A stretch of 64,000 nucleotides of DNA from an uncultured Thermodesulfobacteriota bacterium (GTDB taxonomy: Bacteria; Desulfobacterota; BSN033; WVXP01). The notes below the pieces were generated by a model. It saw only the letters and a program-made list of their open reading frames with translations. It was not told the DNA's origin and did not search any database. The position numbers and the translations under genes are program-made. The first letter of the stretch is position 1. Each line of letters starts with the position of its first letter. Where the stretch lies: the NCBI GenBank assembly GCA_964347335.1, contig CAYFYO010000005.1:1703-65702 (forward strand), read 5' to 3'. Of the stretch, positions 1-64,000 are shown piece by piece.

Positions 1-288
1 CCGAAAGTTGGGACCGTAACGTTTGATGTTGCCAGGGCGGTCAAAGAGATCAAGGGCGGGAAGGTTGAATTCCGGGTGGAAAAGGCCGGTATCGTCCATG
101 CTCCAGTCGGGAAGCTCTCTTTTGGAGTTGAAAAGCTCACCGAGAACGCTCGATCTCTTCTGGAAGTTGTTCTGCGGGCAAAACCACCCACAAGCAAGGG
201 TATCTACCTGAGGGGAATTGCCTTATCGACCACCATGGGACCGGGGATTAAAGTCGATCCGCTGGAGGTTCGGAGCCTAATCAAATGA
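1..288 (+). CDS. rplA: 50S ribosomal protein L1, C-terminal part (gene starts upstream of window)
   Basis: Frame 1 is open from base 1. Translation [49 protein letters not shown] is typical of L1. It lies directly upstream of rplJ-rplL-rpoBC. Confidence 0.9.
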
Positions 289-312
289 CGTGGGAGCGAG
301 GAGGTTACGTCG

Positions 313-831
313 TTGCTGAGAAAAGATAAGGAGCAGATTGTCTCGGAGATCCAGGGCTCGATCGAAGGCATTCGGGCCGCCATATTGACCGACTACCGCG
401 GGTTGAACGTGGAGGAGATAACACTTCTTCGGGATCAGCTTCGGCAAGCCTCGGTCAAGTATCGGGTGGTTAAGAACGCATTGGTCAAACTGGCACTGAA
501 AGATACCCATCTGGAGCCCCTCGTTGACCACATCAACGGACCGACAGCGCTCGCTATCTCTTACGATGATCCGTTAACCCCTGCAAAGATCCTCGGAGAA
601 TTTAGGAAGAAGCAGCCGAAACTCGAAATCAAGGGGGGATTGGTTGAAGGCAAACTCGTTGATCAGGAGGGCATTAAGAGACTCGCAGAGATTCCGAGTC
701 GAGAAGTGCTGTTAGGGCGTCTGTTGTCGGTCCTCGCGGCTGGACCAACACAACTGATCGGTGTCCTGTCCGCAAATCTGCACAGACTCCTGCAAGTATT
801 GTCTGCGTTCCGACAGCAAAAGGGCGAGTAA
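313..831 (+). CDS. rplJ: 50S ribosomal protein L10
   Basis: 172 aa with TTG start preceded by GAGGAGG. L10-like sequence (RAAILTDYRGLNVEEITLLRDQLR..VVKNAL). Conserved rplJ-rplL order. Confidence 0.9.
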   Translation: MLRKDKEQIVSEIQGSIEGIRAAILTDYRGLNVEEITLLRDQLRQASVKYRVVKNALVKLALKDTHLEPLVDHINGPTALAISYDDPLTPAKILGEFRKKQPKLEIKGGLVEGKLVDQEGIKRLAEIPSREVLLGRLLSVLAAGPTQLIGVLSANLHRLLQVLSAFRQQKGE

Positions 832-921
832 CCTTTTTGCATTCAAGCGTTGATGAAAGAAACCCATTGTCGATTCGGCAGACTGAAACGATAAGTTCAA
901 AAGAAGGAGAAGGAGAGAGAA

Positions 922-1308
922 ATGGCGCAGCTGAAAAGAGAGGATGTCAAGAACTTCATAAAAAACATGACCGTTCTTGAACTCGCAGAGTTTGTCAAGG
1001 AATTGGAAGAAGAGTTCGGTGTTACGGCCGTGGCACCCGTGGCTCCAGCCGCCGCAGCGGGACCTGGGGCAGCTGAGACGGGACCTAAAGAGGAGAAAAC
1101 CGATTTCGAGGTGGTTCTGACAGGGTTCGGGGATAAGAAGATCCAGGTGATCAAGGCGGTCAGAGAACTCACCGGCCTCGGTCTGAAAGAGGCGAAGGAT
1201 TTGGTGGAAGGCGTTCCAAAGACGGTGAAGGAGAGTATCTCCAAGGAAGAGTCAGAGGCTGTCAAGAAAAAACTCGAAGAGGCCGGGGGCACGGTAGAAG
1301 TCAAATAG
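922..1308 (+). CDS. rplL: 50S ribosomal protein L7/L12
   Basis: 128 aa with an Ala/Pro hinge ([15 protein letters not shown]). C-terminal [43 protein letters not shown] is classic L7/L12. Confidence 0.95.
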
Positions 1309-1385
1309 TCTCTGATCGAATCCCTTTTAGAAGACAGATTGAAAATTCATGTCTGAAACGGGGAGAAAGGGGTTGATAGATCTCT

Positions 1386-4300
1386 ATGTGGCCACAGAAT
1401 AACCAGAGGTATAGAAAAGACTACTCAAAAATCAAAGAGGTTGCGAGTATCTCCAATCTCATTGATATCCAAGTCCAGTCCTATAACCGGTTCTTGCAAC
1501 ACGACCTGGCTCCTGAAGAGAGGGACGACACGGGACTCCAGGGGGTTTTCAAGAGTGTCTTTCCCATCACTGATTTCTATGATACGGCCTCCCTGGAGTT
1601 TGTCAGTTTTCGTCTCGGAGACCCCAAGTACGACGTGGATGAATGCGTACTCAAAGGAGCCACGTATGCCGCACCCATCAAAGTCACCCTCCGACTGGTC
1701 CTCTATGACATCGACGATGAGACGGGAAGGCGGGACATCAAAGCGATGAAGGAGCAAGAGGTATATTTCGGTGAAATTCCTCTGATGACAACGAATGGTA
1801 CCTTCATCATCAACGGAACGGAAAGGGTCATCGTCAGCCAACTGCACCGATCTCCTGGCGTATTCTTCGATTCTGATCAAGGAAAGGGAGGAGGCAAGAC
1901 AATTTACTTCGCCCGGATCATTCCTTATCGGGGTTCCTGGATCGATTTTGAATTTGATAGCAAGGACATTCTCCACGTCCGAATCGACCGGAGGAGAAAG
2001 CTCGCGGTGACAGTCCTTCTTAAGGCGCTGGGGTATTCGACACAGGAGTTGCTCGACTATTTCTACCTTCGCGAAAAAGTCTCTCGCCGAAACGGCCGGT
2101 TTGTGAAGGAGGTCCCCTTTGATCTGCTTGAAGGCCAGAGATCACTGGAAGATATCGTCGACCCGAAGAACAAGCAGGTCATCGTAAAAAAACTGAGAAA
2201 GATCAATAACGCGATGATCAAACGGCTGAAAGCCGCCGGTATCAATACCTTGGTGGTGAACGAGTCGGATCTTCTCGACCATTACCTAGCCGAGGAACTC
2301 GTGGACCGAGAGACAGGTGAGGTCATTGCTGAGTGTAACGAGATGATTACGGAGGAACTTCTCCGGGAAATCAAGAAACGTAAGATTCCGGGGTTTGATC
2401 TTCTATTCATCGATAACATCACGGTGAGTTCTTCCTTGAGAGACACCCTGGTCGTGGACAAAATCTCATTGACAAAGGAGGAAAAGGAGAGGCTTGCCCA
2501 GAGCGAACCAAGTAAACTCCCACAGCAGAAAGAGACTGAGAAGGCCATCGTCGAAATCTACCGGCGCCTGCGACCCGGCGATCCTCCCACTCTGGAGACA
2601 GCGACCAACCTTTTCTACAACCTGTTTTTCAACCCAGAACGATATGACCTTTCCCGGGTGGGGAGGATGAAGCTTAACTATAAGCTTAAACTGAAAGACG
2701 TCCCGGAGGATGAGACGGTCCTGAGACGTGAGGATATTCTCGAAGTTGTCCGCTACCTGATAAACCTCAAAGACGGCCGTGGAACAGTCGATGATATCGA
2801 CCACTTGGGTAACCGAAGAGTACGGACAGTCGGTGAACTTTTGGAGAATCAGTATCATATAGGCCTGGTGCGAATTGAAAGGGCCATTCGCGAGCGAATG
2901 AGCCTCCAGGAAATTGAGACCCTGATGCCTCATGATTTGATTAACTCGAAGCCGTTGTCAGCTGTCATAAAGGAATTCTTCGGAAGCAGTCAGCTCTCTC
3001 AGTTCATGGATCAGACCAACCCGCTGTCAGAGATCACCCATAAAAGAAGACTAAGCGCTCTAGGGCCTGGGGGGCTGACCAGAGAGAGGGCCGGATTTGA
3101 GGTTCGTGACGTCCATCCGACACATTACGGGAGAATCTGTCCCATTGAGACCCCTGAAGGACCCAATATTGGACTGATCACCTCGCTCAGTACCCATGCC
3201 AGGATCAATGAGTACGGTTTCATAGAGACACCCTACCGGGAGGTGACCAACGGCCGTGTGACGGATCGAATCCGGTACTTGTTTGCCCTCGATGAAGAGG
3301 ATGCCGTTATCGCTCAGGCGAATGCCCCCTTGGACGGAAGGGGACGCTTTGTCAATTCCCTCGTCTCTGCCAGAAAGGGAGGGGAATTCGTCATGGTGAA
3401 GCCTGAGGAAATCCAATTTATGGACGTCTCTCCAAAGCAGCTTGTCAGTGTTGCGACATCGCTGATCCCATTTCTCGAACACGACGACGCCAACAGAGCG
3501 CTCATGGGATCAAACATGCAGCGGCAGGCTGTCCCTCTTCTCATAACCGACGCACCCCTTGTGGGAACGGGGATGGAAACGATCGTCGCAAAGGACTCAG
3601 GCGTAACGGTGGTGGCCAGGAGGGACGGAATTGTTGAAGAGGTTGACGCTTCAAGGATCGTTGTGCGTTGCGACCAGGTTCATGACGACACCGATCCAGG
3701 TGTGGACAATTACAACCTCGTGAAATATCAACGATCCAACCAGAACACCTGCATCAATCAGAAGCCAATCGTCTCCAAGGGAGAACGCGTCAAAGCTGGA
3801 CAGATTATCGCGGACGGCCCAGCGACTCACATGGGTGAACTCGCTCTGGGTCGCAACGTCCTGGTGGCCTTTATGCCATGGGGAGGTTACAATTTCGAAG
3901 ATTCGATCCTCATCAGCGAGAAGCTCTTGAAAGATGATGCTTACACATCCATCCATATCGAAGAGCTGGAGTGCACAGCCAGGGATACTAAACTCGGCAA
4001 AGAGGAAATCACTCGGGATATCCCCAATGTGGGTGAGGAAGCCCTGAAGGATTTGGACGAAAGCGGGATTGTCCGGATAGGTGCTGAGGTGGCACCGGGA
4101 GACATCCTGGTGGGCAAGGTCACACCGAAGGGAGAGACCCAGCTTTCTCCTGAGGAAAAACTCCTCCGGGCGATATTTGGAGAGAAGGCAGGTGATGTCA
4201 GGGATACATCCCTTCGGGCCCCACACGGTATCGAGGGCATCGTTATCGACGCGAAGGTTTTCTCACGAAAAGGTGTCGAGAAGGATGAGAGAAGCAAGGC

Positions 4301-5558
4301 TATTGAGGATCAAGAACGAGCACGGTTATTGAAGAATCAGTCTGATGAGATTCGGATCATTAATGAGAGCGCTCGACGAAAGATGGAAAGACTACTGCTG
4401 GGGAAAAAGCTGGCGGCGCCTTTGACGGAACACAAGAGGAAGACCGTTCTCTTAGAGGCTGGCAAGAAGATCACGGCCGAGGCCCTTAAGTCTATCCCCA
4501 CAACGAGGTTGGTTGATGTGCCGGTCAGTAACGAGATGGTCGAGCTGAGGCTTAGGGACATACTGGAAGGCGCTGAAGCTCAAATGGATCGAGTGAGGGA
4601 GAAATTTGAAGAGAAGATCGCTAAACTCCGGATGGGCGATGAACTTCCTCCTGGAGTGATTAAGACGGTCAAGGTCTATGTGGCCATCAAGCGGCACCTT
4701 TCAGTCGGCGACAAGATGTCCGGAAGGCACGGTAACAAAGGGATCATCTCGCGAATCCTACCAGAAGAGGATATGCCCTACACAGAGGATGGCACCCCCG
4801 TTGAGGTGGTCCTGAATCCTCTGGGTGTCCCCTCGAGAATGAATGTGGGGCAGATCCTGGAGACTCATCTGGGCTGGGCAGCCAAAGGACTGGGAGCGCA
4901 GATTCAGCGGTTCTTGGAGAGGAATTACAGTCCGACTTCCCTGAGAAAGCAGATCAAGTCCATTTATAAATCCAAGGACGTGGACAAATACGTCAATGGG
5001 TGTAGTGATAAGGAAATTGTTGAACTTGCGAAGAAGATAAGCCAGGGAGTCTATATGGCAGTCCCCGTCTTTGATGGCGCTTCGGAGCAAGAAATTAAAG
5101 AGACACTCGAGAAAGCCAACCTTCCGATTACTGGCCAGACAGCCCTTTATGACGGAAGGAATGGAGAGGCCTTTGATCATAAAGTGACCATCGGCTACAT
5201 GTATCTCCTGAAGCTGCACCATCTCGTGGACGAGAAGATCCATGCCAGGTCGATTGGTCCCTATTCGCTGGTCACACAGCAGCCTCTTGGCGGAAAGGCC
5301 CAATTCGGTGGACAGCGATTAGGAGAGATGGAAGTCTGGGCCCTCGAGGCCTATGGAGCAGCCCACTCTCTCCAGGAATTCCTGACCGTCAAATCCGACG
5401 ATGTGGGGGGGAGGACCAGGGCTTACGAGGCAATTGTTCGAGGCGAACACGTGCTGGAACCAGGATTACCGGAATCGTTCAATGTCCTCGTCAAAGAGCT
5501 TCAAAGCTTGGGCCTCGATGTGGAACTCCTTGAGGACAAAAGCACTCGTCGTCAATAA
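1386..5558 (+). CDS. rpoB: DNA-directed RNA polymerase beta subunit
   Basis: 1390 aa with hallmark beta motifs ([69 protein letters not shown]). Confidence 0.98.
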
Positions 5559-5599
5559 CAAGCTATCCATACCACAGAGGAAACAATAGGGAGGACGTT

Positions 5600-8500
5600 T
5601 TGGAAGACTATCTCAACTTTCTCGAAAAGCCGAAAAGTCCTTTAAGCTTCAATGCGATTCGAATCTCTATCGCCTCTCCTGAAAAGATTGAGTCGTGGTC
5701 TCATGGAGAGGTGAAAAAACCAGAAACCATCAACTATCGAACCTTCAAACCCGAAAAAGATGGCCTCTTCTGTGCCAAGATCTTTGGCCCTGTCAAAGAC
5801 TATGAGTGTAACTGTGGCAAGTACAAGCGCATGAAACACCGCGGCATCGTCTGCGAGAAATGTGGTGTCGAGGTGATCCAGTCCAAGGTCCGCCGTGAAA
5901 GAATGGGCCACATTCGACTCGCCACTCCGGTCGCTCACATCTGGTTTCTCAAGAGCATTCCAAGCAAAATCGGTGTTCTTCTCGACATCACCTTGAGGGA
6001 TCTGGAACGGGTCTTGTATTTTGAGGCCTACGTTGTGATTGACCCGGGAAGCTCCCCACTCAAGAAGAGTGAACTACTCTCAGAGGATAAGTGTCGGGAC
6101 GCCACTCGAAAGTTTCCTGATCTCGTTGTTGGACAAGGGGCGGAGGCTGTGAGAAATCTTCTGGCTTCAACAGAGGTGAAGGAGCTTTCTGAACAACTCC
6201 GTCTCGACATGCGAGAAACCACCTCAGAAGCCAAAAAGAAGAAACTTGCAAAGCGTCTCAGAATCCTCGAGGCATTCAGAGATTCAGACAACAAGCCGGA
6301 ATGGATGATCATGGAAGTCATTCCAGTGATTCCACCGGACCTGAGGCCCCTGGTACCGCTCGATGGAGGCAGGTTTGCCACATCTGACCTGAATGACCTC
6401 TATCGCAGGGTCATTAACCGAAACAACCGGCTCAAGAGGCTGTTGGAACTCAATGCCCCGGATATTATCATCAGAAACGAGAAAAGAATGCTCCAGGAGG
6501 CGGTTGATGCCCTTTTTGACAACGGGAAGAGAGGTCGCACCATCCTCGGGGCCAACAAGAAACCACTCAAGTCTCTGAGCGACATGCTCCGGGGAAAACA
6601 GGGACGGTTTCGCCAGAACCTCCTCGGCAAGCGTGTGGACTATTCAGGGCGTTCTGTCATTGTCGTGGGTCCGGAGCTGAAACTCCATCAGTGCGGCCTT
6701 CCGAAGAAGATGGCACTGGAGCTCTTCAAGCCATTTATTTACAACAAGCTAGAAACAAAGAGCCTTGTATCGACCATCAAGAGCGCGAAGAAGATGGTGG
6801 AGAAAGAAAAGCCCGAGGTTTGGGATGTCCTCGATGAGGTCATTCGCGAGCACCCGGTGCTACTCAACCGAGCTCCGACCTTGCATCGGCTCGGCATCCA
6901 GGCCTTTGAACCAGTTCTGATTGAAGGAAAGGCCATCCAACTCCATCCCCTTGTTTGCTCCGCCTTTAACGCCGATTTTGACGGGGATCAGATGGCCGTT
7001 CATGTCCCAGTCTCGGTCGAATCCCAAGCCGAGGCTCGAATCCTCATGATGTCCACCAACAATATCCTTTCTCCAGCTCACGGAAAACCCATCATTGTAC
7101 CGACACAGGATATTGTCCTGGGGATTTATTATATGACGAAGGAAAGGCCCGAGTCCAAGGGAGAAGGGAAGGCTTTCACGAATCCTGAAGAGGTTCGTGT
7201 GGCGTTCGATGCCGGGGCCATCGATCTCCATGCAGGGATAAAGGTGCGCGTGAACGGTGAAATGTATCAGACGACGGTGGGCCGAGTCCTGTTGAAAGAG
7301 ATCGTCCCAAAAGAGGTCCCATTCTCGATCATCAACAAGGTCATGAATAAGGGGGAATTGGGTAACCTCATCGACTATACCTATCGAGTGGCGGGAGAGA
7401 AAGAAACCGTCATTCTGGCTGACCGTGTTAAGAACCTCGGGTATCAATATGCAACTCAGGCCGGGATCTCGATGTGTATTGACAATATGCTCATTCCACC
7501 GAACAAAGAGAGGTTTCTTGACGAAGCCAACAAAGAGGTTCAGGAGGTGAGGGAACAGTACACAGAAGGACTCATTACCGATGGTGAGCGCTACAATAAA
7601 GTCATCGACATCTGGTCCCAGGTGACGGAGAAAATTGCCGATGTGATGCTTGGAGAGCTGGGCACAGAGGAGCTGACGACCAAGGATGGGAAGAAGGTTC
7701 GTGTACCGAGTATGAACCCGATATTCATCATGGCCGACTCCGGAGCCAGGGGCAGCGCCCAGCAGATCAGGCAGTTGGCAGGAATGAGGGGTCTGATGGC
7801 AAAGCCCTCAGGAGAGATCATCGAGACTCCGATTACCGCAAATTTCAGGGAGGGGCTTACCGTCTTGCAGTATTTCATCTCGACTCACGGCGCCAGAAAG
7901 GGATTGGCGGATACAGCTTTGAAAACAGCCAATTCCGGTTACCTGACCCGGCGGTTGGTCGATGTGGCGCAGGACGTCATTATTACCGAATATGACTGCG
8001 AGACCCTCGATGGGATAGAAGCCACTGCCTTGATTGAGGGTGGGGAAATCATCGAGACCCTGGCAGGTCGAATTCTCGGCCGTGTGGCGCTCGAAGGCAT
8101 CAAGGACCCCTTTACGGGCGAGGTCTTGGTAAACGGCAATGAGGAGATTGACGAGGAGGTAGCGACGCGGATCGTTGACGCCGGTATAGATCGGGTTAAG
8201 ATTCGGTCTGTTTTGACCTGCAAATCGAGACGCGGTGTTTGTGCACTCTGCTATGGAAGGGATCTTGCCAGAGGCCGACTGGTTAACGTGGGGGAGGCCA
8301 TCGGGATTATCGCTGCCCAGTCTATTGGGGAGCCTGGGACGCAGCTGACGATGAGAACCTTCCACATCGGCGGGACGGCCAGTCGTCGTGCCGAGCAGAC
8401 GGCTCTGGAGACGAGGATTCCTGGGAAGGTTAAGTTTGAGAACGTAAAAACCGTGCGGAATAGAGATGGGGATCTCATCGTTATGAACCGGAACGGCGAA

Positions 8501-9730
8501 ATCGCTATACTCGATGAAGACAACCGGGAGAGACGTCGCTATTCGGTCATCTACGGGGCAAAGCTGAAAGTCAAAGATGGTCAAAAGATCAAAGAAGGAC
8601 AGATGCTTGCCGAATGGGATCCCTATTCGATTCCGATTTTGACAGAATTGCCGGGACGTGTGAAGTTCGGGGATATCATCGAAGGGGTCACGATGCAGGA
8701 AAAGGTCGATGACTTCACAGGTCTGTCGCGAAAGGTGATCATAGAACCGAAAGATTCGAATCTCCGCCCGAGGATTTCTATCAAAGACGACACAGGGAGG
8801 ACCCTTCAAATACCGGAATCGGCTTCAGCTGCCCGATACCTTCTTTCGGTCGGATCGAATATCCTCGTGGCAGAGGGAGACATGGTTGAGGCCGGTGATG
8901 TGCTCGTCAAAATCCCGAGAGAAACGACAAAAACAAAAGACATTACGGGCGGCCTGCCTCGTGTGGCGGAACTCTTCGAAGCACGCCGACCCAAGGAGTT
9001 TGCCGTTATCAGTGAGATCAATGGGACGGTCTCCTTTGGTAAAGATGTGAAAGGGAAGCGGAAGGTCATCATCACCCCCGAGGTGGGTGACCCTCGAGAA
9101 TACTCCTTCTCTCGGGACAAACATATCAGTGTCCATGAAGGAGATTATGTGAAGGCTGGGGAGCCCTTGATGGATGGACCTGCGAATCCCCACGATATCC
9201 TTCGGGTTCTGGGAGACAAAGAGTTGGCGAAGTACCTTGTCGATGAGATCCAAGAAGTCTATAAACTCCAGGGCGTCAGGATCAATGACAAGCACATCGA
9301 GGTTATCGTCCGCCAGATGCTGAAACGGGTCCGCATCAAAGAAGTTGGCGATACCAGCTTCCTGGTGGATGATCAGGTCGAGAAAACCGCCTTCGAAGAA
9401 GAAAATGCACGAGTCCTTGCCCAAGGGGGAAAGCCCGCGATCGCAGAGCCTTTGTTTCTGGGAATTACCAAGGCCTCGCTCATTACCGACAGTTTCATAT
9501 CGGCTGCCTCTTTCCAGGAAACCACCAAGGTTCTCACCCAGGCAGCTGTGGCTGCGAAGACTGATTTTCTCAGGGGCCTCAAAGAGAATGTGATCATGGG
9601 CCGTTTGATCCCAGCTGGCAGCGGCCTGGATAAATACACCGGTCTGAGAATCCACGTAGAAGGGTATGAACAAGAGGAACCGCAAGAACTCTATGGTGAG
9701 ACGGAAGAACTTCAGATAGCAGAGTCGTAG
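5600..9730 (+). CDS. rpoC: DNA-directed RNA polymerase beta' subunit
   Basis: 1376 aa with TTG start. Zn-finger [15 protein letters not shown], catalytic [12 protein letters not shown], and trigger-loop/bridge regions. Confidence 0.98.
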
Positions 9731-9756
9731 CGGAACCAATCGAAGATACCAGGAAC

Positions 9757-9800
9757 GGAAACCCCGCCAAGATTTAAGAGACCATGGCGGGGTTTTCCAT
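9757..9800 (+). terminator. Probable terminator hairpin after rpoC
   Basis: GGAAACCCCGCC - 17 nt loop - GGCGGGGTTTTCC, lying 27 nt after the rpoC stop. The T-run is partly inside the stem. Confidence 0.5.
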
Positions 9801-9874
9801 TATCTAGCCTGCATGATTCACGAATCTTTGGGATTCATGAATAATCCGGGCGAGGTTGTAGTATACTGAGAATC

Positions 9875-11077
9875 ATGGTCCGTCGTCGCAAGGATAGCAA
9901 TCAGAACCTCCAGCACATTGTGGCCGAGAGAACGGCCAAGTTGACGGAATCGGAAGCGAGGTATCGCAGGCTCTTCGAAGGCTCAAAAGACGCGATTTAC
10001 ATTTCCACCGTCGATGGCCGATTCCTAGACGTGAATCAGTCGGCCGTTGAAACATTTGGTTATGAAAGCAAGGAAGAACTTCTGACCATTGACATTCCCC
10101 ACGATCTTTACGTGAATCCCGAAGACCGTGGGAAAATGAAGGAGGAGATTCAAAAGAAGGGCTTTGTCAAGGACTACGAACAGAGGCTAAAGAAGAAAGA
10201 TGGGACGGAGATCTTCGTCCTCATCACATCTAATCTCATCCGTGATACTCTGGGTAACCCGATTGGGTATGAAGGCATCATCCGAGACATTACGGAACGA
10301 AAAACGCTCGATGCAGAATTGAGAAAGACCCAGAACTACCTCGTTCAGGCCGCCAAAATGAGAGCCCTCGGAGATCTGGTCGCCGGGGTTGCTCACGAGC
10401 TGAACAACCCATTGATGGCTTCTGATGCAGTCCTTCATGTCCTTTATGAAAGCCTCCATGAACATCCCGCCAATAGAAAGCGGGTGGAGTTGGTCCAGGA
10501 ATGCAATCGAAGGATGGCGATGATCATCAATCATCTGAGAGAATTCTCTCGCCAAGCCGAGGCCAAGTCTGAGCCCCTGGATATCAATGTCCCCATCGAA
10601 AATGCACTAATGATTGTAGGGCAACAACTCCTCAACGATAACATCTCGACGATGAAGAACCTGACTTCTGATCTTCCGAAGATTCTCGGAGATTCCAGTC
10701 AGTTGGAACAGGTTTTCCTCAATCTGATCTCGAATGCTCGAGACGCCATGGAGACCGAAGAGGGCCGGAGGGAGCTGACCATTCAGACCAATCTCGTTGA
10801 GACTAAGGATCATCGAGAGATACGGGTCACGATAAGTGATACCGGGAAAGGCATCCCAAAAGGCATCCTAGAGAAAATCTACGAACCCTTCTTCACGACG
10901 AAGGATGTCAAGAAGGGAATGGGACTCGGTCTGTCCATATGTTATGGAATTATTGAAGGCCATGGAGGACGGATCGAGGTCGACAGCCAGGAAGGTCGGG
11001 AAACAACCTTTCGGATCTTCCTCCCGGTGCTCAAAGGAGGTCAACATGTCACAGAGAATCCTCGTCGTCGACGATGA
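9875..11077 (+). CDS. PAS-domain sensor histidine kinase (soluble)
   Basis: 400 aa. Coiled N-terminus and PAS (RYRRLFEGSKDAIYIS..GYEGIIRDITERK). H-box AGVAHELNNPL. N/G boxes LISNARDAM and DTGKGIP..GMGLGL. Confidence 0.9.
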   Translation: MVRRRKDSNQNLQHIVAERTAKLTESEARYRRLFEGSKDAIYISTVDGRFLDVNQSAVETFGYESKEELLTIDIPHDLYVNPEDRGKMKEEIQKKGFVKDYEQRLKKKDGTEIFVLITSNLIRDTLGNPIGYEGIIRDITERKTLDAELRKTQNYLVQAAKMRALGDLVAGVAHELNNPLMASDAVLHVLYESLHEHPANRKRVELVQECNRRMAMIINHLREFSRQAEAKSEPLDINVPIENALMIVGQQLLNDNISTMKNLTSDLPKILGDSSQLEQVFLNLISNARDAMETEEGRRELTIQTNLVETKDHREIRVTISDTGKGIPKGILEKIYEPFFTTKDVKKGMGLGLSICYGIIEGHGGRIEVDSQEGRETTFRIFLPVLKGGQHVTENPRRRR

Positions 11078-11444
11078 TGAACTCGTTCTTGCTGCCCTCG
11101 TCGAACTCTTTTCACCCAAGGGATGGACTGTCATGACCGCCTCCAGTGGACCTCAAGCTCTCAAGAAACTCGAGAGAGAACATTTTGATCTCCTCATCCT
11201 TGACATCATCATGCCTCGGATGGATGGGTATGAGCTCTGCCGAAAAATCAGGGCCATGGAGGGATACACGAAAATCCCCGTCATCATGCTCACTGCCAAA
11301 AACGGCGAAGAGGAGCACAATAGGGGATTGGATGCCGGAGCCAACCTTTTCCTCCCAAAACCGATCTCCCCTCAGCGCCTCCTCGAGTTGATCGAGGCGA
11401 GCCTTCCGAAGGAGTCAGGAAACAGAAGTCAGAATGAAGGCTAA
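11046..11444 (+). CDS. Response regulator, receiver domain only
   Basis: The ATG at 11046 gives MSQRILVVDDDELV..DLLILDIIMPRMDGYEL..PVIMLTAK, a CheY-like fold. The longer track ORF from 10905 overlaps the kinase and is rejected. Confidence 0.85.
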   Translation: MSQRILVVDDDELVLAALVELFSPKGWTVMTASSGPQALKKLEREHFDLLILDIIMPRMDGYELCRKIRAMEGYTKIPVIMLTAKNGEEEHNRGLDAGANLFLPKPISPQRLLELIEASLPKESGNRSQNEG

Positions 11445-11549
11445 GTCGCGTGCACTGAAAAACGTGAATTGGCCTTCTGGTCCTCATCCTATATGTATGC
11501 TGACTTCTGAGTTCCTGCATACAAAAAAAGGTCTGCCAGACCTCCTTTC

Positions 11550-11578
11550 TTGACAGAACTTTGGGAGTTGTTTAATAT
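11550..11578 (+). promoter_or_regulatory. Sigma-70-type promoter of the B12-regulated operon
   Basis: TTGACA (11550-11555), 17 nt spacer, TAATAT (11573-11578). It sits just upstream of the riboswitch. Confidence 0.6.
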
Positions 11579-11594
11579 AAAGGGCTTAGAAAAA

Positions 11595-11901
11595 ATGAGT
11601 TGTGTCCAGGTGGTTCCTTCGGGAGCCGAAGAGGGAAGACGGTGGAAATCCGTCGCGGACCCGCCGCTGTGATCCCGCCTTCACCGATATGGTGAGGGGA
11701 AAACAGGAGCCTTTTCTCGACGGAACTACGGATCAAGGGTCGAAGCCACTGTCCCGCCTCAGCCGGGATGGGAAGGCGAACAGGAGAATCGGGAGAGCCA
11801 GAAGACCTGCCTGGACATGCTTCACAGTTGTCTCCGAGGGTGAGACAGTGAAGGGTCTTGTCGACTGATGATCCGGTTGCCCTCTGGGGACCGGTTTTTT
11901 T
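11595..11901 (+). promoter_or_regulatory. Cobalamin (B12) riboswitch with terminator expression platform
   Basis: Core AGAGGGAAGACGGTGGAAATCCGTCGCGGACCCGCCGCTGTGA, then B12 box AGCCACTG (about 11743-11751) followed by GGGAAGGC. It ends in an intrinsic terminator. The downstream genes are B12 uptake genes. Confidence 0.9.
11873..11901 (+). terminator. Intrinsic terminator (riboswitch OFF state)
   Basis: CCGGTTGCCCTCTGGGGACCGG followed by TTTTTTT, 14 nt before the exbB start. Confidence 0.8.
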
Positions 11902-11914
11902 GTTTGAGGATCTC

Positions 11915-12550
11915 ATGTTCAACTTGATCGCGAGGGGGGGACCGATTATGTATCCCCTTCTCCTGTGTTCTATCACGTCTGTTGCCATTGTCGTAGAGCG
12001 TGCAATTTTCTGGTTCCGCATGAGCCGCATAAGTGACAGGGGCCTTATTGTTCGGATACTCGAGCTTGCTGAGCAAGGCGCATACGATGTCGCCTATGAG
12101 GTTGGGAAGGGGTCGAAGGACTACATTGTCAGAATGCTGATCAATGGAATCGCCCATCGACACTACTCCCTGCCGCGAGCTCTTGAAATGAGTGCCGATG
12201 AGGCAATAAAAAGAATGCGGCGCTACCTGAACATCCTAGATACCATTATCACCGTGGCCCCTCTTCTGGGCATCTTTGGTACGGTCCTGGGTATCATCAA
12301 CTCATTCGACATCCTCGGGCTTGCTCAGATTGCCCAGCCCCAAGTGGTCACAAAAGGAATCGCACAGGCCTTGATCACCACTGCGGCAGGGTTGGCGGTC
12401 GCCATTGTTACCCTCATCCCTTACAACTACTTTCTGTCTCGAATTGACCATTTCTCGAAAGAGATGGAGAAATTCGCTAGCAGCCTTGAAATCACCTTTG
12501 AGAGAAACCAGAACCAGAAAGAGGGTTCCGGCCCTCAGGAGAGAATCTAG
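11915..12550 (+). CDS. exbB: MotA/TolQ/ExbB proton-channel protein
   Basis: The ATG at 11915 follows GAGGA and lies after the terminator; the track ORF start at 11858 lies inside the riboswitch. Three TM segments and the motif GIAQALITTAAGLAVAI. Confidence 0.85.
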   Translation: MFNLIARGGPIMYPLLLCSITSVAIVVERAIFWFRMSRISDRGLIVRILELAEQGAYDVAYEVGKGSKDYIVRMLINGIAHRHYSLPRALEMSADEAIKRMRRYLNILDTIITVAPLLGIFGTVLGIINSFDILGLAQIAQPQVVTKGIAQALITTAAGLAVAIVTLIPYNYFLSRIDHFSKEMEKFASSLEITFERNQNQKEGSGPQERI

Positions 12551-12552
12551 AG

Positions 12553-12966
12553 ATGCGACTCGCCCAGAGACCTCAAAAGCGCGCCCGAATCGAGATCATC
12601 CCTCTCATCGATTGTATGTTCCTTCTTCTGGTATTCTTTATCTATTCCATGCTCTCTATGACAGTCCACCGCGGCATTCAAGTGAATCTGCCTTCCGCTC
12701 AGACAGGACAGGCCGACAAACAGAACTATATCTCCGTCAGCATAACCGAGGATGAGAGGATATTTGTCAATGAGCGAGAGGTGTCTCTTACCCATCTCTT
12801 GGACCATCTCACGGGAGAAAGGAATAACGATCCTGACCAACCTGTTTTCATCAACGCTGACCAGGCCGTCCGTTATCAGATGATCATCGATGTTTTGGAT
12901 AGTGTCAGGGCTGCAGGACTGAGCAGAGTATCCCTGGCTACCCGAAGAAAGTCCGATGAATCGTAA
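12553..12966 (+). CDS. exbD: Biopolymer transport protein ExbD/TolR
   Basis: 137 aa. N-terminal IEIIPLIDCMFLLLVFF TM segment, then a periplasmic domain (FINADQAVRYQMIIDVLDSVRAAG). Confidence 0.85.
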   Translation: MRLAQRPQKRARIEIIPLIDCMFLLLVFFIYSMLSMTVHRGIQVNLPSAQTGQADKQNYISVSITEDERIFVNEREVSLTHLLDHLTGERNNDPDQPVFINADQAVRYQMIIDVLDSVRAAGLSRVSLATRRKSDES

Positions 12967-13753
12967 TATCCTTTTAGGCGTCATATGTTCCTTGGTGTTC
13001 CATGGCTCTCTTCTCTGGGTCGGATCCCATCTTCCCCGGGGTACGATCCCAGTCGGGTCTCAATCTGCGACACTTAATCTTTCAATTGTCACGCTCCATT
13101 CGGCACGCCAGGATTCAGCCGACTTGAGCTTTGAAGAAGAGACCCGCCGAAGGGTACCGGGGCCAAGGCCTTCTCCCCCCCACCCTCGCCCTGTATTTGC
13201 GGAAATAGAACCCATGTTGTCAAGGGAAGTCTCGGACGATAGGGTGAAAACGGTCCAACCGCTCGTCATGGCTTATGCGGTGGCCCAGGAAAAAAACGCC
13301 CTGGATCCCATACCAGACCCTCAACCGATCTGGAATGCGAGGGTGATCGTCAAGGACGCTCTTGGAAAGAGCGAACCGTCTTCAGGACAAGCCCTCAGCA
13401 TATCAAGAGGACCTTCAGACAAAGGAGAGGGTGCTTCTGGCACCGTCGGTGGGGACGCTCAGGTCATTGAGGCCGTCCCGGACTACGCCGTCAATCCGAG
13501 GCCCTTTTACCCGAGGCGGGCAGTTCTGAGAGGCCAGGAGGGAACGGTTACGCTCTTGGTTGAGGTTCTGCCTGATGGCTCTGCGGGGGAGGTGGATATT
13601 TTTGCATCGTCCGGCCATATCATCCTCGATCGTTCCGCCCTGAAAGCCGTCCGGAAGTGGCGCTTCAAGCCCGGAACAAAGATGGGAAAACCTCTAACCA
13701 TGAGAGTCAAGGTCCCAGTAGTCTATAGACTCCAGGGGGATTCGAATGGTTAA
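12956..13753 (+). CDS. tonB: TonB-family energy transducer
   Basis: N-terminal TM, Pro-rich spacer (PGPRPSPPHPRP), and C-terminal TonB domain (YPRRAVLRGQEGTVTLLVEVLPDGS..ALKAVRKWRFKPG). Confidence 0.85.
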   Translation: MNRNILLGVICSLVFHGSLLWVGSHLPRGTIPVGSQSATLNLSIVTLHSARQDSADLSFEEETRRRVPGPRPSPPHPRPVFAEIEPMLSREVSDDRVKTVQPLVMAYAVAQEKNALDPIPDPQPIWNARVIVKDALGKSEPSSGQALSISRGPSDKGEGASGTVGGDAQVIEAVPDYAVNPRPFYPRRAVLRGQEGTVTLLVEVLPDGSAGEVDIFASSGHIILDRSALKAVRKWRFKPGTKMGKPLTMRVKVPVVYRLQGDSNG

Positions 13754-14675
13754 GATCCATTCGCGATTCACGAGAATTGCCATCGGCCTCGCAGCCGTTC
13801 ATGCGATTTGTGGAGGTTTACGAGTCCCATCAGGTTTCGTTCATGGTGAGGAGCGTACCTTTAGGGACGCCATCGGGAGAAATGTCAGGATTCTCCACCC
13901 TCCAAAAAGGATTGTCTCTCTTGCGCCTGATATTACGGAAACCCTATTTGCGCTTGGCCTTGATCGCGAGATTGTCGGCGTCACCCGTTTCAGCAATTTT
14001 CCACCAGCTGCCAAAAAGAAACCCAAGGTCGGGTCCTATGTTGCGATCAACACGGAGGCAATCATCGATCTTCGACCTGATCTCGTTCTCGGTACTGCCG
14101 CGGGTAACTCGAGGCGCCAGGTTGAGAAGCTCTCCCGCATGAGCCTCGCCGTGTTTGTCGTCTATCCAAGAGACTTCTCCGACATTCTCGAAACGATTCA
14201 CCTCATTGGAGAGGTCGTTGGACGAGAAAAAAAGGCAAACCGTATTGTCAAACAGATGAACCTGAGAATAGAGAAAGTCCGCCAACGGATCAGAGAGCGA
14301 AAAAGGCCTCGGGTGTTTCTCCAGATTGGCAGGGACCCTATCTTCACGGTTTCGAAGGGGAGTTTTGCCGACGATCTCATTGCCATAGCTGGAGGCGAAA
14401 ACATTGCGAGGGATGAGAAAGTCCCCTATCCGAGCTACAACCTGGAGGAAGTTATCCTCAAGTCTCCAGACGTGATTATCATCAGTTCCATGTATACCGA
14501 CAGCGATCATTCTCGATGGCTTGATGACTGGAGGAAATGGACGGTCCTTCCTGCGGTAAAGAACAACAGGCTTTACGTTATTGATTCAGACTTAATCGAT
14601 CGTCCCTCTCCGAGGATCGTCGAGGGCCTGGAACAGATGGCCCGGATGATCCATCCCGGAGCTTTCAAAGAATAG
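13746..14675 (+). CDS. btuF: Periplasmic cobalamin/siderophore-type ABC substrate-binding protein
   Basis: 309 aa with a signal peptide. Type III binding-protein motifs (RIVSLAPDITETLFALGL..VVGVT, PDLVLG, PDVIIIS). It lies in the riboswitch-controlled operon. Confidence 0.75.
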   Translation: MVKIHSRFTRIAIGLAAVHAICGGLRVPSGFVHGEERTFRDAIGRNVRILHPPKRIVSLAPDITETLFALGLDREIVGVTRFSNFPPAAKKKPKVGSYVAINTEAIIDLRPDLVLGTAAGNSRRQVEKLSRMSLAVFVVYPRDFSDILETIHLIGEVVGREKKANRIVKQMNLRIEKVRQRIRERKRPRVFLQIGRDPIFTVSKGSFADDLIAIAGGENIARDEKVPYPSYNLEEVILKSPDVIIISSMYTDSDHSRWLDDWRKWTVLPAVKNNRLYVIDSDLIDRPSPRIVEGLEQMARMIHPGAFKE

Positions 14676-14734
14676 GATGTGAATAAATCTAATCGGTTGT
14701 CCACGGCAATTTTTCACGGGAGGACTTAGCTCGG

Positions 14735-15751
14735 GTGATTGCCACCTTCAGACGGTTTGTCGCTGTCAATCTGGTGCTACTATTCGTCCTATTGGCAGTC
14801 ATGTTGATCTGCCTTTCCTTCGGAACTGTCCGTATCGGGCTGGCCGAGGTGCTGCGGTCCCTCATCTGGGGAATAAAGGGGATAGGCCAAGAAGAAGGAC
14901 AGCGTCTTTCCACGATCATTCTTTCGATCCGACTTCCCAGAATTCTCTTGGCCGCCATCGTCGGAGGTGCTCTCTCCGTCGCGGGATCAATGTTTCAAGC
15001 CCTTTTGAGAAACCCACTGGCCGATCCTTACATTCTCGGTGTCTCAAGTGGTTCGGCCGTTGGTGCGGTGCTCGCTATGATGCTCGGACTCGCGGCAACC
15101 TCCCTCGGCCTCCCTCTCGCTTCCTTTGTCGGAGCGATTGGAACGGTGCTGATTGTTTTCAACGTGGGCAGAATGGGACGGAGAGTGCATACCAACACCC
15201 TCCTTTTGGCTGGGGTCATCATCAATGCTTTCTTCGGTGCAATTCTCATGTTTCTGATTTCTATTTCAAGGACCGAAGCGCTTCACAGCATCATTTTCTG
15301 GCTGATGGGTGACTTTAGTTTCGCCGATTACCGAAAGGTGGCTTTGGCCTTTCCATATATCTTTTCGGGAATAGTCCTGGCCTACTTTCTCGCGCGCCGG
15401 TTGAACTTGATTGTGGCGGGGGAAGACGAGGCCTTGCAACTCGGAGTTGACGTAGAAAGGGTCAAAAAATATGCCTATGCCTTGGCCTCTCTGGTCACCG
15501 CCGCGGCGGTTTCAGTGTGTGGGTTGATCGGGTTTGTGGGGCTCATGATTCCCCACATGATCCGGTTGATCTTGGGATCTGATCACAGACTCCTGATTCC
15601 TGCGACTGGTCTTTGGGGGGCAGCGTTTCTGGTGATTTGCGACACACTCGCTCGATCGATTCTGGCACCCATGGAACTGCCCGTTGGCGTGGTAACCGCA
15701 GCCTTCGGCGCCCCATTCTTCATCTATCTTCTCAAAACCAGAAGTATGTGA
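14735..15751 (+). CDS. btuC: FecCD/BtuC-family ABC permease
   Basis: 338 aa, polytopic. Motifs LRLPRILLAAIVGGALSVAGSMFQALLRNPLADPYILGVSSGSA and GVVTAAFGAPFFIYLL. Confidence 0.85.
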   Translation: MIATFRRFVAVNLVLLFVLLAVMLICLSFGTVRIGLAEVLRSLIWGIKGIGQEEGQRLSTIILSIRLPRILLAAIVGGALSVAGSMFQALLRNPLADPYILGVSSGSAVGAVLAMMLGLAATSLGLPLASFVGAIGTVLIVFNVGRMGRRVHTNTLLLAGVIINAFFGAILMFLISISRTEALHSIIFWLMGDFSFADYRKVALAFPYIFSGIVLAYFLARRLNLIVAGEDEALQLGVDVERVKKYAYALASLVTAAAVSVCGLIGFVGLMIPHMIRLILGSDHRLLIPATGLWGAAFLVICDTLARSILAPMELPVGVVTAAFGAPFFIYLLKTRSM

Positions 15752-15755
15752 CAAA

Positions 15756-15920
15756 AAAGACGGAATTCAGGATCCAGGAGTCAGAATTCAGAATTAAAGA
15801 CCAGGGAGCAGAGTTCGGGAGTCAGTCATCGGAATGAAAGACCAGGGGGCAGGGTTCAGGAGATAGTCGTCAGAATGAGAGCTGAACCTATGCTGACTTC
15901 TGACTCCTGACGACTGGTTT
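15756..15920. repeat. Composite intergenic repeat between btuC and btuD: three ~41-nt tandem units closed by a 17-nt inverted repeat
   Basis: Units at 15756-15795, 15796-15836 and 15837-15877; the last two differ at about 7 of 41 positions by eye. CAGGAGTCAGAATTCAG (15775-15791) is complementary to CTGACTTCTGACTCCTG (15893-15909) with one mismatch. AGTCGTCAG (15865-15873) pairs with CTGACGACT (15907-15915). Confidence 0.8.
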
Positions 15921-15923
15921 TTT

Positions 15924-16709
15924 ATGATTCAGACAGAAGACCTATCATTCCGCTACAATGGCGATTGGGTTCTGCGCAATCTCACCTTTGGCGTTGCGAA
16001 AGGTGACTTCCTGGGGATTGTCGGCCCGAATGGAACCGGCAAGACGACTCTCCTGAAACTGCTCTACCGGTTGATGTCTCCCCAGGAAGGTCGGGTTCTT
16101 ATCGACGGGAGAGATTTGGCCCAGATGACCCGGGGGGAGATATCGAAGAGGATTGCTGTGGTTTCCCAAGAAACCCAGATCAATTTCCCCTTCGTTGCCC
16201 TTGAGATTGTGTTGATGGGACGATCTCCCCATTTGAAGGGGCTTCAATTTGAGCGGAAGAGGGATTTCGAAATTGCCCAAAGAGCGATGGAGTTAACGGA
16301 CACGCTTCACGTTGCCCACAGACCCTTCAACGAACTCAGTGGCGGAGAAAAACAGATGGTTTTTATTGCCCGCGCTCTGGCTCAGGAGACCGATCTAATT
16401 CTCTTCGATGAACCTACGGCCAATCTCGACATTCGCCACCAAGTGCATTTCTATGATTTGATGACCACCCTCAATATCGAGAGGGAGATGACCGTGGTTA
16501 CGGTGAGCCATGATATCAACTTGGCCTCCGAATTCTGTAAGCGGATTCTTCTCCTCCATCAGGGCAGCCGATTCGCGCTCGGAAAACCTACCGAGATCAT
16601 CAGCAAGGCCAATATCGAAGCCATCTATCAGACACCGGTACTTGTCGATCAGAATCCCGAAACCACCGCTCCCAGAGTGACATTGCTCAGGAGGAGAAAG
16701 CCATCCTGA
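15924..16709 (+). CDS. btuD: ABC transporter ATP-binding protein (BtuD/FepC type)
   Basis: 261 aa. Walker A GPNGTGKTT, signature LSGGEKQ, Walker B LILFDEPTANLD, H-loop VSHD. Confidence 0.85.
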   Translation: MIQTEDLSFRYNGDWVLRNLTFGVAKGDFLGIVGPNGTGKTTLLKLLYRLMSPQEGRVLIDGRDLAQMTRGEISKRIAVVSQETQINFPFVALEIVLMGRSPHLKGLQFERKRDFEIAQRAMELTDTLHVAHRPFNELSGGEKQMVFIARALAQETDLILFDEPTANLDIRHQVHFYDLMTTLNIEREMTVVTVSHDINLASEFCKRILLLHQGSRFALGKPTEIISKANIEAIYQTPVLVDQNPETTAPRVTLLRRRKPS

Positions 16710-17011
16710 CCAGAGACCAGGCCGTGAGAGGCTATCAATTCCAACGTCTCCGAACCATTTCCGTTGCAAGAAGCCCTGAGGAGACTCAAAGGGCCCCGGG
16801 GGCGGATTGTTCATGAGGCTAATACCGGTTCATGAATAATCCGGGCTAAGGCTTTCAGCACAGCAAATGATCATGACAAGAGGATGAAACGAGTCGAGAA
16901 TGGAGAGGATCGCTATGTTTTGCCCTGTTCCTATCGATTTTGTGCCGGAAACATTGCCAAATTCGGATCACGTCTGAACGGTGTTCGTGGCATCCTAGGT
17001 TAAACAGCCTC

Positions 17012-17338
17012 CTATGCCTTCCAGGACCCGAAATGCTTGCCCCGATTCCGATCCCCTTCCGGTTTCGTCCCACATTCCTCACAGGACTTCACCGCTTCGG
17101 GACGATCAAACTGGCAGTTGACACATCCCATCTGAAACAGCTTCCGCTGAATCGATACAAAATCCGAGTCGGTCATCCCCCCTCGAAAAGGACAGTTTCT
17201 GCAGCCTACATTTCCATCTACACACTCATCCGCTTCTTTCACACTATGGCCTTCTGAGATTGCCACAAATCTACACAGATAGGTTTCGGTGTCTTCAGTT
17301 CGCAGAAAATCCCTTAACACAAGTTCTATTTGGTTCAT
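17012..17338 (-). CDS. Small Cys-rich protein, function unknown
   Basis: The ATG at 17338 follows AGAGG. 108 aa with CxxC pairs (GCRNCP, GCVNCQ, SCEECG). No family recognised. Confidence 0.45.
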   Translation of the reverse strand: MNQIELVLRDFLRTEDTETYLCRFVAISEGHSVKEADECVDGNVGCRNCPFRGGMTDSDFVSIQRKLFQMGCVNCQFDRPEAVKSCEECGTKPEGDRNRGKHFGSWKA

Positions 17339-17621
17339 TTCACGACCTCTTTCAGAGTTCGGAGGAAAACACAGGCCGAGGTGACTGGCCTTTCTCGCAA
17401 AAGAACTGGAATCCACTCATTCACCCTTCATTATCGCCAGAATCAAGACACGAGATACGGCGCGAAAGTCTATAAACTCAATCAGGCGCAATGTGAGAGT
17501 GTTCTGAGTTACGGTTCTCTCCAAACTCCTTCAAATGGTTCTGATCCACACAGTCAACCGTACGCCCTTTTACCACCAATGTATCTCCGCTCCTAACTCT
17601 CAGCGTCTATGGCTTAAGTCT

Positions 17622-18617
17622 TTAGGGCTCCAGCTCCAGGAATGTCTCAACCTGTGCCTCTTTTTTCAACATCGCGACGTACTGCTTCGTCTCTTCCTCG
17701 ATCTTTCCCCGTTTGAGAAACTCCTGGATTCTCCCTTTGATGTCCTTGTAGGCGATCGTCGTTTCAGGTTTTCGGTCTGTCACTTTGATGAGGTGGTACC
17801 CGAACCTGGTCTCGACGACGTCGCTCACCTCGCCCGGTTGTAAAGCAAAGGCGGCGTCTTCAAAAGGTTTTACCATCTGTCCGCGTCTAAAATAGTCAAG
17901 GTCTCCACCCCTGACACGACTCGGGCCCTCGGAGAATTCTGTGGCAAGGGTTGCAAAATCTTCACCATTCTCGATCCTCTCTTGGATCTTCTCAATCCTC
18001 TTGCGTGCCTCGGTTTTCTGCGAGCTCTCTGCCTGCGCATCGACTTTTATGAGAATATGGCTGGCACGCACTTGCTCGGGTTGTTTGAAAACGTTCGGGT
18101 GGTCGTCATAGTAACTCTTGATTTCTTCTTCCGAGACATTTACTTTGCCGGCAATTTCCCCATCGATCAATTTCTGGATTGCCATCTCTCGCTCAATCTG
18201 CGATTTTAGGCCGTCTTCGGTAAGATTCATCTGGCTCATAACCCTTTTGAATTCGGCTTCACTCGGAAATTGCTTTCTCAGAGTGCTCATCCGTTCGTCG
18301 ACCGCTGATTGGTCAACTTCGATTCCTCTCTTCTGGCTTTCCTGATACAGCAACTCTCGGTTGATCAGGCTTTCAAGGACTTCCCCTTTGATTCCCGATA
18401 GCTGAGAAGCGCTGAGCGGCTTTCCCTGCCTCAAAAACATTTGCTGCACACGACTCAGCTCACCCTCGAAATCCTCCTGGGTGATCACGGAGCCGTTAAC
18501 CACGGCAACTTTGGCCTCGGCAGGCTGCTTTTCTTCTGCCCATGCCGGAGAAGTCGGCCAGGCGAGCGCCAATGCCAATGAGAATGACAAAAATCCTATT
18601 CGGCTCCGTAACTGCAT
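17622..18617 (-). CDS. Periplasmic parvulin-type peptidyl-prolyl isomerase (SurA/PpiD-like)
   Basis: 331 aa with a signal peptide. Rotamase domain RASHILIKVD..FATLATEFSEGPS..GGDLDYF..GEVSDVVETRFGYHLIKV. Confidence 0.85.
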   Translation of the reverse strand: MQLRSRIGFLSFSLALALAWPTSPAWAEEKQPAEAKVAVVNGSVITQEDFEGELSRVQQMFLRQGKPLSASQLSGIKGEVLESLINRELLYQESQKRGIEVDQSAVDERMSTLRKQFPSEAEFKRVMSQMNLTEDGLKSQIEREMAIQKLIDGEIAGKVNVSEEEIKSYYDDHPNVFKQPEQVRASHILIKVDAQAESSQKTEARKRIEKIQERIENGEDFATLATEFSEGPSRVRGGDLDYFRRGQMVKPFEDAAFALQPGEVSDVVETRFGYHLIKVTDRKPETTIAYKDIKGRIQEFLKRGKIEEETKQYVAMLKKEAQVETFLELEP

Positions 18618-18840
18618 CGTTCTTCCCCTTTTATCTGGATTTCGCTGAAGTTGAGGTTCGAATGCCTCAACAATGGCTGCGACGCTGAGCGCAGGAGCGC
18701 GAGGTATTATTGGAAAAGGGGTATTCTGTCGCGGGAAAGATCAAGAAAGGTAAGGGAGCAGAGACGTCCCTTCTCTCCGCACGTTCTCTAACTCATTGGG
18801 ACGATGACCCTTTTTGACAATACCTCAATCTCCATGACGG

Positions 18841-19146
18841 TCAGAATCTTTCCTTCCTCCTGAAACCTGTTCTGCCAGAAGAGGTTTTCTTTCTCTCCCC
18901 CCTAGACCTAGCCTCTTGGACAACAATCTTTCTTCCGTGAAGCTCCAATTCGTTTAATTCCCGGATCGCTTCCTTGGCCTCTTCGTCAGTGGCCATTTCC
19001 ACAAAACCAAATCCTCTTGAGATGCCCGAATACCTATCCCGGACAATGTTCACTGAGCTACACTCCCCTATTTTCCCAAAGCTCTTGCTGAGATCCTCTT
19101 CCGTGACCTCATAGTGCAAATTCCCAACATATAGCTTCTTAGACAT
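18841..19146 (-). CDS. RRM-type RNA-binding protein
   Basis: 101 aa. RNP2 KLYVGNL and RNP1 RGFGFVEM, with an Arg-rich tail. Confidence 0.85.
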   Translation of the reverse strand: MSKKLYVGNLHYEVTEEDLSKSFGKIGECSSVNIVRDRYSGISRGFGFVEMATDEEAKEAIRELNELELHGRKIVVQEARSRGERKKTSSGRTGFRRKERF

Positions 19147-19170
19147 TCCTATCCTCCTACCGAGAGGGGC

Positions 19171-19371
19171 CTATCTTGATCTATAGGACCGGCTTATAGA
19201 CCTCCGTCTCCTGCGGTTCGCCTCGAATCTCTTCCGTTTTTTCTTGACACTCGGTTTCTGATAGAATTTTCGATTCTTGAGTTCCTTTTGTACACCCTCC
19301 AACTGCATCTTCTTTTTGAGTGCTCTAATCGCCTTTTCAATATCATCCCTGACCTCTACACTGATGGCCAC
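19171..19371 (-). CDS. rpsU: 30S ribosomal protein S21
   Basis: The GTG at 19371 lies 6 nt after GGAGGAGG. VAISVEVRDDIEKAIRALKKKMQLEGV..FYQKPSVKKKRK fits S21. The longer ATG ORF from 19416 has no RBS. Confidence 0.8.
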   Translation of the reverse strand: MAISVEVRDDIEKAIRALKKKMQLEGVQKELKNRKFYQKPSVKKKRKRFEANRRRRRSISRSYRSR

Positions 19372-19482
19372 GTTGGTCCTCCTCCGAGCAAACTCCTGAA
19401 TCCTTCGATCTCCCACATGAAACGATTAGGTGCTGTGAACCAGAAGGTGCCCACATCCGACAGAAAAATACTTCACACAAAA

Positions 19483-19518
19483 GCCCTCGGGATCCTTAGA
19501 AATCCCGAGGGCCTTTTC
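19483..19518 (-). terminator. Hairpin terminator downstream of mgtE (bidirectional shape)
   Basis: GCCCTCGGGAT - 8 nt - ATCCCGAGGGC, followed by TTTTGTGTG on the minus strand and CTTTTC on the plus strand. Confidence 0.6.
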
Positions 19519-19701
19519 AAAACGAAACCTTTGGGCTTCCCAAGAAGCCAATCCGGGTAAGTATATGACGAAAATCCAGAGAAATCAACTACCGGTTTTC
19601 GTCGTTTGAGGTCGAGTCCCTATGAGGGGAGGCCCAGCTGGCCGCCGAAAAGGGAAGCAAAAGGGGCCAATCGATCAGTCCTCATGCCTACGCCAAGCCT
19701 A

Positions 19702-21054
19702 TTACGGAATGATGAACATGGCGAGGCTCAAGTAGAGGAGCAGGGTAAAGACGTCCATCAGGCTACTGATAAAAGGGCCGGACATCAGGGCCGGATCCCA
19801 GCCGAGTTTCTTGAAAAGAATCGGGAGGATGGCTCCAGCAGAAATCGCAAGCAAGACGCATACGACCATAGCCAAACCGACTGTCAGGCTCAGGGGGACA
19901 ACGAGATGTGGTTCGGGTCTCGTGAGAATGGCCCGAATCGCGGTGAGGAGACCCATGGCAAGACCTACAAGAAGGGCGATCCTGATCTCCTTGAATAGGA
20001 TCCTGAAGACGTCTCTCATTTCCAGTTCCCCTGTGGCGAGACCGCGAATGATTACCGTGGTTGTCTGCGTTCCAGCATTCCCCCCAGTCGCCGTGAGGAC
20101 AGGTATGAAGAAGACCAGGGCAATGACCGCGGTCAGTTGGTCCTGAAACCTCTGCATGACCCAGCCTGCCACGAATCCCGCCAGGACGAGGATAAAAAGC
20201 CAGAGAATCCGTTCACTTGCAATTCTGATTATCCCGGTATGGAGATAGTCGACCGGTTTCCCAGCCGCCGCTAGATGATAGATGTCCTCTGTAGCCTCTT
20301 CCTCGACAACATCGAGGATGTCGTCCACTGTCACGATCCCCACGAGACGGTCGTCATGGTCGATCACTGGTATCGCCAGGAAATCGTAATGTGAAATCTT
20401 GTCTGCCACCTCTTCCACGTTTTCGTCAATGGATACGCTAATGACATCCTCCTCCATGATGTTCTCGACCTTTTGGTTTGGCCGGGCAAGAAGGATATCT
20501 TTCAGGGTGACGAAACCCTTTAGCTTTCGATCCTGATCAACCACATAGACGTAGTAGACCGTCTCTTTGTTTGGGGCCTCCATCCTCAATCGGTTCAGGG
20601 CCTCATCCGCCGCGATATCCTTCCCGACTGAGGCGTATTCGGTGGTCATAATGGCTCCAGCGGTTCCCTCTTCATAGGCAAGGAGTCGCCTAATGTCGTC
20701 CCTTTCGGCCTGGGCCAGGAGTGGCATGAGCCGGTCAGCAATTTCGGGTTCCACTTGCTTAATCAAATCCACCCGGTCATCTGAAGACATTCCCTCGATG
20801 AACGGTAAGATGGCTTTTGGGTCCGCCTCCTCAAGACAGGTCTTCTGAATAGGGAGATCGAGTTGTTCGAATATTTCAATGGAAGTCCTGTTTCCGACAA
20901 TGGCGAGAATATCTAAAATCTCAGAAGGTTCAAGACCCGATACGAGTTCAGCCCCGTCTGCCGGGTGAACGTCTACAAAGACCTCCCGAATCGTCTCATG
21001 ATCTCTTGCGGCCATCAGTTGCCGCAGTTCCGGAATAAAGAGAACACCATGCAT
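19702..21054 (-). CDS. mgtE: Magnesium transporter MgtE
   Basis: 450 aa. N-domain, tandem CBS domains, and a C-terminal five-TM domain with GNAGTQ and PFISSLMD motifs. Confidence 0.92.
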   Translation of the reverse strand: MHGVLFIPELRQLMAARDHETIREVFVDVHPADGAELVSGLEPSEILDILAIVGNRTSIEIFEQLDLPIQKTCLEEADPKAILPFIEGMSSDDRVDLIKQVEPEIADRLMPLLAQAERDDIRRLLAYEEGTAGAIMTTEYASVGKDIAADEALNRLRMEAPNKETVYYVYVVDQDRKLKGFVTLKDILLARPNQKVENIMEEDVISVSIDENVEEVADKISHYDFLAIPVIDHDDRLVGIVTVDDILDVVEEEATEDIYHLAAAGKPVDYLHTGIIRIASERILWLFILVLAGFVAGWVMQRFQDQLTAVIALVFFIPVLTATGGNAGTQTTTVIIRGLATGELEMRDVFRILFKEIRIALLVGLAMGLLTAIRAILTRPEPHLVVPLSLTVGLAMVVCVLLAISAGAILPILFKKLGWDPALMSGPFISSLMDVFTLLLYLSLAMFIIP

Positions 21055-21366
21055 AGTTCCTCCTCCGACCCCGTGTGACCGATTGGAATCCCAAGTGATG
21101 ATCCAGTTTCTTGGCTATTTGATGATTCGACTCAACGGAAGGGTTTCAAAAAAGGCAGGAAAAAGGGAAGGTCATCTCTAAGAAGTTTTTCCGAAGCAAT
21201 CCCCCCTTTCTTCCTGCAAGCGTTGGTTACTGTCACTATCGTCCATTTTTCCTCCTTCAGACCTACTGTCTATCACAAATGAGTCGAGAAAACAATAAGT
21301 AAACTTCGAGGAGTTCCCCCAGAGATTCGGAGGTCAACCCGTATGTATGGGAGCACCTTATTTCCC

Positions 21367-22566
21367 CTATTTCCCCATCAGGAAAAAAAGCTTTCCTCTC
21401 TGTTTCATGTTTCCGGCCGAAATCTCAGCAACCTCACCTTCCCCCCAAAACAGATCCACCCGACCAGGGCCGCGGATGGCGCCACCGGTGTCCTGATTGA
21501 CCACGAAGCGGGAAAAGGGTCTCCATTCCGTTATCTCTCCATTCTCGTCAATTACCGGTTTCTCCGTCATGATGAAAGCGAGCACCCCCTTTGGAAAAAG
21601 TCTGGAGTCGGTGGCAATCGACCGACCGGTGGTGAGGGGTATGTTGATGTTTCCCAGTGGACCCTCCTCGACCACACGAAAGAAGGTGTAGCTCGGATCG
21701 TGGTATAGAATTTCGTCCATTCTTTCCGGGTGGTTCTGAAGATAGGCGCGAATTCCCTGCATTGACATCTTCTCTTTGCTGACCTCACCTCGGTCTATCA
21801 GAAGCTTCCCGATGCTTCGGTAAGACCTTCCGTTGGACGCGGCGTAATTAACTCGCAAGTAAGTCCCATTCTCCAGTTTGACAATTCCAGAACCCTGAAT
21901 TTGCAAGAAATATCGATCGATTCTATCGGTCAGCCAGACGATCTCATACCCTTTTTCTGCCAGAGCTCCATCGCCGTCAATTTCCTCTCTCGTATAGTAG
22001 GGAACGAGTTTCTGTCCATCTCTTCTCCCACTCACCCTCTTCCCCTCAAGCTTCGCACTGAACTCGCCCAGCCACACATCCACCAGGTCATCTGGCCTTC
22101 GGTACAGCGCATAAGGGTAACGGTCGTCACGAGTCGTACTGCCCTCCACAACGGGCTCATAGTAACCGGTGAAGAGAACCTGCCGCCGCCACCCGCGACC
22201 GACGGACTGATACACGAAGAAGTGCCTCATGATAAGACGCTCGAATTCCTCAACGGTACGGGCCTCATCCAGAAGATCCAAAAACCTCTCGAGGGAAGAT
22301 GCCACCTCCGACGGTGTGTACGTATCTGGACCGAAGATCACTGCCTGATTCTGAGGCCGAGACCTGAAGTATTGAAGACTCCCCAGGATGGCCTCTTTCA
22401 GGGAGGCTTTGTCGAGGTCATCCAAAAACCGAGGATATCGTCCATTTCTCAACCGAACCAGAGCGTCCCTCGGACCCCGGATCTCTCGAAAGGAAATGCT
22501 GGCGCATCCCGAAATGAAGAGGACAGCAATCAATGAAGCAACGACGACCCTAACCGACACCTTCAT
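21367..22566 (-). CDS. mltA: Membrane-bound lytic murein transglycosylase A
   Basis: 399 aa with lipoprotein-like signal (ISGCAS). MltA-specific domain (FTGYYEP, LQIQGSG) and 3D domain (DTGGAIRGPGRVDLFWG). Confidence 0.85.
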   Translation of the reverse strand: MKVSVRVVVASLIAVLFISGCASISFREIRGPRDALVRLRNGRYPRFLDDLDKASLKEAILGSLQYFRSRPQNQAVIFGPDTYTPSEVASSLERFLDLLDEARTVEEFERLIMRHFFVYQSVGRGWRRQVLFTGYYEPVVEGSTTRDDRYPYALYRRPDDLVDVWLGEFSAKLEGKRVSGRRDGQKLVPYYTREEIDGDGALAEKGYEIVWLTDRIDRYFLQIQGSGIVKLENGTYLRVNYAASNGRSYRSIGKLLIDRGEVSKEKMSMQGIRAYLQNHPERMDEILYHDPSYTFFRVVEEGPLGNINIPLTTGRSIATDSRLFPKGVLAFIMTEKPVIDENGEITEWRPFSRFVVNQDTGGAIRGPGRVDLFWGEGEVAEISAGNMKQRGKLFFLMGK

Positions 22567-22822
22567 GTTCTCCCCACTCGAATCCCTCAGATCACCTTAA
22601 AGGCCACCTCGTACTCACCAAACCGCCTCTCAGAGGGACACTCTGAGTATATCATAATCTCATCTGATTCAATTCTCGATCAGGATCTCAAATTTGACAA
22701 AATCCATTTTATGGAGTAGAAAGGGAGTGGCCATTTTCGAGAGACGAACTTTCGACTGCCTTCATAAGTCCCTCCTTCAACGAAAGGAGAGGCCCGTGGC
22801 CTCGGTGGGTTTAGGGAATTCG

Positions 22823-23239
22823 ATGGGAGAGAGGAGACGATACCGTCGCTTGAAGGTCAGATTGCCCCTTTCCTTTACGATCTCAGACGAAAAAACCGGA
22901 GGGGCCCGCCAGAAAACTCGCCCGGTTCGAGGCCACAGAATCAACGGCCAGACCTATGACATTGCCATGGAGGGTCTAACGATCGATGTCATGCTGTCGC
23001 CTCAGGATATGGCTTATCTCATGCCGGTTATGGCCCGCTCCCAGGAGGGACCGAGAGTCAACGTGGAGGTCGAATTCGAAGGAAATGCCGTTTCCATGGC
23101 TGGGACGATGATCTGGTATAATCTCTTTTTTCCTGGAACTCCCCCCCCAAATTTCAAGGCTGGCCTTTATTTCATCGAGCCTGACAGTAACCCATCCAAG
23201 CAGAAGTGGAACGATTTTATCGAGAATCTCAGAGTCTGA
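22823..23239 (+). CDS. PilZ-domain protein (start uncertain)
   Basis: MGERRRYRRLKV.. gives the RxxxR motif, and YDIAMEGLTIDV is a D/NxSxxG-like motif. An alternative upstream start lies at 22694. Confidence 0.55.
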   Translation: MGERRRYRRLKVRLPLSFTISDEKTGGARQKTRPVRGHRINGQTYDIAMEGLTIDVMLSPQDMAYLMPVMARSQEGPRVNVEVEFEGNAVSMAGTMIWYNLFFPGTPPPNFKAGLYFIEPDSNPSKQKWNDFIENLRV

Positions 23240-23398
23240 CCCCTCGGATGAGCTCCCCCGGCTGCATCTCCAGAGTTCTTGGCCGTCATCTTCCACAAAT
23301 GATTTACACAGGCACTTCTGACGATGAGAGACGACTTCGATGACCCGTACTTCTTGCTCAACTCATAGCGGGAGAAATCGGACCCTTGAGGCTTCGGT

Positions 23399-23563
23399 TC
23401 AGCTTTTTCGGGATGTTTTGGTCATGAATGAGGTGATTTGCTGTTTTAGGCTATTGCTACCACAATGGGGACACTTTGCTTTTCCTCTCTCATATTCGCT
23501 GAGGGTCAATATTGCAGTGAAAGGTTTCTTGCATTTTTTGCAGAGATAATCATACGTCGGCAT
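23399..23563 (-). CDS. FmdB-family zinc-ribbon protein (54 aa, absent from the ORF track)
   Basis: MPTYDYLCKKCKKPFTAILTLSEYERGKAKCPHCGSNSLKQQITSF.. The ATG is preceded by GGAGGG, and the CxxC..CxxC layout is typical of the FmdB family. Confidence 0.8.
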   Translation of the reverse strand: MPTYDYLCKKCKKPFTAILTLSEYERGKAKCPHCGSNSLKQQITSFMTKTSRKS

Positions 23564-23589
23564 GGCGAGCCCTCCTTCAACACCTCCAT

Positions 23590-24243
23590 CTAGGCCAAAA
23601 GCCCTACTTGGCTGGCGAAGTCGAGAAAGGGGTCTTCCACACCCCCTTCGATGAAAAACGTCTTTTTCATGTAGTGGATAGCCCCAGAATAGAATTCAAA
23701 TCTCCTTGCCAGTTCTAGAAAAAGAGAGGCCGGTCGATGAAGCATAAGATCCCTGTCGAAGACCCCTTGATAGGCTCTTTCCCCTTCCTCCATGTAGTAT
23801 CTGAGAAAGGCATTCCGCTCGACATACTCCCGGAAAATCCCTGACATGAAGAGAATATAATCCCCCGTATGCTTATAAATCTCACGCTCCTTCTCAACTT
23901 CTGAACCGAGCTCCTCCAGCATTTTTGCCTCGAGCAGCAACTCGACCACCGTCTCCAACCGCTTACCCTGCAAGCTTCTGATCTTGTAGAGATTATCAGT
24001 TCGAGCGAATTCTGCCAGAAGGCTTGCTATGTAGCAAGCCACCGTCGGCTCCTTGATTCTCAAGTCTTGAAAACTCCGACGAATGAGCCAGTCAAAGAAG
24101 CGATTTAATTTTGAAGAGGAAGACGTTTTCGTCACCCTTGTCAGACTCCCCAATGTTGTCATCATTTTAGAGAAAAAGGATTTCCCTGTCAAATTACTGG
24201 CAGTTGAAAAAAACCTGAAATAGGCCTTTGGCATTGCGACCAT
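23590..24243 (-). CDS. Hypothetical protein
   Basis: 217-aa ORF with coding-like composition, immediately upstream of the FmdB gene on the same strand. No family recognised. Confidence 0.5.
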   Translation of the reverse strand: MVAMPKAYFRFFSTASNLTGKSFFSKMMTTLGSLTRVTKTSSSSKLNRFFDWLIRRSFQDLRIKEPTVACYIASLLAEFARTDNLYKIRSLQGKRLETVVELLLEAKMLEELGSEVEKEREIYKHTGDYILFMSGIFREYVERNAFLRYYMEEGERAYQGVFDRDLMLHRPASLFLELARRFEFYSGAIHYMKKTFFIEGGVEDPFLDFASQVGLLA

Positions 24244-24308
24244 CGGGAAGGCTATGATATTTTGGACTTGTAATCCTCAAAGGGCCCGGAGGCTTTTGGG
24301 AGATTTGG

Positions 24309-25349
24309 ATGACAGCGAATGGAGTGACTCTGCAGATTCATCAGAACCTTTCAGATTTGGTGAATCTGGAGACCGAGTGGAAAGAACTCTTGGGGCGGAG
24401 TGCAACGAACACCATATTCCAGACATGGCAATGGAACCGTTTATGGTGGAAACACTTCGGCCGTCCGGGTGAACTCTTTCTCTTCTGCGTTCGAGATTCC
24501 GGGGACAATCTTTTGGGAGTCGCCCCCCTTTTCTATCATCTCGACCGAGATCAACGGAAAACGATTCAGTTTATTGGGGGCACGGACCTCTCGGATTACC
24601 TCGATTTCATCGTCTCCGAGGGTAGCGAGGCTTCGTTCTATTCCGCAGTTGTCGATTTCCTGAGCACCCATTTAGACCTCTGGGATGTTTTAGATCTCCA
24701 CTGTCTTCCACCTGAATCACCTACCCTTAAGATATTCAGAGGACTTTGCAAACAAAAAGGGTTTAGAGAGATCCTCACCGTCGAAGATGTCTGTCCTCGG
24801 GTCAAACTTCCCTCAAGTTGGAATGAGTTTCTCGCTGGAATGAGTCAGAAACAGCGGCATGAAATCAAACGAAAGATCAACAAAATCCGCAGAGAGTCGG
24901 AAGGCTGCCGATACATTGCTGTCGATTCAGCGTCTTTCCCTGAGGGAATCCAATCCTTTGTTGACCTCCATCAAAAGAGCAATGCGCGTAAGATGGACTT
25001 TATGAATACGAAAAGGAAAGGATTTTTCAGGGAGATGGCCTGGCTCCTTTTGCAAGAGGGATGGCTGGAACTCGTCTTTCTTGAAGCCAACCACCATAAA
25101 CTCGCAGGTCTGTTAAACTTCAGATACCGAGACACTGTCTATGCCTACAACTCCGGATACGATCCCGAATTCAGCCACTGGAGCCCTGGTTGGGTCTTGA
25201 TCAGCCACTCCATACGGAATGCCATTGAAGGGGGCGCCAGAGACTACGATTTCCTGAGGGGAAATGAATCCTATAAGTACCAATTCAACGCGCGGGATAC
25301 GGAGATCTACAACTGCATAATCCAGATGGGAGAGGAGAAGGGGAATTGA
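24309..25349 (+). CDS. GNAT-fold acetyltransferase, CelD/BioF2-like
   Basis: 346 aa. N-terminus W..L......IFQTWQWNRLWW and C-terminus YNSGYDPEFSHWSPG..DFLRGNESYKY are typical of the CelD-like family. Confidence 0.6.
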   Translation: MTANGVTLQIHQNLSDLVNLETEWKELLGRSATNTIFQTWQWNRLWWKHFGRPGELFLFCVRDSGDNLLGVAPLFYHLDRDQRKTIQFIGGTDLSDYLDFIVSEGSEASFYSAVVDFLSTHLDLWDVLDLHCLPPESPTLKIFRGLCKQKGFREILTVEDVCPRVKLPSSWNEFLAGMSQKQRHEIKRKINKIRRESEGCRYIAVDSASFPEGIQSFVDLHQKSNARKMDFMNTKRKGFFREMAWLLLQEGWLELVFLEANHHKLAGLLNFRYRDTVYAYNSGYDPEFSHWSPGWVLISHSIRNAIEGGARDYDFLRGNESYKYQFNARDTEIYNCIIQMGEEKGN

Positions 25350-26677
25350 AGCGGATCGCAATGATCAGTGTTCACACCTGCCCCCTGGCGGCCCTCGGAG
25401 GGAAAGAAACAGGGGGCATGAATGTCTATGTCAGGGAGGTCGGACGCCAACTCGGAAGTCTCGGGATTTGTGTCGATGTATTTACACGATCTCAAAACCC
25501 GGAGGTTGACAGAGTCGTCCCTCTAGGTCCCCGCGCTCGGGTAATTCACATTCCGGCCGGTCCGGAGGCTCCCTATGACAAGCGCTTGGTCTGGTTACAC
25601 CTCCCTCAGTTCCGTCGTGAAATTCTGGACTTTGTGAGGGCAGAGAAAATCCACTATGATGTCATTCACAGCCATTACTGGCTGTCTGGGTGGGCTGGGC
25701 TCAGCCTTCAGAAGGATCTGGGAGCCCCCCTCGTCCATATGTTCCATACCCTCGGCGTGATGAAAAACAGGGTCGCCAAGAACGAGGAAGACAAGGAAAC
25801 TTCACTGCGAGTGTTCGTCGAAAAGAGACTGATGGAACGATCGGATCTCATCGTGGCTTCCAGTCCATCTGATAAGGCTCACATGTTATCGTACTATGAG
25901 GCAGATCCGGGGAGGATAGAAGTTGTCCCCTGCGGGGTCGACCTGAATCTTTTCAGTCCATTGCCACAGAAGAGTTCCAGGGATTACCTCGGTTTGTCCT
26001 CTCGGGAAGTCATTCTCTTTGTCGGAAGGATTCAGCCTATCAAGGGATTGGATTGTCTTCTCAGGGCTCTCGCCATTCTCATCGAGAAATCGAGAATCTC
26101 CTCGCGGGACCTCTCTCTCCTCATCATTGGGGGGGATCTCGATAACGGCGGAAATGCCGCCAATGGACAGGTCAAAAGACTGAAGAACCTTACGGCTCAG
26201 TTAGGTCTCGATTCGATGGTTACCTTTCTGGGGCCTCAGCCTCAAGGCCTTCTCCCCTATTTCTATTCCGCGGCTAAGGTTTGCGTTTTACCGTCTCTTT
26301 ACGAATCCTTTGGTATGGTCGCATTGGAGGCCATGGCTTGTGGGAGCCCCGTCATTGCCTCACGGGTGGGGGGTCTCAACAATACCATCAGGCACGGAAA
26401 GACGGGATTTCTGATTCCTGAGGGAAATGCGGCGGCCCTCGCAGAAAAGATAGACCTATTTCTGCAGGATGACTCGCTGCGAAATCGGATGGGCAGAAAC
26501 GGTGTTCAGCACGCTAAAAAATATTCCTGGGAAAACATCGCTGATCAAATCACTTCCCTATACCGGCAGGTTTTGTCTCGAGAAATCTCCGAATACTCCG
26601 GAATGGAGGCATTCCCTCTGTTCATCGCCGGCAAGGACGCCCCCTCTTGCTCAGGGCCCTCATTGTGTGGCGGATGA
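25346..26677 (+). CDS. Family-4 (GT-B) glycosyltransferase, MshA-like N-terminus
   Basis: 443 aa with a 4-nt overlap with the upstream gene. ISVHTCPLAALGGKETGGMNVYV and the E..G.V.LEAMACGSPVIAS EX7E region. Confidence 0.8.
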   Translation: MKRIAMISVHTCPLAALGGKETGGMNVYVREVGRQLGSLGICVDVFTRSQNPEVDRVVPLGPRARVIHIPAGPEAPYDKRLVWLHLPQFRREILDFVRAEKIHYDVIHSHYWLSGWAGLSLQKDLGAPLVHMFHTLGVMKNRVAKNEEDKETSLRVFVEKRLMERSDLIVASSPSDKAHMLSYYEADPGRIEVVPCGVDLNLFSPLPQKSSRDYLGLSSREVILFVGRIQPIKGLDCLLRALAILIEKSRISSRDLSLLIIGGDLDNGGNAANGQVKRLKNLTAQLGLDSMVTFLGPQPQGLLPYFYSAAKVCVLPSLYESFGMVALEAMACGSPVIASRVGGLNNTIRHGKTGFLIPEGNAAALAEKIDLFLQDDSLRNRMGRNGVQHAKKYSWENIADQITSLYRQVLSREISEYSGMEAFPLFIAGKDAPSCSGPSLCGG

Positions 26678-26773
26678 TATGTTCTCCACCATCTGCAAAA
26701 CTCATTCTGTTGGTTTTGCGACTTTCTCGGACTGAGATAGAGCAGCTCAGGCCGCTACAGTTCAAATTGGATC

Positions 26774-28084
26774 TCAACACCCCTCGCCTTTTTTCAGTCG
26801 TTTCGTTTTGCCCCTTTCGATCTTAAAATAGAGACGCTGACGACGGTGTCTGAGCGCGTTTCGTTCGAGCGGGTTGATAAACGCAACCGCCTCAAAAGCC
26901 TCCTCGACCCATCTCAACGCCTCTGAGTGGTCTTTCACCTGGTGCTCATAGAATTTTGCGAGCTCTTCATAGGGAAAAAGCTCGCGGCCCCTTTCGAGGG
27001 ATATCATTTCCATCCAGATTGAGGTTGCTCGCTCCATCTGTTTCTCTCTCTTCCTGGCCAAGGAGAGGGATTTCAAAATCTCCCACTCCCGAGCGTCTTT
27101 ACAGCATCGCAGAGCATTATGAAAACAATCGATAGCCTCCGCCCTCCTCCCCTGCCTGGCAAGGAGTTTTCCAATCGCATACGACTCAATCCATTCACGT
27201 CTCCCGTAGGTTTGAGGAGCGTCTACCAGGTCGTGGATTCTCGCTGCCAGAGTGACCAGTGAGAGAACGTCCATGCGGTTGTGATAGAAAACGCGAGGAA
27301 TCTCGCTCTCATTTCCGTTCCTCAGGTAGTCGAAATAGATGTAAGGAATCAGCTCACTTGGAACATCGTCTTCCCGATAGATGCCAAGGACAGATGACTC
27401 TATGGTCGCGAGTCGGCAGTCCTCGTAGGCTCCCCTCCATATCCTTCGCGAGGGAAAGAGCAGGTCGTAATTTGGCAGATCCCTAAACGGGCTATCCATG
27501 CGAGCGAGGATGAATCGATTTTCTAGGAGGGGAATGTCGAAACGCTTTCCGTTAAACGTAACGAGGAAGCGAAAATCTCTGACCAGTTCACTCAGCAACC
27601 AGAGCATTGCCCTTTCCTCCGTGAAATCTCGCAGAAAGAGTTGCTGAGTGACAAACCGGTTCCCCTCAAAGTACCCCACGCCGACCAGAAAGGCGCATGT
27701 TCCCGTTCCACCGGTCAAACCCGTTGTCTCCACATCGAGATACACGGTGCGAGAGAAATCGAGGTCTCTGAGATTCTCATCCTCCGAAAGCAGGGAGACC
27801 GGATACGTCGGGATCTCCATCACACGGTCGAGTAGCATCTCTCCATGCCGATGCCCGGATCCATAGATCTGTTGTCGCATGAACACCATTCCAAAGGGGG
27901 TGGCCACCTCCTCACCCTCCAGCCACTCCGTAGTCATGTGGGGTCGTTTATGGACACCTTTTTTTCGTTGGGGATCAACAAGCCGCTCAAGTCTTCTTCT
28001 CAAATCCGAGATAATCTCCTCACGGGACTGCTGCGCCCCACTTGAGATCGAATCCAGGCGCTTCAACCGCTCTTTGATGTCCAT
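26774..28084 (-). CDS. RNase H-fold exonuclease with C-terminal TPR-like region (YprB/MrfB-like)
   Basis: 436 aa. VYLDVETTGL..FLVGVGYF exonuclease I motif and YHNRMDVLSL. It lies directly downstream of the DUF1998 helicase, as in B. subtilis yprA-yprB. Confidence 0.7.
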   Translation of the reverse strand: MDIKERLKRLDSISSGAQQSREEIISDLRRRLERLVDPQRKKGVHKRPHMTTEWLEGEEVATPFGMVFMRQQIYGSGHRHGEMLLDRVMEIPTYPVSLLSEDENLRDLDFSRTVYLDVETTGLTGGTGTCAFLVGVGYFEGNRFVTQQLFLRDFTEERAMLWLLSELVRDFRFLVTFNGKRFDIPLLENRFILARMDSPFRDLPNYDLLFPSRRIWRGAYEDCRLATIESSVLGIYREDDVPSELIPYIYFDYLRNGNESEIPRVFYHNRMDVLSLVTLAARIHDLVDAPQTYGRREWIESYAIGKLLARQGRRAEAIDCFHNALRCCKDAREWEILKSLSLARKREKQMERATSIWMEMISLERGRELFPYEELAKFYEHQVKDHSEALRWVEEAFEAVAFINPLERNALRHRRQRLYFKIERGKTKRLKKGEGC

Positions 28085-28116
28085 AGTCCCCTAACCCGAG
28101 TCTCAGAATGCCGATA

Positions 28117-30522
28117 TCATTTTCCGCCTTTCAAAATCCGTTTCAACAGGGCGAGGGCCACCTCTTTGGAGTTCATACCGACCTCCTTTGTGGGACCAAC
28201 GCACGAGGGGCATCCGTGTGAACAGGGACATCTCGAGATGAGTCCGAGGGTATCTCGAAGCAGACCTTCATAATCATCGAAGATCTGAGGGCTAAAGCCA
28301 ACACCCCCCGGGTAGCTCTCATAGAGGAAGATTGTCGGCTCGAACTCCTTTATCACGTCTGGAGAGAGTCGATCCTCTCCGTCTGCAGACCGATAGAGCC
28401 CCTTACCCTCTCGCGATAGCCGCACAAACCATCGAGCACCCCTGTCGCCAACACTCCTTTGAATGTCTCGTAGATCACACATCAAGTGCAGACAGGCCAC
28501 TGCATGCAGCGCGTAGGAGACTCCGAGCACGCCGTCAATAATCTCCCAACGCGGGAGAGGAAGGCTGTCAAGGATCGCTTTTTGGAATACGAACCAGCAG
28601 GCCGTTGTATGCATTTCTTGATCGGGAAGGCTTACCTTCCCGTATCCGAGGTTTTCCAGAGTGCGAAATCGAATCTTCTTGAACCCGACCACTTTGCTGG
28701 TCACCTTTATCTCGCCGTGTTCAATAATGTAGGGATCCCTCCCGCGACTTTCGAATGTCTCCAAGATTTTGATGTCTGTATAAGTTAACGCCTCGGTATA
28801 ATGCTCTCCGTGGAACTTCTTCACATAGGCCTTGCGATGGTCGTAAGCAAGCTTTTCGACCTGGTACAGCTCAGATTCACACATATATACCGCTTCTGGA
28901 TAGAGGGTGGTGTGGGCGCCCACGAAGTCCACCTCGGCAATGACTCGATCAGCGGGCCGTCCCTTCTCACTCGTTGTGTCGATGACCAAGAAGTTCTCTT
29001 CAGAGATACTCCTCAGGCTGATTTCGTCTGCCGGATAGACATCCTGTGTCCAGTGCCATTGTCCTCCAGATCTGTGAAGGACGCCTTTTTCGCCGAGGAA
29101 TTCTAGGATCTGATCTAGATCCTCTCCACCGAATTTCTCCCCCTCCTGGAATGGAAGCTCAAAGGCAGCACACTTGATGTGGCTCAGGAGAATCAACAGA
29201 TTGTCGGGATTGACGAGACCGTGTTCTGGAGTTCTCCCGAAGAAATAATCGGGATGTTCCATAATAAACTGGTCCAGGGGAGTACTCCTTCCAATCAGAA
29301 CTGCCAGAGACTTACCGGACCGACGTCCTGCCCTTCCGGCCTGCTGCCACGTGCTTGCTATGGTCCCGGGATAGCCTGCGATAATACAGGCATTCAGCCA
29401 TCCAATGTCGACTCCAAGTTCCAGCGCGTTCGTGGAAACGACACCCAGAACCTTGCCCTCCCTCAGACCCTTCTCAATTTCTCTCCTCATGTTCGGGAGA
29501 TATCCTCCCCGATAGCCCCGAATCCGCTGACTCATATCACCGTCCTTCGCGAATCGGTCCTTTAGGTATTTTGTCAACACCTCCACATTCAACCGGCTCG
29601 TTGCAAAAATGATGGTCTGGACCTTTTCTTTCAGGAGCGGGCGGGAGAGTTTTTCAGCAACTTTGAGATGGTTTCCTCGAATCCCCAGCTCTTTGTTAAT
29701 CACTGGAGGATTGAAGAACACAAAGACCTTCTCTCCTGAAGGGGCACCACTCTTGGCAATCAAATCCATGGGTTTTTCGACAAGGCTCTCGGCGAGATCC
29801 TTCGGATTGGCAATTGTCGCGCTGCTACAGATGAACTGCGGTCTGGAGCCATAGAACGCGGAGATTCTGTCCAATCGCCGCATCACGTTGGCCATATGGG
29901 AGCCCAATACACCTCGGTAGAAATGGAGTTCGTCGAGAACAACATGCTTTAAATTCTGAAAAAAACCGGCCCATTTTGTATGATGAGGGAGTATCCCAGT
30001 GTGAAGCATGTCTGGATTCGTAATCACAATGTCTCCCTGTAGCCGAATGGCCCGACGGGCATCGTCGGGGGTATCACCGTCATATGTGTGAATCTTCATA
30101 GCCAGGGGCAGCTCAGCGAGAAACCCCTGGAGTTCGACCATCTGGTCCTGTGCCAAAGCCTTGGTAGGGAAAAGATAAAGAGAACGGGCCTCTGGATGCT
30201 CTATCTTGTAATTGAGGACCGGCAGGTTGTAGCACAGGGTTTTGCCTGAGGCCGTTGGGGTAACCACGACCACATCCTTGCCTGCATGGACGGCCTCAAC
30301 GGCCTCTTTCTGATGGGAATAGAGCCTCGAAATGCCCCTCTTTTTCAGAACTGAAACCAAGTCGTGATGGATGAAAGCGGGGTACTCTGCCCACTTCCCC
30401 CTGCGCATAGGGAGGACTTCCATGCGCATGATGCAGGGGGAGATCTCCTTTGATCGCTCCCATCGGTCCAGAACAAGATCGATGGCCATGGGATCGTGCG
30501 CTGGCTCTCTATCCTTCGTCAT
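28117..30522 (-). CDS. DEAD/DEAH-box helicase with C-terminal DUF1998 Cys cluster (YprA/MrfA-like)
   Basis: 801 aa. Motif I TPTASGKT, motif II VLDELH, SAT, QQAGRAGRR, and C-terminal CPCSHGCPSC. Confidence 0.85.
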   Translation of the reverse strand: MTKDREPAHDPMAIDLVLDRWERSKEISPCIMRMEVLPMRRGKWAEYPAFIHHDLVSVLKKRGISRLYSHQKEAVEAVHAGKDVVVVTPTASGKTLCYNLPVLNYKIEHPEARSLYLFPTKALAQDQMVELQGFLAELPLAMKIHTYDGDTPDDARRAIRLQGDIVITNPDMLHTGILPHHTKWAGFFQNLKHVVLDELHFYRGVLGSHMANVMRRLDRISAFYGSRPQFICSSATIANPKDLAESLVEKPMDLIAKSGAPSGEKVFVFFNPPVINKELGIRGNHLKVAEKLSRPLLKEKVQTIIFATSRLNVEVLTKYLKDRFAKDGDMSQRIRGYRGGYLPNMRREIEKGLREGKVLGVVSTNALELGVDIGWLNACIIAGYPGTIASTWQQAGRAGRRSGKSLAVLIGRSTPLDQFIMEHPDYFFGRTPEHGLVNPDNLLILLSHIKCAAFELPFQEGEKFGGEDLDQILEFLGEKGVLHRSGGQWHWTQDVYPADEISLRSISEENFLVIDTTSEKGRPADRVIAEVDFVGAHTTLYPEAVYMCESELYQVEKLAYDHRKAYVKKFHGEHYTEALTYTDIKILETFESRGRDPYIIEHGEIKVTSKVVGFKKIRFRTLENLGYGKVSLPDQEMHTTACWFVFQKAILDSLPLPRWEIIDGVLGVSYALHAVACLHLMCDLRDIQRSVGDRGARWFVRLSREGKGLYRSADGEDRLSPDVIKEFEPTIFLYESYPGGVGFSPQIFDDYEGLLRDTLGLISRCPCSHGCPSCVGPTKEVGMNSKEVALALLKRILKGGK

Positions 30523-31346
30523 TGGCTCACAGTCCTGTCTTCTCGATATATGACAGCGGTAACCTCATTGCCTTTCTTGTTGAATCGGACTTCATCCATC
30601 AGAAAGTCCACAATAAAGAGACCTCGTTTATCAGGAACAGACTCCTGTTCTTCCCTGATCCTTGCCAGGTAGCTCTCTCCATCAAATCCAGCACCTTCGT
30701 CCTTGACGGAAAGGACAAACTTCTTCGAGTCAAAAACCATCTTGACTTTGATCTGTTTGTCCTTGTCGCGGCGATTCCCGTGGACGAGGGCATTGCTCAA
30801 CAGCTCTTCCATGCAGATGGCAACATTTTCAAGACGTGCCTCGTCCTCAATTCCACGCCACTGGCACTCCTTGACGGCGAAGAGAATGGCTGAGGGAAAT
30901 AGTTTGGGCTGACTGGGAAAGGTCATGTCCGTCTGACTCTGTACCCACTCCATCAGGGCATAGGTCCCGAGAGCAAGTTCCCTTAACTGCTTCCCTTTCC
31001 GAATCAAATCCTTAACCTGGGATATTTTGAAGGGTTTGGCGATAAAGTTGAAAGCCCCTCGGGTAAGCGCATACGTTGTATTCTCCGCGCTTCCATATGC
31101 GGAGATGACCGCAATCGGTATGTTCGGATTGATTTTTTTCACCTTGACGATCAGTTCCAATCCGTTCATCTTAGGCATTGACAGGTCAGTGATGATCAGA
31201 TCGACTTTCTCCTTCTCTACGCGACCAAGAGCCTCCACACCGTTCTCGGCTGCCAATACCTGATAGCCTAAACCCCCGATCATCTCGGAGAGGGTTTCGC
31301 GCACATCTCTTTCATCATCAACGATCAAAATTCTAAAGTCTTTCAT
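30519..31346 (-). CDS. Fusion of a receiver domain and an RsbW/SpoIIAB-like HATPase (anti-sigma-type Ser kinase) domain
   Basis: The ATG at 31346 follows GGAGG. MKDFRILIVDDERDV..DLIITDLSMPKMNG is the receiver; the C-terminus is EELLSNALVHGN..VKDEGAGFD. Its stop overlaps the helicase ATG as ATGA. Confidence 0.7.
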   Translation of the reverse strand: MKDFRILIVDDERDVRETLSEMIGGLGYQVLAAENGVEALGRVEKEKVDLIITDLSMPKMNGLELIVKVKKINPNIPIAVISAYGSAENTTYALTRGAFNFIAKPFKISQVKDLIRKGKQLRELALGTYALMEWVQSQTDMTFPSQPKLFPSAILFAVKECQWRGIEDEARLENVAICMEELLSNALVHGNRRDKDKQIKVKMVFDSKKFVLSVKDEGAGFDGESYLARIREEQESVPDKRGLFIVDFLMDEVRFNKKGNEVTAVIYREDRTVSQ

Positions 31347-31578
31347 CAACAAATCCTCCGAAAACGCCCATGTCAAAGGCTGTTCTTCTCTGAAATGGTC
31401 AAGGCTCCTACCTGTGCTTCTATCTAATTATTCGTAAAGATACGGCTTTTTGCGATAGTAACAGAAAGTCAAAAGGAGGGCAAGCCTCGGGCACCCACTC
31501 GGGTGAACATCGACTCGGCCCTTGAAACGGAAGGAACATCTTTTTTATATTTAAGGGACTGAGACCGGGAGGCCCATC

Positions 31579-32052
31579 GTGGAGAAAAAAAACGAGCTGA
31601 TGAAAATCGGAGAGGTCGCCAGCAAGACAAATGCATCGCTGAGAACGATCCGGTACTATGAGGAGCTCAAACTGATCAACCCCGCCACCCGGAGTCAGGG
31701 AGGATTTCGGCTCTACGATAATGAAGCTATCCGAAGAATCCACCTCATTCAATCCCTTCAAGAACTCGAATTGAGTCTCAAGGAAATCAAGAAACTCGTG
31801 GCCTTACGAGGGAAGAAAAAAACCAAAGGCGAGGTGGCCAGACAACTCCTCTCTCGGCTGTCGGATCAGTTCGCCGAGGCTGAGAGAAGGGAGGCCATCT
31901 ACCACGAAATCGTTCAGGACTTCGATCTTGGAATAAAGATCTTGAGGGAATGCCAACATTGCACCAAGATGGCCGACGAGCCCCACTGCGGAGAGCATAA
32001 GGTGTTTCTTTCTGAGGACCTCTTACCGCTCATTATTCGCTCCCTCTTCTAA
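31579..32052 (+). CDS. MerR-family transcriptional regulator
   Basis: MKIGEVASKTNASLRTIRYYEELKLI..GFRLYD is the HTH. The C-terminus has a CQHC..HCGEH Cys/His cluster. The start may be GTG 31579 or the internal ATG. Confidence 0.8.
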   Translation: MEKKNELMKIGEVASKTNASLRTIRYYEELKLINPATRSQGGFRLYDNEAIRRIHLIQSLQELELSLKEIKKLVALRGKKKTKGEVARQLLSRLSDQFAEAERREAIYHEIVQDFDLGIKILRECQHCTKMADEPHCGEHKVFLSEDLLPLIIRSLF

Positions 32053-32331
32053 TCCGCTATTTCCGTAACTGTGGAAGGCCTTTTTCTGCGGTGAGATCCT
32101 GTTTTTCAATCCTTCAGAACGGGTCTCCCGGTGAAGGAGCCTCTTTTTCATCCTGGCAAGCCATTTTCTCAGGCGCTCATTGCCGATGGACAAAACGCCA
32201 AGGCCTGCGACGATCAGAAGAATCCCTTGCAAAATCGGAAGAAAAAGTCCAACGATGCCCAGGAGTATCAGAATGATCCCACCGACGGTGGTCAGGAGTT
32301 TCTTCGGCAGACCTGGATCACCCTTCGCCAA
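32023..32331 (-). CDS. Small two-TM membrane protein (PGPGW/YbaN-like)
   Basis: 102 aa with LLTTVGGIILILLGIVGLFLPILQGILLIVAGLGVLS. Weak family call. Confidence 0.4.
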   Translation of the reverse strand: MAKGDPGLPKKLLTTVGGIILILLGIVGLFLPILQGILLIVAGLGVLSIGNERLRKWLARMKKRLLHRETRSEGLKNRISPQKKAFHSYGNSGLEEGANNER

Positions 32332-32424
32332 GACTCGCCTCTTTCCTCCTCGCCTTCCGACCGAGCGAGAGGGTATCAGAATCTGTTCTCCGCTTCTCAG
32401 GATGCTGGTTCCTGAGGGGCCGCT

Positions 32425-33882
32425 TTAGCCTTTGATCACGCCGAGAGGCCGCAGTTTCACCACCATTTCGCTAATTCCGGCTCCATGAACAACCCGGACG
32501 ACATCATCCACGTCCTTATACGCTTCGGAAATCTCCTCGACAATCGTACTGCGGCCTGCCCCCCTGACATAGATGCCCTTGTCTTCGAGTTCTTTCGTAA
32601 TTTCACGGCCCCGTGCCACTTTCTTGGCCTGATGCCGACTCATCAGGCGCCCGGCGCCATGGCAGGTACTCCCAAAGGTCTCTTCATAGGCCTTCTGAGT
32701 CCCGACAAGAACATACGAGTATCTTCCCATGTCCCCGGGTATCAGAACCGGTTGCCCGATGCCACGGTAGTGCTCGGGAATGTCTGGATGGCCAGGGGGG
32801 AAGGCTCGAGTCGCCCCTTTTCGGTGAACACAGAGTTCGCGAGCTCTACCATCGATTGAGTGCGTTTCGATCTTTGCCATATTGTGGCAAACATCATACA
32901 CGAGATCTAATCGACAGCCTCGACCGAGGACCTTCTCGAAGGTCTCTCTCACCCAGTGAGTAATCATCTGACGGTTGGTAAAAGCGAAGTTTGCTGCCCC
33001 GGACATGGCGCCAAGGTATCTCTTGCCCTCCGGAGAGGCGACTGGGGCACAACAGAGCTGTCTGTCTGGCAGCTCGATGTCGTACTTCCTTGCTGCCTGA
33101 AGCATGAGCCGGATGTGATCGTCACACACCTGGTGGCCCAGGCCTCTCGACCCCGTATGAACGATGACGGTTATCTGATCCTGCTCCAAGCCAAGAATCC
33201 CGGCCTTCTCAGGAGAGAAAACCTCTTCGACATATCCGACTTCGACAAAGTGGTTCCCCGATCCAAGGGTTCCGAGTTGGGCCCTCCCACGGTCCATAGC
33301 TTTTTTGGAGATCTCGTCTGGATCTGCTCTCGGAATACACCCGCGTTCCTCGATGTACTCGAGATCCGTTGCCGTTCCAAACCCCCGTTCCACAGCCCAT
33401 CGGGCCCCCAGAACGAGTACCTTCCGCTCCTCGGCTTGACTCAGTTTGAGATCTTTGCGGCTCGACCCAACCCCCGATGGGATGTTGATAAAGAGCCGGT
33501 CAACGAGGCCCCTGATCCTTCCCTCCAGCTCTTTGCGCATCAGACCTGAGCGCATGAGTCGGACGCCTCAGTTGATATCGTAGCCGACTCCACCTGGAGA
33601 GACAATCCCCGTTTCTGTATTGAAAGCAGCCACGCCCCCGATTGGAAAGCCGTATCCCCAGTGTATATCGGGCATTGCCATTGAGGGCCCCACAATCCCC
33701 GGAAGCCAAGCCACATTAGCCACCTGGTTCAGGCTCTGATCTTTCCTTATGGAATCCATCATTTTTTCGTCAGCATAGACGACGCCGTGGGTCCGCATCC
33801 TTCCCTCCCGGGGGATACGCCATGTGTATTCAGTCGCCTTCTGAACCTTTATGTCAGCCATAGCAAAGGTCTCCTTTTCCAA
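32425..33882 (-). CDS. rtcB: RNA ligase RtcB, read through an in-frame TGA (33568-33570) as candidate selenocysteine
   Basis: Two same-frame ORFs (104 aa and 376 aa) are separated only by the TGA: ..GGVGYDIN-[TGA]-GVRLMR.. RtcB has Cys at this position. Downstream motifs are [15 protein letters not shown] and STCHGAGR. The total of 485 codons matches RtcB length. Confidence 0.8.
33529..33558 (-). promoter_or_regulatory. Candidate bacterial SECIS hairpin
   Basis: mRNA CUCAUGCGCUCAGGUCUGAUGCGCAAAGAG starts 10 nt after the UGA. Pairs are GCGC/GCGC and UCA/UGA, with an unpaired U and a GGUC tetraloop. The apex CAGGUCUG matches the E. coli fdhF SECIS apex as I recall it. Confidence 0.65.
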
Positions 33883-33965
33883 TGGGCAACCGACCCTTGG
33901 AATTGTCTGCTTTGATTCACCGCCCGCTTCGCTCGAGGCACAGAGATCGCAGAGAACTTAATCTC

Positions 33966-34298
33966 TTTGATTTGCCGAGAGACGGCGGCAAATCAAAACT
34001 ATCACTCCGCCGGAATGGGACAAAACATATTCATCGCATTGGCCAGAAACACGGTAATCCTGTGACTCAGTGCTTCTATTCATAGACAAAGTGACGTATT
34101 CCTTCTGGAATGTTTCACTCCAGAGGCACCGAGGGTCTTTTCTTTTTGCCCATCGGGAGACGACGATGGGCAAAAAAACACTGCCCTCCAGAACGAGGAT
34201 AGGTGCAACACGGTTGACCGTGGCCTAACCAATGGTATACCCCTTGCCCGATAGGGCTGATGATTTTCGTTTGCCGTCCTCTACCGGCAAACGAAAAA
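33966..34298. repeat. Three related long hairpins in the archease-rtcB spacer
   Basis: 33968-33995 is TGATTTGCCG/8 nt/CGGCAAATCA. 34143-34176 is TTTTTGCCCATCG/8 nt/CGATGGGCAAAAA. 34265-34298 is TTTTCGTTTGCCG/8 nt/CGGCAAACGAAAA. All have T-run/stem/8-nt loop/A-run architecture, and the loops are pyrimidine-rich (CGTCTC / CCTCT) on one strand. Confidence 0.7.
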
Positions 34299-34587
34299 AG
34301 AACTTCATCTCCGGGTACTCTGTGTCTCTGTGGTAAACATAAATTTTGCCGTCAATCGTTAATGACAGGAAGAAAATTAAGTCACCATCAGGATGAAGCC
34401 ATGTACTCAGATACTCCCGAAGGGACCTTTTTTCCTTCTGCCCTCTGAGCAGAACGGAAAAGAGTCAAGAAACTCAGCGTCCTCCGTGTCTCGAACGCGT
34501 ATGGCGGGTGAGCGGTGAGTCCCCCCGAAAGCTGGACTGCCGATGAGATGCAAACAAGAGAATGTCCTCTGTGATATCTCTCCAGCA

Positions 34588-35004
34588 TCAAAGATCTAGG
34601 ACTACCCTGGCTCGCCATCGGCCTCGCTGCTGTTTCACCTCGAGCTGGTGGAAGGTCACGGCCTTAACCCCGGTGCGGATTATATGTTGTCCCTCATTGA
34701 AAAAATCGCCCCACGCCCTAGCCTTGAAATTTTTGTCTGTAAGGCTTTTCACCTGGAACCGTCGAAAGAGGAGTCCCTCAACATCATGGAAATAGAGAAG
34801 TTCGCCCAACCAATCCACCATCAGAGTAGCCAGGTCACTGTAGGTCAGGGCAATCTCCTTCTCGACCCGTTCGTCCACAACCGACGGATCGGTAATCACG
34901 TGGAAGAGCGCTCGACCAGCGTTCTCAAAGAGATCCTTGAGGTCCTGCCCAAAAACCTCCATGGCGAGATCACCCGTGTGGTCGAGAAACCTGAACCGCC
35001 TCAT
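34588..35004 (-). CDS. Archease (RtcB activator)
   Basis: MRRFRFLDHTGDLAMEVFG.. and C-terminal VKAVTFHQLEV are typical of archease. An alternative start lies at 35025. Confidence 0.8.
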   Translation of the reverse strand: MRRFRFLDHTGDLAMEVFGQDLKDLFENAGRALFHVITDPSVVDERVEKEIALTYSDLATLMVDWLGELLYFHDVEGLLFRRFQVKSLTDKNFKARAWGDFFNEGQHIIRTGVKAVTFHQLEVKQQRGRWRARVVLDL

Positions 35005-35464
35005 CCATCCTAACCCCTTACCCATTCATGATCGGCTCCACTCTCGAATCCCCCGAATCAACAGGGTTCTTCAATCAATGGTATTACAAAACTGAGCAAA
35101 AAGCCATTGCGTCGGTCCGTCCCCCAACGATCCCCTTCTGGACATCGTCCAGCCACTATGCTATGCAAAGAATGAGAATCCCACACAAGTGTTTTTCTGA
35201 CTGTGGTCAATCCGAACCTCTGTTGAAGCGCTCAACTCGCATTCTGGGTTGGAATACGCACTTACCACAGAGACACGGAACGCTTCGTGGGTTGAGGTTT
35301 GGGAACTGCTTTGCTGTGGGGTTGAGGGGGGGGATTGTTCCAACTCCGGCCTCGGCGCCCGCAGGACTACTCCTTCAACCTGAAGCTTAGGAACGGCATA
35401 TGCTCCAGGGTGAATTCACGCGACTGTGGGGACCAGGGAGATTTCCGTCAGAAAGGAGCTGGGA

Positions 35465-36118
35465 ATGTGGAAAGATAATCGCGAGAGAGCCTCGAAAATC
35501 CTTGAAATTCTCAAGGAAGAGTATCCCGATGCCAGGACGGCGCTGCGTTTTGGTAACCCCCTAGAGCTTCTGATAGCCACCGTTCTGTCGGCTCAGTGCA
35601 CCGACGAGCGGGTGAACAAGGTGACCGAAAGCCTCTTTCAAAAATATCAATCTGCCAGGGACTATGGGGAAGTCGAATTGAGTGAACTTGAAGAGGATAT
35701 CCGTCCGACCGGGTTTTTCAGAAACAAGGCCAAGGCGATCAAGGGTCTCTCCACTGAACTCGTGAAACGATTTGACGGAGAGATTCCTGCCAGGCTTGAG
35801 GATCTTGTCTCCCTGCCGGGAATCGGGAGAAAAACGGCTAATCTCATCCTTGGAGAGGCCTTTGGGATTCCGGGAATCGTCGTCGATACCCATGTCAAAA
35901 GACTGTCCAATCTCATCGGCCTGACCCAGAAGAGCGATCCCGAAAAGATTGAGTTCGATCTTATGGAGGTTGTGCCCAAAACGGAATGGACCCTCTTCTC
36001 CAATCTCTTGATTCTCCACGGAAGGGCCGTCTGCATCGCACGAAGGCCGAGGCACGACCAGTGCCGCATCGTCGACCTTTGCGATGAGGGGATTCGGTGG
36101 AAACAGAGGGGGGAATAA
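35465..36118 (+). CDS. nth: Endonuclease III
   Basis: The ATG at 35465 follows AAGGAG. HhH-GPD LPGIGRKTANLIL, catalytic VDTHV, and a C-terminal Fe-S loop. Confidence 0.88.
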   Translation: MWKDNRERASKILEILKEEYPDARTALRFGNPLELLIATVLSAQCTDERVNKVTESLFQKYQSARDYGEVELSELEEDIRPTGFFRNKAKAIKGLSTELVKRFDGEIPARLEDLVSLPGIGRKTANLILGEAFGIPGIVVDTHVKRLSNLIGLTQKSDPEKIEFDLMEVVPKTEWTLFSNLLILHGRAVCIARRPRHDQCRIVDLCDEGIRWKQRGE

Positions 36119-36387
36119 ACAGCGCACGGAAATTTGAGTTCTGCATCTAGCCAGAATCGACTGTCTACCCCCTCATTGAACACGATGGGTGGCCTCTTCC
36201 GCACTCTCATGGAAATCTCTGACCCCTACGAGGGCCTCGGGGGCGCTCGATTTGGATGTCCCGACCACGTGTGGTGAAATTTGGTTTCGTCCATACCTGG
36301 CAGGACCCAGGGAAAACATGCTAAGAATCACGAAGTCCTGTATGCTAAAGCCGAGACATAATCAAATCTAGAGAGGAAGGGGAAAAA

Positions 36388-36969
36388 ATGATTCGATTCA
36401 ATGGGATCAACCACTTAGCCATGGCAACCGGAGATATGGACAAAACAATCCGATTCTGGAGAGATCTCCTGGGCATGCGGCTGGTTGCTGGACTCGGAAC
36501 GCCGGGCTACAGACATTACTTTTTCCAGATTTCGGAGAGCGATCTGCTCGCGTTCTTTGAATGGCCGGGTGTGGAACCCGTTTCCCACAAGGATCATGGC
36601 CGACCGGTCAGCGGGCCCTTTGTCTTTGACCACGTCTCCTTTGGCGTGGAAACAGAGGAAGACCTCTGGAACCTCAAGGATAAGCTCTCCGCGGCCGGAT
36701 TCCACGTATCGGACGTGATCGATCACGGCTTCATCCATTCGATCTACACCTTCGATCCCAACGGTATGCCCATCGAGTTCAGCCATAATGTGGAGGGTAT
36801 CGATATCCGTCGAAACCCAAACATGGGAGACATCCAACCCTCCGACGCTGCCCGAGAAGGGCCGGAACCCCAACTCGATAGATGGCCTGCGGTCGAAGCG
36901 CCGACACCTCCCAATGAGCGGAAGGTCTATCCCGGCGCCGGAAGTGAGCTATTCCACGGAGTCAGATAG
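36388..36969 (+). CDS. VOC (glyoxalase/dioxygenase) family protein
   Basis: 193 aa. INHLAMATGDMDKTIRFWRDLLGM and FDHVSFGV are paired beta-alpha-beta-beta-beta module signatures. Confidence 0.7.
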   Translation: MIRFNGINHLAMATGDMDKTIRFWRDLLGMRLVAGLGTPGYRHYFFQISESDLLAFFEWPGVEPVSHKDHGRPVSGPFVFDHVSFGVETEEDLWNLKDKLSAAGFHVSDVIDHGFIHSIYTFDPNGMPIEFSHNVEGIDIRRNPNMGDIQPSDAAREGPEPQLDRWPAVEAPTPPNERKVYPGAGSELFHGVR

Positions 36970-37195
36970 TCTGCTTAACGAGAGCCTTTTCGAATTTTTC
37001 TCAGAATATTCGGTTCCTAGCCCTTCTCTGCCCCGAGAGTCGCGACCTCCGAAGCATTCTCTCCCTCTAAGCCGAGTCCCTCCGTCTTGTTGGCTTAGAA
37101 AAAAGAATTCGACCGGGCTTGACACAGGCAGCTTCTGCCGCTGGATAACCTCGTTTCGCCTAGAACGCCAGAAAACCTAAAAGCGTTTTTTCCTC

Positions 37196-37223
37196 TTGAC
37201 ATCCTCGTTTCATCGAGTATAAT
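37196..37223 (+). promoter_or_regulatory. Near-consensus sigma-70 promoter
   Basis: TTGACA (37196-37201), 16 nt spacer, TATAAT (37218-37223). The next plus-strand gene start is at 37686. Confidence 0.55.
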
Positions 37224-37685
37224 TCATAAAAATTTGCTAATATTTTCAATATGTTAAGTGAAATCATTTTCCCAAAAAGTGAAAACTTTTTCCACGTCTG
37301 ACCGGGGCGAAACCGCGACTTTGTCTCGGTGATTTCCGGACGAATCCTAGAGTTGGCCATGGTTATTTCTGGGATCGAAAGAACACGCTACCTTTCTTTT
37401 GAACGCTCTCTGGATCTGAGCTTTTCTTCAATCTCCTCACGTCCTGAGAAAAAATCCGACATGGACCTAAGGATATCTCTCTGAGATTCCTCGGCTGTCC
37501 TGAGTTGAGGAGGAAAGGATCGTTTTCGAATTGATTTGTAATACAAAATAATACAATACAAGGGAAACCACGGGTCTGTGAGGGGAGGGACGTCCCAAGG
37601 CTTCCGAGTTATTTCATCAGAACAGACAGCCGGGTTTTCAGCAGAAACAACCCGGCGATCTTATTAATAGACGAAGGAGTGAGGA

Positions 37686-38933
37686 ATGGGTAATCGGGTG
37701 TCAGAAGCTGCCGTGTTAGTGCGCAACGGGATCTCCCCCTTTGCCAACTCCCAATTCAATGAAGAGGAGTATGCCCAAAACCGAATCCGGGAGAAAAACA
37801 GGGATCTTCAATCCCTTTGTGATGGGATTTCAGATCCGCTCCTGATATTAGGTGAGGACTTCTCCATAAGGAAGATCAACCGTGCAGCAGTGAAGTATTA
37901 CGGAGCAGACGAGTCTGAGGAGCTTATTGGCGAGCGTTGTTATAAGGGATTGAGGAGAGAAAAAACCCCCTGTCAAGGGTGTCCGTTTCCTTCGACCCTT
38001 TTGGAGGGGTGTGGTGGGAAATTTGAGCGAAAAGGTTTAATGGATCCTGATAAATTCGAACAAGTATGCATATATCCAACCGAGATCGGATTCCTGATCT
38101 TGATAAGGGATATCACAAAAATTAAGCTCCTGGAAAGACAAATCATTCAGAGTCAGAAGCTCGCCTCTGTTGGCCTTCTGGTGTCTGGTGTTGTCCATGA
38201 GATCAAGAACCTCAACAACTGCATCACCTTTAACATCCCCATCCTGACGGAATATCTGAAGAAGCTCGTCCCCGTCATTGACGATTATGCGCTGAGTCAC
38301 CAGGATCTCGAACTGTTCGGTATGTCTTATCCTGAATTCCGTGAAGACGTTTTTCGGCTTCTGGGTAACCTCGAGCACGCTTCGGGTCAGATCAGCGCCA
38401 CCGTGTCCGGTCTGAGGGAATTTGCCAGAGGGAACCATAAGGGGGAACAGCGCTGGGTTGAACTGAAGCAGGTGATCGAGAGGGGCGTTGCCGTTTGCGG
38501 TTATCAGATAAAGAAGATGGTTAACTCTTTTGAAGTGGTTATTGCTGACGATCTTCCCCCGATCTTCAGCGATCGTCAGGCCTTGGAGCAGATCGTGGTC
38601 AACCTTCTGATCAATGCTGCTGAAGCTGCTGAAAAGAAAGACTCTTGGATTAGGCTCAGTATGAAGCGAGGTAAGAGCAGGCACGATACCGTGATTGTCG
38701 AGGTCAGTGACAACGGGTGTGGAATGGATGAGGAGACAAGGCGAAGGGTGTTCGAACCTTTCTTTACCACCAAACCCGCTGGCAAGGGCACTGGGCTCGG
38801 TCTCTTTGTGAGTCACAAACTGGTTGAAGAGTTGGGTGGACGCATGGAGTTGGAGAGTGAGCCCGGTAAAGGGAGCACCTTTCGGGTCATTCTGGACATT
38901 GTGAACTGCAGGCCGATGAAAAGCGATTCCTAA
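37686..38933 (+). CDS. PAS-domain sensor histidine kinase
   Basis: 415 aa. PAS with a Cys cluster (CYKG..CQGCPFP). H-box SGVVHEIKNLNN, N-box LLINAAEA, G-boxes DNGCGMD and GTGLGL. Confidence 0.88.
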   Translation: MGNRVSEAAVLVRNGISPFANSQFNEEEYAQNRIREKNRDLQSLCDGISDPLLILGEDFSIRKINRAAVKYYGADESEELIGERCYKGLRREKTPCQGCPFPSTLLEGCGGKFERKGLMDPDKFEQVCIYPTEIGFLILIRDITKIKLLERQIIQSQKLASVGLLVSGVVHEIKNLNNCITFNIPILTEYLKKLVPVIDDYALSHQDLELFGMSYPEFREDVFRLLGNLEHASGQISATVSGLREFARGNHKGEQRWVELKQVIERGVAVCGYQIKKMVNSFEVVIADDLPPIFSDRQALEQIVVNLLINAAEAAEKKDSWIRLSMKRGKSRHDTVIVEVSDNGCGMDEETRRRVFEPFFTTKPAGKGTGLGLFVSHKLVEELGGRMELESEPGKGSTFRVILDIVNCRPMKSDS

Positions 38934-38982
38934 TGGGTGGGCGCCTTAGCGAATCTATCAGTTCGGAATGGGGAGTAGCCAA

Positions 38983-40353
38983 ATGGATAACAGCATTCTC
39001 GTCGTCGACGACGAGCGGGATTTCCTCGATAGCCTCAGGAGGGGATTGATTTCCTCTGGTTTCAGAAATGTACGTCTGGAGAGTGACCCCAATAAAGCCG
39101 CTGCTCTACTAGAAAATGGGGAATTTTTCGACATCGCTCTGATAGATGTCAAAATGCCGGGCACGAACGGGGTGGAGCTGCTCGAAGTGATAAAAAACGC
39201 GAGTCCAAACACCGAGTGCCTGATGGTGACGGCCATAGACGAGGCCAGAGTCGCCGTTGAGTGCCTGAGAAATGGCGCTTATGATTACCTGGTCAAGCCG
39301 ATCTCCAGAGATGATCTGATTCTTGCCGTAAAGCGCACCCTCGAAAGGAAGCGGCGCCTGGATATCCCAGAGCTCGGGAAAAGGAAGTCTCCGCCGGGGC
39401 TGAAACACGCAGAGGTTTTCAGGCCAATCGTCACAGGGTCGGGGAGGATGTTCAGAATCTTAAAGGAGGCTGAGCTTCATGCCGCAAGCAACGTCCCTGT
39501 TTTGATCTCAGGCGAAAGCGGCACCGGCAAGGAGCTTTTGGCCAGGGCTATCCATTCGGCCAGTCCCAGGTCAAGGTTTCCTTTCACCCCAATCAATATG
39601 GCATCCCTCACAGGCAATCTATTTGAGTCTGAATTCTTCGGTCACACCAAAGGCGCTTTTACAGGAGCCGAAAGGGATCGAGTGGGTTATCTCGAACAGA
39701 CAAGTAAAGGCACCCTGTTCTTGGACGAAATCGGAACCTTACCGCTTGAACTTCAAGGTAAACTTCTCCGCGTGTTGCAGGAAGGAGAATATCTCAAGCT
39801 AGGAAGCAGCAAGCCCCAAAGGACCGACGTTCGCTTTATCGCGGCAACCAACGCCGACCTGGACCGATTGATAGATAAAGGGATGTTTCGCAAAGACCTT
39901 TACTATCGACTGAGGGGGGCATGGCTACACCTTCCCCCCCTCAGGGAAAGAAGAGAGGACATCCCTCTTCTGATAAACAGGATTCTGAAAGATCTGTGTG
40001 GGGTTTCCGGAATCAACAACATTGAAGACGATGCCGTGTCAACGCTCATAGACTATGATTATCCCGGAAATATCAGGGAACTCATTTCGATCCTCCAGGC
40101 GGCAGTAAATCTAGCCCATGGAAGGCCGATCACAACAAATTTTCTTCCCCGGTATGTACGGGGACGAAAACCCATTCAGCAAGGGAATTCGGGGGCAGGA
40201 TTTGGCCCGATCGTTCCCCTTGAGGAATTGGAGAAATCCCATATTCTCAGGGTTTATAAGCAGACGGGCAGAAACAAATCTCGAACTGCAAAACTCTTGG
40301 CTATCGGGCTGAACACCCTGCGAAGAAAATTGGCCGCTTACGGCGTACAATGA
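38983..40353 (+). CDS. Sigma-54-dependent response regulator (NtrC family bEBP)
   Basis: Receiver MDNSILVVDDERDF..DIALIDVKMPG. AAA+ GESGTGKE and the GAFTGA loop (KGAFTGA), ESEFFGH. C-terminal Fis-type HTH. An alternative ATG lies at 38968. Confidence 0.92.
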   Translation: MDNSILVVDDERDFLDSLRRGLISSGFRNVRLESDPNKAAALLENGEFFDIALIDVKMPGTNGVELLEVIKNASPNTECLMVTAIDEARVAVECLRNGAYDYLVKPISRDDLILAVKRTLERKRRLDIPELGKRKSPPGLKHAEVFRPIVTGSGRMFRILKEAELHAASNVPVLISGESGTGKELLARAIHSASPRSRFPFTPINMASLTGNLFESEFFGHTKGAFTGAERDRVGYLEQTSKGTLFLDEIGTLPLELQGKLLRVLQEGEYLKLGSSKPQRTDVRFIAATNADLDRLIDKGMFRKDLYYRLRGAWLHLPPLRERREDIPLLINRILKDLCGVSGINNIEDDAVSTLIDYDYPGNIRELISILQAAVNLAHGRPITTNFLPRYVRGRKPIQQGNSGAGFGPIVPLEELEKSHILRVYKQTGRNKSRTAKLLAIGLNTLRRKLAAYGVQ

Positions 40354-40364
40354 GTTGGTTCAAT

Positions 40365-40394
40365 GTGCCGAATTGGACCGTGCCAAAATGGCAC
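40365..40394 (+). promoter_or_regulatory. Tandem palindromic sites, candidate enhancer (UAS) for the bEBP
   Basis: GTGCCGAATTGGACC (40365-40379) is followed directly by the perfect 6-3-6 palindrome GTGCCAAAATGGCAC (40380-40394). They lie about 170 nt upstream of the -24/-12 element. Confidence 0.5.
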
Positions 40395-40564
40395 AACGAC
40401 GATAATGACCTGAAAAAGAAGCATTTAATCCCTTAACCGTTCCATATTGGCATGGTCGCCGGGCTGATCAGCGCCCCTTCAAAATAATCTCCCCGCTAGA
40501 CCCTCCGTCTTCAACATATTGAATTTACTGATTTTTCCAACCCATGTCCAAAACCACTCCTACC

Positions 40565-40580
40565 TGGCACGATAGGTGCT
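40565..40580 (+). promoter_or_regulatory. Candidate sigma-54 (-24/-12) promoter for the Tad locus
   Basis: TGGCACGATAGGTGCT compared with consensus TGGCAC-N5-TTGCW. Spacing is correct, with one mismatch in the -12 element. It lies about 160 nt upstream of the receiver gene at 40742. Confidence 0.6.
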
Positions 40581-40741
40581 TTATCGTTCATGGTTTCACG
40601 AGGACGAGGAGACCAATTGAATCGGACAGGCACGTCGTTCCGTCTGACAAAAGCATACAGACTACTTAATTCCAGCTGGTTGTCCTTTTCTTCAAATGGA
40701 GCACACGATTTCTGTGGGGCTCTCACTGAGGAGGAGTCAGA

Positions 40742-41113
40742 ATGAATGTGCTGATTGTCGATGACGATATCGTCCAGCTCGAAACCCTGAGAAGGGGGCT
40801 AAGAAGCAGGGGCCACAAGGTTCTCGAGGCTTTGAATGCTGACGAGGCCCTAAAACAATTTGGCCGTCCCAAGCATACGCAGATCGATCTTGTTTTGTCC
40901 GACTACATTATGCCTGGGATGAATGGATTAGATCTTCTTAAAAGGATACGACAAGATTATAGTTCCTTGCCATTCATCATCATGACAGCGTACGGGGAAA
41001 AGGATTTGGTCATTGAGGCCCTCCGTAATCGTTGTGACAGCTTTATCGAAAAACCCTTCACCCTTGACCAGTTGATGGACGAGGTTGACAGGGTGACGAA
41101 ACCGCACTCTTAA
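40742..41113 (+). CDS. Single-domain response regulator (CheY-like)
   Basis: 123 aa. MNVLIVDDDIV..DLVLSDYIMPGMNG..FIIMTAYG..FIEKPF. Confidence 0.88.
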   Translation: MNVLIVDDDIVQLETLRRGLRSRGHKVLEALNADEALKQFGRPKHTQIDLVLSDYIMPGMNGLDLLKRIRQDYSSLPFIIMTAYGEKDLVIEALRNRCDSFIEKPFTLDQLMDEVDRVTKPHS

Positions 41114-41251
41114 GAACTGAAACGGAACAACAAAACGCGGAATCCAAGATGAGGAAATATGTTCGAAAGGAGGTGAGGAACCGTAGGAGCAGAATCGGCT
41201 AATGAGGTAAGGAAGGACATCATTGACCCGAAAAGAAATGGAGGAAGAGTG

Positions 41252-41434
41252 ATGAAAAGATTCATGAGATTACTGAAGGGTGAAGAGGGCGTCACGGCGA
41301 TTGAATATGCCCTGATCGCAGCCTTGATCGCCGTTTTCATTATTGCCGCTGTCACCTTAGCAGGCCAGCAGGTTAGCGCCGTCTTCCAGTATGTCGCTGA
41401 TACCATTACCCCTCTCATCCCAGCAGGAGGATGA
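41252..41434 (+). CDS. flp: Flp-family type IVb pilin
   Basis: MKRFMRLLKGEEG/VTAIEYALIAALIAVFII.. contains the Flp G/xxxxEY processing motif and a hydrophobic helix. GGAGGAAG RBS. Confidence 0.9.
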   Translation: MKRFMRLLKGEEGVTAIEYALIAALIAVFIIAAVTLAGQQVSAVFQYVADTITPLIPAGG

Positions 41435-41481
41435 GAAGGTTGATCCAGGAACAACCTAGGGCTCAAAGCCAGTACCCTCTC

Positions 41482-41515
41482 AAGGGACCGGAACCGAGAT
41501 ATTTTCCGGTCCCTT
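41482..41515 (+). other. Strong hairpin 3' of flp (transcript stabiliser/attenuator candidate)
   Basis: AAGGGACCGGAA - 10 nt - TTCCGGTCCCTT, a 12-bp stem with no T-tract after it. Confidence 0.55.
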
Positions 41516-41874
41516 GGAAAAGCGGGTGTGCATCCCTCTCCAATCCACGAGGGACGAGATGTGCACCCGCGGTAGGGGCGACTCCGTGTGATGCACGATG
41601 CCACGGCGGCAAGAACAGAGTTCACTTTTCATCTCAGATAGGTCTCGGCGATGGATTTCTTTCCGATCATACCACTCGGACTCATAGGGGAGAAATGCCA
41701 GCGATATTCTGTTTTTTCGCGAAATTTAGTGATCTGCCTTTCCCTCAGATCACATTGAAACCGAAACCGTCTTATGGTTTAGCCATCGCCATCAGGACGA
41801 TATGCGCTGTTTTTTGGAGGATATCAGCATACCGTTTCCCCATTTAAAAAGGATCAGAGAAAGGATGGTGCATC

Positions 41875-42777
41875 ATGGGAAGATTGAGAGTCATCATTAC
41901 GCTCCTCTTGGCGCTCGGGGTCGCGTTCTTGGCCAGTATCTTCATTTATAGATGGTTAGAACAAAAGGCAAAGCCCCAAACGGTAATCGTGCCCGTAGAA
42001 GAGTCCGTGCCGGTAGTAGCGGCGGTAGCGGATTTAACCTGGGGAACGAAGTTGACCCACGAAATGATCAAAGTGGTGCCGTTTTTCAAGAAGAGTTTAC
42101 CGAAAGGCCATTTTTCCGATGTTAACGATTTAGAGGGACGAATCATTATCGTCCCGGTGAAAGAAAATGAGGCAATTACGGAGTCTAAATTGGCTCCAAT
42201 CAGTGTCACCACAGGCGGTGCTGCGGCAGTGGTGAGTCCTGGAAAGCGGGCACTGGCGGTAAAAGGCGATAAGGTCATTGGACTATCTGGTTTCATCCGT
42301 CCTGGAAATCGCGTAGACGTTCTCGTCACCTTAACGGACAACAGGTACAAACACGGAAAAGAGATCACCAAGATCGTGCTCGAAGACATCCTGGTCCTCG
42401 CGACTGGGACCCAAATGGAAAGGGCGGAAAAGGGAAAATCAGACGGAACCTCTCCTGTTGACGTTTACACCCTGGAAGTGACGCCTCAGGAAGGAGAAAA
42501 ACTGGCGCTCTCGGCCTCTCACGGAAGGCTTCAATTTGCTCTCAGAAACCCAACCGATACGGAGACCGTCTTGACTCACGGGGCAACGATACCCAAGGCA
42601 CTCGCCTCTTTCCGCCCGAACCCGAAGAAGAAAAAAAGGACTATTTCCACCAGCTCCAAAAAGAGCCCCGAAGAGAAGGCAAAAGCCGAGGAACTCGAAG
42701 ACCCCCTTTTAACCGTGCAAATCATCAAAGGCGGTCGAGTGCAGAAGATCAAAATGACAGCAGACGGTAGTTTTTAG
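41875..42777 (+). CDS. cpaB: Flp pilus assembly protein CpaB/RcpC
   Basis: 300 aa. N-terminal TM, SAF-like domain (VVAAVADLTWGTKLTHEMI), and ALAV.....GLSGFIRPGNRVDVL. Confidence 0.85.
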   Translation: MGRLRVIITLLLALGVAFLASIFIYRWLEQKAKPQTVIVPVEESVPVVAAVADLTWGTKLTHEMIKVVPFFKKSLPKGHFSDVNDLEGRIIIVPVKENEAITESKLAPISVTTGGAAAVVSPGKRALAVKGDKVIGLSGFIRPGNRVDVLVTLTDNRYKHGKEITKIVLEDILVLATGTQMERAEKGKSDGTSPVDVYTLEVTPQEGEKLALSASHGRLQFALRNPTDTETVLTHGATIPKALASFRPNPKKKKRTISTSSKKSPEEKAKAEELEDPLLTVQIIKGGRVQKIKMTADGSF

Positions 42778-42811
42778 CGCTATCCGTCACAACTGGAAAG
42801 GATGAAAAACC

Positions 42812-44287
42812 ATGGCTAAGTGGCTCGGACTGAAAAGGGTTGGGAGGGGATCTTTCGCCGTCGTTTTTGCCTTCCTTATGGTCTTTTTTCCCACCTGTTG
42901 GGCAGCAGATCCTGCAACAGCGGTTTCAGAGGACCAGACACCAAGTGAACTCAGCCTGGTGGTAGGAAAATCCGTGATCATCAGAAGCCCCTTGCCCGTG
43001 AAACGCGTCTCGGTGGCTGCCCCAGAGATTGCTGACTTCGTTCTTCTGTCACCCACACAAATCTATCTCATCGGAAAAACGCCGGGAATCACCAATGTCA
43101 CCCTCTGGAGGAATAGTCAAGTCTCTGCTGTCTATGACCTTCAGGTGGTACCTGATGTCTCGCGATTGAGGCAAAAACTGCACGAGGTTCTCCCCGGGGA
43201 AAAAGATCTCCGTGTCACTCCCGCCCATGATTCAATCATCCTATCAGGCACGATCTCGAGTACGGCTAATCTTTCCCAAGCCATCACTTTGGCAAGCGCC
43301 TATGCACAAAAAGAAAAGGTGATCAATTTGCTTCAGGTGGCGGGTGTCCACCAAGTCATGTTGGAAGTCAGAGTGGCTGAGATGTCTCGCAGTCTCGCGA
43401 AAAGATTGGGGATCAATTTCAATGTCTTTCGGGAAGAAGAGTTTGTCGTCAACTTGCTCGGGAGTCTGACCCAATTGGTGGACCCCGATGAGGGACTCCC
43501 GCTAACACCTGGAGCCCCGTTTGGAATCTCCGCCAGCTCGGCGGTGAATGCCCTCTTTCGTTTCGTTCACACCTACGACGGCTCCGACGTCACGTGGACG
43601 GGCTTTATCGATGCCCTGAAAGAGGATGGTCTGGTGAGGATTCTCGCCGAACCGACACTCATTGCCTTGAGTGGACAAACTGCCAGTTTCTTGGCGGGAG
43701 GCGAATTTCCCATACCCGTCCCACAAGGGTTGGGAACCGTTGCGATCGACTACAAAACTTTCGGGGTAGCGCTCGGTTTTACCCCGACGGTGCTGAGTGA
43801 CGACAAGATCAGCATCAAAGTCACGCCAGAGGCTTCTGAACTCGATTTTTCGACTGCCGTCCTTCTTGAAGGATTTGTGGTACCCGGATTGACGACAAGA
43901 AGGGCGACTACGGTGATCGAGCTAGGCGATGGCCAGAGTTTTGCCATCGCAGGTCTGCTCAGCGAGACCGTCCGGGAGAGCATCAGTAAGTTCCCAATTC
44001 TCGGAGAAATTCCTATTATCGGCGCACTGTTTCGAAGCAGTTTTTTTCAAAAAAAAGAAACAGAGCTAATCATCATCGTCACACCCCACCTTGTGAAACC
44101 CCTAGACCTGGCAAAGCAGTCCATGCCGACAGATGGATTTGTTGAGCCAAATGACATCGAGTTCTTTCTCTTTGGCATGTTGGAAGGGTGGAAAAAGGAA
44201 ACGGGGCACTTGCAACGAGACTCCCTCTTCACCTACCTGGACAATAAGGGCGGATTGGAGGGCGAATTTGGACACATATTTCCTTAG
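42812..44287 (+). CDS. cpaC: Tad secretin CpaC/RcpA
   Basis: 491 aa with a signal peptide. BON-like N-domain, and secretin core VMLEVRVAEM, RILAEPTLIALSGQTASFLAGGEFP, ELIIIVTPHLV. Confidence 0.9.
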   Translation: MAKWLGLKRVGRGSFAVVFAFLMVFFPTCWAADPATAVSEDQTPSELSLVVGKSVIIRSPLPVKRVSVAAPEIADFVLLSPTQIYLIGKTPGITNVTLWRNSQVSAVYDLQVVPDVSRLRQKLHEVLPGEKDLRVTPAHDSIILSGTISSTANLSQAITLASAYAQKEKVINLLQVAGVHQVMLEVRVAEMSRSLAKRLGINFNVFREEEFVVNLLGSLTQLVDPDEGLPLTPGAPFGISASSAVNALFRFVHTYDGSDVTWTGFIDALKEDGLVRILAEPTLIALSGQTASFLAGGEFPIPVPQGLGTVAIDYKTFGVALGFTPTVLSDDKISIKVTPEASELDFSTAVLLEGFVVPGLTTRRATTVIELGDGQSFAIAGLLSETVRESISKFPILGEIPIIGALFRSSFFQKKETELIIIVTPHLVKPLDLAKQSMPTDGFVEPNDIEFFLFGMLEGWKKETGHLQRDSLFTYLDNKGGLEGEFGHIFP

Positions 44288-44415
44288 GGTAGTAGGTGGA
44301 ATAGAGGGACGAGGTTTCACGCATAAAAAAGATGATAAAAACCCATTCGCAAAGTGCCGGGCCGAGACCGCTCTTCCCAGTCAAAACCACAGACTCGATA
44401 GAAAAGGAGTTGAGT

Positions 44416-44679
44416 ATGGCCACCAGACCTCTCATATGGATCGGATTGATAGCCGTATTGTTGAGCGCTTGCGGAACTGTCAGACCTTTTGGGGCATCTT
44501 TTGAATCGGCCAAATACAACCAGATATTAAACCCTGATGCGAGAAAAAACCTCAAGCCTGCAACAGGATTTGATGGGCACGCCGCTGAGCTCACCTTGAA
44601 AAAATACAGAGAAGACTTTGAGCGCCCCGCGCCAGAGCCTGTTTACACTTTTAGCCTCAGCCCTATCGGAGGAAGGTAA
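44416..44679 (+). CDS. Small lipoprotein in the RcpB/CpaD position
   Basis: The ATG at 44416 follows AAGGAG. Lipobox LLSAC. 87 aa, no family recognised. Confidence 0.55.
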   Translation: MATRPLIWIGLIAVLLSACGTVRPFGASFESAKYNQILNPDARKNLKPATGFDGHAAELTLKKYREDFERPAPEPVYTFSLSPIGGR

Positions 44680-44693
44680 GTAGGGGTGGTTTC

Positions 44694-45104
44694 ATGAAAT
44701 TCAAAAGCCAGAAAGGGGCGGCAGCGATAGAGTTCGCGATTGTCTTCCCCCTCCTGATCGTCCTGATTTTCGGAATGATCGAGTTTAGTATAGCTTTCTA
44801 CGATAAAGCCATGATCACCAACGCCAGTCGCGAAGGTGCGAGGAGAGGAATTCTATTCTCAGATCCGAGAGCAAACGACGACGAGATCAGAGCCGTCGTC
44901 GATAACTACTGCGGGAGCCACCTCATCACCTTTGGCGTCGCCGCCGGGCCCACGACCACCATCGTGAGAGGAGGGAGCGATCCCGGCGATAGCCTCACCG
45001 TGAGGGTCACGTATCGATACGACTTTCTGATCCTTCCGGGTTTTCTCACCGATCTTACAGGGGGGATTGATCTGTTGGCAGAAACGGTGATGCGAATGGA
45101 ATAA
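44694..45104 (+). CDS. tadE: TadE-like pseudopilin
   Basis: 136 aa. QKGAAAIEFAIVFPLLIVLIFGMIEFS is the TadE N-terminal motif. Confidence 0.8.
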   Translation: MKFKSQKGAAAIEFAIVFPLLIVLIFGMIEFSIAFYDKAMITNASREGARRGILFSDPRANDDEIRAVVDNYCGSHLITFGVAAGPTTTIVRGGSDPGDSLTVRVTYRYDFLILPGFLTDLTGGIDLLAETVMRME

Positions 45105-45132
45105 GGGAAATGAGCGGGAGAGGTAATAGAGA

Positions 45133-46401
45133 ATGGAAGATTATCGGCGACCATTTGCATGGTGGACTGATCAGCGTGGAGTCAGTGCCATCGTCGTTGC
45201 CATCGTGATTGTCCTGCTCGTCATGTTTGCGGCTCTGGCCGTCGACATTGGCCATCTCGTTGCGGTGAAAAATGAATTACAGAATGCCGCCGACGCAGGC
45301 GCCCTAGCCGGAGCCAGGTTCCTATACAATGCAGACGGCACGCTCGTCAATGTTGGAGCAAACCAGATCGGTCGTGACGCAGCGATGGCAAACAGGAGCG
45401 AAAATCTCCCCGTGGAAGTGAACTGGAGTGGAGGAAACATCGGAGACGTGCAAAGAGGCCACTGGAGTTTCACAACGCGCACCTTCACGCCTAACGATTC
45501 TACCGCGCCTGTTGATCTTTGGGGTGTCTCAGCTGATGAACTCGACCTTGACGCAGACTTCATCAATGCGGTCAGAGTTGTGGGGAGGCGAGAAGCGACA
45601 CCGGCGAGGTCTTTCTTCGCCAGGATTTTTGGCCGCGAAAGCTTCCCTGCTGCGGCTGAAGCGGTAGCCTATATCGGGTTCGCCGGAACTTTAAGAAGAG
45701 GAGACGCCGACCAACCGATTGTCATCTGTCGAGAAAGCCTCTTACAAAGCGGCGTGTATTCATGCAACATCGGCCGGATGATCAATAGTGGGCAGAATGT
45801 CGCTAACAGCGAGACGGGGGGATGGACCAATTTTGATCAGGAGAGCGCCTGCACAGGAGGCACGAATGCCCAAGAGGTGCGGAGTGCCGTCTGTAGTGAA
45901 GGGAATCCGGGAGAAATTGCTCTCGGCGAACCAATTGCCACAAATGGGGGCGAGATACAATCTGCCTTCAACGACCTGATATCGTGTTGGGAATCGGTCA
46001 CAGGCAGAGCTATGCCATGGAACCTCACCTTACCGGTGGTCACCTGCCCGAGTAACAATGTGGGAACCTGTGAGGAAGTCGTTGGCGCTGTGAATCTGAA
46101 TATCGTTTGGATAACAGGGGCCGGAGAAGACCCCAGCTATAGTAATGCGCCCACGGAAATGGCTGGAATTCCTGACTCTAGTCCGCCAATTCTGGATTGG
46201 TCATCTAATGATCCTGACGGTCGGGCCCGCTGGGCGAGTTTTGTTCAACACTTTAATTTACAAAACGTGGATGGAACCCCTGCCCCCTACGCGAAGAAAT
46301 CCATATACTTCCTGCCGGACTGCACAGCCCACGAACCGAAAGGCGGGACGGGAGGCGAGAATTTCGGCATTCTGGCGCGGATACCAGTACTGGTGAAATA
46401 G
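45133..46401 (+). CDS. tadG: TadG-like pilus assembly protein
   Basis: 422 aa. QRGVSAIVVAIVIVLLVMFAALAVDIGH......LQNAADAGALAGA is the Tad N-terminal signature. Confidence 0.75.
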   Translation: MEDYRRPFAWWTDQRGVSAIVVAIVIVLLVMFAALAVDIGHLVAVKNELQNAADAGALAGARFLYNADGTLVNVGANQIGRDAAMANRSENLPVEVNWSGGNIGDVQRGHWSFTTRTFTPNDSTAPVDLWGVSADELDLDADFINAVRVVGRREATPARSFFARIFGRESFPAAAEAVAYIGFAGTLRRGDADQPIVICRESLLQSGVYSCNIGRMINSGQNVANSETGGWTNFDQESACTGGTNAQEVRSAVCSEGNPGEIALGEPIATNGGEIQSAFNDLISCWESVTGRAMPWNLTLPVVTCPSNNVGTCEEVVGAVNLNIVWITGAGEDPSYSNAPTEMAGIPDSSPPILDWSSNDPDGRARWASFVQHFNLQNVDGTPAPYAKKSIYFLPDCTAHEPKGGTGGENFGILARIPVLVK

Positions 46402-46488
46402 ATGCAAGCATGAGACAGATTTCAAGCTGCAAAGACGATTTAATGCCCATCATCAAATGCATAGGAGACTAACGATGAAGGGGAATGT

Positions 46489-47643
46489 ATGAAGCACGAT
46501 ACGATCTCTCTCAGACTGGAGATAAAAAATCCGGAGGTCAGAAAAAAGCTAGAGGGGGCCGTCTCCTCTATGACAGACTTTCGTGTCGTCCAAAGATCCG
46601 ATGATGTGACCCATGCCGACCTTCTGATTTTTGAAATCGGATCGGATCTGGACAGAGAGTTTCAGCTTATTCACTCTCTCCAGAGCCTGGGGACTGTCAC
46701 GGAGGTTTTTTTGACCTCAGGCCATTCGGACCCTGCTGTTTTGGTGCAGGCGATACGGGCTGGAGCTAAGGAATTCTTTTCTCAACCCATAAACACGGAA
46801 GAGGTCCGACAGGCTCTGGAAAGGTTCAAGGACCGGAGGGGGAAATCGAAAATCGAAGCGCCTCCGAGAAAGGGGCACGTCGTAGACATCATCGGTGCCA
46901 AGGGAGGCGTGGGGACCACCACGATCGCTGTAAATTTGGCCGTGTCTCTGGCCAAGGAGGAAAGCCTCAGGTCGGTCGTGTTAGTGGACATGAACCTCCT
47001 ATTTGGGGAAATACCACTCTTTTTGGATATCGAACCCAGCTATCACTGGAGTGAGATTGTCAAGAATATTTCCCGATTGGATGCCACCTTTTTGATGAGC
47101 ATTCTTTATAAACACCCCTCAGGGATTTACCTACTTCCCTCCGCTGGCCAACTGGACGGACATGATGTCGCAACTCCTGAAATCATAGAGCGGCTTTTGA
47201 CCCTCATGGAAAATGTATTCGATTTCATCGTGATCGATTGCGGGCAGCACCTCGACGATATCTCCCTTAAGATTCTTCAGATGTCCGATACGGTTCTCCT
47301 CGTCTCTGTTCTGAGCCTTCCCTGCCTGGCCAATGCGAATAGGTTCCTTAGGTCACTCTATGGCTTGGGATATCCGACGGAAAAAACGAGGATCGTCATC
47401 AACCGCTATCTCAAGAATCCAGAAATCTCCTTAAAGGACGCAGAGAACAGCATCAAGAAAAAGATATTCAGGACCATTCCAAACGACTATCGGACCACAA
47501 TGTCCGCCATAAATCAGGGAAACCCTCTTTGTGAGGTGGCACCGAGGAAGCCTGTCACCAAAGGCATCCAGGAACTGGCTGCCGCTCTGTCCCAAACCCA
47601 TAATGGTGAGGGGAAAAAAACGGCGCTCGCGGTCCAGAGCTGA
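46489..47643 (+). CDS. tadZ: TadZ/CpaE: degenerate receiver fused to a MinD/ParA-type ATPase
   Basis: 384 aa. Receiver-like N-terminus, deviant Walker A GAKGGVGTTT, and DCGQ. Confidence 0.85.
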   Translation: MKHDTISLRLEIKNPEVRKKLEGAVSSMTDFRVVQRSDDVTHADLLIFEIGSDLDREFQLIHSLQSLGTVTEVFLTSGHSDPAVLVQAIRAGAKEFFSQPINTEEVRQALERFKDRRGKSKIEAPPRKGHVVDIIGAKGGVGTTTIAVNLAVSLAKEESLRSVVLVDMNLLFGEIPLFLDIEPSYHWSEIVKNISRLDATFLMSILYKHPSGIYLLPSAGQLDGHDVATPEIIERLLTLMENVFDFIVIDCGQHLDDISLKILQMSDTVLLVSVLSLPCLANANRFLRSLYGLGYPTEKTRIVINRYLKNPEISLKDAENSIKKKIFRTIPNDYRTTMSAINQGNPLCEVAPRKPVTKGIQELAAALSQTHNGEGKKTALAVQS

Positions 47644-47771
47644 CGAGGTGAAGATCGTTCGCAAAGGGCAAGGACTCCATAGCGGTCGCAAGAAGCAGTG
47701 GGCATCGTGATCATTCCATATTATGAGTCAAGGGAGAATAACGAACGCACCAATAACAGAGGAAGGTTGCC

Positions 47772-49115
47772 ATGAATGATGACGCTCGGACAGCGCGGTT
47801 ACCTCAAAGAGACAGCGGAGGATCTCTCGTTCTCAATGATTATTATGAGCTAAAAACCCGGATCCATGATCGACTGATCGATCTTATCGACCTTTCCCTC
47901 ATCGATTCCATCGAACAACAAGCGCTCAGGTCCGAAATAAAAAGTCTCGTCGAAAGAATATTACAGGAAGAAGAGAATGGAGTGCCTCTCAACCTGAATG
48001 AGAGACAAAAGCTTTTCAGGGAGATTCAGGACGAGGTGTTGGGTCTCGGCCCGTTAGAACCCTTCCTTCAGGATCCGACCGTCTCTGATATCTTGGTCAA
48101 TACCTACCGACAAATCTATGTAGAGAGATTTGGCAAGCTAGATCTCTCGGAGGCACGATTCAAAGACGATGTCCACCTGAGGAAAATCATCGACAAAATC
48201 GTCTCCACCGTGGGGCGCCGGATTGATGAATCTTCCCCTATGGTAGACGCAAGGCTTCCCGATGGCTCCCGGGTCAATGCCATTATCCCGCCTCTCGCCA
48301 TAGACGGGCCCATGATGTCGATTCGACGCTTTGCCAAAGACCCCTTGGAGCTGAAAGACCTTATTGCCTTCCAGACGTTGACTCCGGAAATTGGAGAGAT
48401 TCTCAGCGGTATTGTCAAGACGAGGCTGAACGTCTTGATTTCGGGAGGAACTGGAAGCGGTAAGACGACCCTGTTGAATGTTCTATCTCGATTTATCGCA
48501 GAAGAGGAGCGAATCATTACCATTGAAGACGCGGCAGAATTGCAACTGAAACAGGAGCACGCGATACGGTTGGAGACGAGGCCGCCAAACATAGAGGGAA
48601 GGGGGGAGATCACACAGCGGGATCTCGTCAAGAATAGTCTGAGAATGCGTCCGGACCGCATCATTGTCGGCGAAGTGAGGGGGCAAGAGGCATTTGATAT
48701 GCTCCAAGCCATGAATACCGGGCACGACGGATCCCTCACGACAATCCACGCCAATTCCCCCCGTGATGCCCTGATGCGGCTGGAAACGATGGTGGCCATG
48801 GCGGGTATGGAGATCCCAAGTGGCTTTCTCAGAAGATATGTGAGCTCTGCAATTAACGTAATCATCCATCTCGCCCGCCTTTCCGATGGGAGCCGAAAAC
48901 TGATCAGTCTTCAGGAAATTACGGGGATGGAAGGCGATGTCATCACCCTGCAGGAGATTTTTTCATTCGAAAGAACGTCTATCGGTGACAATGGCAAGGT
49001 GGGCGGCAGGTTTGAGATTCATGGAGTTAGACCGAAGTTTGTTGACAGATTTGAGATGCAGGGCATAACAGTTCCCGATGATTACTTCGATCCGATGAAA
49101 GCTTTCGAGGTATGA
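47772..49115 (+). CDS. tadA: Tad secretion ATPase CpaF/TadA
   Basis: 447 aa. Walker [11 protein letters not shown], Asp box ITIEDAAEL, Walker [10 protein letters not shown], His box [12 protein letters not shown]. Confidence 0.93.
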
Positions 49116-49133
49116 CCCAATGGGGGGCACGCG

Positions 49134-50096
49134 ATGTATTTCGTCCTTGGACTGCTGATATTCATCATATCTGTCTTCGTTATTGAGATGTTTCATTACG
49201 CCTTTGCAACCCTGCGGAATCCCGATCGCAGGAGAATTCAGAAGAGGCTCAAAACCCTCGCGTCGGAGCAACAGAGGAAAGGGGGCGGCATACTTCGGAC
49301 AAGGAAAATAAGCGAAGTTCCATTTCTCAATCAAGCACTTTCAGGAATGCCCATCGTCGAGCGGTTAGACCGGGTGCTCCAACAGGCCGACGTGCGATCC
49401 CCTCTCGGCTTTTTCATATTGCTCACGATCTTCCTCGCACTCATTGCATTCTTAGCTACCTCACTTCTGACCAAAAACTACGTGCTTTCAATGATCATGG
49501 CAGTCGCTTTGGGGGCAATCCCGGTCTTATATGTTCGATGGAAAAAAGATCAAAGAATGAAAAAGTTCCAAAGGCAGTTCCCCGATGCTCTGGAATTGAT
49601 CGCGCGAGCACTGCGCGCAGGACACGCTTTTTCAAGCGGGATGAAGTTGGCCGCCGATGAGTTCGACGATCCGCTCGGCACTGAATTTGGGGCGACGTTG
49701 GATGAAATCAATTTTGGGATCAGCGTTCCCGATGCGCTGAAAAACCTCTCAAGTCGTGTTGACTACCCCGACCTGAGGTACTTTGTGGTTTCTGTGCTTG
49801 TACAACGAGAAACCGGTGGAAATCTCGCGGAAATTATAGAAAGCATCGCTCACCTCATCCGAGAAAGATTCAAACTGCAGGGTCGTATTCGTGTCTTGTC
49901 TGCGGAAGGAAAACTCTCGGCGATCATTCTTTTGATCCTCCCCTTTCTCGTCGTGCTTGCGCTTCGTTTCGTCAATCCAGATTACATCAAAACTCTCATC
50001 ATAGATCCTATTGGAAGGGTGATGGCCTCGGTCGGTGCGATTTGGATGATCTTAGGGGTTTTCGTCATGAGAAGGATGATTCAAATAAAAGTATAG
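49134..50096 (+). CDS. tadB: TadB inner-membrane platform protein (T2SSF family)
   Basis: 320 aa. The T2SSF domain QFPDALELIARALRAGHAF is flanked by TM segments. Confidence 0.85.
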   Translation: MYFVLGLLIFIISVFVIEMFHYAFATLRNPDRRRIQKRLKTLASEQQRKGGGILRTRKISEVPFLNQALSGMPIVERLDRVLQQADVRSPLGFFILLTIFLALIAFLATSLLTKNYVLSMIMAVALGAIPVLYVRWKKDQRMKKFQRQFPDALELIARALRAGHAFSSGMKLAADEFDDPLGTEFGATLDEINFGISVPDALKNLSSRVDYPDLRYFVVSVLVQRETGGNLAEIIESIAHLIRERFKLQGRIRVLSAEGKLSAIILLILPFLVVLALRFVNPDYIKTLIIDPIGRVMASVGAIWMILGVFVMRRMIQIKV

Positions 50097-50116
50097 TTAT
50101 CTGTGAGGAAAGACAA

Positions 50117-51085
50117 ATGACGGTGAATTTCGAAGATATCCCCCTTCTCGTCTCTCTTTTGGTTTTCTTTTCCCTGCTATTGTTTTTCCTTGCCGTTTTC
50201 TATTACCTTCGCCATCGCGTCGAGAATCGGAAATTACTCGAAAAAATCAAACAAAGTGGGGACAATCGATTACCCCCCCACGCCAGAAATCCCAAGGGAA
50301 AATCCCTCGGCACGATTCAAAAGCATTCTCTGGATTTTTTGGGTTCACTCGGGGAACGTATCAAACCTTCAAAATCGACAGAACTCTCCAGAATGCGGAT
50401 GAATTTCCTTAAAGCCGGTATACGCCGGCAAAAAGCTCCGGCGATCTTCTGGGGGATCAAATCTTTTCTCGCGGTCTTCCCTCCCGGATGTTTTTTTCTC
50501 CTCCGGATCACGACCCTCAAACTGATGAGTCCCTCCTTGACCCTCATGACCTGCACCTTGCTGGCTCTCGTCGGTTTCTATTCGCCCGATGTCTGGTTGC
50601 AAATCAGAATTGCCAGAAGGAGAAACAAGATCATGGAGGGGCTTCCTGACGCACTCGATCTCCTTGTGGTCTGTGTTGAGGCAGGTATGGGGCTGGATGC
50701 GGCAATCAGCCGAGTAGGAGAAGAAATCAGGTTGAATCACAAGGCATTGAGTGAAGAACTCAAATTTTTGAACCTCGAGCTCAGAGCCGGAAAGCTCCGC
50801 CGCGACGCACTGAGAAACCTGGCTAGGCGAGTTGACCTGGAAGACGTGAATAGTCTCGTGACACTCCTCATCCAGACAGACAAATTCGGGACCAGCGTCG
50901 CCCAGGCTCTCCGGGTTTACTCTGATTCCTTGAGAACAAAAAGATATCAAAGGGCAGAGGAGATTGCTGCAAAGCTGCCAGTCAAACTCATATTCCCCCT
51001 CATTCTCTTTATTTTTCCCGCTTTGTTTGTCACAATTTTGGGGCCCGCAGCGATCCGTGTCTGGCAGGTGATTCTGAGCCGTTGA
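50117..51085 (+). CDS. tadC: TadC inner-membrane platform protein (T2SSF family)
   Basis: The ATG at 50117 follows GAGGAA. LPDALDLLVVCVEAGMGLD..VQALRVYSDSLRTKR. Confidence 0.85.
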   Translation: MTVNFEDIPLLVSLLVFFSLLLFFLAVFYYLRHRVENRKLLEKIKQSGDNRLPPHARNPKGKSLGTIQKHSLDFLGSLGERIKPSKSTELSRMRMNFLKAGIRRQKAPAIFWGIKSFLAVFPPGCFFLLRITTLKLMSPSLTLMTCTLLALVGFYSPDVWLQIRIARRRNKIMEGLPDALDLLVVCVEAGMGLDAAISRVGEEIRLNHKALSEELKFLNLELRAGKLRRDALRNLARRVDLEDVNSLVTLLIQTDKFGTSVAQALRVYSDSLRTKRYQRAEEIAAKLPVKLIFPLILFIFPALFVTILGPAAIRVWQVILSR

Positions 51086-51169
51086 TGCCCATCGGCTAAA
51101 AAAGCACCCAGGGAAACACAACAATTTCTCGGCTCGAGTTCATAGAAGAAGAGGAGGCTGACGACGACC

Positions 51170-52219
51170 ATGAAAGTTCAGAATATGTCGGAGAAAAAGG
51201 TCCCTTTTTACGCTGCGGTCGCTCTATCGATCATGATTGTCAGTTCCTATGGCTGTGCCTCCCAGAATGTACGGATGGGATCGCTCAAATTAGGAGGCAG
51301 TGATTACAAGAAGCTCATTGAAAGACAGATGGTCAGAAATAATGCGAAGACAGCCCCCCCGGATAAACTGCCGAAAATGACAGGCCTGGACCATGAGAAG
51401 CTAGGGGATACCTATTTTCGCCAGGGCAATCATGAAATGGCCTTTGTGCAGTATGAAAAGGCCCTCCGTCTACATCCCAGCAATGCCCGAATTCAGTACA
51501 AAAAGGGGCTCCTTTTTCTGACTAAGGGGGCAAACCGGGAGGCCATCAGAGAATTTCAAAAAGTGCTCAAGAAAGAGCCTGATTATGCCCTCGCTCTCGA
51601 AGGAATCGGTCATGCACTTTTTGAGATGGGACAGTTCGAGCATGCCAGGAAACAGTTTCTGCAGGCACTGCGAGTCGACCCAAAGCTTTGGAGATCTCAC
51701 ATCTTCTTAGGGATCATCCATGACTACCAGAAGCGGCCCATGGCCGCCGTTTATGAATACCAGGCAGCGATCAGATTGAAGCCAGACCAGGAGGGGATTC
51801 TGTACAACAATTTAGGGGTCTCCTACTCTTTGGCTGGGCGATACGAGGAGGCCGTTGCATCCTTCAAAAAGGCACTGAGGACCAGAAGCTCCGACCCAAA
51901 GATATACAACAACCTCGGGATGACTTTATCGAAAATCGGTCGATACCAGGAGGCCCTGGAGGCTTTCAGAAGGGGAGGTGGTGAAGCCCAGGCGTACAAC
52001 AACCTTGGGTGCATCTACTTGCGCCAGGGCGAATATGAAAAAGCGGTTCGTTTCTTTGAAAAAGCCATGGTCCTTGCGCCCGCGTTTTATACCCAAGCAA
52101 GCGAAAATCTAAGAAAGGCCAAGATGGCCTCCTTCTATGAATCGTCTTTCAGTCCGAATACACAAACCGATATTCCCCCATCCTCTGGAAAGACAGAAAT
52201 AAGCGCAGGCGACGAATAG
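51170..52219 (+). CDS. tadD: TPR-repeat lipoprotein (TadD-like)
   Basis: 349 aa. Lipobox SSYGCAS and at least six TPR units (A..YEKAL.L.P.., YNNLG recurring). Confidence 0.75.
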   Translation: MKVQNMSEKKVPFYAAVALSIMIVSSYGCASQNVRMGSLKLGGSDYKKLIERQMVRNNAKTAPPDKLPKMTGLDHEKLGDTYFRQGNHEMAFVQYEKALRLHPSNARIQYKKGLLFLTKGANREAIREFQKVLKKEPDYALALEGIGHALFEMGQFEHARKQFLQALRVDPKLWRSHIFLGIIHDYQKRPMAAVYEYQAAIRLKPDQEGILYNNLGVSYSLAGRYEEAVASFKKALRTRSSDPKIYNNLGMTLSKIGRYQEALEAFRRGGGEAQAYNNLGCIYLRQGEYEKAVRFFEKAMVLAPAFYTQASENLRKAKMASFYESSFSPNTQTDIPPSSGKTEISAGDE

Positions 52220-52611
52220 AAGATCATACGAGACCTACTTATTCAGAATCCGAAAATCAACGAACGGTCTCGTATATCGACGCTATGTCGAACCGGCTCC
52301 TTGCGAGCGGGTGGCGAGGACCTTCATATCGGGGGTTTCCAGTTAGCGCCCAGGTCTCGCCTCCGTGATCCTCTCCGGACTTCTCGCGTTGGGTATAGCT
52401 CAAGTGGAAATCCGAGGGAAAACGATTTTGCTCAGGCCAAATCTGCAAACATTTCAAACGCATCTTCGCAGCTTCATGATTCAAGTCATTTACTTCCCAC
52501 ATCTCCCGGCCTGTTCATGATGGCGCGTGGGAACGTGCTCGCACTCCTCTTACTCTTGAAATTTGTCAGGCTCGACAAGCAGAAAATTTCCAGGCCGTCG
52601 AACACATCCCA

Positions 52612-52649
52612 CACGCAAAGAAAGGCAGAGTCAATGCGGACTCTGCCTT
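52612..52649 (-). terminator. Intrinsic terminator after the AAA+ ATPase gene
   Basis: Minus strand reads AAGGCAGAGTC-CGCATT-GACTCTGCCTT followed by TCTTTGCG, about 60 nt after the stop at 52709. Confidence 0.6.
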
Positions 52650-52708
52650 CCCATCAACTTGGTCTAGCACCAGATACTCGTTCATCGAACAACAAATCGT
52701 CGCCCCAA

Positions 52709-54013
52709 CTAATGGTCGGGGGAATGCCGCGATCCAAGCATCACGGCTCCTGCGAAATATATCCTTGTGGCTCGTTCCAAATTGGTCTTGTTTATTTCGA
52801 TCGGCCGCTCCTCGTACATACTGACTGAATCCATTATGTTGAGAATATCCGCCGGATAACATGCTCGAAGTTCCGTCCCGCCTAAGTGAATACACAGCTT
52901 TCTAAGAAACTCGGCATTGTCTGGTTCGCAATGAAGATTCTTCTCGGCAACAAGGCGATGAAAGATTTTATCAAAGACCTGGGAATCCACCGGTTCCACA
53001 TAAATCTTGTTTCTTATGCGCCGCAGGAAAGCTTCTTCAGCGAGATCTCTGGGATCGAGATTGGTTGCAAACACGACGAGTATTTCGAAAGGGATTTCGA
53101 ATTTGAGACCGTAACGAAGCGTCAAATAATCAATCCGGCGATCAAGAGGCACGATCCATCGGTTAAGCAGATACTGGGGGGAGATAATCTGGCGACCGAA
53201 GTCATCGATAATGAGCATGCCGTTATTCGCTTTCATCTGCAATGGAGCGGCGTAAGCCTTAGAATTCTCTTCGAGTTGTAGCTCCAACATGCTAGGCTCA
53301 AGTTCTCCACCCACGGACACGCACGGTCGGCGACATACAACCCAGCGAGGGTCAAGGCCCTTGTTCTCTGTTGCAAGCCTCTCGTGGACAGCTGGGTCAT
53401 ACAACACGATAATCTGCCCGTCAAATTCAATGGCATAGGGAATTACAATTGCATCTTGATAGACTCTGGACAATCTCGCAGCCACACTGGTCTTGCCATT
53501 TCCCGTAGGCCCGTACAGAAAAAGTGAAGTCTGCGAAATGAGCGCGGGACCTAACTGATCAAGGAATTTATCCGTCAGCATCAAGTCTGAAAGTGCTTTC
53601 TTGAGTGAAGACCGATTCAGCCTGATCTTCGAGGCTTGAGTTTTAACAGCAGCATGGTAGCTCTCGACAGAAATCGGCGCAGGACCTGAGTAGTGGCAAA
53701 TATTGAAACGTTCTGCAGCTAACTCCCGACCCGCCTGGGAGAGCGTGAAAATATAATCGTTACCGTCTACGCCCTTCACTTCAAAAAGCTGCTGCTGCCG
53801 CAAGCGCTGGAATAGAGCCTGAATCACGGGAAAGGAAAGCTTCAGCGAAAAAGACAGAGATTTAATGTTGCTGGAACCCGTTGTATGAAGGCGTCTCAGC
53901 ATCAAATCTTCCACGAGGGACTCAGGGATATCAAGATCGGTCAGTTTCTTGGGCGCGTCTGGGGAAAAAACCGGTTGGACCCTTCCAAGCATTTCCCTGA
54001 CCATAGGTTTCAT
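52709..54013 (-). CDS. Uncharacterised AAA+ ATPase with N-terminal wHTH-like domain
   Basis: 434 aa. Walker A LYGPTGNGKTS, Walker B MLIIDDFG, sensor-1/Arg region VVFATNLDPRDLAEEAFLRRI. No specific family recognised. Confidence 0.7.
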   Translation of the reverse strand: MKPMVREMLGRVQPVFSPDAPKKLTDLDIPESLVEDLMLRRLHTTGSSNIKSLSFSLKLSFPVIQALFQRLRQQQLFEVKGVDGNDYIFTLSQAGRELAAERFNICHYSGPAPISVESYHAAVKTQASKIRLNRSSLKKALSDLMLTDKFLDQLGPALISQTSLFLYGPTGNGKTSVAARLSRVYQDAIVIPYAIEFDGQIIVLYDPAVHERLATENKGLDPRWVVCRRPCVSVGGELEPSMLELQLEENSKAYAAPLQMKANNGMLIIDDFGRQIISPQYLLNRWIVPLDRRIDYLTLRYGLKFEIPFEILVVFATNLDPRDLAEEAFLRRIRNKIYVEPVDSQVFDKIFHRLVAEKNLHCEPDNAEFLRKLCIHLGGTELRACYPADILNIMDSVSMYEERPIEINKTNLERATRIYFAGAVMLGSRHSPDH

Positions 54014-54468
54014 GAACGGACCTCCTGACTGAGAAAAAGTAAATCATCCTCGCCTTCTCGGCTTGATAAGCCAAGAAATGATGAGAGCATCATTGTTCTG
54101 CTGGAAATGTGAGCGGAATAACCATATAAAGGGGAGTTCGTTGTACCTCGTCATCGCATATTCTTGGAATTCGATCAATTCTTCAGGTCACGAGAGAGAT
54201 TACGCTTCATTACGCGAATCTTTATTCATACAGAATTTGCGGGACAGATCATCAAAACGAATCAAAAGTCACCGTTTGCACCTTCGTATTGTGCTCAATA
54301 GAAAGGCAGAGCCACTGCTGACTCTGCATAGAACCTTTTGCGTAGCGAAGTCTAATCCCCTATACCAAAAGCAATCCCCATGCGCTTAAATGAACTGTAC
54401 TTTGCGAGGTCGGCCTCAACTCGCTTAACCACGCCCTCTTCCGAGCCAGCGCCTGGGTCTGTAGATGG

Positions 54469-56604
54469 TCATCGATTCGCGTCCACCGTAAGTCTGTCAT
54501 TTTGCTCGTTCGCCAGTGTTCTCCTTGTCCGGGAATGGGATCTTCGATCGACATAATCGAGGTTTCGGATTCTCAGGGCACCATTTTCCCTGAAAAGGAT
54601 CCAGTGGATCACACCCCTCCAAACTCTCTTTTTCCCTCCTTTTTCCAATGTCTGATCGACTTCATAACGGGCTCTGACTTTCACACCATTTTGATAGAAT
54701 CTGAATCTCACATCTTCCAAGTGAAGTGCGAGTTCCTGACTCTGGTCGAAGAAATTCCGATAAGTCCTTTCAATTTCTTCGAACCTATTCGTCCAATTTT
54801 GGACGGCCGCAGAAGAGAACATGGAGAGGAAGCCTTCTACGTCCTTCTGGTTGTATCGCTCGGTATAATGAGCCAAGAACTGCTTGACCTCTTCCTCTTC
54901 GGCTTTCACATGGTCTGGATTCACCTTTCCCATATCTTTCAATAACCCTTCTTCCAGTTTTTCCAAGGATTCTTCCTCCCCTTCGTTTAAAGTCTCCGCC
55001 TCGGGGGTTATTGTCCGGCTTTCGATCCCACGATTTGCAAGCTCCAGGCTCTCGAGAAAGTAATTAGCTTCCCTCTTGTCAGATTTTCTTTTGTCTAACC
55101 TTTTCTTCGGCCCCCCAGTTTCCCCCACTGCCCCAGAGATCTCCTTATCACTCCGGTCCGGCTCATCAGGCCCGGCGCCGGGCTTCGGTCTCTCGCCTCG
55201 AGCGATCTCTTTCGGGAGAGCATTAACCGCTTTCATTCTCTCAAGAGAAACCGTTTTCTCTTTATCCTTTCTTTTGACCGCCGGCAGGGTGTCCTCCTCC
55301 TTCTTCTGATCCTGCTGAGGCCTGCTGAGTTCCTTGGAAGTAATCCGACTTCCCTTCTTCGCCTGTCTCGGAATTTCGATCCGGATTTTTGACCTCTCTT
55401 TCTCCTCCGGAGCCTGGAAAGTTTCTATTTTTTCGGGTCTTCCGTTCAATCCCCATTCAAAACCCCGATACGGGCTTGCCTTGGTCTCCACAGGATCTCG
55501 CGGTATTTCAGCCTTCACGGCAAGCACTGGCTCGTCAAACACCTCCTCCACTGTCATCTCTCGCTTAGGCCACCTCGAATCGCGAGCCTCAGTTCTAGAT
55601 TTTCTGTCAGAAACTGCTTGTAGGTTTTTGTTTGGCTGTAATAGAGCCTGATGTCTCTTTCCCTCCCCCCAAAGATAGAGAAGAACTCCGGCTACAAATA
55701 AGCCAATGAAGAGAATTAGCGCTGAGGCGGGAACAGGCAAATGCCTCTCAAAGAAATCTTGCGCCATTGTCCTTCGGGTTTTGCGTCTCTCAGGGACCTT
55801 TTCGAGTCTAAGATCGGTAACGCACTCTCGGACGATCCTCGCATCAATGAGCGGCTTGTCCCTTGTATAGCCGGCGAGAAGCGAATTATGACAGAGATTG
55901 TTGATCAATCTTGGAACACCGAGTGAATGCTGATAAATCTTTTCAATCGCACCTCTGGTAAAACAGTTCAGGGAATTGGCCCCGGCTATCCTCATTCTCG
56001 TTTGGATATACTCCTCTGTTTCCTTTCGATCCAACGGAACTAAGTGATACCTCGTGCTTATTCGCTGTTTAAGCCTCCACAATTCCGTCTGCTCGAAGCG
56101 GTCAACAAGTTCGGGCTGTCCCACCAATACGATCTGGAGAAGTTTCTGCCTCGAGGTCTCGAGATTGGTCAGTGTCCTTATTTCTTCAAATAAGGCAGCA
56201 TCGAGATGCTGCGCTTCATCGACAATGAGGGTGCAGGTCTCTCCAGCATGATACGACTCCATCAGAAAACCATGGAGCTTCATCCGGTAATCCTCTTCCG
56301 ATTTCCCCTCGGCCTGAATACCAAAATCATGACAGGCATACTTGAGAAAACCTGCAACCGGTAGCTTCGGATTGAACATATAAGAAACCTGAAAGCTCTT
56401 ATCTAGACGCTCAATCAGCGCTCTGACAATCGTCGTCTTTCCGGTCCCCACATCGCCTGATAGCACAGCCAAGCCATGTCGAAACTTGACCGCATAAATA
56501 AGTCGAGTCAATGCCTCTCGATGTTTCCTGCCTAAATAAAGAAACCTAGGGTCGGGCGTATTCCTGAAGGGCTGTTCCCTGAATCTGAAGAAAGACTCGT
56601 ACAT
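54469..56604 (-). CDS. ExeA/GspA-like AAA ATPase - TM - K/E/P-rich linker - NTF2/SnoaL-like domain
   Basis: 711 aa. The N-terminus F.F.E.PF..TPDPRFLY.....EAL..L, GDVGTGKTT and LIVDEAQHL is ExeA-like. TM is ALILFIGLFVAGVLLYLW. The C-terminal roughly 120 aa (FLAHYTERYNQKDVEGFLSMFS..) is NTF2-like. Confidence 0.75.
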   Translation of the reverse strand: MYESFFRFREQPFRNTPDPRFLYLGRKHREALTRLIYAVKFRHGLAVLSGDVGTGKTTIVRALIERLDKSFQVSYMFNPKLPVAGFLKYACHDFGIQAEGKSEEDYRMKLHGFLMESYHAGETCTLIVDEAQHLDAALFEEIRTLTNLETSRQKLLQIVLVGQPELVDRFEQTELWRLKQRISTRYHLVPLDRKETEEYIQTRMRIAGANSLNCFTRGAIEKIYQHSLGVPRLINNLCHNSLLAGYTRDKPLIDARIVRECVTDLRLEKVPERRKTRRTMAQDFFERHLPVPASALILFIGLFVAGVLLYLWGEGKRHQALLQPNKNLQAVSDRKSRTEARDSRWPKREMTVEEVFDEPVLAVKAEIPRDPVETKASPYRGFEWGLNGRPEKIETFQAPEEKERSKIRIEIPRQAKKGSRITSKELSRPQQDQKKEEDTLPAVKRKDKEKTVSLERMKAVNALPKEIARGERPKPGAGPDEPDRSDKEISGAVGETGGPKKRLDKRKSDKREANYFLESLELANRGIESRTITPEAETLNEGEEESLEKLEEGLLKDMGKVNPDHVKAEEEEVKQFLAHYTERYNQKDVEGFLSMFSSAAVQNWTNRFEEIERTYRNFFDQSQELALHLEDVRFRFYQNGVKVRARYEVDQTLEKGGKKRVWRGVIHWILFRENGALRIRNLDYVDRRSHSRTRRTLANEQNDRLTVDANR

Positions 56605-56839
56605 TGCTCCATCACCGTGGCTGGCCGTTTGCCTCGAGGGTTTGCTCCGATCGTCCCTAGCTTTTGCTGAGGTTGTCCTGCTTATTGATCGCAGAGAACA
56701 TGCATGACTCGCTTGTCAGAAACGGAGTTACCCTCTGCGACGGCCCTTGATTGACGGAAGCAAAGAATCCACTTTCCCAGCAACATGTCTCGCGCTGGGC
56801 CGAGGAGGTAATTTGTTCGTATCTCTGATTTGTGAATTG

Positions 56840-56855
56840 TGCAATGCCGATGCCA
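56840..56855 (-). promoter_or_regulatory. Candidate sigma-54 promoter upstream of the ExeA-like gene
   Basis: Minus strand reads TGGCATCGGCATTGCA, i.e. TGGCAT-N5-TTGCA with exact spacing. It lies about 235 nt upstream of the ATG at 56604. Confidence 0.6.
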
Positions 56856-57191
56856 GTATTAATTTGATCGTTAAGCGACTGGGATTAAACGGCTTTCTCA
56901 GAGAACGGGAGTTTTTCTCCAAAGCCAAATGGAAAGGTTTTTCACAGAAGTTCCAAAATTGCGTCCAGAAATGAATCAGGACTTCACAGGGTCATGAATC
57001 TTTTTGATATCCCAGCGGATCTGGATCGAGGGCGAGTGAGGATCAAGAACCGGGTCAGCGATTGCCGTGGATGGCCGATGTCGGAGGGAAGATTATTCTC
57101 GGAGAAAAGGCATTTGAGGATTCTGTCGAAGCCTTAAGAATCGACCGATTCCAGATCGATGTGGATTGTATGCGACCCCAGGAGATTTCTG

Positions 57192-59426
57192 TCAGCGAGA
57201 TTCGTTTCTTTCGAAGAATACCGAAAACTTTTTGTATAGGTCTTTCAGTTTCTTCTGGTAATGCCGTATATTCTCGTCTGGATTCTTCGGACCCCACTCT
57301 CGGGCGAGCTTGCAGTGATCATAGGCCTGAACATTTTCTGAATCCCCGGTGACATAAAAGGAGATTTGGTCTCCCGGTTGATATCGTCTTTCAGATTTTA
57401 TGGCCAGCTCGTAAGCCGCGCTCCGATTCCTCTGACCTTTGCGAGTTTTCTCAACGTATGTTTCAAGGGATTCCTGGAGCATCTCAGTCTTCATGAACAT
57501 CTTCACATCCCACCGGTGTTGGGCGATACGATTCATATAGGACTGAAACAGTTTTGGAATCTCATCTTTCTGGTCGGTGAGCAAATGCAAAATCATCTTT
57601 TCAAGAAATTCACGTTGGAACCTTTCGATTCCCCGCGACCGGAGGCCAGATCCTTTGATCTTCAGTTTTCCACCATGGTCAAGGAGGGCGTAGTTCTTGA
57701 TTTTATAGGAGAACATTGCCTTGTATCGGCCACCGTACTCAACCGTAATTCCCTCCGGCATGGTCTCTGAGAGTCTCTGAACCAGATTCTTCTCCCCCTG
57801 CGCCGTTGTGACATCCGGTCCGGGAACGAAGTAAATCCCATCCGTATCGATCTCTATGACCTGGCATCCCCGCTTCCTGAGCCAGTCAATCATCGCCTGG
57901 AGGAGTTCCCTTCCCCGAGCGGTGACTGCCTTTGCCTGGTCGAAATCGCTGAAATGGGACTGGCCGTGTCCCATATAGCCGTAAAAAGAGTTAATGAGAA
58001 TCTTGAACGTCGACTGGAGGGTCTCAAAGAACTGTTTCTCCTCTGAGGAGGGAGCCTGGCTAGCCATATCTTTCGCCTGAAGGCGAAATGCCCTCAGGTC
58101 AGCGAGGAGGCGAGAGAAGATCAACAACTCGTCCTTTTTAGGGAATATCCCCTCGCTGAGCATCAGCGAAGGATACAGGGACCGCACATCACAATAGACG
58201 ACCCCCTTGGCCACGCCTTCGTAAAAAATGTCGGTATAACCACCGGCAAAAGGCCGTGGCGCCTCCAGTTTGGGAACCGCATGCCCCTGTCTGACATATT
58301 CCCGGACGAAAAGCGAATCGATCTTCGCGGCGTTCCCTCGAACAACCGTATTCTGATACGAGAGTGGGAAGATCTGGGCCTGGAAGAAATAACTTCTACT
58401 GAGAAGGTCGCTCACGGCCCGTGTTTCTCGCACATCATCGAGAGCATACCGATGCAACTTCTCCGGATCATGGAGGAAGTGCCACGTAATTTCGTCTCCA
58501 TTGAGATAGGTTCTGTCGGCTGAAGCGACATTCAATTGCTTGGCCACGTCTTTCAGGCCAAAACTCTCCAGTTCCCTAGTCACGACATCGTAGAATTGCG
58601 CGAGGATGAAGGTATCAACCACATGGCGGCCGTAGATTTCCCATCTCGAATATTTGATGGTTCTTTCGGCGATGATGACCCTTGAGGGTCGAGATATTGC
58701 AGCGGAGCCGTTCCGCCCGATCTCCAGAGGAACGTTGTGTAACTTCGCCCGGCGGGATATGTAATCGAGGTCGTAATTGAAGATATTGTGCCCTTCAATG
58801 ACGTCCGGATCCTTCTCCTGGATCGTCCGAACGAGCTCATCCAGCATCTCTTTTTCTGATCGGTCCAGCCCCGAGATAATCTTCTCCCACCCCGCGTTGT
58901 CAGAAAAAGAGATCACGATAATCCGGTCCTCCTCTCGGTTTGGATTCGGAAACTCGTACCCTTCCGGGCAAAACGTCTCGATGTCAAGCTGGATCCTGTT
59001 GAGCCCCTCAAAGGTCATGCTCTTGAAAAAGGTCTGCCCAGTTACCAGGAGGTGCTGCTGGATTGGATCGTTCACACAGAACACCGGTGAGTCAGGATGG
59101 CCGGCAGAAACTCCGGCCTTTTTCGAAACGGCTTTTCTGACCCGATCCATTTCTCGCCACGAGTCAAAACTCACCCGGTACCGATAGCCGCCTGAACCCT
59201 TCAGTGGCTTCACGACGGGGGAGCATTTAGTCCCCTCGAGAAAGGAAGTGTCTGACAAGAGAAGAAAAGGATGGAAGGGTTGGGTCTCTGAAAGGAGGCG
59301 CTCCCCCTCTTTTCGAAAGACCCGGATTGTGTCGTCTCCTTCGAGCTCCATCGCCACGATTCCAGGCGTCTCATCGCCTCCAAAAAGGATGTCGTTTTCG
59401 GCAAAAGAGAGTTTTCCGACCTTCAT
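57192..59426 (-). CDS. polB: Family-B DNA polymerase (Pol II-like)
   Basis: Exo I QLDIETF, Exo II HNIFNYDLDYI, Exo III YALDDV, motif A DVRSLYPS, motif B KILINSFYGYMG, motif C IEIDTDGIY. Start is the ATG at 59426; the track gives a TTG at 59438. Confidence 0.88.
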   Translation of the reverse strand: MKVGKLSFAENDILFGGDETPGIVAMELEGDDTIRVFRKEGERLLSETQPFHPFLLLSDTSFLEGTKCSPVVKPLKGSGGYRYRVSFDSWREMDRVRKAVSKKAGVSAGHPDSPVFCVNDPIQQHLLVTGQTFFKSMTFEGLNRIQLDIETFCPEGYEFPNPNREEDRIIVISFSDNAGWEKIISGLDRSEKEMLDELVRTIQEKDPDVIEGHNIFNYDLDYISRRAKLHNVPLEIGRNGSAAISRPSRVIIAERTIKYSRWEIYGRHVVDTFILAQFYDVVTRELESFGLKDVAKQLNVASADRTYLNGDEITWHFLHDPEKLHRYALDDVRETRAVSDLLSRSYFFQAQIFPLSYQNTVVRGNAAKIDSLFVREYVRQGHAVPKLEAPRPFAGGYTDIFYEGVAKGVVYCDVRSLYPSLMLSEGIFPKKDELLIFSRLLADLRAFRLQAKDMASQAPSSEEKQFFETLQSTFKILINSFYGYMGHGQSHFSDFDQAKAVTARGRELLQAMIDWLRKRGCQVIEIDTDGIYFVPGPDVTTAQGEKNLVQRLSETMPEGITVEYGGRYKAMFSYKIKNYALLDHGGKLKIKGSGLRSRGIERFQREFLEKMILHLLTDQKDEIPKLFQSYMNRIAQHRWDVKMFMKTEMLQESLETYVEKTRKGQRNRSAAYELAIKSERRYQPGDQISFYVTGDSENVQAYDHCKLAREWGPKNPDENIRHYQKKLKDLYKKFSVFFERNESR

Positions 59427-59699
59427 GATGCCGCCCAATCGTTTTATCTATCTGCCCTTCCGTTCATTGTGTGCCGGTTATCGGAACGACAGAATCCTCA
59501 GACACCGATTCATCGAAGAATTCTACCACCGGGGTTTCCCTAAAGAAAGGGGCTCGAGAGAGGAGTCCTCCCATTCCGCAGGGAACTCCTGTCCTTTCGT
59601 CCCCAAGCTCACGCGATCATCCGAACGGGATTCGCAGATTCTGCTCTCCCAGGACGAGGGAGAAAGGCAAAAGGTTCAAGGAGACGCACACCTTATGAG

Positions 59700-59840
59700 C
59701 ATTTGGCATTGGTTATGGGTCATTTGGCATTGGTTATTTGTTATCTGTTGCTTCTTACTTGTCATTGGTTATTGGGCATTTGTCATTAGCCTTTAATCTC
59801 TGGTCTCTCGTCTCCAGTCCTCGGTCTCTGGTCTTTCTGA
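59700..59840. repeat. Degenerate 21-nt tandem periodicity (about 7 units)
   Basis: Units start at 59700, 59721, 59742, 59763, 59784, 59805 and 59826. The first two (CATTTGGCATTGGTTATGGGT / ..TTTGT) match at 19 of 21 positions. The 3' units contain GGTCTCTGGTCTTTC, whose complement GAAAGACCAG recurs in the 15.8-kb repeat. Confidence 0.7.
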
Positions 59841-60081
59841 GAACCCCATCACGCCGCAGGCAGGATCGCTCAGAGACTAGAGGCCCCTATTTGACAAGTG
59901 GATATATTTAAGGAAATGTGTAACTTGTGAGACATAAATGAGACGAGAAAAGAAGTTGACATCATGAGTCGGCAGGGCTTTAAATGTAGGCTCATCATGA
60001 TTGTCGGTACCGACCCCGAAAGCAAACCACGGATAGGTCGAATGCCTCATCAGTGGCATACCCGAATCGATAGGAGAATCA

Positions 60082-61512
60082 ATGGAAAAACAAGACATCA
60101 TCAAACCCTGCCTCACCCTCCTCAATGACCGCCAGATAGAGAGAATCCACTCTGATTCACTGAGGATTCTTTCTTCGGTCGGGGTTCGGGTTGACTCGAA
60201 AAAGGGCAGGCAGGTCTTTGCCAAGGCGATTGGGTCGAAAGCCATGGGGGACGAAATCGTCCGCATACCACCCGAACTGGTTGAGGAGGCCCTGAAACTG
60301 GTACCCACCTCAGTGGAAATTCACGATCGAAAAGGTGTCCACTCCTTCCGGCTACCCGGTGACACCCGTTTCGGAATCGGTGTGACTGCCCTTTACTACC
60401 AGGACCCCGAAACCGAAAAACTAAAGCCCTTTGCCCGGCAGCATATGGAGCTCATTGTTCGGCTGGGAAGTATTCTGTCGAACTTCGATTTCATCTCCAC
60501 GCCTGGTGTTCTTCGGGATGTTCCCGTGGAGGTTGCAGACCTGTATGCGGTTCTGGAGATGATGGCCAATACAGTCAAACCCTTGATCATTCTCGCCTCC
60601 GATGACGACGCCCTCCCGGGTGCATTTGATCTCCTGGAGTATCTCCACGGCGACCTCACGTCGAAACCTTTTGTTATCCCCTATTTCAACCCGATCACCC
60701 CCCTGGTAATCGACCGGGGAACGACCGATAAAATAATGGTGACGATTGAACGAGGTCTGCCATTCATTTACTCGAATTATGGCATGGCAGGGGGAAGCAC
60801 ACCGATCACACCGACCGGAGCACTCACGCTCCTAAACGCCGAGTTGCTGGCCGGCCTCACCCTCAGCCAGTTGATCAAAGAGGGCACGCCTATGATCCTT
60901 GGCAGTTTGCCCGGTTTTCTGGATATGAAAGGGGGCGGAGTAAACTTCTATGACGCAACCAGCTACCTCACAGGCCTTGCCTGCTCGGAGATGATGTCTT
61001 TTTATCGTCTCCCTCACTTCGGAACCTCAGGGAGTGGCATGGGATGGGGGGCGGACGTGATCGCAGCCGGTCACCAATGGTTGAACCATCTGGTCAGTTG
61101 TATGGGCCAGGTGGGATTGGTGGCCTTTGTTGGCGACCTTTTTGGCGGCAAGGCATTCTCACCGAATGTTATTGTCTACGCGAACGAGGTGATTGAACAG
61201 GCCCGTCGATTTGCCAGAGGGTTTGAAATGGATGACAGTGATCTCCTGTTGGATGAGATCGCTCAGGCAGGTCCAGGGGGTTCCTTCCTGACTTCTGATC
61301 TCACGCTCCGACGCTTTCGCCAGGCCTACTTCGAGAGTGAGATCTTCCCTCATTTAGCCCTGGAAGCGTGGCAGGAGAGAGGTTGTCCCAGAGCTGATGA
61401 CGCTCTGAAGCGCTACACAAAACGATTAATCTCTGATCTGGAGCCACCCAGGGATCATTCAGAACTCATGGCCAAGGGGGAAGCATTTATCCATAACCTC
61501 GTCGCCAGATAG
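60082..61512 (+). CDS. MttB-superfamily methyltransferase (no in-frame TAG, non-pyrrolysine type)
   Basis: 476 aa. LNDRQIERIHSDSLRILSSVGVRV N-terminus, TIM-barrel-length protein, C-terminus FLTSDLTLRRFRQAYFES. Confidence 0.8.
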   Translation: MEKQDIIKPCLTLLNDRQIERIHSDSLRILSSVGVRVDSKKGRQVFAKAIGSKAMGDEIVRIPPELVEEALKLVPTSVEIHDRKGVHSFRLPGDTRFGIGVTALYYQDPETEKLKPFARQHMELIVRLGSILSNFDFISTPGVLRDVPVEVADLYAVLEMMANTVKPLIILASDDDALPGAFDLLEYLHGDLTSKPFVIPYFNPITPLVIDRGTTDKIMVTIERGLPFIYSNYGMAGGSTPITPTGALTLLNAELLAGLTLSQLIKEGTPMILGSLPGFLDMKGGGVNFYDATSYLTGLACSEMMSFYRLPHFGTSGSGMGWGADVIAAGHQWLNHLVSCMGQVGLVAFVGDLFGGKAFSPNVIVYANEVIEQARRFARGFEMDDSDLLLDEIAQAGPGGSFLTSDLTLRRFRQAYFESEIFPHLALEAWQERGCPRADDALKRYTKRLISDLEPPRDHSELMAKGEAFIHNLVAR

Positions 61513-61569
61513 AGATCGGGCCCTCACGACCGAGGCAGGGATCTGGATGGATCGGTGGCACTCTGGTCA

Positions 61570-62043
61570 TCACGGATCGTTTCTCATACGCCTGCGGCCT
61601 CGTTGTGCCCCATAGCCCCTGGCATACCCTCGGTCGCTCTCTGCTCTGTGGATGTTCGCACGCTTGCAAGCGGGACATCCCTCCGGCCTCCCTGTCCCGT
61701 AGGGGATCTCCCACACATGCTGACAATCGTAGCATTTGAATTTCCTCAACGGTGTCATTTCAATATCACCCCCTTCAATTTTCACGGCCTTCCCCTTGAC
61801 AAAGGCGTCAGCCACTTTCCTGTGGGCAGACTGAACGATTCGACCAAATGTCTGGCGGGAGACACCCATCTTTGCCGCAGCCTGCTCTTGATAGAGACCC
61901 TCAAGATCAGCGAGTCTCATCGCCTCAAATTCGTCGAGTGTGAGGATGACTTCTTCAAGTTGGGAGAGGGGGATTCCCCTGGGTTTGAAATATTTGCTCC
62001 CTGGCCGAGAGTTGACTCGTCTACATTGCCTCGGTCTGACCAT
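61570..62043 (-). CDS. DUF134 (UPF0251) DNA-binding protein with C-terminal zinc ribbon
   Basis: 157 aa. YFKPRGIPL....V.L..DEFEA.RL.D.EGL.QE.AA..MGVSRQTF.R, then CYDC..CPAC. Confidence 0.8.
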   Translation of the reverse strand: MVRPRQCRRVNSRPGSKYFKPRGIPLSQLEEVILTLDEFEAMRLADLEGLYQEQAAAKMGVSRQTFGRIVQSAHRKVADAFVKGKAVKIEGGDIEMTPLRKFKCYDCQHVWEIPYGTGRPEGCPACKRANIHRAESDRGYARGYGAQRGRRRMRNDP

Positions 62044-62281
62044 AACATCCTCCAGCTCTTATTATAAGCATATGCTCATTATTAGTCGAGTGCCCAGGAG
62101 AATCGCGATTTGTCTATCCCCCTGGCATTTGTTAGAATCAGGACGAAAACCACGGGACAGTGAGGATTTCGGTGTTATTCCCAAATCTGAGAGCCTTTGA
62201 TCAATGATGGGGAAATGCCACCGGGGGCCCGGACGACTCACCGCTCAGATTTCGAGCAATCCTTGCTTGGAGTCATGATCA

Positions 62282-62761
62282 ATGGAGATTCATTATCGGC
62301 CAATTGGTATAATCCATAGTCCCTTCGAAGATATCTCAGGCATGCCAATCCAGCCGACAGCGGCTTTAGGCATTCAGGGGACTGTTGAGATTCTGCCTGA
62401 ATTTGTTAAGGGATTGAGGGATCTCGAGGGCTTTTCCCATATTATCCTCGTCTACCACTTCCATCGGGTCAAGGAGTGCGAACTGATCGTCACACCGTTT
62501 ATGGACTCGCGTCCCCACGGCGTCTTCTCCACGAGAGCACCAAAGCGACCCAACCCCATTGGATTATCGATTGTGAAACTGCTCGGCATCGAGCAGACCA
62601 TCCTGACCATTGAGAATGTGGACATTTTAGACGGAACCCCACTGCTGGATATCAAGCCCTATGTCCTGGAGTTTGATCAGCATCCGGCTGACCGTTTTGG
62701 CTGGCTGGAACGGACCAAAAGAGAAGTCAGGGGCAAACGGTCGGACAACAGGTTTCGATAA
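62282..62761 (+). CDS. trmO: tRNA (t6A37-N6)-methyltransferase TrmO/TsaA
   Basis: 159 aa. IGIIHSPF, FSHIILVYHFH, GVFSTRAPKRPNPIGLSIVKL and ILDGTPLLDIKPY. Confidence 0.88.
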   Translation: MEIHYRPIGIIHSPFEDISGMPIQPTAALGIQGTVEILPEFVKGLRDLEGFSHIILVYHFHRVKECELIVTPFMDSRPHGVFSTRAPKRPNPIGLSIVKLLGIEQTILTIENVDILDGTPLLDIKPYVLEFDQHPADRFGWLERTKREVRGKRSDNRFR

Positions 62762-63157
62762 GGCCAGTCGCACGCATTCACCTCACCTGCACGATCCTGA
62801 TATCTGGCGCCATCGACCGTATCAAGTACGCCTGCCCGTTTCGTCCGCAGGGAAGGCTCGATCCAATCTTCCTTTTCATCTCAGGGTCCATGGGAAACGA
62901 TTGAGGGAGGAATCCCAAGGATACCTGGAAACCTCATCACCGATAGCGTCCAGATTTCTTCGACCAAAGTCCGCGTGGCTTCATGTTTTTCAGAGATCTA
63001 AGATATACTGATAGGAGCAAGAGTGACGGGGTGGCTGAAATTGAGGGATACACCGTCACGATTCATAATGAATCTATTCTAAACTCTGACTTCCGACTCC
63101 TGTCGTCTGACCTTATGTTCTCGATGCAGGTAGAACGAGCCCCGAGAGTTTTGGAGC

Positions 63158-63835
63158 ATGTATTCTGTACTTCAAATCCTTTCCGTATTTGTATTTCTCG
63201 TGCCTGCCTCCATTTCCTCCTGGACCGCGTCGGATATTGAGAGCCTGTTGAAACGGATGGAGGCGGCATATGAGGGGGTCAGAGATTACCAGGCACACCT
63301 GGAGACCAAGACCCAAACAGAGGATGATGCAGTCGAGATCAAAAAGGCCCTTTACACCTTCAAGAAGCCTCACCATATTCGCATCGATTTCGAGTCGCCC
63401 TATCCGGGAGCGGTCCTGATTTATCCTGACAAGAACGGAAAGGTCGTGATACGTCCATCCGGATGGGCTCGCTTTTTCAGATTTCGGTTGACTCCGGAGG
63501 CCTTTCTCCTGCAGGTCTCCCCGGGTCAGCGAATCGATCAGACCGACCTCGGGCTCCTGATCAAAAACATCTCCCATAGCGTCACGGTCCGACGTCGTGG
63601 CGATTTGAAGGTTACACAGGGCGAGGAACACATTCGGATCGATGTTCTGGCTGATGACCATTTCCGCGAGGGGGTTGTAACACGGTACCAATTTCTCATC
63701 GATACGAGGCTTTGGCTTCCCGTGGCGGTCATCGAATCAACGCAAGACGGAAGTCTCGAACGAGAGATATTCTTTCGCGGCCTCAGGGTGAATATCGGTG
63801 TTCCAGATAGTCTGTTCGGAACTGAGGGAGATTAA
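63158..63835 (+). CDS. LolA-like / outer-membrane lipoprotein-sorting fold protein
   Basis: 225 aa with a signal peptide. Pattern L..M...Y..V.DY.A......Q........K..Y.FKKP...RIDF. Family call is tentative. Confidence 0.5.
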   Translation: MYSVLQILSVFVFLVPASISSWTASDIESLLKRMEAAYEGVRDYQAHLETKTQTEDDAVEIKKALYTFKKPHHIRIDFESPYPGAVLIYPDKNGKVVIRPSGWARFFRFRLTPEAFLLQVSPGQRIDQTDLGLLIKNISHSVTVRRRGDLKVTQGEEHIRIDVLADDHFREGVVTRYQFLIDTRLWLPVAVIESTQDGSLEREIFFRGLRVNIGVPDSLFGTEGD

Positions 63836-63856
63836 CCATTTGGCATGAGGGAACCC

Positions 63857-64000
63857 ATGGACAGCCGGGCTACTGACAGAGGATCCGAGTGGTTTGTCCC
63901 CAAGTTTGGTCCCATGAGATTTCGATTCCTCGTGGGCCTCCTTTTTCTGCCCTATACGGGAATGGTTCTCGCCTTTACCGTAATCGGTTCCATGGTTGCC
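63857..64000 (+). CDS. Membrane protein, N-terminal fragment (runs off the window)
   Basis: Open frame MDSRATDRGSEWFVPKFGPMRFRFLVGLLFLPYTGMVLAFTVIGSMVA with a hydrophobic segment. Identity unknown; an alternative ATG lies at 63845. Confidence 0.4.
   Translation, partial: MDSRATDRGSEWFVPKFGPMRFRFLVGLLFLPYTGMVLAFTVIGSMVA

Follow-up and report, generated by a model that had tools for sequence, protein, structure and literature searches.

A UGA codon at the bridging metal ligand of RtcB: a probable selenocysteine RNA ligase

Cysteine and selenocysteine at metal sites

The closest described relatives of the protein studied here are the cysteine-type RtcB ligases (P. horikoshii PH1602/RtcB, T. thermophilus TTHA1785, E. 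coli RtcB, and human RTCB), which share with it full-length homology, the metal ligands, and the histidine nucleophile, but encode residue 98 with TGY. In Pyrococcus horikoshii RtcB, Cys98 bridges Mn1 and Mn2, and its replacement in C98A abolishes every step of the reaction (PMC9745838). The active-site cysteine of RtcB is easily oxidised, and one crystal structure shows it as a sulfonic acid; in human RTCB it suffers metal-induced inactivation, against which PYROXD1 gives protection (PMC9745838, PMC12263435).

The residue considered here has already been made selenocysteine (Sec) in an engineered P. horikoshii RtcB by means of a UAG/EF-Tu system, where spontaneous peptide cleavage near residue 98 was observed (PMC4150793), so a Sec swap in RtcB is not automatically tolerated. 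That protein is artificial, SECIS-independent, and unstable, whereas the genes described below are natural, evolutionarily maintained, and apparently SECIS-linked. Pairs of Sec and Cys homologues with the chalcogen on an active-site metal are also known from [NiFeSe] hydrogenases and other enzymes, and for these hydrogenases the proposed benefit of Sec is a guard against irreversible over-oxidation (PMC13188914). RtcB differs from them in having another fold, a binuclear Mn site, and a chemistry of RNA ligation via His-GMP.

Concerning the RNA signal, the nearest model is E. coli fdhF, which also presents an in-frame UGA at a metal-ligand position and a hairpin in the coding sequence just downstream, although fdhF encodes an oxidoreductase with Mo, and RtcB is a non-redox nucleotidyl transferase with Mn2+. 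In standard bacterial Sec insertion, the hairpin is recognised by SelB loaded with GTP and Sec-tRNA(Sec), through which Sec reaches the UGA. To our knowledge, no characterised RtcB has a UGA-encoded residue 98 or a bridging selenolate.

The rtcB locus and its in-frame UGA

The window (the whole 64-kb stretch of DNA that was analysed, from an uncultured Thermodesulfobacteriota bacterium) encodes rtcB on the minus strand from ATG 33861 to TAA 32425, with TGA 33570-33568 as the sole interruption. As the first-pass annotation had described, the two minus-strand ORFs 33568..33882 and 32425..33555 are in the same frame and this TGA alone stands between them. The features of the locus are the following:

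32425..33861, minus strand: rtcB coding sequence of 478 residues, read across the in-frame UGA and closed by TAA 32427-32425 (Pfam PF01139 and PDB matches)
33871..33875, minus strand: Shine-Dalgarno-like AGGAG, 9 nt 5' of ATG 33861 (sequence reading)
33568..33570, minus strand: in-frame UGA at residue 98, proposed to encode selenocysteine (alignment to P. horikoshii RtcB Cys98)
33571..33861, minus strand: N-terminal 97 codons of rtcB, including Asp95; earlier gene calls could give it only as an ORF of its own, with 104 codons (dN/dS)
32428..33567, minus strand: C-terminal 380 codons of rtcB, bearing His204, His235, His326, and His401 (dN/dS)
33529..33558, minus strand: SECIS-like hairpin (fold; conservation, covariation, and synonymous constraint in relatives)
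34588..35025, minus strand: archease, activation partner of RtcB; encoded upstream of rtcB, same strand (Pfam PF01951, E 1.3e-40, full length)

ATG 33861 is the more likely start compared with the mechanical TTG 33882, because the AGGAG motif precedes it by 9 nt and the resulting 478 codons equal the length of P0001, the closest full-length relative among the matches listed. Other TGA-containing rtcB genes also have an ATG with a GGAGG-type motif 96-98 codons before the TGA. Moreover, the order HhH-GPD / archease / rtcB is the same in the window and in the relative L404.

The fused product matched the Pfam profile PF01139 with residues 46-478 (E 2.9e-175, profile positions 1-426 of 426) and the RtcB chains of the PDB (2epg, E 1.8e-180; 1uc2/4dwq, E 4e-171), which is a full-length match to both the profile and the solved structures. 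In the alignment, Asp95, His204, His235, and His326 correspond to Asp95, His203, His234, and His329 of the P. horikoshii enzyme, and His401 to its nucleophile His404, the histidine that is guanylylated. The UGA, residue 98, falls on Cys98, as the first-pass annotation had proposed when it placed it at the metal-ligand cysteine, and its observation that the other RtcB motifs and the archease are intact is borne out by these residues. The binuclear metal site and the histidine nucleophile are present in this way, with position 98 counting as a ligand only if Sec or Cys is inserted at the UGA. In the Sec case, a selenolate would bridge M1 and M2 where the Cys-type enzymes have a thiolate.

The TGA is not peculiar to this assembly. 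At least 128 distinct rtcB genes from independent assemblies carry it at the Cys98 codon, and they belong to Thermodesulfobacteriota, Nitrospirota, Acidobacteriota, Binatia, and others; the remaining homologues have TGC or TGT. The scan used a 29-nt pattern, for which about 0.1 chance matches are expected by our own calculation. The alternation of Cys and TGA in relatives, suggested earlier as a check, was also found, with about 7 Sec/Cys switches on a neighbour-joining tree of 98 Sec and 58 Cys sequences. Sec and Cys orthologues occur at 81-86% identity, some of them differing only in TGA versus TGT with the same hairpin, and L404, an 81% identical relative, has TGT at this codon and retains the hairpin.

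The simplest objection is that rtcB is dead or mis-assembled, the TGA being a nonsense mutation or a sequencing error. The change from TGY to TGA is the only one-step route from Cys to a stop, gene callers split or shorten the gene, and the downstream ORF is shortened in a few loci among the matches listed (L117, L143, and L145). Nevertheless, the ORF of 378-383 codons after the TGA is intact in nearly all complete cases among those matches, and every catalytic residue is retained. The dN/dS values were 0.04-0.08 on each side of the TGA, with dS saturated (N-terminal 97 codons, 0.04-0.05 against L001 and L011; C-terminal 380 codons, 0.04-0.07), which agrees with the previous opinion that this is not a decaying pseudogene. 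In addition, an RNA element is selected in the TGA genes only, as detailed in the next section. Judging from the intact ORFs, the synonymous constraint, and the dN/dS, this objection appears effectively refuted, and its probability is negligible. What was found instead, a UGA aligned to the Cys of homologues within a reading frame conserved on both sides, is the pattern looked for in a selenoprotein.

A reassignment of UGA in the genetic code was considered and rejected: there was no sign of it in the window, where UGA is an ordinary stop since 15 of the 34 Pfam-supported genes terminate with TGA.

On the other hand, translation could stop at UGA98 and restart at a nearby Met, so that RtcB would be made in two pieces or as nothing more than a C-terminal protein of 376 aa. 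There is an ATG 5 codons past the UGA in the window, and in public databases the TGA-containing genes are called as 371-376 aa products from an internal Met (P0002, P0008, and P0086) or as split ORFs. However, the codon at that place is ATG in just 37 of the 128 matches listed, being mostly CTG, CTC, CTT, ATC, GTC, or another non-start codon in the rest. Residue 98, without which no ligation step proceeds (PMC9745838), would be missing from both pieces, and the coincidence with the Cys codon and the interchange of TGY and TGA would be left unexplained. A restart of this type is very improbable.

The hairpin downstream of the UGA

The hairpin that the first-pass annotation had drawn ten nucleotides after the UGA was reproduced at 33558-33529. 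It reads CUC-A-UGCGCUCA-[GGUC]-UGA-U-GCGCA-AA-GAG, with a lower stem CUC/GAG, an upper stem UGCGCUCA/UGA-(U)-GCGCA at 33554-33534, the apical loop GGUC at 33546-33543, and an unpaired U at 33539.

The likeness to the fdhF SECIS that had been put forward stands for the apex and fails for the unpaired base. The apex 8-mer CAGGUCUG is identical to that of E. coli fdhF, and the loop GGUC is in the same codon phase (GGU CUG). In fdhF, U17 is unpaired on the 5' side, whereas the window has its unpaired U in the 3' strand of the upper stem; in relatives this base is U, C, A, or absent, and is therefore not a conserved determinant. The distance from the UGA, said to be about the same, is near but not equal, since, counting from the U of the UGA, CAGGUCUG begins at nt 23 here and at nt 20 in fdhF, which puts it one codon further downstream in the window. 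Compared with a strict fdhF-type SECIS (GGUC loop, A-U/C-G closing pairs, about 20 nt after the UGA, 5' bulged U), the loop and the closing pairs are identical, but the loop is displaced by 3 nt downstream, and the base left unpaired belongs to the 3' strand and varies. From its sequence, the window hairpin would work like the fdhF SECIS without being a strict copy of it. Nitrospirota rtcB presents a hairpin quite different from that of fdhF, with 16 bp and a 9-nt A-rich loop. As unrelated structures at the same homologous site, the two hairpin types could be useful training cases for bacterial SECIS models.

RNA folding of the window, which had been suggested as a further check, did not add support. 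The folding energy of the hairpin is unremarkable, with non-significant z values of -1.45 against dinucleotide shuffles and +0.13 against synonymous recodings. The hairpin is judged to be more than chance because of the comparative evidence and not because of this energy.

Regarding the relatives, the hairpin follows the TGA in 96 of the 97 type-1 (window-type) TGA genes among the matches listed, and by a loose criterion it is found in 34 of 62 Cys genes; the mean dG is -10.1 kcal/mol in the former and -5.1 kcal/mol in the latter. Sec genes also have a lower MFE (p = 2e-6) and a lower synonymous-recoding z-score (p = 0.001) than Cys genes. Furthermore, the normalised synonymous entropy of TGA genes falls to 0.42 at codons +6 to +11, compared with 0.85 upstream and 0.90 downstream, and this drop is confined to them, the value in Cys homologues being 0.90.

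Co-variation of the hairpin, which the first-pass annotation had left as a question, was detected in both types. Double-sided changes numbered 32 versus 9.3 expected in type 1 and 19 versus 4.0 expected in type 2, and in each case none of 500 shuffles reached the observed score. For type 2, RNAalifold returned the stem, supported by 5 compensatory pairs. No single consensus came out of the pooled type-1 alignment, since the register of bulge and loop shifts from one subclade to another, and per-sequence and per-column tests were therefore used. The downstream stem-loop is, by these tests, conserved and selected as RNA, along with a window energy that is not significant and a pooled RNAalifold without consensus.

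Decoding of the UGA and the proposed selenoprotein family

In other systems, read-through can be promoted by hairpins located 3' of the stop codon, and Trp is the usual insertion at bacterial UGA. The codon could be read without Sec machinery, with a near-cognate tRNA adding Trp, Cys, or Arg and the hairpin acting as a general read-through stimulator. In favour of this reading, selA, selB, selD, and tRNA-Sec were found neither in the 64-kb window nor in any rtcB flank; the window and every rtcB locus were searched by tblastn with SelA, SelB, and SelD of E. coli, and the window and about 1.3 Mb of rtcB flanks by ARAGORN for tRNA-Sec. Nevertheless, Trp at residue 98 would destroy the metal site, a low-efficiency and error-prone route is hard to square with upkeep across phyla, and the apex CAGGUCUG is the SelB-binding apex of fdhF. 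The lineages with TGA-containing rtcB are also the most selenoprotein-rich bacteria (PMC13326102).

Moreover, complete SelA (Pfam E about 1e-164) was found in the MAGs CAZFIR01 and DATIGG01, which carry L120 and L084, two TGA-containing genes whose RtcBs adjoin that of the window in the tree among the matches listed. This link covers SelA and depends on MAG binning, which may mix organisms. The SelA seed, picked by tetranucleotide similarity, was from Desulfobaccales and not from the predicted clade, and it still returned the two matching MAGs. In Nitrospirota, SelA-SelB operons were seen by a protein search and in two contig look-ups, and are not tied to the MAGs with TGA-containing rtcB. Considering this, read-through without Sec is improbable, with a small chance of being correct.

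The locus very probably encodes one full-length RtcB 3'-phosphate/5'-OH RNA ligase with selenocysteine 98, a member of a genuine and uncatalogued selenoprotein family. The position of the UGA, the conserved stem-loop, the purifying selection, and the interchange of Cys and UGA are all consistent with Sec at this residue. In this enzyme, SelB-GTP-Sec-tRNA(Sec) would bind the rtcB hairpin and place Sec at UGA98, and the selenolate would replace the thiolate as ligand to M1 (with His235 and His326) and to M2 (with Asp95 and His204). The rest of the cycle would be the usual one, with archease: His401 would be guanylylated, the GMP would pass to the RNA 3'-phosphate, and the 5'-OH would then attack. 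As a speculation, the benefit of Sec could be a bridging ligand that resists irreversible oxidation or metal-induced inactivation, both of which are documented for the Cys form of RtcB (PMC9745838, PMC12263435). In metazoans, the oxidoreductase PYROXD1 covers the same weakness of the bridging cysteine of RTCB.

RtcB is absent from the 2026 table of 119 prokaryotic selenoprotein families (PMC13188914), from NCBIfam, and from the results of text searches. As the TGA-containing genes are missing from NCBIfam and the family lists and are called short or split, selenoproteome counts would be underestimated in Thermodesulfobacteriota, Nitrospirota, and Acidobacteriota. A wider proposal, which taken as a whole is tentative and rather unlikely, is that RtcB is a genuine, widespread, and uncatalogued selenoprotein family with some hundreds of species, most of them anaerobic, from five or more phyla (a rough extrapolation), the first selenoenzyme to repair or ligate RNA and the first case of Se bridging binuclear Mn2+, selected for resistance to inactivation of the bridging Cys. 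If it were true, a non-redox nucleic-acid enzyme would join a selenoproteome dominated by thiol-oxidoreductase-like proteins, and a selenolate across two Mn2+ would be a new type of Sec-metal site. The pairs of Sec and Cys orthologues would offer a natural experiment on cysteine oxidation, which makes the hypothesis directly testable.

The flanks of TGA-containing rtcB genes were also searched for other selenoprotein genes. When 2,659 in-frame TGAs were compared by BLAST with 9,536 ORFs to find Sec/Cys pairs, rtcB came up everywhere and the other hits were shadow-frame artefacts; a motif filter was far too noisy. The one candidate, in the flank of L088, was rejected as an antisense ORF. Finally, the tRNA-Sec sequences obtained from SelA loci were strongly phylum-specific.

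The rtcB gene and its in-frame TGA

The two minus-strand ORFs (33568-33882 and 32425-33555) that the first-pass annotation had placed in one frame are mechanical pieces of a single rtcB frame split by a TGA. The features of this locus are the following, the first three read from the sequence:

33861 (ATG) to 32427-32425 (TAA), minus strand: rtcB, one reading frame through the TGA
9 nt 5' of the ATG at 33861, minus strand: AGGAG
33570-33568, minus strand: in-frame TGA, the sole interruption of the rtcB frame
34588-35025, minus strand: archease, the RtcB activation partner, upstream of rtcB on the same strand (Pfam E 1.3e-40)

The readthrough product has 478 residues and matches the whole Pfam RtcB profile (E 2.9e-175) as well as the solved structures from T. 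thermophilus (2epg, E 1.8e-180) and P. horikoshii (1uc2/4dwq, E 4e-171). In a residue-by-residue alignment with the P. horikoshii enzyme (PhoRtcB), the stop codon is residue 98 and falls on Cys98, so that the UGA does replace the metal-ligand cysteine as first suggested. Asp95, His204, His235 and His326 of the window protein correspond to PhoRtcB Asp95, His203, His234 and His329, and His401 to the guanylylated His404; the remaining RtcB motifs and the archease are intact, as had been claimed. In PhoRtcB, M1 is bound by Cys98, His234 and His329, and M2 by Cys98, Asp95 and His203 (PMC9745838). Cys98 thus contacts both metals and forms a bridge between the two Mn2+ ions, and all ligation steps are lost when it is replaced by alanine (PMC9745838). 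A reassigned genetic code, in which the TGA would not be a stop at all, was ruled out because TGA is the terminating codon of 15 of the 34 Pfam-supported genes of the window.

The NCBIfam "intein-containing RtcB" model gives a two-piece match on the window RtcB, with the break exactly at residue 97/98. Cys98 of P. horikoshii RtcB is an intein splice junction (PMC4150793); therefore, the same residue would serve archaea as an intein insertion point and bacteria as the Sec site. Regarding the archease-rtcB spacer, it measures 705 bp in the window (33883-34587) and only 229 bp in the Cys-type relative L404. Within it lie three inverted repeats that resemble one another and are all based on TTTGCC...GGCAAA (34300-34262, 34175-34140 and 34000-33963); the additional stretch may represent an inserted repeat element, or else terminators or attenuators.

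Distribution and evolution of TGA-containing rtcB genes

Of the 79 genome loci that best match the C-terminal part of the protein, those of 10 independent MAGs carry TGA at the exact codon (66-86% amino-acid identity to the window), and all remaining loci with a readable motif have TGC or TGT, so the anticipated alternation of Cys and TGA at this column does occur among RtcB orthologues. A degenerate 29-nt pattern for G-Y-D-I-N-TGA-G-V-R-L, scanned over one genome per species, gave at least 120 matches, with about 0.1 expected by chance according to our own calculation. Both samples combined, and counting the window, there are at least 128 distinct TGA-rtcB genes. The matches listed include many orders of Thermodesulfobacteriota, Nitrospirota (with a RefSeq record of Ca. 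Magnetobacterium casense), Acidobacteriota (with a complete Vicinamibacterales chromosome), Binatia, and single bins of Gemmatimonadales, Eisenbacteria, Polyangiaceae and Planctomycetota. Since just 3 of the 10 TGA loci of the first sample were met again among the matches listed, the true total is probably a few hundred species, as a rough extrapolation.

TGA-rtcB genes have an ATG start, preceded by a Shine-Dalgarno motif, 96-98 codons 5' of the TGA, and the ORF 3' of the TGA has 378-383 codons wherever the extent of the locus allows. The exceptions are L117, L143 and L145 (133, 86 and 324 codons, respectively), which may be decaying copies or assembly errors. Public gene calls at TGA-rtcB loci are truncated proteins of 371-376 aa. 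Re-initiation at the Met codon five after the UGA was rejected, as no signal for it has been kept: ATG is found there in just 37 of the 128 genes listed, CTG, CTC, CTT, ATC and others being common. A two-piece RtcB, moreover, would be left without the essential residue 98.

The window rtcB is alive and under selection on both sides of the TGA. Against its closest TGA relatives, dN/dS is 0.04-0.05 in the 90-codon stretch 5' of the TGA and 0.04-0.07 in the 380 codons 3' of it (dS >1), in agreement with the earlier argument against a decaying pseudogene. L001 and L011, both from MAGs of uncultured Thermodesulfobacteriota, are the closest rtcB relatives; in tetranucleotide composition, L001 correlates with the window at 0.93. 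When C-terminal sequences, 98 of them Sec-type and 58 Cys-type, are placed on a neighbour-joining (NJ) tree, parsimony requires about 7 state changes, in line with the gains and losses described in other Sec/Cys families. Of the full-length relatives in the protein database, P0001 (L404:2054-3490; 81% identity) is the closest; it has TGT at the site and keeps an intact type-1 hairpin (described below), UGCGCUCAGGUUUGAUGCGCA. This gene looks like a recent Sec-to-Cys replacement, which, judging from sequence, would show that Sec and Cys are interchangeable at residue 98.

RNA hairpins downstream of the TGA

The window mRNA can indeed fold, ten nt 3' of the UGA (33558-33529), as CUC-A-UGCGCUCA-[GGUC]-UGA-(U)-GCGCA-AA-GAG. 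The proposed likeness to the SECIS of E. coli fdhF (sequence from NC_000913.3) stood as regards the apex, CAGGUCUG, which is identical and in the same codon phase (GGU CUG), whereas the distance had to be amended, since the apex starts at nt 23 in the window and at nt 20 in fdhF, counted from the U of UGA. Taken alone, the window hairpin is not statistically unusual against dinucleotide shuffles (z -1.45) or protein-preserving synonymous recodings (z +0.13), and the verdict must therefore rest on the comparison with other genomes.

Two hairpin architectures were found downstream of the TGA. Type 1 (96-97 genes, including the window) is a stem of 7-9 bp, in most cases with a single unpaired base in its 3' strand, which starts about 14 nt after the UGA and carries a GGUC, GGUU, GGUCU or CGUGUU loop. 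Type 2, at the homologous site in 30 Nitrospirota loci within L089-L198 (e.g. L104 and L147), is a SECIS candidate with compensatory changes, a hairpin of about 16 bp, CUCAGGAGCAACCUC-N9-GAGGUUGCUCCGAGG, with a 9-nt A-rich loop. The differing hairpins dictate the amino acids encoded (RSGLSR, RSVLSV, KTGLVF, RSNL..EV.P), Cys-type genes being free there.

Selection on this RNA element is confined to TGA genes. At the conserved place, a hairpin with 6 bp or more is present in 96/97 type-1 genes vs 34/62 Cys genes, the latter scored by a loose criterion (Fisher p = 7e-13), with a mean core dG of -10.1 and -5.1 kcal/mol, respectively. The MFE of positions +7 to +57 is -16.1 in Sec genes vs -12.2 in Cys genes (p = 2e-6), and the mean synonymous-recoding z is -1.2 vs -0.3 (p = 0.001). 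The expected co-variation among relatives was also observed. In one fixed register, type-1 pairs are 77.8% paired, with 32 double-sided changes vs 9.3 expected; in type 2, 85% of cells are paired, with 19 vs 4.0 (example pair composition CG:19, GC:7, UA:2), and 0/500 shuffles reached the score in either type. RNAalifold, as an independent method, finds the type-2 stem again, with 5 compensatory pairs, and yields no consensus on the pooled type-1 alignment, because the bulge and loop register slides between subclades. The most telling measure among these tests is the normalised synonymous-codon entropy, which in type 1 is 0.15-0.56 (mean 0.42) at codons +6 to +11, compared with 0.85 before them and 0.90 past them. 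Type 2 shows lowered values across codons +4 to +17, and in Cys genes the entropy is 0.83-0.96 throughout.

Selenocysteine machinery, proposed function and other genes

Neither selA, selB, selD nor tRNA genes of any kind were found within the 64-kb window, and selA, selB, selD and tRNA-Sec were likewise missing from the rtcB flanks of the other genomes. A Thermodesulfobacteriota SelA used as query returned 80 genome loci, two of which belong to MAGs that also carry TGA-rtcB:

CAZFIR01 (isolate SRP185410_co1_332): SelA on contig 96 (L370), rtcB on contig 59 (L120)
DATIGG01 (isolate SMAG_U16415): SelA on contig 41 (L396), rtcB on contig 427 (L084)

L370 and L396 each contain a complete SelA ORF (Pfam SelA E 3e-164 and 8e-164) with 48-49% identity to E. 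coli SelA, and both RtcB are immediate neighbours of the window RtcB in the NJ tree. This is supportive of the Sec reading and not proof, as it covers SelA in relatives of this genome and depends on binning. Two Nitrospirota contigs (L321:3001-6471 and L322:3001-6401) have adjacent selA-selB downstream of RNase R and metallophosphoesterase genes; ARAGORN found no tRNA-Sec in or beside selB there.

The window gene combines a UGA at the Cys98 codon and a selected hairpin with an otherwise canonical RtcB and its archease. The observation behind the initial proposal of a Sec-RtcB with a SECIS is thus confirmed and its interpretation supported, with minor details of SECIS geometry corrected. By analogy with the established bacterial mechanism, SelB with GTP and Sec-tRNA(Sec) would bind the hairpin apex and decode the UGA, the selenolate would bridge M1 and M2, and the ligase cycle would then run as in Cys enzymes. 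The advantage of Sec could, speculatively, be protection of the bridging ligand. In a PhoRtcB crystal, Cys98 has been seen in the sulfonic acid form, and metal-induced oxidation of the equivalent cysteine inactivates human RTCB unless PYROXD1 protects it (PMC9745838, PMC12263435). For other Sec-metal enzymes, the rationale put forward is that selenium resists permanent oxidation (PMC13188914).

No description of a natural Sec-containing RtcB came up in full-text literature searching. The sole overlap is an engineered PhoRtcB with Sec at the same residue 98, introduced via a UAG/EF-Tu system, which cleaved itself (PMC4150793). RtcB is absent from the 119 prokaryotic selenoprotein families and subfamilies, GenBank-annotation-only ones included, tabulated in a 2026 review (PMC13188914), it is not mentioned in the main text of the BSepDB paper, and no RtcB model specific for Sec exists in NCBIfam release 20. 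The review also mentions "novel candidates" that a survey of groundwater MAGs gave and that lack validation, so RtcB may already stand in a supplement. Neither the recoding system nor the enzyme family is unusual in itself; their widespread combination appears unrecorded.

Other genes of the window are:

1386-9730, plus strand: rpoB and rpoC, helpful markers for the organism's placement
26774-30522, minus strand: gene pair of an RNase H-like/TPR protein and a DEAD-box helicase with MrfA Zn-binding domain
54469-59438, minus strand: gene pair of a family B DNA polymerase and an adjoining AAA_22 ATPase
60082-61512, plus strand: MttB-family (trimethylamine methyltransferase-like) gene

The two gene pairs could be repair, defence or mobile-element modules. 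Furthermore, in 11591-16709, genes for ExbB, TonB, a periplasmic binding protein, a FecCD permease and an ABC ATPase come directly after a cobalamin riboswitch (Rfam RF00174, 88.9 bits), and this region is likely a B12 uptake operon.
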